Shown here piece after piece: positions 1-64,000 of a stretch of DNA of 64,000 nt. Within the stretch, counting starts at the first letter, position 1; every line of letters starts with the position of its first letter. The translations under genes were made by a program, and so were the position numbers. Below the pieces are notes generated by a model that was given only the letters and a program-made list of their open reading frames with translations, made no database searches and had not been told where the DNA came from. Source of the DNA: Takakia lepidozioides (Eukaryota > Plantae > Bryophyta); NCBI GenBank assembly GCA_030704615.1, contig CM060731.1:74090001-74154000 (forward strand), given 5' to 3'.

Positions 1-20
1 TGGATGCTAGACGACGTAGT

Positions 21-407
21 TTGCGTGAAACAGCTAAATCTAACATTGTGTTTGCCCAAGCTGCTCAGGCCAAGAATTACAACAGACGTGTTGTGTATTC
101 TGAGTCATTTAAGATAGGCCAGTCTGTTTGTGTCAGGCTCCAGCCTGGTAAGCAGGTATCTAAGGCCAGGCGTCAGATTGATGGCCCTTACTTGATCTCT
201 GATATTCTTCCTGGCAAGCAGTATGTCTTGCTTCCCCAGCCTGCTTCTACTCCTCACTTAGCTAGCTCCATTCATGTATCATTGCTTGTTCCATGCACTC
301 TTAATTTTGATCTAATTTGTTTGAATGTTGGAAACCGCCAGGTGATTTTCACCCCCACAGCTTGGACAACTCGTGATCAGGCCCTGGCATCTTCTTCTTT
401 AGTGTAG
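21..407 (+). mobile_element. C-terminal end of a Ty3/Gypsy integrase (GPY/F module), remnant
   Basis: ORF reads QAKNYNRR...FKIGQSVCVR...DGPYLISDIL...YVL, the typical GPY/F SH3-like tail of Gypsy integrases; the rest lies left of the window. Confidence 0.6.
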
Positions 408-1849
408 TTTTACATTTCGTGCTAGTTTTCTGCACCAATTGTAGCACTTGGGATTTTTCCTATGGGATGTTTTGTCCTCCACCTAGCTTGCAGGGTGAGG
501 TTTTCTTCCCTAGGTTTTTTCATCCCTCGTGTGCCGGGTGTGTAGTTTGTTTTGGCTAGGCTTCGTTTTTGTTATTCCTGAGTTCATCGCTCGCAGGAGC
601 TCACCGTTTCTAGTGGCCCCAGCAGGCTTCACATATGTGGAGCTGGGATTCCTTCTCACCTTCTTTTTTGACTTGGATGAACGGAGGAGGGATGTGCCCC
701 AGATGATTTAGGGATGGACGGAACCAGGATGAAGTTTGCATGAACACCTTGCGCATGAGGATGAGCTGGCAACAACTTATGACTTTATTAGGTGTCGTCT
801 TATTCTAACAGCTGGTTTAGGATTAGATTAGGATGGATCTGGGTGATCTGGCTTCTTTCTATGGCTATGCTAGAAGGGCATCTGGCTGGCCTATATGTAA
901 GTGCCACGCGGCACTAGGATTAGATTACGACCTAATATTATTTAAGCTCCACTGCCGTGGCAGTGAGGGTGGTGGCTTTTGGATCTTACGCGAGTGTACG
1001 TTTGGTGTAACGGTGTGCTTGAGTGTGTTGATGAATGTGTTTTGGATGTTCGACTCTGTTGTGTCCTTTTCGTGAGATTCCGTCTTCTCTGCCAGGCCCA
1101 TCTATCGACTACATCCCCCTTGATAGGATTAAGTCCGGTAGAGGAAGGAGAACAAACCCATAGAGCCGGAATCGGGCTTCACAGGGGCCTCAGCACTAAG
1201 TCCTAAGCGTAATGAAGATAGTGTCGTGGGCCCAGAACCGTGCCCGGAACCATGCCCGGGCTACGTCTCTTGCTGGCCTGAGTGCCACGTAGCTTCAAGT
1301 CCTACGCACATGGAGAAGAAACGGGGGCTGATCCGCTTGAAAACAGGGTGGATCTGCCTGTGATAGCGCTTCATCGCGCTGATAGGGGAATCAGCCCAAC
1401 GCGGTCGTACAACTTACAAGCGGGTCCGTCGGATAAAACTAGATGAATAAAAATAACTTTTTAGAAAATAAAAGTTATTTTCCATGTTAAAACAAATGTT
1501 ACTTTGCTTTTTGTCGTGCATGCATCATACTGAATAGTATGGATGTGCATGAAGTACACGACACAGAAGCTCCCCTACCTAAGCATGGAGAGGGAATCCA
1601 TGTTAGAGTTACTATTGGAAGGTCTTGAGAGCGATTACTCAATTCAATGTAATCAGCTACCGGTAATTGTTGGTGTGAGAAGACCACTTCAGATTGAAAA
1701 GATGAGTTTGCACGAGGTTAGACAAATCTCTGCCGAGTGAAGTTCCTCACAAAGACCCCTTCTCCACCTACAACTATGATCTTTTGTTTGCCTCCAAATT
1801 TCATCCGTACCTCTACCGCCCAATTGCAAGCTGATCAGTCTCAAGATCT

Positions 1850-4800
1850 TGGCAACGCTCTCCACAATTTGCAACAACAAATTTCAGAGTTAAAGGAGTC
1901 GAACAATGGATCTTCAACCATACGAGTCCCTACTGCAACAGCTCCTACTGCAACGGTTCCTCATCAACAGATTACGAGATAACCAAAGATCAGCATGCCC
2001 GAGAAATTTGATGGGATGAGATCAAGATTTCGCGGTTTTGTTCAACAAGCACGACTGATCTTACGACTACATCCACAACGCGACCCCGATGAAGGTATTC
2101 AAGTGGGATTCGTGGTTACCCTTCTATCAGGCACTGCCTTATCTTGGTTTGCATCATTTTAGAAAAAAATTTGCATTTACTATATAATTTTGAAGCATTC
2201 ATGTCTGAGTTCACTGCAACGTTTGGAGAGAATGATAGAGAGAGAGTTGCAGAGATAAAGATGCGAAATCTTCGACAAAGAGCACGTCCTGCTTCCGTTT
2301 ATGCTGCCGAATTTCGACAACTTGCGTGCGACCTCGACTGGAATGAGAAGAACCTCATTAGTCAGTTTCGTCGAAAGACGTCAAAAGAAGTGATCTGGAT
2401 CACTACAACGTATCGCGATATTTATGACTGTATATATGACTATTCTGCAGTCATAAACGGTACATATGACTTCTATGACTGTAAGTCGTGCAAACCAAGT
2501 CAATACAATGAGTACAGGATGGTACGGTCCGGATGACTACAGTCATATGAACCAAGTGATATCTCTCACTGCAGTCATATATACCATACTGTTGTCACCG
2601 CTGCCGCGCCACGTGACGAGGCGCAATTGCTTTAAAAAATTAAATTAAATTAAAAAAACTAAAAAAAATAAAAACATATGTCAAACGCCGCGTCGCACCG
2701 CATTGTGCCACGTGGCATAATGCATTTTATAATAATGAAAACACCATGTGGCAGTCCATCTAGGGTACCACGTGCTATCCCTAGCTCGCCTACTAATCCT
2801 AGGGCCATCTTATCCATTTGATTGTACTTAGAGGAATTTGAACCTACAACCTCTTTACTATAAGAATTATAGTTCACTACCTGTTAACCAATACACCCAT
2901 TAGTCATTCATATGATCATATGGTGTTTTAATTGTATTATACAAACCAAATTACAAAATCCCCAATAGTCATCATGACTATGTAACTCATCCATGTACAC
3001 TGTAGTCATGGAAATGACTATGAATGGTGAGCTAAATCTTGTCAATTGTCGTTGATCAGCCTTCCGCCCATTCCGGAGCCATGTAGTCATACGGACGACT
3101 ATTTAGATAGTCGTTCATATGACTACAATCGTATGAACAACTGCGGGATGTCAATTTCATATAAAAACATAGTGCAGTCATGGTCAAAGTCATGAAAACC
3201 ACGGTTTGGCAGTCATAACTACCGCGATCTTTGTAGTGGATGGTCGACGACGCATCATGTCGCTGCTACTACGGCACTAAACACAACGATCCATCAGACA
3301 TCCGGTAGTGATCATATGCAAATTGATGCTGTCCGATTTAAGCCATTGACGCCACAAGAAAAACAAAGACGGTGCTCAAGTGGATTATGCCTCTATTGCG
3401 GAGAAGAAGATCACATAGCATTAAACTGCCCCAACAAGAGAAGATTCAAAGCTCAGGGCGCAACTCAAGTGTTCGATACGAGGAGGTCGAAAAACGAACA
3501 GTAGGGACCATGCGGCTGGACACCACAAATTCCTCACCGAAAAAATGTCTTTTTCTACCTCTAAACCCTGCACCTTGTTTCACAGTTCCGGTAAAATCAG
3601 AGTGCGAAATCGAGATATCTCTGTAGAAGCACTTTTGGACTCAGGGGCTTCAGCTTGTTTTATGGACAAAAACTTTGCGAAGCAACACAATTTAACGCTC
3701 GTAAAGAAGAAACTCTCGGCCCCCGTTGAAGTCATCGATGGACGACCGTTAGCATCAGGAAATGTGGACCATGAAACTCGACCACTTGAAGTAAAGCTTA
3801 AAAATCAAGCATCACATATTGTTTTCAACGTCATCCAGTCTCCAACGAATCCTGTGATCCTTGGACTTCCCTGGTTCGTACTTCACAATCCTGACATCGA
3901 CTGGCGATCGCAAAAAAATTCTGCAAAACAAACATGTAGAAATATCAAAGGTATTCAACCCCTGTTCCTTGGAGCTAGAGCTTTCCTGAGAGCTACCAAA
4001 AAGGATGCGACATTTGCACTTTATGCAACTCCGATCAAGACCACAATAGACAAATGTATTTCAATATTACCCGCTCAATATCAAGATTTCAAGGATGTCT
4101 TCGAGAGAAGAAAAATGCAGACATATTGTCAGAACATCGACCTTATGACTGTGCAATTGAGTTACAAGAACGAGCCCAACCACCATTCGGTCCAATCTAT
4201 AACTTATCCCAGACGGAGTTAGCTGCATTACGTGAATATATTGATGAAAATTTGTCGAAGCACTTTATCCGACATTCAAAATCACCTGCGGGGGCGCCTA
4301 TCTTGTTTGTGAAAAAGAAGGACGGATCATTACGCATGTGTATAGACTATCGCGGTCTCAACAAAGTCACAATTAAGAATCGTTATCCGTTGCCGCTGAT
4401 TTCTGGGCTTCTCAACCAGTTGGGACGAACGAAGATTTTCACCAAAATTGATTTGAGATGAGCTTATAACCTTGTACGGATAAAAGAAGGAGACAAGAAA
4501 ACAGCTTTTCGAACATTTTGAATACAGTATTATGCCTTTCGGTCTTATAAATGCTCTAGCAATTTTCCAACATATGATGAATGACATCTTTCGAGAATTT
4601 TTAGATGACTTTGTAGTCATCTATTTGGACGTCATTTTGATATTTTAACAGAATGAAGAAGAACATGGCCACCATGTACGCCTTGTCCTTGATAAATTAA
4701 GATAAAGATAATTATATGTCAAGTTGGAAAAATGTTTTTTCCATCAATCTGAGGTCGAATTTCTGGGCTACATTATTTCCAACAAAGGCGTCTTTATGGA

Positions 4801-5098
4801 TCAGAAGAAAATACAAACCATCATCGAGTGGATTAAACCAACTTCGGTCCGAGATGTAGAATGTTTTCTGGGATTTGCAAATTTCTATAGAATCTTCATC
4901 AAGGACTACTCCAACATTGCTACACCATCAACACAACTCACAGGGAAAGACAAATTTATATGGGACAAGAATGCTGACCAGACATTTGAAAGGCTGAAGC
5001 AGATATTTACAACGGCTCCAATACTAGTACATGCAGACCCATCTAAATCATTCTTCTTGGAAGCAGATGTATCGGACTTTGCACTTGACGCTATACTC
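1850..5098 (+). mobile_element. Degenerate Tf1/sushi/Tcn1-like chromovirus-type Gypsy retrotransposon (gag, protease, RT, start of RNase H), 3'-truncated
   Basis: gag PKISMPEKFDG...LRQ...YAAEFRQLACDLDWNE; knuckle MQIDAV...CLYCGEEDHIALNC (3316-3504); protease ALLDSGAS...ILGLPW (3545-); [28 protein letters not shown]...KIDLR; RNase H FFLEADVSDFAL; many stops and frameshifts; LTRs not identified. Confidence 0.9.
2401..3238. mobile_element. Non-autonomous CACTA (EnSpm) element, 838 bp, inserted in the Gypsy gag
   Basis: Starts CACTACAA (2401), ends TTGTAGTG (3238); 3-bp TSD GAT at 2398-2400 and 3239-3241; many subterminal ATGACT/AGTCAT motifs. Confidence 0.93.
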
Positions 5099-5779
5099 AA
5101 CACTATTTTAACTAATTCTGGATTTTTGTTTGGTCCAGAAATAATATGAGAAATATGAATAAATATAATTTATTATTGAAATAAAGCGATATATATGATT
5201 GTTTGGCTATTTTATGCACAAAATAACAATGAACAATAATCCTCCAAACATTTTTTGGAGACAATATAAGTATGTATTGTGGTTTTAGAAGAACATCCAC
5301 TGCCAAGTTGATGTTCATGGAAAAAATCATGGGATGATGCAATTATTTACACCATGATGTGAGGTCAGATATATAAAACTTTTTGCACAAAATGGTTGTT
5401 ATATCAGATGACATACAAAACCAAACATAGAACAATCATTGCATGTGATGAAGAAGATGACATGAAAGAATGAGTCTGCATACATTGATGATAAACATTC
5501 ATATTTTATTAGAGATTGCAACTTTGGCATTGCAGTCAGACATAATGTAACGTCAACTGCGAATTCGGTCCTTGAATGTGACTGGGCAAAACAATTTTTC
5601 ATATGACAAATGTCAGCTGAAATGTGGAACATTTGTAGAGAAAATGATAAAGTCAAAGTGCAAGTGGAAGACACTTTCAAGATCAAATTCTCCATAAACA
5701 ACAAACAGTGAGATAAGTACATACCAAGGTAATCAGGTTCTTTTTGTTGTGGGATCCAAACATGAGGATCAACATATCT

Positions 5780-6430
5780 TCCATACCAAGCCCAATAGGC
5801 ATGGTCACGACCAATAGGCTTACGAGAACACTTGGCAGGGTTCTCGCTGATGTAATCTACGACTGTTGAAGCTGCAGCCATTTTCAATATATATGGCCAC
5901 ACAGCTTTTGTCATATCATCCAGGTCAACCAAGCCCTTTGGTGATTGTTTGTATGAAATAGGGAAGAATCCAGTATTTGGTGGGTTTCAGAGGCCCTTTG
6001 ATGGCTCATCATCGACAAGGAGTATTTGTCCCTGCGTTGCAAAGGGTGTATCAGGGTACTTGGCAAGAACAGTGCGAATATCCTTAACCAGATATTTCAT
6101 CCCAGGCATGATGTAACCTGTAGTGTCTTTGCAATCCTCAGCTGACCAGATGAAGCAAAACTTCTTCGCAATTTTCGTAGGAACTAAGCACTCGAGCATC
6201 CTACAAAGAACATCTCTTTCAGCACATGACCAGATCGCCACGTAAAAATGCATGAACGCAAGGTTGAGAAACTCCAAGACTTCGGGCCGGGGAACCACAA
6301 AAGGTCCGTCGGGAATATGAACTGTAACTTTCTTGAAACGAAATCTCTCCTTAAACAATTCACCGTCGGTTGGAGGTGGCCGATAGCAGAGGAGTCCGTT
6401 GACACTCAATATTAACAACATCCGTTTCCT
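5780..6430 (-). pseudogene. FCP1/NIF-family HAD phosphatase-like domain, pseudogenised
   Basis: LLILSVNGLL...PRPEVLEFL...VAIWS...FIWSAEDC...KDI...ILLVDDEPSKGL*NPPNTGFFP...YISENP matches the plant FCP1-homology layout; in-frame TGA at 5987-5989; motif-I Asp replaced by Ser. Confidence 0.7.
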
Positions 6431-7639
6431 CTTCCCCGATGTGGCAAATGAAGGTTGATGGACGTTGCCATCCTGCGCAATTTAAGTGTTCCCGCCGTCA
6501 GAAACAACACGATGTAGTGTTCTTAGTTTCAGAGTGACCTCTACGTTTTCGGAGATATAAGTGTCTTGACAATGGACTATTGTAAAGGACCAAGAGTAGA
6601 CCATATATCAAAGAGTTCGAGATCACGAAAAGATGAACGTCGGCTGTCAAGTGGAGGTTAGTGGATGCACCTTGTCGGGAGGCGCATTCAAGAAGTTATG
6701 CGGCTCCATACTCGCTTGTATAAAAATTACAGAGTTAGTTTGGGACAGAAAAACAAACTGCAAACGAAAGTGGAGAATTTTTTTTGAAATGTACCATTGA
6801 AGCCTTATTGGAATGTCTTGCAGAAGAACAGTGGATTCCCGCAGGCTTGGATTGATGAGGCGTCACAGCATCCGAGGGAGTCCTCAAGTGTTTGGTGTCC
6901 GCTCTTTTTTTCTTCTCAGCCTTTTGTCCGTTGGAAAGATTTCCTGCGGAGGAAGGAAATGGCTCGAGGGCTCTTTTTCGCCTCTTTGGTGCAGAACATT
7001 GTGCCAGCAGTTCAGGGTCACGCTGTGTCGATGTTGGAGATGTTTTGCCATTGAACGACGGGAGTAGTGGATGGGCAACAACAGGCAAGCACAGAAATTT
7101 GTCCCTTGAGCAGTCGACATCCTGGATGGAATGAAAACGCAACGAAGGAATAATTTACCTTGGAACTTCATTCCAATGCAGATGTCGTTTGACATGAAGG
7201 TCATAATCTGCAGATTTTCTTACTTGGAGCGACAGATGAATATCAGACCCCAAACTAAGTGAAACTAGGAGAATGAGCAAGGAGCGAGAAATGAGTTTAA
7301 GTCACCTGACTCCTGCGGATTTGGGTTGTCCAACCCTCGTGCTGGGGAGATATGCGAGGAAGAGACGGAAGCAGGTGCAGCGGAGCCGTAGCCGAGTCCC
7401 CGACGGTTGCCCTGCGGGTTGGATAGACCAGACCCTGCGTACTAAACAGGGAGGGTGAGGAATGTTGGGAAAGGTCGATAAAGTCTCCGGGATATTTGTG
7501 TTCTTCACTTGCACTTTGGACTTTACATCTAGGAAGACCCAAGAGGAGAAGAGTGTTGCCAGCTTCCCGGGAGGACAAAGGTCTGAAAGAGGATCCACCC
7601 TCAATTTAAGAGGTAAATCGAGATGTTTGGATGCTCTGA

Positions 7640-8778
7640 AACCCTGCAGGCCGGAAGACAAACGTGGTGCTCGTCCACTTCCGAGAAGACTATACTTGCA
7701 AATGGACAACTCCATGAAGGACAATAAGAACAGATGGATGCTTGCTTTTCTATCCCTCCTGACCGCCAAAGATGTTTTTGAAGAAATCCAACTAGGGTTC
7801 CTAATGGTCGGACACACCCATGAGGACATCGACGGGTTCTTCAGCTACCTTTTGAAGAAGCTGAAGGAACGAAGCACCTACATTCTTTCGGATTTGATGA
7901 GGTCTTTTATGACCTCACAAGATCTGCAGTTCATTCCACAGATTATTCAGGAGGTTCCCGACTTCAAGAATTTTGTCAAGGGCTGTATTCTGGATGGAAA
8001 GAAAGCGTTGGTCGGGATTTTGGAGATGCACGTCTTCTGCTTTTTTAAGGATGCCGAGGGCTGGCCCGTCATGAAGTTCAAGAAGTCCGCTACTAATTTG
8101 GATTGGCTTCCAACAAACAATAGCGTGAAGATGTGGAAGTCCAATCCTGACGGGACTCCCAAGCTCCCTGAAGAAGACCCAGAAGCCGTTCCAAGGAGAC
8201 CTATCTGGGGAGTCGGGGATGACTCCTCCGAAAAACAATCATTCATTAAGAATGGAATAAAAAAATACATGGATCTTTGGACGAAATGAATGATGCTTGA
8301 CGATCATTACAGAGGTCGAATAGAACAATACAACCAGTACTGGGGAAACATTCTCGCCGAGCTGGATAAGCCAATCCCGGAAGCCTCCCGAGCGTATTCA
8401 GCTTCTTGAGGGATTCTGGCCGAAAATAAATTGGTCCAAGAATCATCACAGAGATGGAATCCATCCACATATAGTGCCAGATCCGGTCAAGGATATTGAG
8501 AAAGGGTTCTTTGTGCTCGTTCGCCCTCATGACCCAAGTACGTGTGCCCGGTCTGGATGGGAGTGACAATATTTGATGTGATCCACGAAAGAGAGGATCC
8601 TAATTTTAAAAAAGTGAAGGTGGAATGGTGGAGACCGAGAAAAGGTGGTAACCCAACAGACTTGGAAAGGTACAGGGACTGTTGGTCAAAACTTTGGGAG
8701 TATAACTTGACAGATCCTCCTCAATGGATCCACGTGAACAATGTTGTGTGGACAATGCCTCCACGCGACAAGGAATAG
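7640..8778 (+). mobile_element. Sola-like (DDD) DNA transposase remnant
   Basis: LYLQMDNSMKDNKN (7690-7730) and FLMVGHTHEDIDGFFS (GHTHEDID at 7810-7833) resemble the DN..NKN / GHT....D catalytic motifs; Trp-rich C-terminal piece 8542-8778; disrupted. Confidence 0.55.
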
Positions 8779-9590
8779 AAAGGAAGATGTGTGGGGATTA
8801 CCGTCCTGTGAACCGTCAGACTAAGTCCGATAGATATGTCATGCCAACTCCATATGAGATCTTTGATGCCATTGGGCATGCAAAGGTGTTTAGCACATTG
8901 GACTTGCGATCCGGTTACCACCAATTGTCAATCAAAGAGAAGCAAAAGATGGCATGCTGGGGGATTGACCAACATGGGAAGGATTGCTTGTACCAATGGC
9001 GGTTCCTACCGTTTGGGTTGAAGAATGCTCCTGCAGAGTTTCAAAAGGTTATGGATAGGATTCTTGTAGGGCTAGACTTCGCCCGGTGCTACATTGATGA
9101 TATCATCATCTTTAGTGCCACGGTTGAGGACCATGAGAAACACCTTCAGGTGGTGTTTGAGCGTTTGAGGGCGCATGGATTGAAACTGCACCCTGGAAAG
9201 TGCAAGTTCTTCCACGATCAGATTGAGTATCTGGGCCACATGATATACCCTGGAGGATTGGGTGTTCAAAAGACGAAGGTGGAGGCCATTGCACGCATTC
9301 CATGCCCCATCGATGTTAGCAAGTTCGTGCTTTCATGGGGTTGGCAAACTATTATCGACGATTTGTCAAGGGATTTAGCAGCATTGCAAAGGCTCTTACC
9401 AAGTTGACCAAGGTGGGTCAGGAGTGGCAGTGGGAGGAGGAGCAGGAGGAAGCCTTTGAGGAACTCAAGGTTCGATTGACTTCTACGCCTATTCAGGGGC
9501 GATCTTTCCAGCTACATACGGATTGGAGTATGTTGGGGATTGGAGCAGTGCTCACATAGGTGGATGATGAGGGAAGGAAGTTCGTAGTAA
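8776..9590 (+). mobile_element. Gypsy RT-RNase H fragment of the same family as the 32836-44771 element
   Basis: RKMCGDYRPVNRQTKSDRY...LDLRSGYHQL...YIDDIIIFS...LHTDWS is near-collinear with 41230-42060. Confidence 0.9.
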
Positions 9591-10520
9591 CAAAATGAAG
9601 AACCTAACTATTATGGAAGTGTAGTCATTGCATCGGACAAGTATTTAAATGAAAGACTCGTCCTTGGAACCTAGTATTAAGATACATAGAAAACAAAGTT
9701 CGATAAAAAAAGGTAAGTGCATGTCAATCCAAACCAAAGGCAAAACCTTGCACAAGGTGAAGGGCGAAGAGATTTGAATAACCATAAATAGTTATGGTTA
9801 TGGTATGGATACTTCATTCCCAGTTGCAGGGGAAGGGTAAGGGTTTACACGTAACAATGGCGTAGGGTTTTCCTTAGGGTTTTTGACGAGGGTTTAGGGC
9901 TTGGGTTGAAGGCAGAAATGGTGAGCATACATGCCGGAAGACTCGCACTCGCTACAACTTAGTGTGTGTTAGTATGGTACAAAATGGAAATTTGGTTACA
10001 TTGAAGAGATTTGGATAACTAAAATGGTTATGGTTATGGTATGGATAGTTGATTCCCATTTGCAAAGGGAAGGGAAAGGGTTCTGGGGTATTGGGTTCAG
10101 GGTAAATGTTTAGGGTTTTCTAGTAAGGGTTTAGGGTAAGGGTTTAGGGTTTTGGTTTAAGTTACAAAATAGACAGACACTTATGGAAAACTTCAGACTT
10201 CGCTAGAACTTAGTGTTGTTAGTAGGGTACTAGTAAGCAAAAAAAAAATGAATAACCTAATATTATGGACAAGTATTTAAATGAAAGACTCGTCGTTGGA
10301 ACCTTGACCTAGTATTGAGATATAACATAGAAAGCAAACTGTAACATGCCTAAATGCATGTCAATCCAAAACAAAGGAAAAAGCTAGCGCAAATGGCAAG
10401 GGAGAAGACATTTCAATAACCATAATGGTTATGGTTATGGTATGAATAGTTCATGGGCCATTTGCAGAAAAGGGTAAGGGTTAGGGGTAATGCTAACAAA
10501 AAAAGCAAGGGTAACTATTA
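9590..10520 (+). repeat. AT-rich degenerate tandem duplication with telomere-like (TTTAGGG-type) tracts
   Basis: 9590-9840 resembles 10245-10490; GTTATGGT(T)ATGG block at ~9790, ~10025 and ~10425; AGGGTTT/AGGGTA runs at 9835-9905, 10070-10160 and 10470-10490. Confidence 0.7.
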
Positions 10521-11873
10521 AAAAGGTATGTCAATCCAAAATCCTAATCTGCCAAAAAAATAAAATAAAATAAAATATACACTATGAGATTTGGAAAGAA
10601 AATAGTGTTATATAACAACGAAAAAGGACATGTGAAATTCCCTCTTAAACCAGGGCCAAAGATGAGAAGTATGAAAATGAAATGAAATGAAAATTTGGTG
10701 CAGAAAAGTCGTAGAGCTTAGAGGGAAAATGGAGGAAAACCTCACAGAAAAAACTTCAGGTTTGACAAATTGAAAAGTATGTCAACAACGATTGAGTAAG
10801 GCTCATCCTAATGGGAGACATCAATGGGAGAATTGGTTATGCGAAAAACAAGTCCAATGTTTCAGAGAATGACTGGAAATGGGCTATTTTCTTCCGTTGT
10901 TAAAAACCTCTTTGCCGAATTTAAAGACTCCAGTGGTCGTGCCCGCCCATTTTGTTCTTGTCTCATAGCAATGAAATGCAACATTTTATTGCAAATTTTG
11001 TGGCAAGCCACATCTATACAAAGTGTGTCGTAACTGTCATAGCCGGAATGGGGACTACTCTCCTACACCCTCCGAGGAACTTGCCCCGCCTTCCTCCTCA
11101 TCCCCCTCATCCCCCCCATCCTCCGAGCTCTGTGATGCATCAGTTCCACTATGCCTCTCAAAAATTCCGTCCTCTCCTTGGGGGACTATTCACCTCACCT
11201 CCTGGGAATCTTCTGCCTCTTCTCCCCCACTTTCCTCAGCAGAATCCAAGACAAATCTACGAGCCTGACGAGCTCTAATAGCTGCTGCCTCCTCCCTCAT
11301 CTTCATTTTCTTGAGGCTTGCCTCGTCTAAAATCTGTTGTACACGACTAGGTTCGGAAGACCTCATAATGGACACCGAAGCAAGCCGGGCAGCATAAGTA
11401 GGAAGGATGTAGTCCCTTTCTGGACTAGGCATGAAATCCCCCCTGGCAAAAAAAGACACGTTCCTCCTGCCCATGAACTGTGATGCAGACGTCCCTCCTG
11501 CAGTACTTGGCATCCTGTAGTAAGAACAAATCCACTTTAAGAATGTCAATACCAGCAGAAGCAAAAAAAGGTCTTTCAATGAAATAAGAGAGCGAAGGGA
11601 GGTGCCTCACGAAATCAGGAGGCAACTTATAATGCGACCACTCACTCGTAAACCGGGGGCTCCTCAGCCTCGATCCCAACTTGTACCTCCCCCTGCTCCT
11701 TGTCGGATTCTTCCTCATCCTCCGAGGATGCCTCTTCCTCTTTCGGCAGACATTCAGCCGCTGCAAGTTTGGAGTTGTGGAGGACAGTATCTGGCTCGAA
11801 GGCGAAGACATGCCTGTCGGACAACGTCCCTGCCCACATTGAGGCACCTGAGGGACAAAGTGGGCGGTTAGTA

Positions 11874-12045
11874 GCACGCCGGTTTTCCAGTGCAGGGCCC
11901 CTAGTGTGGCAGGCACCGAAACCGGAAATTCGGCGCCATTTTTACAGTTCCGGGCCCAGTCAGTTTTGGGACTTAGCCATTTTCAGCCCCAATCTGGAAA
12001 AATGGCGCTGAATTTCCAGTTCCGGGCCTAGTCATTTTCATTCCC
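11874..12045. repeat. Partial copy of the ~146-bp GGCGCC-core repeat array (same family as 30245-30915)
   Basis: GGCAGGCACCGAAACCGGAAATTCGGCGCCATTTTT...GGGACTTAGCCATTTTC is near-identical to units at 30530-30900. Confidence 0.9.
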
Positions 12046-12096
12046 TAAAATTTACCTCGTTTTCGGGACCTCATTTTGTGTGTTTCTTGAATGCAG

Positions 12097-13575
12097 GTAC
12101 TGCAAGTTCTCCCTTTTGGAGAAAGGACATCTGTCCTTCGAGCCGCCATTCTTCCTCGCATGGAGGAACCCTGGGGCTGACTCCATGTACACTGACGTTA
12201 TCGTGAAGGAGTGGCATCTGGAACATTTGCGCGACTGCCCTTGGTATGTGGACCTTCCGCCCGGCTCGCTGGACCCATCCGAGTTTCAATTGAAGCTGGA
12301 TGCTGAGGCTCGACAAAACCGGGCTCCGCTGCCTCCGCTGGGTCCAAAGGAGGCGAGAGCGCTTGCCCAGTCCAGGAAAGCGGCAGAGCTTGCTCAGGTA
12401 GGTATTCAAGAGAAATTGAATGAGAAGAATAAAGGACAAAAGAAAAAGACACGGAAACAGGGGAGTACAGTAACCCCCAAAAAACAGAAAACCACCGGGG
12501 CACCAGAGGAGGCGCAGGAGGGGCCCCAAGGGAGTGACTCCGACGACGACTTTGTGCAAGGTCCTGCGACTGCTGCTGCGGCTACCAAGTCACCGGTCGT
12601 CTGGGTTCCCAAGTTAGTTCGGTCTAGGACTGGCTCTGCCAAGAAGTTGGCATTTGAGGGCGAGCCTACACGGCGGTATTCGGCGGTGACGTTTCCGAAG
12701 AGGCCAAAGCTAGAACCCCCAACCATCATCCAATGTGTCAATGAGAGCTTCCTTGACGCTCTGGCTACCAGGGCGAAGAAGGTGGCACACAACAAGTCTG
12801 TGGAGGAGCAGAAGGGGAAAGCCAAGAAGAGGGCTCCCAGTACAGAGCCTAAAGACACCCCTGGTTTCGAATCCATGATGGAATTCTTCACGGCTGTGAG
12901 CACGGATTGCAAGAGCACTCGGGGTGGGGTTGAGGTGGAGAGAGTCTGCGATATGATTCTCCTCGATATTCCAGATGGGGAGCTGCTAGAGGGCCTGGAT
13001 GGTGTGCCCACCTGGAACAGGTTTAATGAGGACTACTGGAGAACCGGGTTTGGGCTGGCGGGGATGCTCTTGGATGACGGTGGATGTATGGTGGTCCTTG
13101 CCACAAGAGGGAAGACCATAGACAATGTTGTGGCAAGGTGGACACCGAAAAGTGTCACCCCGGTCCTCCTCAAAAAATGGTTCTGCATCAATACGCAGGG
13201 GTTGCAAACAGAGGGCCAGAGTGTAAGTTATCAATCTATTGCATTCATTTCATATTGTGGTGTATTTGAACTAGACCCTGGAGTTGATCCCTCTTTTGTT
13301 GGATGTGCCGACATTGGTGTTTGAGGCATATTGTTTTGTGAAGAGAGGGTCTACGTTCAAATTCCGCAACGACGGTCGTCTTGTCGATGCCGCTGTGGAC
13401 CCTGTTACCTACGATGTCCTCTACAACTATGTGCCCCACTCTAGTATGCCGAAGGACACAAAGACAGGCAGACCGTGGCGTTACAGCCGGACCCGGAGCC
13501 CTGCTTTCATCCAAACCCTCATGGAGACGTGCTCGGATGTCCAAGGGCGGATTCTTGACCTCACATGCGGCACGA
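12097..13575 (+). CDS. 3' exons of a putative beta-class N4-C/N6-A DNA methyltransferase gene (element-borne, possibly inactive)
   Basis: Acceptor TGCAG ending 12096; CDMILLDIPDG (DPPY-like motif IV at 12965-12976), then LLDDGGCMVVL, then WR...RSPAFIQTLMETCS..QGRILDLTCGT (motif X-I at 13551-13574); order IV before X-I is beta class; GTAAGT/GTAAGC donors at 13223 and 13576. Confidence 0.6.
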
Positions 13576-14449
13576 GTAAGCCTTCACGTGCACAGTTTGT
13601 CCCCTGGCCCGATTGCAATTGCATGCCGCATGCATTGAATATGTAACTATTTCAATTGTTGAGACTGTAAACTTGGCTTTCAGGGGATAGATGGAAATAT
13701 AGGGTACTTTGTTTGTCTTATTTGAAACATTCTTTTGCAAAGGTAGTGCAACTCAAAGCCCTGATTGGAGGCAATTCAGCTGTGTTGATTTATTAGTTTG
13801 TTTGACTTTCACACCTGGGTTATGCCTGATCTATTTGAGGAAGTCTTATAGGTTGCTCTGCTTTTGCAGGATGCAGAGGACGACTATTCATTGATAGTGA
13901 ATTTGAAGCGTAGAAACACAGTACTGAAACACAGTACAGATAGATTTGTTTAGAACAGATGTTGGTGTGGATGTAAGCGTAGGGGACAGCCTGGAAGAAA
14001 TTGTTCTTGAGGTATAAAGCCCACCTCCTTCTTTTACATGAATGACTTTGGTGGTATAACACCTATATAGCATTGGGTTCAAAGTTCTTACTTCAAAACA
14101 ATATCATTTAAGAGCTCTGTACTTGTACAAAGATTTGCAGTCTAGAAACGTAGGTCTTCAACAACTTGCTGGAAGATTTGCGAATGGCTTGCAAGCAGGG
14201 AGAACATCTTGCATGGATGCCGGCCTAGCAAACATTTATAACTATTTCATGGTGTTGAACTCTTGCACGACCAATTGATGCTTGCAGGTTCAGAAGAAGG
14301 CAGGACTTGCAGACAGTGACTGGACTTTCCTGGAAAAATTTGATTGCTTGTCCGCCGATTATGGTGAGGCCAGTCAGCGTAATTGAACTACACAAATGTG
14401 ATGACACAAGACACTACCACAATGATGGTTGCATATCTTGAATTGGAGG

Positions 14450-17400
14450 CATGGGGGGTGCACTCCAGCCAGTATGTACCAGCCACGTGCGTGCACAGGA
14501 GGGGGTATTTTAAACCCCCCCATGTACAACATTATACATACATGGGGGGGTTTAAAACACCTTAAATATAATATTACAGGAGGGGGTTGTTAAGTTTTAA
14601 AGGGTAGTCTAGTGGTAAGGACATTACTTAGGTCGTGATACACCGCGCGATCAAATCACGGGATCATTCTTTTTGTTTGTTTTTTTTCCTTTCTTTCTCC
14701 CCGCGATCTTTCTCCCCTTCCCTCCCGCGGGCTCTCTTCTTCCTCCCCTCCTCTCCTCGCCTCTCCTCTCCCCTCCTCTCCCACGTTCTTGGGAGAGTCA
14801 GTTTGGTCTTAGCAGGTCGTTTCAATCTTTGCCTGCTCAGCTGCACTGTGGTGGTTCTCAAAGACCAATCCGACATTACTTGACTACAGACACCAGCAGC
14901 ACACAGAAGAGAGGTCCTTTTGGGTTGATGGGAGGTCAAATCCTCCATGGGTCATGACACAATGTCAAGGACAACGTGGTGAGGGAACCTTCTTCTTCGA
15001 CCTATTTCAGCCTGTTTTGCCCTCTCATCAGACTTGGCCCTGAATTTGCAGCACGGAGCAGATCCTTCACGATTGTGGGACAACTGCAATCGCAAAGTGT
15101 GGCGTTTTCTTAAGGTACGATGTGAAGAAGTTTGTCCATCCTGCAAATGCGGGCTCTTGCCTCCTGTTAGTACCCTGATTAGGTGTTCTTCCTAATGTTT
15201 ACAAGGTTGTCAGCTTGGTCTTAGCAGGCCGTGTTTCAATCTCTGCCTGCTCAGCTGCACCGTGGTGGTTCTCACAGACCAATCCGACTTGCAATCGTCT
15301 GTCTAGAATTGCAGACCTATGTATAGGAGCAGGACACTGGATCAATATGTGTGGTCACATCCAAGTTAGGAGTCTTTGAGGTATAGAATTCAGACTAAGA
15401 ATCTGATTTCCTTGCTTTCTGATCTGTGTCTCTGTGTTCTTGAACATTCTCAACTTGCCAGCTCCCAGCCAAACCATTAGCACAAATGCCAAGCCTCCAT
15501 TTCCAGCCTTGCTTCAGACGCCGACCACAGTCAAGAGCGAAGGAGCAACTTCCCAGCCACTGGCAAGCACCCCCCAGGTATCTGACGGCATTACATGGAA
15601 CCCCAATAGCAGCACCATGTTCAAAGCTGCTCTTCAACAGGTGCTCTCTCCTTCGCCGATAAACACCAGAGAATGGATTCCTTTTAGTTAAACACCTGAC
15701 CTTTTCTTCCATGTGCTTTTCAATTTGCAGGTAAACAAGAAAGTTGGAAGACCTCCAGAATCGCGCGCCATTGGTGATTGGCTGGCTGTAAGTCTAACTT
15801 CATGAATTTCTTGTTATTCTCACATTCATGACCTGTACATATACCTAGAATAAGCATCTTGACGCCTAAGCAATCTATTATTCACCGTGCAGTCTAGGGC
15901 AATCTGGAAGCAATGTCTGCAAATCGGACAATTGTGTATAGAGTCAGGTCTGCTGGTTTGCCTTATATTCGAGAGTACGAGTTCCGATTGTGTTGTACAT
16001 GTACCACATGTGCAGAAGACACTGAATTTACCCCTGGATGCGCTGGTCCATGGAGTGGAGAAGGAAGGCAATGACAGCGAGCAGCTGGTCAGGCAGGTCG
16101 ACAGTCTTGGGAGTATTATGGCATGGCCGACCTTGTTGTCACCCCTGCACTTAAAGCGCAGAAAGAGCACCGAGTCCGTCACATCCGTAGACTCTTCATA
16201 AATTTTTTTCTGCATGAATGTTCGTTCACATGACTTCTACAAGTAGGCTCTCTAGGATTTGACAATGTTGCATGTGGTCACACTCGCCAGAAATCAGGCT
16301 TTGAATGAGGGAGGTTTGCCATCAGGTTGGGCTTGGTATTTTGGTCATTGTCATAGCCTGGGTTGATTTGTTTAGGGGAAGTATGACTACAAGACACAAG
16401 CAGCACACACAAGAGGTCCTTTTGGGTTGATGGTTGGTCAAATCCTCCATGGGTCATGACACAAGGTCAAGGACAAGCTCCAGATTTCAAGCTCCAGATT
16501 ACCTATGATTCCCTGTGGAAGGATAGATACAAGAAACCTGCATGGGTAGATAATCAACTTGAAGCCGTAGCAGCAGCAGTACAATTGATAAAATCAGGCA
16601 CTGCTGCTGAAGGCACCTTCTTCAACATATTTCACCCTGTTTTCTCTTCCTATCAGAATCGGCCCTAAATTTTCATGTTGAATTCTGCAAGTTAGTTGGT
16701 TGAGTGAATCTTTTTCTGACCCCAGACAATGGTGGGACAACCGAGGCAAAAAGGTGAATGCCTATCAGATTACCAGATGTCATTCTGAACACTGCCCCTA
16801 CCCTGGTGGACATGTATGCCAAATGTGGATGCATCGAGGATGCCAAGGGATCAGTGTTCAACTCTATGGCTGAACGAGATGTGGTGTCGTGGAGTGCGAT
16901 GCTTGCAGGGTATGCACAATAGGGGTGCGGGATGGAGGCTCCAACCTTTGAGCAAATGCAATGCGTGTGCAAGCCTGGGAGCTCTGGAAAAGGGGAAAGA
17001 GGTCCATGGTGACATTGTCAAAGCTGGAATTGTACCAGATGTCATTCTGAACACTCCCCTGGTGGACATGTATGCCAAATGTGGGTGCATTAAGGATGCA
17101 AAGGGAGTTTCCATGGCTGAACGAGATGTGGTGTCGTGGAGTGCGATGCTTGTAGGGTATGCACAGCAGGGACGTGATATGGAGGCTTTGGAGACCTATG
17201 ATCAACTGATGGGGGAAGGGGTGAAGCCCGACCACATCACGTTTGTGTACATTTGCAATGCGTGTGCAAGCCTGTCAGCTCTGGAAAAGGGCAAAGAGGT
17301 CCATGGCAACATTGTCAAATCTGCAATTGTATCAAATGTGATTCTGAACAATACCCTCGTGGACATGTATGAAGGGAGTGTTCGACGGTATGGCTGAACG

Positions 17401-18411
17401 AGATGTGCTGTCGTGGAGTGTGATGATTGCAGGATATGCACAGCAAGGGCGCTGGATGGAGGCTTTGGAGACCTATGAGCAAATGATGTGCGAAGGGGTG
17501 AAGCCCGCGCTTTGCATTGCATGATGTTGAGGAAGAGCTTAAAGAATCGTCTCTTTGCCAACACAATGAGAAGTTGGCCATTGTTTTTGGGCTTATCAAC
17601 ACACCCTCTGGGATGTCTTTGGGGATCATCTAGAATCTTCGGATGTGTGGTGATTGCCACACAGCCACCAAATTCATCTCAAAGATAGCTAAGCAAGAGA
17701 TTGTTGTACGGGATGCAAACCGCTTTCACCACTTCCAAAATGGTGTTTGTTCTTGTGGGGAGTATTGGTGAAATGAAATGCTTGTCACCTAATTGAATGT
17801 ATTGAACTCTGTCAGCTGCGAGTCAGGTTGGACTCCAACAGTGGCAGCAAAGGCGCACGAAATCTCTTTTTGGAGAGGAATTCTCAACAGTAGGTTTTGA
17901 ACATAAATGGACCTTGCGAAGGTTGAAACTGTAGAACAAGTTCAGAAACTGTCCTAGTTGATGAACAGAGGTACAGTGACTGTATATCAGAAAATGGAAA
18001 CTTTCTTCAGGCCTCTTGCACATCGGGCATTGACAATGTCCTTTTCCTCTCTGCATCTGATTATTGTTCAAAGTGAGATTCCACAGCAAGTTTTATGGCA
18101 AACAGATTTTTTTAATTAATTTATTAGATTTTATTCTATTTTTAAATAAATAAACTTGATATAATATAAAAACATACATATACATATTTGAGGGTATTTT
18201 TTAATTATTGAAAAAAGGAAATATACATACAGAAGGGGTACTTTTTTAAAACTACAAATTTCTATATATTTACAGGAGGGGGTTTTATAATCTTCAAAAT
18301 GTATGTACAGAGGGGGTATAAATGATCCAAGGACCCGTATACAGGGGGTTTTTTTTATTAGGCGGCGAACGTACGTGATACGGACATTTTATAAAGAGTG
18401 CACCCCCCAGG
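14450..18411. mobile_element. Non-autonomous hAT-type element (3962 bp) carrying host gene fragments
   Basis: TIR CATGGGGGGTGCACTC (14450-14465) / GAGTGCACCCCCCAGG (18396-18411), 15 of 16 match; 8-bp TSD ATTGGAGG at 14442-14449 and 18412-18419; subterminal ACAG(G)AGGGGGT motifs at both ends. Confidence 0.9.
16770..17771 (+). pseudogene. PLS-class PPR plus DYW deaminase fragments (organellar RNA-editing factor), pseudogenised
   Basis: Repeats LVDMYAKCG...[14 protein letters not shown]...GVKPDHITF...NACASL.ALEKGKEVH; DYW tail HNEKLAIVFGLINTP...[18 protein letters not shown]...[21 protein letters not shown] ending 17771; deletions and stops. Confidence 0.92.
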
Positions 18412-19309
18412 ATTGGAGGATGCAGTCTTTCCGTCTACAAATGATAGATGTGATAGTTCCACATGATGTACTGTGAAGACTTTTACTCCTTTGCATGGAC
18501 GGATTTAAGCGGCATATTTGGACGGATTTAACAGCAATTTAGCTGGTGCACGTTGGGAACTGCCTCTTTGGGAATGCTTTCATCTTTACTGCAGGTGTTA
18601 TACAAACGGAAGCGAGCTACATTTACTTATGAAAGCCCTCTGATTCGGGGTGAATCACTCCTGCAACAGATGATATCTCTCTTTCTGCCTGAGCCCAAGT
18701 TCCATCCACAGACGCAGAATGAGGAGTCTGGAAAGAACTGGTTAATTGCCTCACACATTCCGTTCTGTAACTTCTGAATAGTGCCAGATGAGCAATTTGA
18801 CGTGATGCATGCGAATCTTAATCCAATAGAGCTGCATTTACTACTCACGATTTTGAGATTTGAGAAAACTGAATGATAGCACTTCAGAATTCCTAGAATG
18901 TTTAGATCTTCCTCACTAGCCCGTAACTTCTTTGGACGGGCGTGCATTGGTAGGACTTTGCCCCCAAAAGCTTTAATTGTTGGTTAGTAATTGTGGGGTA
19001 ATTGTTCACTTGTCTTTCCTTCTGCCGCAGGGGAGGTGTGTTGTGCTAATCACGACGTACATCTTGAAACTGATAAATCTCAGCCTGTGTCATATCTACA
19101 ACTCAAGAATTGATTAAAAAATAATGCCTCGAAGTACTCTAGCCACAGTGACAGCACAGATCACATCCACTTTGGTACTGAAAGTGGAAGGATCACAGCT
19201 CGTCGTTCTAAAACATTGTACATGAGGAACAACATCTATAGCCTAGAGAGTCGCACTCCTTGCAACTTCCAAATCTAAGTTCAAATCCGTGATGTTTCAG
19301 TGATGTTTT

Positions 19310-21930
19310 GTGCGTAGCAACAAGCCTGTCAGATTGTGTTCAAAGATGGCTAATGAGAGGGGAAGCTACAAATTATCAGCAACCATAGCTGGGAAATATG
19401 CACCATTGGTACTAAGGAATCGCATGCTTCATGAGCAAACTCCGAAATCAGAATTCTCTCATAGACGAGAAGCATGGGCGAGTAATATTGATTTGTGGGT
19501 GGATGGATCTTTGTATCCACACAACCCCGTTGACGGCAAACGTCCACAATTTCGGACAGTGAGCGAGTTTCTAGAATTTACTGGGGATGGCAAGAGCGGC
19601 CTACTGGGTTACTCTGAAAATCTTGCCGCAAATCATACAAGAATTGAATTGAATTTCGTTGAGGCTCAGAAAGAGATATTGTCGTTGCGTGAGCTGGTCA
19701 GGAGATTGCAAGATTCAGATGAGGAGAGAGAGAGACTCTTACAATTCAGCAACACAGAAACGTCTCGTAGACAAAGAGTAGAGGAAGAAAATGGTCAGAT
19801 TATGTTAGCAAGTGAATCGTTGAAAGTGGAGGTATCAGCTCTGAAAGAGCAATATCACAGCATGAAGGCATCTTACGATGAGTGTTTAGGCCGCCTGAAC
19901 GTTGATGTACTGAGCTCCAATGAGCGTGATCAAATGGAGATAGAATTTTGGATAGAGATAGAATTCGCTCAAAGAAGAGCACAAAAGAAAATTGGATTCG
20001 ATTTGCTCTGAGCTACGCAGAACCAAGGCGACCTTGAAGCGACGGGAATTGAGGATGGAAAAAATGGTGAGGACTTCCTATGGGTAAAGGGGTGTCGTCA
20101 GACCAAGGAAGGATGTGGCTGAATTGGCGCCTAATGGTGGTCATACAAAACGTTTGAGGCGTTTAGCAAGAGCTATCATTGCCCCAGCTACTGCGAGAGA
20201 AATTCAAAGTGCAAATGCAACCCAGGGAACGAGAAATCGCTTGTGTGGAAGTAAAGAGACACAAGTGCAGACTGCGAAGGTGTTCGCCTCTATGTTGTCC
20301 CAGACATAAATTAAGTCAATGTGCGAATCAGCGAAGTTGAGCAAAGTTGGTGTGCATATGGCCAACTACTACTTGGATAAGATTGGGGAGAAAGTAGGAG
20401 CAAATGAGATTCTAGAAACTTGCGATCGGCAAGGTATAATGCACAATGGATATGGAGCCATCTATAAAAAGTTCAAAATGTCTGCCAAAGCTTCTGGTCG
20501 GAGCCTTCGCATTGGTTGCTTGCCAAATCCTCATAAGGTGTCATTGCTTCGGAAAGCGTTGAGTCTCAAGCTACATGAGTATGTCGGCGAATACTACTGC
20601 ATCAACAATAGCCTTGAGATTCCAGCCACTGCCAAGTCAAAGAGCAAAGAGCCTGTCAGAATAGCGCTCAATCATAATAATTCCATCTTTGTCGATGTGG
20701 AACAAGTGCAACGCACAATGGTCGAGCTCTACGGCATCACACCCGCAGGTAACACCTTAATTTTGTAGTGTTGCAAGAGATGTAGGGTAAAGCTTCTGAT
20801 AGGAATCGATTGATTAAACACTTGGGGATTGTAGCAACTCCCCACAACATCTTAAGTTCTCTTGACCTACAGATTTATTGAGGATTGGGCATTGAGGACC
20901 TGGGCATTGAGGATTTGGCTGTGTTTGGTTTCAAAATTGCAGGGACACCCTCTTATTTTTGTCATCAAACTAGATGAAGCTGAAATTGTGCACGCTCAAA
21001 AGATGGAGAGAGTGTCTCTAATACTGATGAACCGGGCTTTGAATACTACGATTGAGCCAAACAGTGAACAATTCTTCTCAGTTCAGTCAGAGAGGGAGAT
21101 TTGGCCCATCGCTTCATTCCAAGTGGTGCGGAAAACCTATGAAACATTGAGTTGGGTCTTCTCGCAAATTATCATTCCTGCGTTGATTCAAGCACAGGAG
21201 CAAGGACAGCCACTGGATGTCCCTGGTATTGGATCCTTTCAGGTGGAATGGCATATGGCGGCAGATATGAAGACAATAAAAGTGATGTACAACTTGGGAG
21301 CTGGAGCAAATAGCTTACACAGTTGCATCTACTGCAACCAAGAATGCATGAAGCCTGTAGTGGGCACCATTGCACAAGCCCAAGCAGCCATAAAGAAACG
21401 AACCAAGTACACTTGGAATGAAGGGTTGTTTTTAAGGAAAGTGGCAACGCAACCACTCACAGGGGGTGCAACTTCAGGACGTTGGAAGCCCATTTTGCCC
21501 ATACCACTGGACAGAGTCTACATATGTACCCTACATGCTTTCAATCGAGTGATTGAAAAGATTGTTCACTTGCATTTCATTCATATTTAGACAATTCGTG
21601 ACAAAGCTCTCCAAAAATTGGCCGTTGATGAGATGCAGAAGTTGTTGTCACTCACGGGTGCCCATAGAGGGAATGTTCAAATTTTTAAGGACGAAGATTT
21701 GTCTCGGAGGGCAAACAATGTCCCAAACAAGCCCTTTTTTAGTGGAGCCTATGCATTGAAGCTTTTCAAGGACAATCCTGTTGCCATAGAGCCTCGGAAG
21801 TTATATGTTGATGCCGTGAATGCAGAAAAGAACAGAATGAATAATGGAGCAGCACGAAGAGAGAGATTGGAGCAGTGGCATGCCTTGGATCGACTGCGGC
21901 CCTATTTCAATGGTCTCAGATTTGAGGTTA
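19310..21930 (+). mobile_element. Transib/RAG1-core-like transposase gene, disrupted and 3'-incomplete
   Basis: N-terminal coiled coil, then FVIKLDE (~20960), WHMAADMK (~21250), SCIYC (~21325), CTLHAFNRVIEKIVHL (~21525); resembles the D...DxK...CxxC...LHxxxRxxE pattern of Transib/RAG1 cores; probable intron ~20749-20943. Confidence 0.5.
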
Positions 21931-22149
21931 GCTATTTCATGAGCATGAGCGGCATGAGCGGAGTAGTAAGACAATCGGTTTTCATGAGCAGAAGTACAAA
22001 TTCTGCAAATAAAAACATTAAAAAATATTATTTTAATGGGATGTGTCAGAAAGGGGAAAAAAAACAAAAAAAAAACCAATATAATATTCATTGTTTGAAG
22101 TAGAAATTGTAGTTTTGAGAGCCGTGCTCATGATATTTTGTCTTCTGCT

Positions 22150-22445
22150 CATGCGAATTCCGAGCGACATCTGCAAAAATGGCGCCAAATTTCGCGGTAA
22201 TAGGTTTTGCAAGCAGAAAAATCGGCGACGTATTGCGCGGTAATAGGTGACTCCAGCGAAAAATGGTGCCGAATTTCGCGGTTATAGGTCCCAACTTCAT
22301 TGAAGTGTAAGCCCAAAATTTGGAAATGTGGCGCCGAATTTCGGTACATGGTGTCGGGCATTGCACAAATGTTGGGCAGTTCTGGGCCATGTAACTGGAA
22401 ATTCGGTGCCATTTTTCCAGAAATGGCCCCCTCAATTGCAACTGT
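22150..22445. repeat. Degenerate cluster of AAAATGGCGCCRAATTT cores
   Basis: Cores at ~22175, ~22260, ~22325 and an inverted one at ~22398. Confidence 0.75.
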
Positions 22446-22530
22446 TGGAACTCAGGGACGAAGCAGCCTGCAATGGCTGGGTCTGAGGAACTGGAAATGA
22501 GTAGGCCGGGACGTCTGTGCGTTGCACCAT

Positions 22531-24927
22531 TCAAAATCCTGCTGCAGAAATAGCATCCGCCTCATTCTGAGAGATGTTGCAACCCGGTGCAACAGGCCAG
22601 ACGCCCGGAGGCTCCGGCATTCCCTGAATCCCGTACTTGGGCTTGCCAAATACACAGGTCATTATGTCGTGCCTACAAAACCAAAACGTCTGCGTTGTGG
22701 CGTGAGAGAATGTGGGAGTCAAAAATCTGCCGCTGAAACAAGGTGCAAGTACAACACCGTGTGGGTTCCTCCGAATCATCTCACCACAGCGTGCTCTCGT
22801 ATCCACCCGGATGGCGCAGCACTTCCCTCGAAATGCCGGCAATGTCATTGCAATTCTCCACTGTGACTCCGACACTCTTGTCTCCACAATGGGTATGTTG
22901 TACTGCGTTACTACAGATGGCTCGTTATGTTCCTTGGGCACGTGCCCTTTGCTCAAAGGAGATGGCGATCTTGAACGTGCAGGAATTGCGGTGCTCGACG
23001 AGACCTCCTCGGGCAACATCACGGGACCACGAGGGAGCGTGCGAATATTCTTGTCAGCTCGCCATGAATCCTCTTCTCCGCCAGGTTCCTCGTCAAGTCT
23101 TCGTCTCACTGGACGGGTGTGAACATCTTCTTCCAAGTGTTGGCCTCTTCGAAGCAATGGCGTGTCCCGAAGGCCCTCTCGCAAGGTTGCCGCCCACTTG
23201 CGAGGATTCTTAGATCTGGAGGCAGTCCGCATCAGCATTTCCTGCCTGTCCGGCCCCAAGCCCCACTGTTTCCCTTTCAATAACTCGTTGTACCTGCATT
23301 GTTGCATAATTGACCTGACAATGTCCTCCGTTGTGGCAGTGAGGATGTCCACCAGATGCGCCGCAGAGGAGGCACGCCAGGAAGAATGTACTGATTCGGC
23401 CATGTTTGTTGTCGACATGTCGGTGTCGGAGTCCAGACACATTTCTTGCACATGCACATATTGAGGTTACAAGCAAGTTACAAAGAACGAGTAGCATAAT
23501 ATTCAACGTGACGCGAATTCGTCCAACTCACCTCCCGCATATAGTTGTCGAACTGGATGAAACGATAATGCCACCATGCTAGCCAACTGATCATTGCTCC
23601 CTCGTCTGATTTCTTTACAGCACCTGACGTTGTCCACCAAGCCCGTATACATGCAAATTGTGTCTCTGCATCATCCAAGGTGGGAGCACGCTTCCATGCA
23701 AGACACATGGAACGGTGCTCCTCTCTGAAATCTGGCGCCACGAGCCGGGTTGTGTACTGCGACAAGCTCTGCAGAAAATGGAACCCACAAGATCTCTCAT
23801 TGCCTTCCATCGGAACATTGGGGTCTTCCCTGTACACCCTTCGGATGGCAGCCCAATTTGCTTGTGCGTTGTCCGCCATGAAACCACGGAAATTGGGAGG
23901 GGGCAATCCCGCCCTGGCCATCTTTTTGTTTATTCCCTGCCAAAGAAGCATCTCCGATTGTGTGTCCTCTCCTTTCATCTCACAAATAGCAATTGTCATT
24001 AGCATCCTGCAGTGGGTGTCGTAGGCATGTGCAGCCATTGTCACCCACTGGTGATTTGTAATTCGTTTGATATGGTCGAACATGACCCAACTGTTTGACA
24101 AGTCCCCACTCATCATCCGGTCAACCAGTTCGACGCCGCTGCCAGGCCCACACGTGGACATTTTGAATACCAAACAACAATCTGCCTCAGTCCCTTGTCC
24201 ATGAAACCTACTTCCATGAATGTAGTCATATCCACATCGTCGCTTCACCTCCAGAATGGAGTGCATATCCGAGCCACGCCCAATTTTCTGTTTGCAGGAG
24301 ACAATGTGATTTCGGACATTCGGTGAACAGACGTGGGACACCGACTCCAGCAATGCCTCCATTTCCTTCTCATCGAGAGGAACTCTGTCGGAGCCGTCTT
24401 CCGACAGTGCCTGATCTCCAGGATGATCTCGGAACTTCCATGATCTCGTCGGAGTCGGACAGGTTGTGAACAACCCGGTTCTCGCTCATCTTTATTGATG
24501 GGTTCGGCTCTGGATTTACTTCGTTGCGGACTTCTCTCTTTGAGGTACCCACTCTCTGATTCGCGGATTGTTTCGTGGAAGGCGGCAGGATAGAAGGCGC
24601 ATTTGGCGGGCAAATGAAGTCCCCAACAGCCCTGTATATGACGTTGTCCGATAGTGGAACTCGCCATTCCCTGCCGTCGCCGAAATCATCGTGGAGCACA
24701 ACAATACTTTTGACTACAACTCCGTTTGAATCCTTCCTTTCCTCCAAAAATACCGACCCCGGTTTCAGGTGGTATCGAACGCAGAGATATTTCTCCATCA
24801 CCCGGCAGATCTCCCCTCTGCACGGAAATGTAGCTCTATGCTCGTGAGGAGGGCAGTACACTATAGCGCTCGGGTTTTCTGCCATGGGAGTTGTGCATAC
24901 AAGACTGCCAAGACGGCGTTCGGACAA
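22531..24927 (-). mobile_element. Mutator/MULE-like DDE transposase gene with intron and frameshift
   Basis: WVMFDHIKR (D1, ~24075), GFMADNAQANW (D2, ~23870), SCGFH (CxxH, ~23785), TTNMAESVH (E, ~23400); GTGAGT donor at 23531; Cys-rich C-terminus. Confidence 0.75.
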
Positions 24928-25299
24928 GCGCCCTGGGAGAAGGGGGGATGCAACGAGGGGAAGGAATGCAGGGCTGATTTTTGCAAGCGACGAAGCCTAT
25001 TCACGAATCCGGGGAGCCCACTCTCCCGAAAATCCACTGTCAGAGAGTTAATGAACCTTGTCTGCGGAATGCGGCCCCTAGCCTTTGCGCAATAACTGCC
25101 AACGGTATGCAATCAGAAGGTATATGACTTGTGCAGATGCGCTGCGCAAACCAATCATTACGGCGTCTGACAAGAAGCGTGGGGGCGCGAGCGTGCAAGC
25201 ACCTTCCCCATGGACAGAGGGAACTGACAGAGGTGGCATTCCAGTGGGTCTGATTACAAGATTGAGTGCCAGAACCTCGCCGCCAAAAGTCAACATACA

Positions 25300-26545
25300 A
25301 CAGCGGCGCCGAATTTGCATCCGAGGCCGGTCGGACGATTTCGTCTCAAGGGTGAGTCGGTCACCTGGCCGACAGAGAACATCACCCGGATGGAAAAACG
25401 GCGCCAAATTTCCATCCGAGGCCCGTTGGATGAAGTCGTTTCGGGGGGAGAGGGCGACACCTGGCCGACAGAGAACATCCCCCGGATGGAAAAACGGTGC
25501 CGAATTTCCATCCGAGGCCCGTTGGATGAAGTCATCTCGGGGGGAGAGGCCGACACCTGGCTGACTGAGATCATCCCCCGGATGGAAAAACGGCGCCGAA
25601 TTTCCATCGGAGGCCAGCCGGATGAAGTCGTTTCGGGGGGAGAGGCCGACACCTAGCCGACTGAGATCATCCCCCGGATGGAAAAACGGCGCCGAATTTC
25701 CATCCGAGGCCGGCCAGATGAAGTCGTTTTGGGGGGAGAGGCCGACACCTGCTCGACAGAGAACATCGCCGGATGGAAAAACGGCGCCAAATTTCCATCC
25801 GAGGCCGATACCTGGCCGACAGAGAACATCCCCCGGATGGAAAAACGGCGCCGAATTTCCATCGGAGGCCGGCCGGATGAAGTCGTTTCGGGGGGAGAGG
25901 CCGACACCTGGTCGACTGAGATCATCCCCTGGATGGAAAAACAGCGCTGAATTTCCATCCGAGGCCCGTTGGATAAAGTCGTTCGGGGGGAGAGGCCGAA
26001 ACCTGGCCGACTCAGAACATCCCCCGGATGGAAAAACGGCGCCGAATTTCCATCCGAGGCCCGTTGGATAAAGTCGTCCCGGGGGGAGAGGCCGAAACCT
26101 GGCCAACTCAGATCATCCCCCGGATGGAAAAACGGCGCCGAATTTCCATCCGAGGCCCGTAAGATGAAGCCCGTATCGGCACTTCTTCAACAATTTATAG
26201 TCGTTGCATCAAGTTTTTCGCGTTTTTTTGTATGGCTACACACTAAACTTGGAGTTTTTTGCCTACAGGCCACATTTCGCACGTTATTCCCACCATTCTG
26301 GTCCGCTAAAGACAAATTCGTTGCCGGTTTTCCATCGATGAGGTGGACCGAATTACCTGCAGGATGGAAATTCGGCGCCGGATTTCCATCCGTCCGCGCT
26401 CCGAATTACCTGCAGGATGGAAATTTGGCGCCAGATTTCCATCCGGCGTCTCCTGGATGAGAATTGCTCGGGCGGAGGGAGGGCCTCGTTGTGTCATACT
26501 TCATCCGTTGGATGAAAATTCGGCGCCGATTTTTTCCATCCAGCG
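25300..26545. repeat. 96-bp tandem array (about 9 units) with a 32-bp imperfect palindrome per unit, followed by inverted cores
   Basis: CGGATGGAAAAACGGCGCCGAATTTCCATCCG recurs about every 96 bp from ~25385 to ~26150 (32-aa periodicity in the ORF track); inverted cores at ~26310-26545. Confidence 0.95.
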
Positions 26546-27523
26546 GGCGATTGACGAAGTCTCGGGGGGATATTCGGTGGGCGCCTATGACCGACCTCCA
26601 TACATTAATGGCGCAGTTGGGCATTAAATGTCCTCCGCCGTCGGTTTTGAACCAGGCTGGCGACACAGGACGCCTTGGAAACCTGATGCTAAACTTGGAT
26701 GAACTTCTATTCGAGGCATGTACGCACACATTTGGCGAGATCTTTTTTCTTTTGCTGGGACTTATGCCGCGTGGAGAAGGGCGTGGCTCTCCTGAGAGAG
26801 ACCCCACATCCAGACCGCGGCGGAAGCTGAAGGCTTTGTACTACGGGCGACGTCCAACCTCTCGCATGGCCAAACTTAAGCTCCAGCAGGAGATTTCATT
26901 GTCTTGCTCACAACCCGCGCCAACTGAAGCCGAGCACTCTCAAGCAAGCCACTACCTCTTTCGCTTTGTGTAACACGTACGATTTTCTTCGTTTTTTGGT
27001 TTGTTTTCGCATCTTCAGCCTGGCAGCCCTGGAAGCGCATGGTGCATCGCAAAAGCAGGAGTTGTTGAGAAGAATGATCAAGGTCAGAGTGGTTAGAAAG
27101 GAGCCAAGTCGTTGCTGCATTCAGATTTGCAACAGGGTGCACACCTCGCTGTAGATAACAGGTTGCATCTCGGAATTAAGGAAATCCATGCTGAGCTGAG
27201 AAGATTGTCTGAGCAGATGAAGTGCCTTCAAAACATTTCACCTTGTTTTCCCGTCTTATGGAATTCGTGTTCATTTGTTCATCGTGTTTCATGTTACTGG
27301 TTGAGTAAACCTTAGATAGTTTGCAATGCGTGTGCAAAGCCGGCAGCTCTGGAGTAGGCTGCTTATGCATGTCATTCTTAGGCATTGGTTTGATTTGTTT
27401 TCATTGTTGTTCCACGATTGTTGCGATGGTGGTTGTGGTGCTCGTTGCGATGGTGGTTTTCATTCCGATGTTGGTTCTCACGATTTTTGGGGATGACAGA
27501 GTGACGACGACCCCGGCACGCTG

Positions 27524-30158
27524 GTGGTATCATTGACAGCTCCAACTGCTCGAGCAGTCACTCCAAAAGCCGCTACTCATCGCATGTTTGGATCGCCCAA
27601 CTTGGGGCGGGAGGGCAAACTAAAACCTTTTGTTGGTGGACGGGAGGACCTGCAGCGAGAGTACGACAGAATAGGCATTGGGGAGGTTGGTGCAGGCGGC
27701 ATGGCAGGTGAAGGGCATCGGATGAGGACAACAGATCCGGCAATGGAGGATGTTGATACACATGCAGTAGGGCCCGCCCACGCAAAGAAGAAGAAGAAAG
27801 CCAAGCACATGCAATCCCCGGCGAGAGAGCCGTCACGGGCTGCGGAGGGGGGAGTGAGCAGGGCGCGCAAGGGTGTCAGTTCGCCTCAATCAAAGGTGGT
27901 CGTCCTAGAGGGCTCCCCTGTTGCTACCGCTAGTAAGAAACAGAAAGCCCGTGAGAGGGCAAAAGAGAGGGCAAAAGAACAGGCGAGGGAAAGAGAAAAG
28001 GCCACTGAAGAGGCCAGGGGTGTCGAAATGACAGATGCCCATGTAAGCGAGGGACGCATAGAGACGGTGGATCCCTCCAAGACACCACAAAGAGGCAGTA
28101 ACACACTGGTTACACCATCGCGGGCAGGAGCAGCCCCCGCAATTACCCATACGGTGGAGAGTGGAGGAGGGGAAAGAACACCACAAAGAGCACGGATTGT
28201 GCAAGTTCGAGGTGAAGCCGGGGAGAGGGCAGTAGAGACGGGCAGAGTGCTCGAGGTGGTTCCGGCGGTGGTTGACCATGTTGAGGATGACGAGAGGGAG
28301 CTTTTTGACCAGGATTACATCCTCCCGGACATCCCCAGGCCCCAAACCCGGAGCATACAGGCTGGATTTGGCGGTCCGGGTGTGCTGCCGGAGAACCCCC
28401 CTGCAACAGACGTCATGTCGAAGGCGGATATGAAGTTGGCCGCTGCCAAGATGTTGGAGGCAACCCACAACAACATTGGCAGGGTCCTGGGGGGCATGGT
28501 GTACCCGGTCAAGCTTCGGATTCCCCTTTGCCGCTTGGTTTCATTGCAGGTGGTCAGACCTGCCCTCCCAGGCGATATCGACAAGCTGAAATTCTCTTTC
28601 CGGGAGGGATATCGAATGGGGTCTGCCGCGTTTTACGTTTCCATGGAGAACGACCACAGAGCTTCTCGTGCCCACACTTCCGATGAGGTGGACAAATGGG
28701 GTCCCCATTGGCAAAGACGAAATGAGGAGTTCGAGAGATTGATTGCTACTGATCCTCTTTTCCAGCACTTGTCCGGAAAGATGTTTTACGTGTGGGACGA
28801 CAATCATCGCCTCCTGGCATGGATGGAGTACATAGCCCCCAACGACCTGGATTGGTATTTCGCCGTGGAGTGTGTTGTGCTCAAGGTTGCGGGGCCCAAA
28901 GATTGCAGTCTTCTCAAAGCGGCAATGGCAGACATCAACTCGTAAGTTACAATGCTTCTTGCTTTGGAACTTTGAATTTGAAACAGTCATTTCATTGCCA
29001 ATCGTCATATTTGTTGCAAATTCTCATTTCTGTATTGTTTAATGGAAATGTGGCATTGCAGGGTGACTGAGAATGCCTTCATTGCCACCAACTTGTCGCA
29101 TATGCTCGTCCGAGCGAAGGATGTCGGGAAGCACGGGGTGCAAGAGTTTGCCAATTCGCTCAGTGCCGACCTCCTGCGCAAGTCGGAGGCAAAGGCAGAC
29201 AGAACCTGGTATAGGCTGAGCATGGACGCCATGGTGGACTACGTATTTCGGGTAAAGCTCCTCACTGTTTTGTTGAGCTAATCTGTCTTTCCTCCCCCAA
29301 TAGAAGAAAAAGTGTTGAGCAGGATCTATAATCTTATGTGCGCATTCTTGACAGACAAAAATTCAGCAGGATTTGGCACATGCGCGGAGGTTCTACATGG
29401 AGTCAGAGGAGAAGAAACTAACCCTCCCAGCAATAGAATCGTATCTCAAAGCTGCGGAGGCAAAGGCCCGCATCAAGTACAAGTCGCGGATGGTAAAGTA
29501 CGTGGCCATAGCTGATCCCGCCCTTGGTGCCGATTTTCTGGTGGAGGTGGGGAAGCACTACTCCCGCGCTTTGAAGCCCACGATGACATTGGAGAAGCTA
29601 CATCGTCTAGCCACATCCTGTGTGGATGCAACAGAAAAGGTTATACATTCTTAACCAAATTGTCGTGGCAGCAATTTGTTTTTGTGGTGTTTGGCGCTTA
29701 CTAATATGTTGGGTGGTTGGACAGACCCGGTGGCTCCAAATTTGGAATGGTTCCCAAAGTACAAGGGACATGTGGAGCTTCCCCAAACCCGACAAACTGT
29801 CTGACCCCACATTCGACATGTGGATGAACCGCATGACATGGTGGTTTCAGGTACTTTCTCACGCTTCATTTGGGGCGTCTACTCTTGTATCGGATGGATT
29901 TATTGTATTTTTTGAGGAAAGCGGTCTGATGGAGAATCTCCACAGGTGACAACGAATGCGCAGGAGCAGCTTGACACACAAGCATATCAGTTCAAGCTAG
30001 AGATTTCTGGTGAAGCTGAGAGCCTACGCAACTATGTGACGAGGTACTTTCTGCTCTTCAAAACCGACCTATTCTTTCGAGAGATACCCCATGCCCGCCG
30101 GAGCCACGTTCACCGACCAGCCGAACGCGGACAAAGCGGCAATGCGCCTTTTGTACAG
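27524..30158 (+). CDS. 5' exons of an element-borne gene with a ParB/sulfiredoxin-like domain
   Basis: Low-complexity N-terminus, then IPLCRL...VRP...DIDKLKFSF..GY...FYVS...MFYVWDDNHRLLAW (28781-28820; cf. ParB/Srx DGxHR.A); GT-AG exons ending 28941, 29062-29251, ~29360-29639, 29725-29850, 29946-30158; probable 1-bp frameshift near 30075. Confidence 0.6.
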
Positions 30159-30244
30159 GTACATACGCTGTGCCTTTTCTTTTAGTCCTAACATTTCCAG
30201 GATGTAAGAGGCCCTATGTGGCGCATGAAAATTAGTTGTGGTCC

Positions 30245-30915
30245 TAGGAAAAATGGCGCCGAATTTCCGAATTCGGGCCCTGGGGGATGGCTGTCCAGGG
30301 GGTGCCTGGCACTCAGTCCGGAAATTCGGCGCCATTTTTCCAATTGCAGGCCCAGTCAGATCTGGGACTTAGCCATTCTCGGCCCCAACCTGGGAAATGG
30401 CGCCAATTCGGCGCCATTTTTCCAGATCAGGGCAAAGTCAGCTCTGGGACTTAGCCATTTTTGGGCCCAACCTGGGAAAATGGCGCCGAATATCCAGTGC
30501 AGGGCCCCGAAAATGGCTAAGTCCCAGAGCTGGCAGGCACCGAAACAGGAAATTCGGCGCCATTTTTCCAGTTCCGGGCCCAGTGAGTTCTGGGACTTAG
30601 GCATATTCGGCCCCAACCTGGGAAAATGGCGCCGGTTTTCCAGTGCAGGGCCTCAAAAATGGCTAAGTCCCTACAGTGGCAGGCACCGAAACCGGAAATT
30701 CGGCGCCATTTTTCCAGTTCCGGGCCCAGTCAGTTCTGGGACTTAGCCATTTTCGGGCGCAACCTGGGAAAATGGCGCCGAATATCCAGTGCAGGGCCTC
30801 GAAATGGCTAAGTCCCTACAGTGGCAGGCACCGAAACCGGAAATTCGACGCCATTTTTCCAGTTCCGGGCCAAGTGAGTTCTGGGACTTAGGCATATTCG
30901 GCCCCAACCTGGGAG
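30245..30915. repeat. ~146-bp tandem array, each unit internally inverted
   Basis: AACCTGGG recurs at 30469, 30615, 30761 and 30906; each unit has two opposed GGCGCC cores plus the AAAATGGCTAAGTCCC / GGGACTTAGCCATTTT pair. Confidence 0.95.
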
Positions 30916-31499
30916 TCAGCCACATGCTGTAGAGGTTGTGATATATGCCGCCGTTGTTCCTCCTAATGATGGCAACTCTTGCATCTCCTGTGATGAAGAC
31001 TGGAAAATCAGAGTCCTGGCATGCAAATAAGTAGCCACCAGCTGCTCCTCAGGAACAGAGATGACCTATAGCTAGTGAATCATGGTTGTGCTTCCTATTT
31101 GTATTTCTTCTTGCCTTCATATTAGCAAATTACCTTACTATGTATACTGAAGCATCAGATTGCTTCAGTAACTACCAGGTTCCATTCACTCATCCATTCA
31201 TTCCACAGCTTCACGCATGTCTCTCTACACAGTGTGATTGTATCGAATAAGTATCAGATTAAGATTTATCAGGTATCAGGCCAATGCCATGGTGTCCATA
31301 ATCTGCCCTACTGTATGATTCTGCAGCTTGCATGAATTAAGCATCGATCAAGTCATCTTCCCATCTTCACCGTTTCCTCCATCCCTGGTTCCGTTTCCGC
31401 TCTCCGCTTCATCTCCTCTTCCCCAGACCAAGTCGCTCTCCAAGAAGTGATCTCTCCCCCCGTTGCTGCTCTGCCTCATCTACATGCAAGCTGTTCTAA

Positions 31500-32252
31500 C
31501 CACCTAACTAACTAACTGTCACCCCAAGAAGTAACACGTTCCCCTTGCAGATGTCGTTCCCACACAGTTGTTCCCTGCCAATGATAACCGTTCCCTATGT
31601 ACGCTGTGACGGGCTGTGCCAAACTGTGTCGGGCTGTGACTGTGCCAAGCTGTGACTGGTTGTGATAGATTGTGACGGGCTGTGATTGGCTGTGTGAAAC
31701 TGTGTGAAGTTGTGTCGAGCTGTGATAGACTGTGACGGGCTGTGACTGGCTGTGACTGGCTATGTAAGCCTGTCTACCCCCCCCCCCCCCCCCCCTCCTA
31801 AAGCCTGCGCCTGTCACCCCTAAGACCTCTGTTGGTCTAAGTCTACCATCCGTAAGTCTGCGCAAAAATTAAGGGTACCCCACAAAACCCATAAAAGTGT
31901 CTAAGTCCCAGACAGCCCTCTAACATACGACCAGATTTGAACCGGAGACCTTTCCCTTCATATCTCTCCCGTCGAGGCTCCAACCATTGTCCTAGGAATG
32001 CCCACTTTGCCATTTTTGCTTTTTTTTGTGAATTTTTAGCGACCAAAAGTACTTGGAATTCCGTATCTCTCACACCGCATGTCCAAAAATCATGAGACCA
32101 AGCCAGTGCACCCCTCCTCGTCTCGGGATTTCCAACGGTACCAAGCACCAACACTCGGGCCTTGCGGTTCGGGACATCTCAACGCTACAAAACAAAACAA
32201 AACAAAACAAACAAACAAACAAACAAACAAACGATCGATTCATATATTGATT
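31500..32252 (+). mobile_element. Possible non-autonomous Helentron/HINE-like element with an internal 10-bp minisatellite
   Basis: Starts ACTAACTAACTGTCACCCC; (CTGTGACGGG)-type repeats 31603-31760; poly-C; (AAAC)n then TTCATATATTGAT at the right end; layout only, no coding evidence. Confidence 0.35.
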
Positions 32253-32464
32253 CCATCTTTTGAAAGAACTTGGGAGTCCTAACAACTATTTTCATTATAA
32301 TCTTTGTAAGAATCAGGACAACACTCTGATTTTCCATCCACTGTCACCAGAATCAGTAAAAAATCACCCCTTCAGTCAAGTGCAATTATGTGCTGACTTC
32401 CCACCTATGCCGGGTAGACCCCACTATCATTTCTTGTGGATCTGCCAGAGGAAATGCACTCAAT

Positions 32465-32700
32465 AGTACATGATGGCCAACAATCTTTGAGATGAATTTG
32501 GTGGAGGTCTGGCAGTCACCACACACTCGAAGATTCTTGATGAGACGGAGAGGCGTCCTAGGGGTTGTGCTGATTAGCCCAAAACAATGGCTGAACAATA
32601 CACTCGTGGACATGTATGCCAAATGTGGGACCATTGAGGATGCGGAGGGAGTGTTCAACAATATGGCTGAACAAGATTTGGTGTCCTGGAACGCATATAA
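32465..32700. pseudogene. Scrambled PPR/DYW fragments joined back-to-back
   Basis: Minus strand [35 protein letters not shown] (DYW) abuts plus strand [35 protein letters not shown] (PPR). Confidence 0.85.
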
Positions 32701-32835
32701 CACAATTGTGGGGACTAAAGCAGGTACTGAGATCCACTCAACAAGCCCTTGTTGCCATAAACAACAGGGAACTATTTGCAACCCTAACAAAGCAGGGAAA
32801 TTGATGCAAGCAGCACCATTGAATCCTAACCAGGA

Positions 32836-33191
32836 TGTCAAGTTAAATAAGCACAGTGTGAAAACAACTAGAATAAAGCTAGTTATTTGTATTTAACACT
32901 TGGATTTAGGTCAAGTGTTAAATCAGGTGTCAAGTTTAGTTTGACACCTGAACGGCCTTATCTTCACGAGAGCGGCAGTCGCGTGGCTCATCTCTCTCGA
33001 GTTGAGCTTGCGCGACCGAGCTCCTGCATCGTTTAGGACTGAGTGTGCTCATGATGGGAGTGTAGGTTGTTGTGGGGTGGAGTCCCCACAGCTTGGGGTG
33101 CCCCTGGCTCGACTTCTGTTTTAACGAGTGATGTTGAGGGATTTCATATTTCTTGTGTTGAGAGTGTGTGTCCTTTCAAGCTTTCTTATCA
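32836..33191 (+). repeat. Terminal repeat A, 5' copy (356 bp)
   Basis: Matches 44330-44685; I count 4 transitions and no indels. Confidence 0.97.
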
Positions 33192-33207
33192 CTCGAGAGA
33201 GATGAGC
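33192..33207 (+). promoter_or_regulatory. Putative self-priming primer-binding site
   Basis: CTCGAGAGAGATGAGC, directly after the repeat end, is the exact reverse complement of 32986-33001; no TGG tRNA-type PBS. Confidence 0.8.
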
Positions 33208-34769
33208 TCTTACCTGTGAGTGCAAGGTAGGAGTTGAGGGTTAGCACTTGTACGATTACCTATGTGTAAGTAGTGCTTAGTTTTAGAAGCTTAAAAAAAA
33301 AAAAAAAAAAACAAAATATGCAGGTTTCGATCAGCGTTGGTTCTGGCATGAGGCCGCCGGGCATGATGGAGCTACACTGCATGGAAGCAGCCTTCGTTTT
33401 GGTCGGTGAGGAGACATCGTGGAGTAGCAGCGATTGGCCGTTGGGAAAATGACCAAGTGCGAGACTTAAAGGAGGAGCCTGTGATCGAGCAGATGGGTAG
33501 AAATTCCGTGCCTGGAGATGGCCGGGCTGCTCGCCTTAGTTCGATGTGCACAGACCAGTGTTAAATTCAAACCAGGACAGACCAGAAGCGGTCAGGAAAG
33601 GCAGCGGAAGAGCAGGTGGAGCTGGTGTAGCGGAGCCAGTTGAAGGAGGAGCTGTAAATCCGCTCCCTCCAGTAAATGCAGCGCCGGCAGGTAGAGCACG
33701 GCGCAGCGAGCTGGTTGAAGGTGCAGGCCCCGAGAGAGAAAGCCTAGCAACAAAGCGATGGAGAACGGGGAGCCCATTGTTGGCATATCATCAACACTGC
33801 AAAACCAGGAGTCTCACAAATCTTCATGCTACTTGTGACTGTGGCTGGGAAAGCTGCTTTCACCTGGTCGATTATCTGCATAAGCAACCAACTTTATGAC
33901 AAAAAGGGTTGTTGGGGGCATTGTTGATTTCGGGGAGTGCAAGGTGCAAAGTCGTTTTTTTTTAAGTGCTTCAGGTTTGTACAAAGCCAAGTAGCTGTTG
34001 CTGCCTTGCACCTTGGTTCCACCATTTTGAGGTGGAAACTGGTGGAAAGTCGAATGGTGGTTCACAACCCAGCTTTCAACTCAGCACACTGCCCGAGTCC
34101 AAGATTGTGGCGATAAAGGTCAAGGGAGCTCCAGCTCTACTTGTCTCATCATTGAACACTTCCAACTGATCACTTGCCTCTACTGTCATTTCGGCGTCAA
34201 AGGTACTTACTTCTGCACAGGCGAGCAGGGGAGGAAATGCGAAGACTCGTAGCAAGAGAAGCAATGCTGACGGATGAGGCCAGCGGACGAGAGCCTCCAA
34301 GGGTTGATGGAGAGGCGGCGGAAGGAGGCTGCAAATTGAGTTCCACTTTACTGAGGCAATCGCAAATCCCTGTAGAGACTTGATAACTGTATGATTGTCT
34401 CTCTTATACTGGAGCTGATGCAGATGGACCCATGCCTTGGGTCTGCATGCTGAGCATGGTTCACTTTCTTTTTCCTGGCAGTGAAGTTGTCTGTGCCTTG
34501 TGGGGGTGGTGACGGGGCAATCTGGTGCCTGTTGTTGCCGATCCCTGACCTGTAAATTGCACACTGAAGAAACATGAGCAGTAACAGGAAGGCGGAAACC
34601 ATTGTAAGCCAACAATAATCGCTGGCGAGAGATGCGAATTAGACCAAGTTGATGGAACTTCAAGCTGGTCTTGGCCTTGGATTCCATGCAAAGACGGCCA
34701 CATTACAGCAGGCCGCCTGTCCATAAGCCATGAAGGTGCTGCGCAGTGCATCTGCTCTTGAAATCGCCC

Positions 34770-34880
34770 CAATTCCTGGTTTGTAGTCTCTAGGTCGAAT
34801 AAGGCCTGGGCTACAGCCTCTTCAAACTCATCAGGCTCGAGCCCCTTCTCCTTCTGAATCTTCCTGCGTGCTGTAAACAT
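34770..34880 (-). pseudogene. RPS7: Captured fragment of 40S ribosomal protein S7 (eS7), first 37 codons, inside the retroelement 5' region
   Basis: [37 protein letters not shown] matches the plant eS7 N-terminus; similarity stops afterwards. Confidence 0.85.
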
Positions 34881-35363
34881 GGCTGCTGCCTTGCCGTCCT
34901 GAAAGCTCGAGGAGGCAGGCCCACGCGCAGAGAAAAGCAAATCGTCTCCAGGGTGTGATACCCCACCCAACTGAGGTCGAGTTTTGGAGTTAATGAGCTC
35001 TTGGTGCCTGGAGAAGCCTGGAAGGGAATGGCCTCGGGAACCCGTAGATAACCTGGGAACAGGTTGTAATGGCAAAAACGTTTTGGTATCAAAAAAAAAA
35101 AAGGGCATTTTTTATCTAATTTAAATGTTTAAAGAGCCTGGTTGGTCATATCTTTGTCAAATGAGCTCCGTTTGACTCAGTTTTTGAGGGGATAGTTGCA
35201 AAAAGGGGAAATCTACCTATCTAGACATGGTTTCTGTTTTTGGGACTCTGCTAAAAATCTATGGAATTTTTAGAGTGTGAGTGTGTCGTGAAAGATCCAC
35301 AATTCTGTTTCTAGAACCAATTCTGGTCTATTTGAGAGACAAATCTGTGGATGTCCTCCTTGT

Positions 35364-36113
35364 ATGGCTGGGGGAAATGAGGACGTAATTGAAGGGCAGG
35401 TCTCTTCTCTTAGCCTGTGCACACAAGGGGACATGATTTATGTTTCCCAAGGAACTCAGACTGATTTGAGTGGAGAACAGTTGGACGAGTTGATTGCATA
35501 TTGGGAGTCAGACATTAGCAGTAGACAACAGACTGCTGTAGTTAGCGTTGAGGGCCTCAATATCGCTTTGGACAGTCAGAACTCTGTTGAAGCCAGCAGT
35601 TCTGCAGCTGTAAGTGAAATACCAAAGTGGGTGAAAGCCAGGCTTGGAATACAGCCAAAGACAGCCCCGGGGACCAAGGTGTTCAGCCACAAGGCTGTGG
35701 TGTACTGGAGCAGAGGAGCAGGAGCTACCCAAGTTTGTGCAATCAGACAGCGTTGCAACCGGACACGCTCTGCACAAGGCAACCACGAGCGGGGGTTCAT
35801 TAGCGAGGACAAGTTTGTTCTATTTGAAGGAGATGCAGTCATTCGCAATGATGACACCCGCAACCGTCTCAAAGCTTTCGAGTTGAGAGACTATCAGACC
35901 CTACATTTGTTTTCTTTAGTGTTCAGTGGGTGGGAGATAGCAGAGTGTTGTTTTGTCTCTACCTGGCAGAAAGAGGAGGAGGGTTGGTTAGAGCGAGCTA
36001 CTGTAGCTTGGGATAATGTTAGTGGCAGGTTTCTGGACATAGATATACCTCCTACACCTTACCATCAAGCAGAGCGAGGCACTTTGAGAGAAGTCTGGAA
36101 GTTGATAGCATAG
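35364..36113 (+). CDS. Extra 249-aa ORF of unknown function upstream of gag
   Basis: ATG-initiated uninterrupted ORF, sense to gag-pol, globular-looking C-terminal half; no motif recognised. Confidence 0.55.
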   Translation: MAGGNEDVIEGQVSSLSLCTQGDMIYVSQGTQTDLSGEQLDELIAYWESDISSRQQTAVVSVEGLNIALDSQNSVEASSSAAVSEIPKWVKARLGIQPKTAPGTKVFSHKAVVYWSRGAGATQVCAIRQRCNRTRSAQGNHERGFISEDKFVLFEGDAVIRNDDTRNRLKAFELRDYQTLHLFSLVFSGWEIAECCFVSTWQKEEEGWLERATVAWDNVSGRFLDIDIPPTPYHQAERGTLREVWKLIA

Positions 36114-36633
36114 ATCAGGATTAGATCTTGCTTGGGCGGGCTTCTATTCTTCCCTTCCATCTTTGTACTATTTTCATTACCTTGTACTTGTAGTTGCCAA
36201 AGCCTCTCTTGGTGGAGGCCAGTCAGTCCGGGGTTTTGGGCTGGGATATTCTGCAAGATCAGCATTGCAGCTGGATTTTGGTGTGGGGGTGTTGATGTTT
36301 TTGATTTCTTGTGTTTGGATCCCCCCCAACACCTGCATGCTTGACTGTGCGCCATGTTGGTTTTGTGTGGGCGCTTGCTTTCATAGGGATTAGGCCGGAG
36401 TTGATCACCGGTCAATCCTAGAGTATGCTGTCGGTGGTGAGGCTGGAGTGATGACCAGCAAGACCACCAGTGTTTCTTCTATGGTGAGGCTGGGTTGATG
36501 ACCAGCCAACCATAGGAGTTCTTGCGGTGGATGCAGGTGCAGGTGCCCTGAGCCATTGGGATATGACCCTTAGACTGCAACAGGTGCCCACCCATGTCAC
36601 TATTAGATTAGTACTAGAGCCTTATAGTGTCAC

Positions 36634-39200
36634 GTGGATGAGGTGCATATTGTGAGTGTCATTACGGAGTTACCCAAGGGTTTTGAGGGGAGTACGGCTA
36701 CAAGCAGTAACAGTGAAAGTGGGTTCACAAGACGAGGTATTCGGTTCAGACCACCTTCACCGCCACCCTCAACTACTGTAGAGTCAAACACATACTCGGA
36801 GGCTTCATCAACAGGTGTGCAGTTTCATTCGCCATTGTTGTGGGACGACATGGAGGAGATGTATGGAGCTACCAAGGGGCCTCGTAGGTACTCTGGAGTT
36901 GTGGGCACAATCGAGTTAGATAACTTTATCCAGGAGTTCGACAGCTGGTGTGATTTGCAGCAGATGCGCAATCCACAGCTATTCACCCCATTCATGGCGT
37001 GGAAGGGACTGTTCCAGCATTTGGAAGGCCCGCCTATGGACGATTACCACGAGTTCAGGCGAGGACATGAAGCAGAGATTGAGGAGTGGAGGATATATTG
37101 GTCACCTGACTACGTCTCCATTACTCGAGGCACGACGCAATCAGTAGCTGCATCAGTACCAATATCTCCCACTACCAGCACTAGTAGTGGAACAAGTAGT
37201 GCCGGTACTTCTGCAGGTGGTACTTCTGCAGGTGGTACCAGTTCAAAAGGTGTTACTACTCCTCCTGCCACGACTACAACACATGTGCCTAGATTCAACC
37301 CGGTGGTGGAGTTCTTCCAGGAGTTGCGGAGGAACTACCAAGGTGTACGGACAGAGAAGCTGCGAAGTTTGCAAGACTTCCAGCGCAAACCCAGTGAGAG
37401 CTTGCGAGAGGCCTACACTCGTATGACGCTTGATAAGTGTGACCCAAGGGGTTACTGAAGCTCAGGCAATCCAGTTCTGGTATGGAATTTTGGACAAGGA
37501 GCTCAGGAGAAGGGTGCGGGATGCAACCCTGTTACAAGCAGCCCAACCCACATTAGCAGATGTGTTTCTGCTGGCTGAGCGGATTGAGCTCAACATGGTG
37601 GAGGAGCGAGTTGTTACCATTGGGTTTGGCAAGGACATGCCTGTACGAGGCGCAGCTGCTAGCCCACAGGCACAAGGGACTGCCCAACAGCGTGGTCAGG
37701 GGGGCAAGGTTTCCAAACCCAAGTTCCATGGAGCTTACAGGGGACCTCAGGTGCAAAGGCCCGTGGCATCTTTTGCAGGCCAACAGCAACCAGGGGTGAT
37801 ATGTTGGACATGTGGAGGACCCCATGTCAAGAGAGATTGCCTAGAGAGTGGCAAAAGGCCGGCACAAACACAGCCTGCACAGTTGCAGTGTGGGCATTGT
37901 GGCAAGTATGGGCATGGAGATGCCCAGTGTTATGACTTGCATCCTGAGTTGCGCCCAGGCCAGTTCCAAGGGAACAATAGTGGCCGGGGGCGAGGTGGAC
38001 CAGCCCAAAGAGGACGAGGTGGTCGGGCACGAGGTGCAGGCCAAGGGCAAGCTCAACATGGCCACGGACGCGGAGGTCAGGGTGTTGACCAAGGCATGGC
38101 CAACCGGCTTCAGCAGCTAGAGCAGAGGCTCGCTGCAATGGCTATAGCTCAGGCGGTACCGGCTCCCAGGCGGGATGGTCCACCTCCTGCTCCCGAGGGA
38201 GGAGATATGGGAGGCATGGGATTCATGTGTGGAGCAGCAGTACCACTAGAGCAGGTGGAGTCTGCTGCAGCCGTGACTCGAGGAGCAGCACGAGTTCCTG
38301 AACCACGAGGTGCAGAGGTGGAGTTGGATCCACAACATGGGGAGGCAAGTCGTCAGGCGAGGCTGCCTCAGTCATTCACCTTGGCGGAGACAGTGTCAAC
38401 GCCATCCATGGCACCTAGTTCTCGCCCGACTGTTACCGAGGCGGAGGTTTCTATGCCATTGGGGAGAGCTACACGTGCAGCACTGACACCTACTGCCAAG
38501 GCTAGTGCAGCCGGTGTGTTGTTGGGGGCAGCCACCTCTGTGTGTCAAGCCCCACTGTTCTCGGCAACCATGATTGCGATGCTGGGGGTAAGACCAGCTG
38601 CAGTGTTCAGACTAGCAGCAACACTCTGTGAGAGTGGGGAGGTCACTTCATCTTCTGCGGAGTTACTGGAAGGTGTAGTGACAGAGGGATCCTCAGATTT
38701 GAGGGTCAAGACTGCCACGGCTGCGCCATGGCAAGCTGCAGCTGCCAGGTTGACGGAGCTGCCAGCTAGGCCAGCCTTTGAGCGCGCCATGGTGACACCT
38801 GGAGTTGTCTTGTTAGACAACCAGGATGACATTTTCTCTTTGAGTGGACCGGCAGGCAAGAAGTACCGGCCACTGCGGGTCTTGTTGGACTCGGGAGCTC
38901 AGCCACTGATGTTGGGCAGAGCTGCTATTGCAGGTTTGGGCCTCATGGAGGCGGATATGGAGCCTTGTCCTTTCCAGATACAGACATCTCTGGGAGGATC
39001 AGAGCAGACTCGGGGCATGACACGACATCAGTTGGCCATTGACTGCAGCCGGATCATCCTATCGATGGCTCAGTCATGCGAGCCAAGGCCATTGTGACAG
39101 ACGCGGTCTCTTACGATGTCCTCGTTGGTGGGGCAGTGTTATACCCCATGGGCTTCACCCTGGACTTTTGGGAGGAGTCAGCATTCTACAGGCCTAGATG
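36634..39200 (+). CDS. gag: Gag (two zinc knuckles) and aspartic protease, frameshifted
   Basis: CWTCGGPHVKRDC and CGHCGKYGHGDAQC knuckles; RG-rich tract; VLLDSGAQ (~38880) and YDVLVG; frameshifts near 37430 and 39050. Confidence 0.88.
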
Positions 39201-39600
39201 GCAGTCAGGGGATGGTCGTCGTGCACAGCTCCCTGTGACATTCATTGGGGGTATTGCGGCTGCCCAACGGGGCAAGATGCCAACACTAGCCGCCTTTACA
39301 GCTGCAGTTAGTTGGCCTGGAGAGTTGCTGGAAGGCAATGCCCATGCAGAAGATGTGTCACCTCCAGCAGAGCAGGATGACATGCATGGTATGGCGGAGT
39401 TGCCTGCCATGGTTGCTCACACTCCATTGTGGGGTACAAGCAAGGATTTGCAGCAGGTTGCTGATCGACGGGTGCAACAAGCCTGGGTAGAGGCTTTTGT
39501 ACCGTCAGGAGAGGAGGAGAGTGCGGGTATTGCACCAGGACCACCTCAGTTGTCACCATTGGATACCACACCTATTGTGTGGCAGTATCCGGATGAAGGC

Positions 39601-40535
39601 ATTTGCCTTCTGGACTTGTTTGGCGGGATCAGCACCGGATTGGCTGCTGTGCTACAGGCAGGTGTGCGGGTAAGGCGTTACCTGTATGTGGAGAGGGATG
39701 AGACTGCACGACGCGTCTCACTGCGCCATGTTGCTCAGTTGGTACAGCAGTACCCTGCTTTGTTGCCAGTGTCTGCAGTTCGTGGATACCAACAAGCCTT
39801 GCCAGTAGACATTTTGTTGCTGGGGGCGCCGGATTTGGAGCAAGTTGGTTCCATTGATCTGGTAGTGGCAGGTTGGCCCTGCCAAGGGCATTCATCAGCC
39901 GGGCATGGCAATGGATTGCGAGACTCGAGGACAGGTCTGTTTTGGGAGATGGTGCGGATTTTGCGCCACTTGCAGCTTCATCAAGCTGTATCACCAGCAT
40001 ACATCTTGGAGAATGTGCCACTGATGGGCGATTCTCGGGCCAGGGTGATGGTCAGTGTGCATCAAGTCCGGTCGTGGCTTGGGTCAGCAGTGCTGCTGGA
40101 TGCAGCTGCAGTGGGATCACGGGCTCATTGTCCACGGCTATGGTGGATTAACTTGATGCCACCCGCACTGTTCAAACGTGCATTTGATGGGGTGCAGCGG
40201 CCAACACACCTCATAGTGGACAACATTTTGGACACAGGGAGGCAGTCTCAACGTGTGAGACACGATGACCGTTTGCCTTTGGCAGTGGTCAACAGGGTGG
40301 GTCAATCACGAGCAGCATTACCTACACTGCTCAGCTTCCCAGGATCCTATGCTTTTCGGGATGGTGGACCTGGCCTCCTGTGGGATGCTCAGATGCAACA
40401 GTTAGTGGAGCCTAATGCCGACGAGCAAGAGCGGGCTATGGGGTTTTCCACTGGGACCACGGCGGTGCCTTCTCTTTCTGAGGCATCACGTCGTCAGGTG
40501 TTGGGGCAAGCAATGGATCTCAATTGCTTGACCTG
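39601..40535 (+). CDS. DNMT3-like C5-cytosine DNA methyltransferase domain embedded in pol
   Basis: Motif I LDLFGGISTG (39610-); II YVERD; IV DLVVAGWPCQ (PC at 39877-39882); VI YILENV (ENV 40009-40017); VIII AHCPRLWW; IX EQERAMGF; X RRQVLGQAM; in frame with the protease C-terminus. Confidence 0.93.
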
Positions 40536-40989
40536 GATTATCAGCTTGGCTATGGCTGAGCAACGTAGAGTATGGAGTGCACTTCCCTTGATGGTCTCTC
40601 TGCCTACCGAGACGGTACAGGCAGCGAGTGGGGGCGAGCCGGTGAGGACCACGGGGTGTAGACATCCATGGCACACGTGGGAGGTACTCGAGGTTCAGAG
40701 GGAGTTGGCAGCCAAGGCAGCTGTGATGGATGAGATTGGGGATTCTTCTCGGGAGGAGGAGGTTCTCAATGATGAGATGATGGGGCAGGATGAGGCCTTG
40801 TCATTGACAGAGCAGGAAGGGAGTATTGCTCAAGAAGTTGCAGCATAGCAACCACGGGACGCGTCCTCTACCTCTAAGCCCACTGGACTTAAGGTTGCAG
40901 TTACGGAGGACAATTGGGAACCTGACATTGGACCCATTGTCACCGGAGGAGAGAGACAACGTATACGGCGGTTCCTAAGGGCTTATAGG

Positions 40990-43982
40990 AATTGCTTTGC
41001 CTTCAGTTTGAAAGACTTGGGAGCACTGAAGGGTCAAGAGATTCGCATTGAATTGGCCACTGACACGCCAATCTTTCGGAGACCCTATAGATACAGTGAC
41101 ATGGAGAGGTCCTTGATTCAGATGAGAACTCAGGATCTTTGGGAGGCAGGTTTGGTGGAGCTCTCTGGTGGAGAGTATGCTTCAGCCACAGTGATGCCAG
41201 CCAAGAATGATGTCTATGGCAATTGGACGGAGAGACGTATGTGCGGTGATTACCGGCCTGTAAATCGTCAGACCAAGTCCGATAGGTATGCCATGCCGAC
41301 ACCAGAGGAGATCTTTGATGCCATTGGGCATTCCAAGGTCTTTAGCACGTTGGATTTACGATCCGGATATCACCAGTTGCCGATCAAGGAGGCGGATAAG
41401 CAAAAGACGGCATTCTGGGGGATCAATGAGCACGGGAAGGATTGCCTATACCAGTGGTGGTTCTTACCATTTGGGCTTAAAAACGCTCCCGCTGAGTTTC
41501 AAAGAGTCATGGACAGGATTCTAGCAGGGGTGGAGTTTGCTCGGTGCTACATAGATGACATCATCATCTTTAGTGCTACGGTGGAGGAACATGAGAGACA
41601 CCTTCAGGGGTATTTGAGCGCTTGAGGACGCACGGATTGAAGTTACATCCGGGCAAGTGCAAGTTTTTCCACAACCAGATTGAGTATCTGGGTCACATGA
41701 TATATCCTGGAGGATTGGGGGTACAGCAGACTAAGATAGAGTCCATTGCACAGGTTCCACGCCCCACGGATGTGAGCTGAGTTCGAGCTTTCATGGGGTT
41801 AGCAAACTATTACAGACGGTTTGTTAAGGGATTTAGTGCCATTGCAAAGGCTCTAACCAAGCTGACCAAGGTGGACCAGGAGTGGCAGTGGGAAGGTGAG
41901 CAAGAACAACTTTTCAAGAGCTCAAGGCGAGGTTGACCTCGGCGCCCATCTTGAGACGACCTATCAGGGGGCGTCCTTTTCAGCTGCATACAGATTGAAG
42001 CATGCTGGGGCTTGGAGCGGTGCTCACACAGGTGGATGATGAGGGAAGAGAGTTCGTAGTGGCTTATGCTAGCCGCTCGAACAATGCTCCAGAGTCTAAG
42101 TATAGCTCATATGAAGGAGAATGCTTAGCTGCAGTGTGGGCCGTGGCACACTTCAGGTGCTATCTATACGGCAATCTCTTCACCCTTGTCACGGATCACC
42201 AACCACTCAAGTGGTTGATGGAGTTAGACAAGCTTACGGGGAAGCTTGCACGGTGGGCACTCATCCTTCAAGAGTATGACTTTCAGGTGGTGCATCGACC
42301 GGGTTTGGTCAATCGCAATGCAGATGGGTTGAGTCGCAATCCATGCACGAGCCAGCAGGATGACACTGGAGCTCGGTGGCATGGTGAGACGGACGAGGAG
42401 ATGGTGCCCGGATGGCATGCATCTGCATTTTTGTGTATCTTGGCAGCGGAAGGCCAGGTTGGACCTGCAACAGGGATGACTATAGATCAAGTGTCTAAGG
42501 ACCCTGAGGCCAGCAATGAGCAAGGTGGCGCCAAAGATATACATGAGGATTCAGTTGTGTTGGACTACCTCCGCACTGGAGACACTACAGCCACTGTGAC
42601 TGCCAAGGAGAGGGATCGGATCCTACAACGAGCCAAGAGGTTCAAGTGGGAGGGGACACACCTGCTCCGAGTGTGGGAGGATGGTCGAGTGAAGATTGTG
42701 CCTCACCCAACACAGCGGGCACGGTTAGTGCGGCATGCCCATGAGGAGTTGGGGCATTTTGGGATGCGACGCACTCATAGTCTACTGCAGGGGCAGTATT
42801 GGTGGCGTGGTATGCACACAGAGGTGCAACAATTTGTGGCTAGGTGCATGGTATGTGACAGGGTGCGTGCTTCATTCAACGCCCCTACTCCACAATTGCA
42901 CCCTCTTCCGATCATGGGATTGGGCTACAGGTGGAGTCTTGACTTCGTAGGGCCATTGCTACTGACCATGCGCCATAACAAGTACGTGTTGGTGATGGTG
43001 GAGCACTTCTCCAAGTGGATTGAATTGGTTCCATTGCCTGATAAGGCTAGTGAGGGAGCTGCGTATGCATTCTTGGATTGTGTGCTTAGCCGATTCGGTG
43101 CTCCAGCTGAGGTACTCACGGACCAAGGGAGAGAGTTCTTGGGAGAGTTTCAGGCTTTGTGTGACAAGGCCTTGATAGACCACCGCACCACTTCTCGGGA
43201 TCATCCTGAGGCCGATGGCTTGGCAGAGAGAGAGTTGTTCAGACAGTAAAGAGGGGTTTGCGCAAGTATGGCTTGCAGAAGGGACACCTAGGAGATTGAG
43301 ACCTTCAGTTACCCTGGTTAGCCATGGGCTACAGGTTCAGCAAGCAAGCATCACTTGCCTCCTTCTCACCATACTTTCTTCTCTTTGGCCGAGAGCCGGA
43401 TTTGCCTACATCCATTCGCAGAGAAGCTGCTACAGTTCTTACCTTAACGATCCGGACGTGTGGGCACGTGCATGTGAGTAGCGTGCAGAGTTGTTCAAGA
43501 GAGTCATGCCCATGGCTTTCGAGAACCTTGCCATTGCACAACACCGTGATACGTTGAGGTATGCTACCATACGTGGTGGGGGCTATCGTCCTGGGGTTCG
43601 GAGATTCAACCCTGGTGACTATGTCTATCTGCAGCAGACTGCTCCTACGACCCTGGATGTGACTGCAGGACGTGTTATTTTGAGGGTTCGAGAGGTCTTG
43701 CCTTCAGGCGTCTTGGTCTTGGAGGGTCGGGATGACATAACTTGGAAGGACCATGTGCGTAATTGTGCGCCATGTCACCTTCCGAATGTCGATGGCAGGA
43801 TTGACCCAAACCTGGCAGTGGTATCTGCAGGTTTGAGGTGCATGTTGTGTGGGTCTGCTAAAGGGGCAGCCACCATGCTGGTGTGTGATCGATGCTCTAG
43901 AGGTTGGCATATGGGATGCTTGACTCCACCTCTTGAGATGGTTCCGGATGGGGATTGGTTATGTCCACATTGCATTGGATAG
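40990..43982 (+). CDS. pol: Reverse transcriptase, RNase H, DDE integrase and C-terminal PHD finger (stops and frameshifts)
   Basis: RMCGDYR...LDLRSGYHQ...YIDD; VVAYASR...TDHQPLKWL; H..LGH...CMVC; WSLDFVGP...LTDQGREF...DGLAER; PHD CMLC...CDRC...WHMGC...WLCPHC at 43839-43973. Confidence 0.93.
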
Positions 43983-44231
43983 TGGGAGTGGATACAACCA
44001 TGGAAGGCTAACAAGAAACGCAAGGCCCAGCTACTAGGAGACCTTGAACACACGAGATCCTGGCTCAAGTTCACAGATTGCAAGATGGCGACTAACGATG
44101 GGGCTATTCTTGTACCCGGCCTCTTGGTCTGTAGAGTTTGAGTGCAATAGGGGCAGTGATAGAGGACTTAGTACGGCTGTGGCTATTACATCTTGTAGCT
44201 ATCTGGAGGTAGAGAGACCTACCCACCAGCT

Positions 44232-44240
44232 AGGGGGGCG
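44232..44240 (+). promoter_or_regulatory. Polypurine tract
   Basis: AGGGGGGCG followed by AT and then TGTG, the start of repeat B. Confidence 0.75.
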
Positions 44241-44242
44241 AT

Positions 44243-44771
44243 TGTGACAGACTACTTTATTGTGCATATATATGTGGTGTGGTTTGGACAGCGATGTAGT
44301 TGTGTAGTGATATGTATGCGCACGACAGCTGTCAAGTTAAATAAGCACAATGTGAAAACAACTAGAATAAAGCTAATTATTTGTATTTAACACTTGGATT
44401 TAGGTCAAGTGTTAAATCAGGTGTCAAGTTTAGTTTGACACCTGAATGGCCTTATCTTCACGAGAGCGGCAGTCGCGTGGCTCATCTCTCTCGAGTTGAG
44501 CCTGCGCGACCGAGCTCCTGCATCGTTTAGGACTGAGTGTGCTCATGATGGGAGTGTAGGTTGTTGTGGGGTGGAGTCCCCACAGCTTGGGGTGCCCCTG
44601 GCTCGACTTCTGTTTTAACGAGTGATGTTGAGGGATTTCATATTTCTTGTGTTGAGAGTGTGTGTCCTTTCAAGCTTTCTTATCATTGTGGCAGACTACT
44701 TTATTGTGCATATATATGTGGTGTGGTTTGGACAGTGATGTAGTTGTGTAGCGATATATATGCGCACGACA
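44243..44771 (+). repeat. 3' terminal repeat block: B (44243-44327), GC, A (44330-44685), T, B' (44687-44771)
   Basis: B and B' are 85 bp with 4 transitions; A matches 32836-33191; B-GC-A forms a TG...CA 443-bp LTR. Confidence 0.96.
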
Positions 44772-45607
44772 AGGATTAGTCATACACCTGAGCACTTACT
44801 ATGGATTTCCTGGGGGTGTAATGTTTGTCTATGGGAAATGTCTAAGGGGTGTGTCTGCCTAATGCCAATACGGCAATTCTCTTATGAGTACATCTTCTCT
44901 CTCCCTCTCCCTCACACACACAAATGCCCAGAAACGAATATAAAACTTTATTGTCCTCAACGCACATGTGAAAAGCAAAGGACTTTTGGAAGGCTATAAA
45001 TGCTTAGTAAGTATAAAGTGGATTCCTTTTGTACAACCAAACGAGAGACGGGGAGAAAGACACAATAAACACATATTGTGTTGCAAATTGGCATGTGAGG
45101 GCTAACCATGAACGCAATCGCCATATTTGCCATCACAGTGAACCAGGGCTTATGGAGGGAGGCCACGAATTGGACAAAATTCCCACTGAGATGCTGGAGA
45201 TAGCCACCCGAGAATCATTAGCATGAGAACCAGTTTTAGAGATCAAAGATCCCCAATTCGCCCCACTCCCTTCTGCTTCATTAGCCCCAAACTCCCACCT
45301 ATATGCTAGAGATGAATCTACCCTGAATATGGCCATAAGTGAGTTTTCCCTTCAAACCTGCTCAGTAACTATATTTTTTTAATCAGCAATATTGGAAGGT
45401 AGTGAAATGTGCTTTGGCAGGCCCTACAACACTCACCTATTATGGAAGTGAAGGGTGATGATGCGCCAAAAGGAGAACCAACAACTATAAGAGAGTCACC
45501 TCGTTTCCTCGATTCTGCCATCAGGTATCCAGCAGGCATCTGCACAAGTGATGTCAACTTGAGCAAATCAGATCAAAACAACCTCAAGCATTGAAACATG
45601 TAGGAAG

Positions 45608-46444
45608 CAGTGTTGGGCGGTTCTTGCATTTGTGAAGGAACCATCGGTTCCGGTTCCACAATTATTTCAAGAGACGGTTCCGGATCCGATTCCGGTTTTA
45701 TTTTATTGAGCCGGTTCCGGATCCAACTTTTAAACATGGGGGCGGTTCCGGTTACCGGTTAGTTGCTGATAAAAACCACGGTTCCCGGTTAGGTTCCGGT
45801 TCTTTAAAAAATAAAAAAATAAAAAAAATTAGATCTAAAATATTTTATCAGTCCGGGAGATTAAATAGCAATGTATTCACATATTTGAACTAAAATCCAA
45901 CGATTTTATTAGTTTTCACTAACACCAAAAAAAAAAAAAAAACAAAAATACTCTAAATAAACTGGTAGAAGAAAATGTGTAACATTTTATGGGTTGAAAT
46001 TACTATTCAGCTATTTGGCAAGTATTGGCATCTTCTAACATTTTCATTAATGAACTTAGCAAGGATATCATGGAGCTGGAGATTGAACCCAAGATCTCAT
46101 GGCGTTGAAGCATTGAACATAGAATGGCCTTCAAGCATTGAACCCACGATCTCATGGAGCTTGAGAGCATTAAAGAAGTTTTGCCATGGGCCCACCAGCT
46201 CTCCAGGGTTATGCCATGTTATGCCAAGGGCCCACCAAGGGTTCAAAAACCTGAACCTGTTTTTATCCCCATGCGCCCCCGTTCTCCAGTTTTCACACTA
46301 GGAAACCGCCGGTTCGGTTCTGTGTCGATCCCCATTGGCAGGTTCGGGTTCCGGGTCAGGTTTTGCAGGAATGGGCCGGTTCCGTTCCGGTTCCTGTTAA
46401 CCTGAACCTGAACCGGCGGTTAACCTGGGTCCTGCCCAACATTG
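45608..46444. mobile_element. Non-autonomous hAT-type element / MITE, 837 bp
   Basis: TIR CAGTGTTGGGCGG / CCTGCCCAACATTG; 8-bp TSD GTAGGAAG at 45600-45607 and 46445-46452; dense CGGTTC subterminal repeats. Confidence 0.92.
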
Positions 46445-47086
46445 GTAGGAAGCCATAGTTGCACAACATTCATCTTCATTCTCAGCTCAATTTGAATGTT
46501 AGGGCACAACACAAGTGTTCTTGCCACATCCTCTTGGTGCTGCTATGTGTCTTCAAAAGTTAGAAGTACAAATCGAAGGTGGCAAGCAACAATCAACTTG
46601 GGAAATTCCATGGAACTCCTGGAGCTTCTAAAGACAACTGTTAAGGGCAGCATAGTTGCTTCCTTGTGAACCCACTGTCAACAATCAAAACCCCACAAAT
46701 CTGATTCAACATCAAGAGATTCTCTAAGCTAGAGAGCCTCGTACAAATGGTGGAGTTGTTACTTACCCCCGTTTTGTCCATGAAACACGCACTTAGAGCT
46801 TGAGCTCAAGAAGTCATTTTTGGTTTTTTCGGGCATTCCGGGCAGATTCCAAAGAAATTGAAGACGATGACCTGGCTACGATGAAACGTGGCAATGATGA
46901 CGTGGTACTATGATACCCTATTCCTGCTTTACGCTAAACTAGCTTCCGACCTTCCGTCATAGCTAGAATTCGTCCCATCAGTCGATAAGTACAAGAAAAA
47001 ATATTTTCAGAATATCAATCAATGAAATCGTGACACGCGGCTCTGCAAACCACTAAAGCTGCGAGAAGGGGACCAAGACGTGCGGG

Positions 47087-51406
<4,320 letters not shown>

Positions 51407-52460
51407 AGAAAGGCCATCTTGCATTTTTTTGGACAAATGAGTGTTGAGTTTAAGAGCTTTCCGTCATAAAGGAGTTTGGTAGCTGGTGGCCTTGGTTGTA
51501 GTTCAATTGAACGCTGGGCAGGATTTGGTAGCTGTAGTTGCTTTGAAGAGTATGGCATTTGGACAGGGATGTTTTAGTCATTATTTGGGACTGACTGGTG
51601 CAGGGTGAGTAGCCCTACTCAGGAGAATAATACATGATCTGGTCTATGGAAGGTTGAAAGGTGGAATGTTGCCATGGAGGCGTGGGGGGATCTCCATATA
51701 TACTCAGTTGGAAATACTTTAGATTGAACCAAGGTTTGAGAACATGACCCAAGTTGTTCAGATCCATGTATTTGGGAAAGAGACTGGTATATTGTTTGGA
51801 GGAAAGAGTCGGTGGAAGAAAGAGCACATTCTATTTGAATATGAGATAAGGAGCAAACATAGAATTCTTGGCTTAGGGACTCACATCCAAGATGTATGTA
51901 GAACCTGTAAGATTTAGATGCAGGTAACAATCAACCCAGGCTTCAGTACCTTTCACTCTTTACCTATAACTTTGGCATAACACAGTGATTACAGTCTGCT
52001 TGCAACAGTAGCTCCTATTCATCACTAGAAACACAGAAACCTGTTGATGGCATCTGTGTATGTAAATGTAGTGCAATGCCCCACATTGAAGATCTACAAG
52101 TGGAATCAGAGTATTGAAGATCCAGCATGCTAATAGCAAAATGGAATGCTAAGATCGGCCCACAGTTAACTAGAATGAAGAGTCCGCAGAGATGCTGCAG
52201 ATTCATGACCCAAGGTCACCTTTTTGGCCATATCTCTGCAGATTCTTCACTACATAGAAATGAACCCTTGATTTATGCTGCCAACTAAGACGTGAAGACT
52301 CGAGGGAGAGAACAGAGAACGTAGGTAGTTGAGTAAGTATCTTTCATATTTCCCGCGGTTTAGGGTTTCGTGCCCTAAGCCCAACCGACTCTTTCTCTAC
52401 TTCCTTCAAAAAGATTGTCCAAAGTGGAATGGTCGAAACGTCGAAACAGTAGCGGAAGCC

Positions 52461-55400
52461 ATGCCCGAGGGAACCGAGAAGAAGAGGGCGGATCGTGGCG
52501 AGGAAGTACAGAAGGCGGGTTCACAGGGCGGTTCCGATGGTGCAGATGTGCTGCCAGCCGACAAATTGAAAAAGAGGAAGAGGAGGGACGGTGATGAGGA
52601 AACACAGAAGTTGGGATTGCAGGATGGTGCTGGGACTGAAGGTGTGGAGCAGCCATCATCAGCTGACAAGCCTAGGAAGAGGAAGAAGCGGAATCGTGAT
52701 GGAGAAACGCGGGTGGTATTAGATGATGCTACTGAGAATGCAGGTGTGGAGCAGCCATTATCAGCTGACAAGCCTAAGAAGAAGAATGTGGAGCACGGAC
52801 GTTCATTCGACAGGCCTGAGAAGAAGGAGAGGCGGGATCGTGCACGTAAGGCGGGATTACATGATGTTGCTGAGATTGAAGGTGTGGAGATTGACGGTGT
52901 CGAGCAGCCATTACCAGTTGACAAGCCTAAGAAGAAAAAGATGCGGGATCGTGATGACAAAGCACTGAAGACAGAATTACAGGACGTTGCTGAGAATGAA
53001 GGTGTGGAGCAGCCAACGTCAATTGAGCCTAAGAAGAAGAAGACGAAGAGGAGGCGGGAGAGTGATTACGAAACAATTGAGGTGGGGGTACGGGACATTT
53101 CTGAGCATGAGCGTGTGGAGCAGCTGTCATCACTAGACGCGATTACGAAGAACAGGCAGGATCACGCTGATGAATCCCTGGAGGATGGATTGCAGGACGT
53201 GACTGAGAATGAAGGGGGTGCGCAGCCATTATCAGTTGAGAACCCTAAGAAGAGGAAGAAGCATGATCGTGATGACGAAATACTTGAGGCGGAACTACAG
53301 GACGTTGCTGAGAATGAAGGTGTAGAGCAGCCATCGCTACTTGACAAGTCTAAGAAGAAGAAGAGCAAGCATGATGAAAGGCAGCTGAAGGTAGCCCCCG
53401 AAAGGGTACTTGAAAATGAAATTGGCCAGCAGGCAACCGTTTCAAAGAAGAAAAAGGAAAAGAGGCGGAATGGTGACATTGAACCTACCGAGGAGGGAGA
53501 GCGGGAGGACAAAAGCCCCGGTAACGAAGATGAAGTTGTTGAGCAAGCATCATTAAGCGAGCAGTCAATGAGGAGGCGGGAGAAGGATATCGAAAGAAAA
53601 ATCAGAAGGAACAAACTCAGAGTGACTGAGAAGGTCAATATTGAGGAACATGTCCCCCTCAAAGGTATTGGTGAACCATCCCCTAGCAAGTCTGCAAAGA
53701 AGAAGAAAAAAGTCACTTTTCAGGAGCCAGAAAAGGACAGATCAGAGGAGGAATTAGCAGAAGCAGCAGAAGAGGAGCCGAATGAGGTGGTCTGGCTCAC
53801 ACCAACTCTTACCTGGAGGACTGACCAAGTAAGGCCCGACGCAGTTTTTGGACGGTATTCCAGCGAGGAAGATAATACTTTGAAGCAGGCTATCTTCAAG
53901 TACATCAAAGTGAGACCATGTAACCTTTTCTAAATTTCTTGGCACAAAATCTCATGCATATGGTCCAAGTTCGTGCTGATTTAGAGGGCTACAGTTACAG
54001 TGCTTGAATCAGCCTTAGGTTTGCTAGTGTGTCTATCAGTCTTGTTAATAACCTTACAAACACTGTCAGTGGATTGTAGTCTGAAACATGCAAGCATTAT
54101 GAAATTTTTGGGCTGAGTTTATATCCTGGTGTGGTGCAAACCCACAACTGGTCTCATGAGGGTTTGCATTCCATGGGTAATTGTGGAACCTCCCCATAGG
54201 CACCATGGATGCGCTGTTAGTTTGGCAGGATACCTGTCTGCCTAGAAGAGGCCAAGATGATCCTTGATTGTTTGTGTCAAACTTGGCTTCAGCATTTCTG
54301 ATCCTCTGATTGTTAGCAGTGAATGGTCAAACTCCCATGGAGAGAGGGAGGCCCAAGTATTGCGATAACTGCCAGTATTATGACTTGCACCCTGCTTTAA
54401 CTATCTATGTGTAAATCATGAAAGCGATCAAATCGTGCGTCCATGTTGCTAAGGATACCCTCACATGCAGAAACTGCACATTGAGCAATGCAGTAGTAGC
54501 TGAAAATTCTAGAAAGCAGTCTCACAAACATAGACTACTTCAATACAACATATGTCTTTCTCTCTGCCTTCATGGGCAATGCTCAAACATAACATATTGT
54601 TCAATTTTGACATCCTTATGAAGTTTGTCAGGAACTCTTATTTCAAAAATAGGCACTTCTGACGACATGGAAGTCACCTGCTCAGATTAGAGTTTCAATT
54701 CCATTGTTGCTGATGAGGTTCTACTTTCTCACTGCAGATGATGGGCTGGAACGAGGAGATGGGACTGCATACTGTTATGCACTCACAAACTAGTAAAGAG
54801 GCACGAGGCTGTTGGGCTGTCATTGGTGAGTTACGCACTTCGGTGACACCGATCCTTCTTTTTCACAGTTTAAATTGTAGTTTAGGCTGTGCCTGTTTGG
54901 GCTTTGCTTGTTGGCTTGGTCTGGCATGTTTGTATCTTTGGATTTTACGCGTTATATTTGTCCATGTCCGGAGCATCTGAACAAAAATGTGGAAGTACAA
55001 GATCATAGCATTGAATATTGAATGTGGGTGCAGCCAGGTGTTTGCCACACCGATCTATCAGATCCATGCACTCTCGTGCACACCGCCTTTTGATGCCTGG
55101 AACTCATCTTGGGAGATGGTCTAAGGATGAAGTAAACTCTCTTCGGAAGTAAGTGCTCTTCTAGTGTTGGTGTATGGGCATGTGAGAGAGATCTACTCAT
55201 TGGACTTGCTTTTCCATACATGTGCCGTCTGGGCAGGGCAGATGGGTGAGAGAGGGGAGGGGATAAAAACAAAGAAAGTCTTAATATTTCCACGGATGGC
55301 TCAAAGGGCCAAGGACAATAACTACACAACATCGTAGAAACCACAGAAAACAAACAGTATAGCTAGAGAAATGAAAGAGCAACTCAAAGCTCAAATGTTG

Positions 55401-57697
55401 CCAAAAAGCGGGCTTCCACGAAGCAGATGTAGAGAGACTGAAGTACTCATCTGACCTATCGTAGGTTTCAAGGTGAAACTTTTGGAAGTCTTGTGTGCAT
55501 GAGTGAGAGGTAGAAAGAAAGGTAGAAAACTTCAATGATGTCCACTGGAAAACCTGATAGAGAGAGGAAGAGTTGCACTTGTAGCTTATTACCGTGTCCC
55601 ACTTTGCACAGATGTCGTAGATTCAGAAACAGAGCCCTCATTTAATGCACTTAAGATCAGTTGATCGATGCCAACTTGGGATGGCCAGTGGTCCTGTGGG
55701 GTTCCATGATGTTAGCTCAGAAACTCAGACATCTGATTCACTTGTACAATTATCCATAAATGGCAGGTTACAAATGGAGCATGGGCAGAATTGGAGGATA
55801 ATTGGCCAGAAGCTCGGAAGGTCTTCGTACAGCTGCAAAGATAAATGGCGTATAGAGAAATTGCGACTCTCGAACGGTAAGGGAACTTTATCTTACTGAC
55901 CTAAATTGAGAGCCTTGAGCACATGCAAATATGTTCAATGTGCTTCTAGCTTCTTTCTCCTAGTTTTCTAAAATGTTGGTTGGGTTGGAGCAGGAAGATG
56001 GACACAAGCTGAGATAGACACTTTGTGTAAATTGGTACATGAAAGCTTGCGCTTGAAGGCTTGTTTAAAAGCTAGTGGTGTCTCCAAGGACATACCTGAT
56101 CATCGTCAGGTAAGCAGCCAACTTTAGGTGCCCCCTTTGGATTGGAGTCACGATCGATTGTTTTACTGTTGGTTGGCTGCCGAGTCTTGTTGTTTACAGA
56201 GTGTTGGTCAAACACTAGACTTTGTAATTTCTTTTCATTTAAATCTTGGTGGCTACCAACCTTTGCAGTTACGGGACAACATCAACTGGCAATACATAGC
56301 TGACAGGCTGGAGACCCGTCCTCACAACCACTGTTGTAACATGTGGTAATCTCTCCCCCTCATGCATGCACTGTCTCTCTCTCCAACAGGTTAGGACTTA
56401 GGACATGTGGATATTTCATTTTGCAATGGATCCACGGGTGAACCTTCAGTAGAAGTCAAACTTTGAGAAGCTGATCGGTATCTGAAAGCTCCTGAAGGAA
56501 TGTGTGCTGCCGATGGCAGGTACAAAAATTTGGCTTCGTCCATGGTGGACAGTGGAGATTGGGCCAATACGGATGACCGCCTCATGCTGCAGAGGTGTTC
56601 GATTATCTCCTTTTCTTCCTTTATGTGTCAGTTTTAGTGTCACCTGACAAGGAGGATCACGACTTCCTTATTGTTTAGGCTTTAAGGTGCCTCTTGCTCT
56701 ATGCCTAGGTCCCTGTGGCCAGTTGGCTTGTTGATCTGTCGCAGGTGAGGCTAAGTGAGCTCCTAACTTTTCATGCATATGGGCGGGCAGCTTACTGGAG
56801 ATTTTACCAGCGGCTGAGGAACTTGTGGAGTGGGATGCTCTTTTGGAGCACAGGTGTGTTAGTTGCAGCCCTGACATTTCTTGTTCTAGCAGAAAGTCAG
56901 AGAGAGGGAGAGGACTCTTGCATATTTGCCTTCCATGAAAAGGCATATGATGAAAGAGGTTCATGTTCTCGTCTTTGGAATGTAAATCTTTAGTAAACTA
57001 GATAAGAGTTTCATGCTCTTTCTTACTTTTAGAGGTCAATGCTGGAATCAACATCTTGTGGTAATGTTAATCCCACCACTAGCTCTTTTCCTTCAAATAG
57101 AATCTACTGGGGTGACATGATGAGTGTTCAGGCTGAGATTCAAACTTGGTGGATGAAGCTACATGACAGGCTTTGGGAGGCTGTGTATTTATTACAGTCT
57201 TAAGTCCTAAAAACACTATACATAAGATCTGTTCTTAGGCAATGCTATCTCGCACATGTCGAGCACATGGCACTTCTGTGTTTCCACCCTGCCCCATTAT
57301 TTGGTATGCTTGGGGTAAAGCAGGAAAGAGAATGCCAAGATTAGTGATAAGTAGCCGGGGGTGGAGCGAAAATACAATGAGTACATTCTCTTCAGGAGGT
57401 TAAAGGCTGCAATTTATCTTTTGATTGTGTTTGTTTACAGGACTGATTTTCAACAGGAATTGTTCTAGAGGCCTGTTGTCAGATGGATCTTTTTTCAGTG
57501 TTGTTTATTTGGCTGGGTTCAGGTCAGGACAGATCTGCATGAAGAGATGGCAACAAATGGTGCGGAATTTGGGGGCAAATAACAGTCTTCCTTTTCTGGA
57601 CAAATTAGAGATGCTTACAAGACGAATGGCCCCTGATTTGCTGGAAGATGGTGCAAATGAATTGTCTGAAGAGGAGGAAGAGGAGGAAGAGAGCTGA
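52461..57697 (+). CDS. Myb/SANT-domain protein, TTF1/DMTF1/Reb1-like, with a long Lys/Glu-rich repetitive N-terminus
   Basis: Exon 1 ends GRYSSEEDNTLKQAIFKYIK; later exons GCWAVIG, HGQNWRIIGQKLGRSSYSCKDKWR, GRWTQAEIDTL, LRDNINWQYIADRL...CCNMWY..LASSMV..GDWANTDD, EWDALL, RSGQICMKRWQQM; not every exon resolved. Confidence 0.82.
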
Positions 57698-59766
57698 TTC
57701 ATTGATAGCGCGGGAAGGGTGTTGATGACATTGCCACTCCAGCCAGTGGTGAATCTCTAGTCATGACACGGAAGCTGCCTAGCTGTAGGCTAAGTGCTGA
57801 CAGTGCTCAGGAGTAGCATGACCCTTGTGATAACGCCCTTGTTAAAAACCATAAACCATCTCTCTAATAGCAAGGAGATCAGACGACCCTCTAGTACCTA
57901 GTGACATGTTTTTATTGGTGAAAGATGTGAGATTTTGGTGATAGTGTGACCTTATACCCCAATTGTTGATTTGTCTTGTGAGAGATCCAGCAATTGCAAT
58001 GGTAAACAGGGTCTATCATCACACATGGAGCATATGCATGCAACACTGTAGTGTAAGAGATCACCACCATGGAATGAGGTCCTTTGTTCCATTCCAGCGT
58101 TCTTGTCCATGCAGCACAAGCAGCACCCGCAAGGGGAAGTGGCTCTTATTTACACTGGATTCAGCTGGAGTCCTCTCTCTCTGGCTCTTACAAATCTCCA
58201 CTGCAAGATATATGACGCACTTGAGCACAGTTTATAGATGCAAGACTACATATAATGTGCAATGTATGGAAGTACAAATGTGATGCAAGGAAGAAAGAGA
58301 TAAGCCCACAGTCACGCCGGGGGCGGATTGTTGTCTCACTATCAACAGCAATGAACCACATCATGTAACTCAAAGACTGAATGCAATCAAATGAAGAGGT
58401 AAGGGTGTTGCTTGTTCCATGACATCACTGCAGGGTCATCCAAACCAGAGAGAAAGGAAAGGTTGCTGTTTGGGAGATGCTTTATCGCGTCTTCACATTT
58501 GTCACATGTGGGGAGTAGGGACAGTATCGAGAAGAGTGCGGCGCGAGAGCAGGAAACAGTGGCACCGTCCCTGCTCAGTGCTCTCCGTCCTCTGAACTGA
58601 GCTTTCGGTCTGAGAGCTCTTGTGGATGGTAATCGGGATTTGGAGGACTCCTTTGGCGCCAGTGGAATCAATCTGTTGGTTCAAGCCGAGGTGGATTGCG
58701 AGCTGTTGCGGGTATGTATGAAGTTGATTGTGAAGTGGGTGATCGCTGCTTGCTTGATCTGGAAGTGCAAATTTGCGAGATGTTGAACCGGAAGTCGGAC
58801 TGTGGGGTGTGAAGGTCGAGTATGGAGGGTGTGAATCCCCGTGCTGAGTACAAGCCGGCATTTCATGAAGGCACTCCCCTCCAGCTTCTTCAGGTACAAT
58901 CTCTTAGAATCGCTTCCTCTCCTCGCTTCTCTCCTCTGCCCCTGCCCAGTTTTTAGCTCCTGACGAAGCTGGAGTGGGCTTGCATGTTAGTTGTTACTGT
59001 CTGTGTTCTCTTGCACTCATCGTCGGTTCCACAATGAAGCCCTCGGCAACCGATCTTTGTCGGGTAAATTTTGAATTGTAAAATCTCGTTATCGGTGGCA
59101 TGGAGAGTCCATTGGTGTCGGGGAAGTGGGTAGTGAGCAGACGTGAGAAGATTCCATTTTGCTGCATTTGTAGGTCCCATGAGGTACACATGAGTAACCC
59201 GCTGAATCGCTTACCTTATGATTTATGTCATGAATAAACTTTTGTAATCGATTCATACTGCGTTGAGCCATGCTGGTACTTTTCTGCGAACTAAGGGTGG
59301 GCTACAGAATTTACTCGGCAGTGAAGCTCACCCATTCCGAAGCCTGCGGACACTGGAGGCGGAATATAATGTCCCTCATGTTGTTTGATAGTCTGATCAC
59401 GGAGTTTCCTTATGCCCCTCATGGCAGCGGATTTCCTATTCGAGCCTCACTCTTGCTGAGTGGTGTTTCTCTCTCTGAGACACAGAGCCATCAAGCTCTC
59501 TGTTTACAAGCCGTCAAACGAAGGTGAGTCAATCATGTGACCATGTGACCTTAAACCTGTGCACCCTTCAGAGGAGAGAAGCGACTGAGTGTGGTAGAGC
59601 AAGAATGTACTCCAGTCGTAGCCCTCACAGCTGACAACGAGCTGTTTACGGGAATTGAGACGCAATCAAGGTGTGGCATTGACGGCATATCACAAAGAGT
59701 ATGTTGATTTGTGCTGTAGCCTTGGGGCTGCAGAAGGCACCTTAAATCTGCTTATGATAGTGCTGT

Positions 59767-62441
59767 GTGTCACCTCAGTGTGAAAGGGGCCAATGGAGAG
59801 GCAGACACTTAGAGTGGAATAGACAAATGTGCATGGAGTTGCTTTCCGACAATGTGAAAAAGATTCACAATTCCATAGTGCTACAGGTGCATGCTCTTTT
59901 CCGGCACGGTGACAGATCGCCAACCCCCCTGGGTGAAGCCAAGGCCAGGGCAGAGCTTTGGATAGAACGGCTAGAAGAGGTGCCTGCTATTTTGCCACAC
60001 CATGAGTACTATATCCAGCAGCATCCATGGGGTCGACTCACAAAGAAAGGTTATTTTCTTCCTCCAACCAACACTGCACTTCTTCCACCCCCTCTCAATC
60101 ATCCCCGTAACCAACTGACCCTGTATGTCTACAAGTTGTGACAAGTAACTCTACTAACCAGTTTCTCATTTGCTGTCGGTGAGCATTATACCGACGCGCA
60201 TTGGAGTGAGTGTCATACAATAAGTATGAAATTGTCTCTCTAGTTTACTTTTTTGTGAGAAGGGGGGAAACACCAGAACAAATTAACAAGTAAAACCTTC
60301 TTTTTCTTGTCCCTCTCTGAAAGACGTAATTTTCTCTGTCCTTGTTTGTTTTCCTTCTGTATTGTTTCCTTTCTCCAGAAAGTTTTTTTCTGTCTTTCTG
60401 TCTCTTAAACAGGAAAAGGGCAAGACCTCAGATCAACTTAATAGAGAACTTCACAAAAAGCACCATCACTTGGGTATGAGTTTAAATGGGAGCTGAAGGG
60501 GGCACAGGGGCCGAGCAAGCAAGAGCATTGGGTGCATGGCTAAGGGAGCACTACCTGCCTGCACTGTGTGGACTGCAGTCTTTAACTGAGTTACGTTCAC
60601 CAGAGAAGGTCATTCACATTCGATCCACGAATTTTCTTCGCACTCACATGACTGGTATGCATAAGCAACCCTTGCTACTGGAGGGAGGGTGAAATGCTTC
60701 AGTAGTTTGACCTATGATCTTCCCCATTTGTGCACTATGAAAGAAGAAAAAGCCAGAGAGAATGATGACTTATGATGTCCTCTATAGTCTGTGCTTTTTG
60801 CAGTCTAGTGGCCACACATCACACACTCTCAATGTGACTTAAAAGGGAGCAACGGGGGACAGGGATGGGTGTGTACAGTGTAGGAATGTGCCTCCAGTGG
60901 AGACCTACCTTTTTAATAGAGATTCTGGCCTGCCAAATTGTCTCAAGACTCTTTAAAACAATATTGAGGAGAAGAGGAAGTAACATTTGAAATTTATTGT
61001 CCACGGGAACTACATGGCTCACATTGAAACTACAAGAGAAAACCAACAGAAGAGAAATTGGTTATGGTCATGGGGGATAGAAAAGTAAGAATGAAATAAA
61101 TTTGTTACATCTAATGGGGACCTTAGGGACCATTGGCAAAGTACAGGTACCAGAGAAAAGTAGAAGCACGCCTCAATGGACCCCAAATGGGTGAAGGAAA
61201 TGAAATGAAAAGAAATGACATGGTACTTTAGAACGTCCGCAGAAGAAAGAAAGAAAGAGAGAAACCTTGTTGAGTCCATGGACCCCGCCAAGGGGCCACA
61301 GGACCAAGACAGTACGAAACAAAGAAAGAGATTTGTATTGCATCCACAGGAGGGCCGAAGGGACACAAGTAGAAAAACACTGTGGAACCTCGGATAGCAT
61401 AGAGAAAGGACAAAATGAGATAGAGACGAAGGCACAGATTCTGCCAGATTTCCCCATTTGACAAGGAAGAATTTCTTTTCTCATCCAGAGAATGCGCATG
61501 GGAAGAACTAAAAGACTCAGATTCTGCCAGAAGGAGTGTTGAGCAGTCCAACTGTTGTGATTGTTGCTGGGGCCTGACAAGTGATTGAAGTTCCATTGGG
61601 CCTACTAGCCTTTCAGGTCAACTGGAAAGTGGGAATGTGAACTTCAATAATGCTGTTCACCCCAGGCATCACATTTACAAGGATGTCAAATTATCTCTTC
61701 GTTGCATTTTTTGGGTGTTGAGTGCACCCCGATCTCAATTCGCTCTGTTTCTCCAAACTTTTATTGACTGGTTTCTATTTTGATCAGGATGGTTTGTCCT
61801 AGAAGGCCTGCTGGGGTCACCTGAAGCACCAGCCTCCATTCCGATTACCATCAGAGATTTCAGAACTGAGAATTTGTACCATAACAACCATTGTCCTCGG
61901 TAACTCCCACTTTGTGCCCAAGTTTACTCCTGATAAGATCTGCTTCTACAGTAGTCTAAGCTAACTACACAATCAAGCTCTTTAGGAGGAAATGAGTGTT
62001 GTGCCCTGATGATCTGTGTCTTGAGGTATTATCCATGGGTTTCATTATTTCCTTCGTTGAAAGGGATGAAACCCAGGCCACACCTTCAGGGCAATTTCGA
62101 GTCCATATATTGTACATTTGTCGATAGTTATAATGTATTCCCCAATCTTTTTTGCTTAATAAAGCAGCTAACTCACCCTGACACTCGAGTAGGAAGTGTT
62201 CTATGATGGTTTTTAGGCAAAGAAGTGTCAGGATACTAGTTTGTTTGCTCTCCGACTTTGGTCCTTTTTGAATGAATATACAGCCTCCATATTTGCAATG
62301 TATTCTTTTGGTCTTTGCTTCCCGGGTTTGGCTGCTCCCACAATTTCATCTCATCGTTCCCTGTCTAGCCTTGCAAAGCGCTGGAGGGCTGCATGGAAGA
62401 CTGCAAGGGATTTCTCAACAAATTGGCAAGCACACTACAAG
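59767..62441 (+). CDS. Histidine acid phosphatase family gene, partial (start and 3' exons unresolved)
   Basis: LQVHALFRHGDRSP (RHG at 59902), WGRLTKKG|AEQARALGAWLREHY, IHIRSTNFLRTHMT, IPITIRD..TENLY....CP exons. Confidence 0.8.
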
Positions 62442-62999
62442 GTTTGTAGGTGTTTCCTTCTCATGGAGTGTTCAGATTGACAATCCGGAGGTCTATACAT
62501 CAGATCAAGTAAAAAGGCTCCAGTTCAATTTCATCTAGCGCAGTGGTCTAAGTCAAGATCAATTCACTTCCATCTGTTGAGCCCACTCCATTTCACCACA
62601 GCTAAATCATGTTGGCATGGGATTGAACATACTACATCTACTAAAATTTCTTGCATCTTAACAGGATATGCAAATTGCAATGGCAAAATTTCTGGATTTT
62701 TCAATAGATGCACCTGCGTGTCCACTCCTGATGGATTCCGGGTTTCCGTGGGTAACTGTAAGCACCCATATCCCACATCCCTTTCTTTGTAGGCTAGCTT
62801 GCTGTTGAGAGCTCTATTCCATGACTCTACCTGTGAGTCTGGTCTGTCTCTCTTATCTGTGTCAAGAATAGTCGGTTTTCTTTCCCTTTCTTTCTTCTCA
62901 ACCACTGCTTTCTTTTCAGGTTGAGTTTCATACACCCTGATGGGATGAACCCCGACTGGCTCTGGGAGGTTGATAGTTCGTGGGGACTGCACCCTCTAA

Positions 63000-64000
63000 T
63001 GGTTTAGTCATGCGCACATACTATCTCTATAGGCATTGGAAAGGTTCAGGTTGGGATCCCAACCTGAGGATGGAAAAAGGTAGATGGGTTAATCTGCACT
63101 GTAATGAATGCTTGTACCCAGCTTGCGCCAGGGAAGACAGGCAGGAGATTGGGGCTGAGGAACATTTCTTCTTCCGCTTTCCACTCTATTATGAAATCAG
63201 GGCCTGCTACTAGTACCTGTTCATGTACAGCCAATCCCTTACAGAGGTCTTTCTTTCATCATGAGGATCAGATATACCTGGCTGCATATGTCCATGAAGG
63301 TCTCAACCTTTGCGAATCTCCCGATTCCGAACAGTGGTTTTCGGGTTGCTTGTAGAGGACCCCGACTTTCTTGTTTCCTGCTTTTTTTGGTCCCATAAGC
63401 TTTTCAGCTTCCTATGAATACTATAAAGCTTATTTCTTTGTCTCCCATGGGCCCTGTGGGTGTCATAAAGACTATGGGTTGCAGGTCAACCCCAGCAAAA
63501 CCAAAATCATGGTTTTCAATGGCCATGCTGGTCGGAAATCAGACCTTGTCAAGTTGGGAATGCCACATTTGGCATATGCCATGCCGTAGACTACTTTCAA
63601 ACAGTCCTCTTCAACCAGCAAGAGATTGAGGTTGTGAAATTATACCCATACCTGGGTCTGGTTATCCACTCACCCACGTTTCAGTTTGCATCAACCGCTA
63701 TGGACAGATTGATGACGGGCAAGCTGCCTCCAATGCCTTCAGGCCACTTATGGTTGTGACTTCTGGCACCTGGTGTCCCAGTTTTCTGATAGGGACAAAA
63801 TTTGGAACCGCTGCATTTGTCTTTCCTTCAAGGAATGCTTGGGGTTAGAGGTACAACACCATCACAGATTCTATCTGCGGAATTTGCATGTGTACCGTTT
63901 CACACTGAGGTCATCTTCCGGCTTACAATCTGTCTTACAAGGTTACAAGCCCTTTCACCGAAACTACTGGAGTGAGCCCTCATAAAGGTAGTGTCTGTTC
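63000..64000 (+). mobile_element. Non-LTR retrotransposon (LINE) fragments
   Basis: LRMEKGRW...EEHFFF..PLYYEIR (degenerate C-terminal CCHC region) and GLQVNPSKTKIMVFN...IEVVKLYPYLGL (RT end); heavily decayed. Confidence 0.7.

Follow-up and report, generated by a model that had tools for sequence, protein, structure and literature searches.

A dead copy of a repeated plant ParB/Srx–methyltransferase-like fusion gene, probably cut at three points and partly inverted, in Takakia lepidozioides

In the 64,000-nucleotide stretch of Takakia lepidozioides DNA analyzed here (the window), two sets of exons, one encoding a ParB/Srx-like domain and the other motifs of a beta-class DNA methyltransferase, lie at opposite ends of a 19-kb block and in the reverse of the order in which they would be spliced together. 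This raises the question of whether they belong to one gene and, if so, how that gene came to be arranged in this way. Our reading, to which we assign a probability of roughly 0.7, is that the locus is a single dead copy of a plant gene that is both repeated and spliced and in which a ParB/Srx domain is fused to a beta-class DNA methyltransferase-like domain, that this gene is likely an accessory gene of a Mutator-like transposon, and that the copy likely broke at three points, with part of it becoming inverted. Table 1 lists the features involved.

Table 1. Features of the fusion gene, its presumed carrier element and the flanking DNA (window coordinates)
Feature	Position	Strand	Remarks
Exon 1 reading frame	27497–28941	+	Start codon not fixed, first in-frame ATG at 27584; low-complexity N-terminus, then ParB/Srx-fold domain at ~28510–28941 with WD(G/D)NHR at 28793–28810
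Exon 2	29062–29251	+	GT-AG sites and frame
Exon 3	29355–29639	+	Helical region common to Riccia and Adiantum proteins
Exon 4	29725–29850	+	
Exon 5	29946–30158	+	2-base loss behind 30107 in the window copy; phase-2 donor at end
Intron 5, 5′ part	30159–30914	+	Holds 146-bp array; break at 30914
Intron 5, 3′ part	11877–12096	+	Array continues in register (modulo whole units) after a 6-base skip, followed by acceptor
Exon 6	12097–13222	+	Helical domain, lysine-rich linker, motif IV region (DIPDG at 12965–12979)
Exon 7	13311–13575	+	SAM-binding motif I DLTCGT at 13557–13574
Intron 7, 5′ part	13576–13633	+	Break at 13633
Intron 7, 3′ part	11848–11876	− (inverted)	Branch-point-like TACTAAC and acceptor; 3 bases common to other side of break
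Exon 8	11646–11847	− (inverted)	Remainder of methyltransferase fold after motif I, acidic tail
Exon 9	11055–11514	− (inverted)	Inferred from splice sites and homology; conserved C-terminal tail
Mutator-like DDE transposase gene	22534–24996	−	Divergent from fusion gene
96-bp array and further 22-bp site copies	25299–26535		Between transposase and fusion genes
Four 22-bp site copies	22173–22418		Beyond transposase 3′ end, near inferred element end
Flanking DNA inside block, outside element	13634–21900		Host exons at 13940–14385, PPR fragments at 16.8–17.8 kb, low-copy transposase-like gene at 19.3–21.9 kb

Exon order in the window and in other copies

As the initial annotation described, the block begins and ends in the same array of ~146-bp units (3.5 copies at 30405–30914 and a partial one at 11877–12029), and a donor (AG/GT at 30158/30159) and an acceptor (TGCAG/G, with the exon starting at 12097), both of phase 2, are present in the sequence. 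Its proposal that the halves join as one gene proved correct, and the splice join between exons 5 and 6 is real. In a spliced contig of a related copy (run X8), the exon ending at 30158 leads into the one at 12097: the 30 loose letters before 12094 match window positions 30126–30155 with 2 mismatches, and as none of 100 shuffles gave such a match, the join is more than chance. It sits in a motif common to the Riccia and Adiantum proteins, and when spliced, all seven exons, five from the ParB half and two from the methyltransferase half, are in frame. Runs X8 and X9 were assigned as RNA by guess, so their intron-less contigs could be processed DNA copies.

Relatives elsewhere carry both halves together. 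A 1207-aa Riccia sorocarpa protein aligns over residues 341–1088 of our model (E 6e-31) with both halves in one chain, two Adiantum nelumboides proteins match both halves, and in moss-associated contigs the halves lie next to each other, separated by an intron that interrupts the same codon as in the window; its AG is retained at six of 11 loci other than the window. The exon after the junction, motif IV and motif I follow in order on one strand in 13 of the 18 moss-associated clusters that extend at least 3.3 kb downstream, and the C-terminal tail is present in 13 of these 18. A word-based search for long relatives of the ParB half returned none.

The gene had been thought to end near 13.9 kb, but its next exon starts at 11847 on the minus strand, to the left of the block, as part of an inverted third piece (the last exons, 11.05–11.85 kb) that had been missed and that joins 13.63 kb in both the DNA and the spliced contigs of other copies. 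DNA contig X5 record 9 (499 nt, depth 195) runs from 13295–13630 on the plus strand into 11875–11714 on the minus strand; joints 13633–11873 and 13630–11875, again on opposite strands, occur in DNA runs X2 and X5; and spliced contig X8 record 17 (770 nt) contains exons 6, 7 and 8 in order. The exon order elsewhere is thereby shown to be 1–5 (27.5–30.16 kb), 6–7 (12.1–13.58 kb) and 8 (from 11.85 kb leftwards). The segment 13870–14385 was considered for the last methyltransferase exons and rejected, because element-type cover ends at 13650 (it is absent past that point in runs X2 and X5) and the exons there splice to each other as another gene, a host gene.

The copy in the window is dead. Its frameshift, originally placed near 30075 as a 1-bp change, is a loss of two bases behind 30107, where copies with two extra bases account for 24,432 of 38,418 depth in run X1, 236 of 236 in X5 and 4.4 of 4.4 in X9; its exon 7 acceptor is mutated, with C at 13309 in place of the A of other copies; and exon 9 has an in-frame stop at 11190–11192. 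The fusion gene itself is many-copied, the parts of the element having a summed depth at least 100-fold that of low-copy bins.

How the locus may have broken

Because the three pieces match up nearly end to end, the most likely origin is a single copy that suffered three cuts and a partial inversion. We consider it likely that the element originally lay on the minus strand and that one break occurred within the intron-5 array, another within intron 7 and a third in the flank ~8 kb beyond the transposase end. Both liberated fragments would then have been rejoined in the opposite orientation, the array break losing 6 bases and the intron-7 break having 3 bases common to its two sides, as in end-joining repair. 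Positions 13634 and 30915 would once have been adjacent, but no upstream exon end of the host gene at 13940 turned up in the window to bear this out.

Misassembly of a repeat-rich locus is an improbable alternative. One break does lie within tandem repeats that belong to a high-copy family (we saw no Takakia lepidozioides DNA contig spanning the whole intron-5 array), and none of the contigs of the runs examined crosses even one of the three new junctions as they are arranged in the window, which leaves room for an assembly error. The junctions contain no gap letters, however, the sequence at the intron-7 break is not tandemly repeated, the few lost and shared bases look like repair scars, and the exon after intron 7 is likewise inverted in a moss-associated contig (L066).

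The initial annotation was right in placing an intron-containing gene on a repeated element and a break in its repeat-filled intron; its further suggestion, that the 19-kb block is a permuted circular or tandemly arrayed element that recombined within this intron, is very improbable and is largely refuted by the exon order of other copies. Such an element would account for a block starting and ending in the same array in near-perfect register, and a 19-kb circle reinserted in place would give identical geometry, but the last exons are inverted and outside the block, there is a second break in an array-free intron of only 84 nt, and ~8 kb of the block is unrelated host or low-copy DNA. Array DNA is moreover joined to non-array DNA at both ends, and so not by a homologous crossover. 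Since the same geometry would result if element and flank together had formed a 19-kb circle that went back into place in the opposite orientation, “circular permutation” fits the geometry and not an element circle. A local rearrangement that left one gene in three pieces, one of them inverted, is thus the favored and likely explanation. That the pieces are instead separate decayed copies that landed close together is the least probable reading: fragments of a high-copy family are common, but these are complementary to within 3–6 bases at both breaks, and no exon is repeated or missing.

The transposase and candidate ParB sites

The fusion gene is likely carried by a Mutator-like transposon. 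The transposase contains VMFD, FMAD, CGFH and TTNMAES, which, reading by eye, we take to be the MULE motifs (the DDE triad, CxxH and TxNxxES); Pfam, NCBIfam, PDB and plasmid searches gave no match to this gene. Mutator elements are typically bounded by terminal inverted repeats and an 8–11-bp target duplication; a comparison of the candidate ends gave no match and revealed neither of these features here. A relative of the transposase lies upstream of the fusion gene on the opposite strand in five of the 16 metagenome clusters with at least 6 kb of upstream sequence and in none of them downstream or on the same strand; the other 11 have no transposase within the DNA covered.

Each 146-bp unit contains two opposed 22-bp near-palindromic sites. 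All 27 starts of this site fall in three clusters within the element, compared to none in 30 shuffles, and we regard the sites as candidate parS-like sites for the ParB domain.

Accessory genes with similar domains are described in algal transposons. Ectocarpus Sola1-1_Ec32 (PMC12477816), a 21.5-kb DNA transposon, has its transposase on one strand and, on the other, a gene for a ~1100-aa protein with ParB-like and N4C/N6A methyltransferase domains. Such an arrangement, with a DDE transposase, is also seen in our window and in the five clusters above. That carrier is a Sola-1 element of a brown alga, whereas here the transposase is Mutator-like and the hosts are land plants, and the likeness drawn here is one of domain description. 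Similarly, red-algal Plavaka, Mutator and Zisupton elements have accessory genes, PAG2 and PAG3, with ParB-like and PF01555 domains, and tandem inverted-repeat arrays beside the ParB gene that are proposed as ParB binding sites (bioRxiv 10.1101/2025.02.11.637652). Our gene shares these types of domains and the nearby inverted-repeat arrays, but its domains are fused, whereas in PAG2 and PAG3 they are split between two proteins, the ParB domain being paired with a 2OG oxygenase and the methylase with SET.

Predicted folds, possible function and significance

Structure predictions support a ParB/Srx fold and, more weakly, a beta-class methyltransferase fold. The model of the ParB domain has a pLDDT of 89.5; its best Foldseek rows are PadC, sulfiredoxin, Noc and ParB (all with E of at least 0.01), and its best eight VIA rows are ParB/Srx-family chains with Z of 5.3–7.7. 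ParB/Srx proteins thus lead both searches, though by absolute standards the fold matches are weak: Foldseek E never falls below 0.001, and Z stays below 8. The domain resembles the bacterial CTP clamps ParB, Noc and KorB as well as sulfiredoxin in its predicted fold, in its acidic-G-N-H-R nucleotide-site motif and in having near-palindromic repeated sites nearby, but differs in that identity is 9–19% and no helix-turn-helix was identified. Among 101 sequences, this motif (acidic-G-x-H/R-R) has D in 79 or E in 14, G in 89, N in 101, H in 93 and R in 82; in the window copy this G is replaced by D. Searches with window exons matched neither the ParB nor the methyltransferase families of Pfam (single exons), nor PF12520 (DUF3723), nor any NCBIfam entry, and PDB sequence and profile searches gave nothing useful. 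By language-model comparison, the ParB core has as its best neighbors fungal clusters where DUF3723 is present in 31% and 47% of the members (score 0.95); DUF3723 proteins, which are discussed in Starship papers, thus offer a lead only.

In the methyltransferase half, motif IV precedes motif I, as in the permuted Rossmann fold of the beta class. PF01555 matches the Riccia relatives at E 1e-5 to 5e-5, just under the gathering cut-off; the low-confidence structure model (pLDDT 43) matches M1.HpyAVI, CcrM, MTA1 and METTL3 with E of at least 0.003; and tblastn of phages with the Riccia domain gave only weak matches (best E ~0.1), on genes annotated as DNA methylases. Judged by its sequence, this half is degenerate. 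Motif I is DLTCGT in the window, of the DF[AV]GGWG type in seven of nine Riccia proteins checked and more decayed in moss-associated copies. After 36 of 128 rows with gaps over the motif were dropped, the canonical catalytic motif [DNSH]PP[YFW] was found in none of the remaining 92, many of which are decayed copies, nor anywhere in all 128, making active 4mC/6mA writing doubtful. The family pattern at motif IV is [DN][VI]Px[NG]: the first proline is present in one row, an aromatic at position 4 in three, and D or N at position 1 in 84. Marchantia MpDN4MT1 and rotifer N4CMT likewise place a prokaryote-type beta-class amino-methyltransferase fold in a eukaryote (bioRxiv 10.1101/2021.02.12.428880, PMC8885841), but they are host enzymes with an intact SPPY and demonstrated activity, and “ParB” has no occurrences in either main text, whereas our family is transposon-associated.

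For intact copies, we tentatively suggest that the ParB domain, with its nucleotide-binding N-H-R residues, would load as a dimer on the element's candidate parS-like 22-bp sites, and that the methyltransferase-like domain may bind DNA or chromatin as a pseudoenzyme and in this way protect the element from silencing. A pseudoenzyme, rather than a standard 4mC/6mA writer, is suggested by the retention of the SAM motif together with loss of the base-stacking aromatic. It seems unlikely that intact copies instead encode an N4-cytosine or N6-adenine methyltransferase that is active with its altered motif and marks the element's own DNA. The window and the Riccia proteins do keep motif I and the acidic residue after it, position 1 of motif IV is usually intact, and the Ectocarpus paper proposes such an activity for its algal protein (PMC12477816); the near-absent aromatic, however, is the residue that holds the target base (PMC4738411), and changing SPPY to APPA abolishes the activity of rotifer N4CMT (PMC8885841).

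More speculatively, and with low confidence, liverworts, mosses and ferns might share a common, ancient, undescribed class of Mutator-like transposons with its own ParB–parS system, in which a nucleotide-gated clamp loaded on the element's palindrome arrays would recruit a non-canonical amino-methyltransferase that marks or shields the element against silencing, and of which fungal Starship DUF3723 proteins would be distant ParB-fold kin.

The rearranged copy itself is a local accident, and its significance lies in the gene family, which comprises 395 clusters at 50% identity, has named members in one liverwort and one fern, keeps an intron at a conserved position, is partnered by a transposase and has candidate sites for binding on its element. 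In the literature searched, which left most subscription papers outside its scope, we found no land-plant description of a ParB–methyltransferase transposon gene. Transposon accessory proteins that combine ParB with a methyltransferase have so far been proposed for algae, and the family extends this class to land plants. The missing catalytic motif advises caution in annotating such genes as plant sources of 4mC or 6mA, and a concrete 22-bp site together with transcribed copies provides material for testing self-binding.

The split fusion gene

The exon 5 to exon 6 join (30158 to 12097) is real. The initial annotation had proposed that a ParB/Srx-like half and a methyltransferase half are spliced across the array, and the window sequence has each feature it described: a donor at 30158 and an acceptor ahead of 12097, both in phase 2, and one 146-bp array common to both ends of the block. 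The splice itself is borne out by a 1179-nt contig from X8 (a sequencing run guessed to be RNA) that aligns to 12094-12887 and whose loose letters preceding 12094 are window 30126-30155 with two mismatches. One frame of 1217 codons, with a single break, can be read across the seven exons of both halves. Proteins of other plants also cover both halves: residues 341-1088 of the joined model align with a Riccia sorocarpa protein of 1207 aa (E 6e-31), both halves are matched by two Adiantum nelumboides proteins, and the junction falls within an R-h-h-[YF]-R|Y motif common to the model and these proteins.

The proposed adjacency of the halves was also found in metagenome stretches that are, by inference, moss-associated. 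With window-only tblastn, 18 of the best 80 of 232 loci have the post-junction part and 14 of those 80 have the motif I (SAM-binding) part. These 80, top-ranked among 232 confirmed stretches, form 49 clusters, some 79-87% alike and hence not independent. With profiles iterated on the same loci in which they were counted, 18 clusters whose downstream sequence reaches 3.3 kb or more could be scored: 13 have the post-junction exon, motif IV (catalytic) and motif I regions in order on one strand, 17 have at least one of these regions, and 13 have the tail. Outside the window, 11 loci were compared for the acceptor at this codon: six have the AG in place, and five are decayed or rearranged. Because the intron at this codon is short in those metagenome loci, the 146-bp array is specific to the window's lineage.

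Coordinates of the exons in the joint frame and of other features in the window
Feature	Position	Strand	Remarks
Exon 1	27497-28941		
Exon 2	29062-29251		
Exon 3	29355-29639		
Exon 4	29725-29850		
Exon 5	29946-30158		
Exon 6	12097-13222		
Exon 7	13311-13575		
ParB core	28397-28942		
Low-copy gene	19304-21930	+	LDE, AADMK, CxxC and CTLH motifs
NIF/FCP1-like phosphatase ORF (-) adjoining DUF7869 ORF (+)	5987-8289		probably another DNA transposon with cargo
Three related ~200-400 bp blocks with telomere-like AAACCCT runs	9635-10492		past the gene's 3' end; candidate subterminal region
Short imperfect inverted-repeat structures	21930-22155; 14504-14561		possibly miniature elements or element ends
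Young LTR retrotransposon	32836-44685		LTRs 356 bp, 98.9% identical; polyprotein region with C5 DNA methyltransferase domain preceding RT (PF00145, E 3e-12) and PHD finger after integrase (PF00628, E 2.5e-11)

Domains and proposed function

The suggested ParB/Srx fold was recovered: two structure searches with a model of the N-terminal core (395 relatives at 50% clustering; pLDDT 89.5) ranked ParB, PadC, Noc, KorB and sulfiredoxin best, with modest scores, and in the motif at the nucleotide site the family retains N, H and R. In language-model space the core lies closest to fungal DUF3723 clusters and one cnidarian cluster, the former hinting that DUF3723 may have a ParB/Srx fold; our literature search found no paper combining DUF3723 and ParB.

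The C-terminal domain resembles beta-class amino-methyltransferases: Riccia relatives match PF01555 (E about 1e-5), about half of the members of its language-model neighbours carry PF01555, and weak fold matches to methyltransferases came from a low-confidence structure predicted for a Riccia relative. The beta-class assignment thus held for similarity but not for the canonical catalytic motif. Motif IV reads [DN][VI]Px[NG] in the family, and the canonical form occurs in none of 92 aligned rows (36 of 128 were left out for gaps), most of them probably decayed copies. PMC4738411 is cited for the definition of this motif and for such N4/N6 enzymes being few in land plants; the Takakia family falls outside the canonical enzymes on it, whereas the Marchantia and rotifer enzymes are described as retaining SPPY (bioRxiv 10.1101/2021.02.12.428880, PMC8885841). 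Since the canonical motif is missing even from long Riccia and Adiantum proteins and a well-kept metagenome copy (L014), we tentatively favour (probability about 0.4) a fusion whose ParB part loads on DNA and whose pseudo-methyltransferase part binds SAM, and which would act on the element's own chromatin. That a domain with this resemblance is instead an unusual active enzyme seems unlikely.

Probable rearrangement and the surrounding element

After motif I the frame resumes at 11847 on the minus strand, outside the block and to its left. In DNA run X5, a 499-nt contig of depth 195 passes from 13295-13630 to 11875-11714 on the opposite strand, DNA run X2 has the same joint, and a 770-nt spliced X8 contig covers exons 6, 7 and 8 consecutively. 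Once rejoined, intron 7 measures 84 nt (neighbouring introns, 85-120 nt), with three bases common to both sides of its break; the array ends at 30914 and restarts at 11877 six bases further in register, modulo whole units. The three pieces are complementary at both breaks and therefore tile one gene. The simplest history would involve three breaks, after which two neighbouring pieces were turned around, and is formally equivalent to a 19-kb circle reinserted in reverse. Against this history, the predicted former join, 13634-30915, was looked for and could not be shown, and no contig among those examined spans the new junctions. A misassembly would explain the latter, but we consider it improbable. 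In a metagenome copy (L066, 3667-3966) the exon after intron 7 is likewise inverted relative to the ParB half, and in X8 and X9 (also guessed to be RNA) a more divergent transcribed relative has the end of exon 6 joined straight to the region of exon 8 (window 11838 / 13224), skipping exon 7 and hence motif I.

The fusion gene and the break in the array intron stand as initially annotated; that the 19-kb block is itself a circular or tandem element is not supported, since 13.63-21.9 kb is flanking and the 3' exons lie outside. Element-type contig cover stops at 13650, and the flanking part holds host exons, PPR fragments and the low-copy gene, whose motifs we take to recall Transib/RAG-like transposases and which had no Pfam or PDB match. 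The frame break is likewise present, not as 1 bp near 30075 but behind 30107, where contigs show other copies two bases longer. With this break, an acceptor mutation at 13309 and a stop codon in frame at 11190-11192, the window copy is a pseudogene.

Summed contig depth, which is evidence of repeat and not copy number, shows that the gene pieces and the 22.5-25.0 kb ORFs are repeats (most bins ~2-5 x 10^5 in run X1 and 170-510 in X5; low-copy bins 270-530 and 0.7-1.9). The 22.5-25.0 kb gene carries D, D, CxxH and TxNxxES motifs, presumably those of a Mutator-like transposase; the family libraries searched gave no confirmation. Among 16 metagenome clusters with 6 kb or more of upstream sequence, 5 carry a relative of this gene there, on the strand opposite to the fusion gene; no cluster examined has one downstream or on the fusion gene's strand. 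A 22-bp site (GGCGCC centre, self-complementary at 16 of 22 positions) starts at 27 places, which form three clusters within the element; 30 base shuffles gave none. Searches for element ends and target duplications found none.

Relation to algal accessory genes

Ectocarpus Sola1-1_Ec32 is described as having a 1104-aa ParB-like plus N4C/N6A methyltransferase gene opposite its transposase (PMC12477816). The Bostrychia preprint reports accessory ParB and PF01555 genes adjoining inverted-repeat arrays (bioRxiv 10.1101/2025.02.11.637652), there as separate proteins, unlike the fused Takakia family. We found no land-plant description of such an accessory gene in the literature searched. By domain layout and context, the Takakia fusion gene may work like these algal genes, and its significance is carried by the family, not by the broken window copy.
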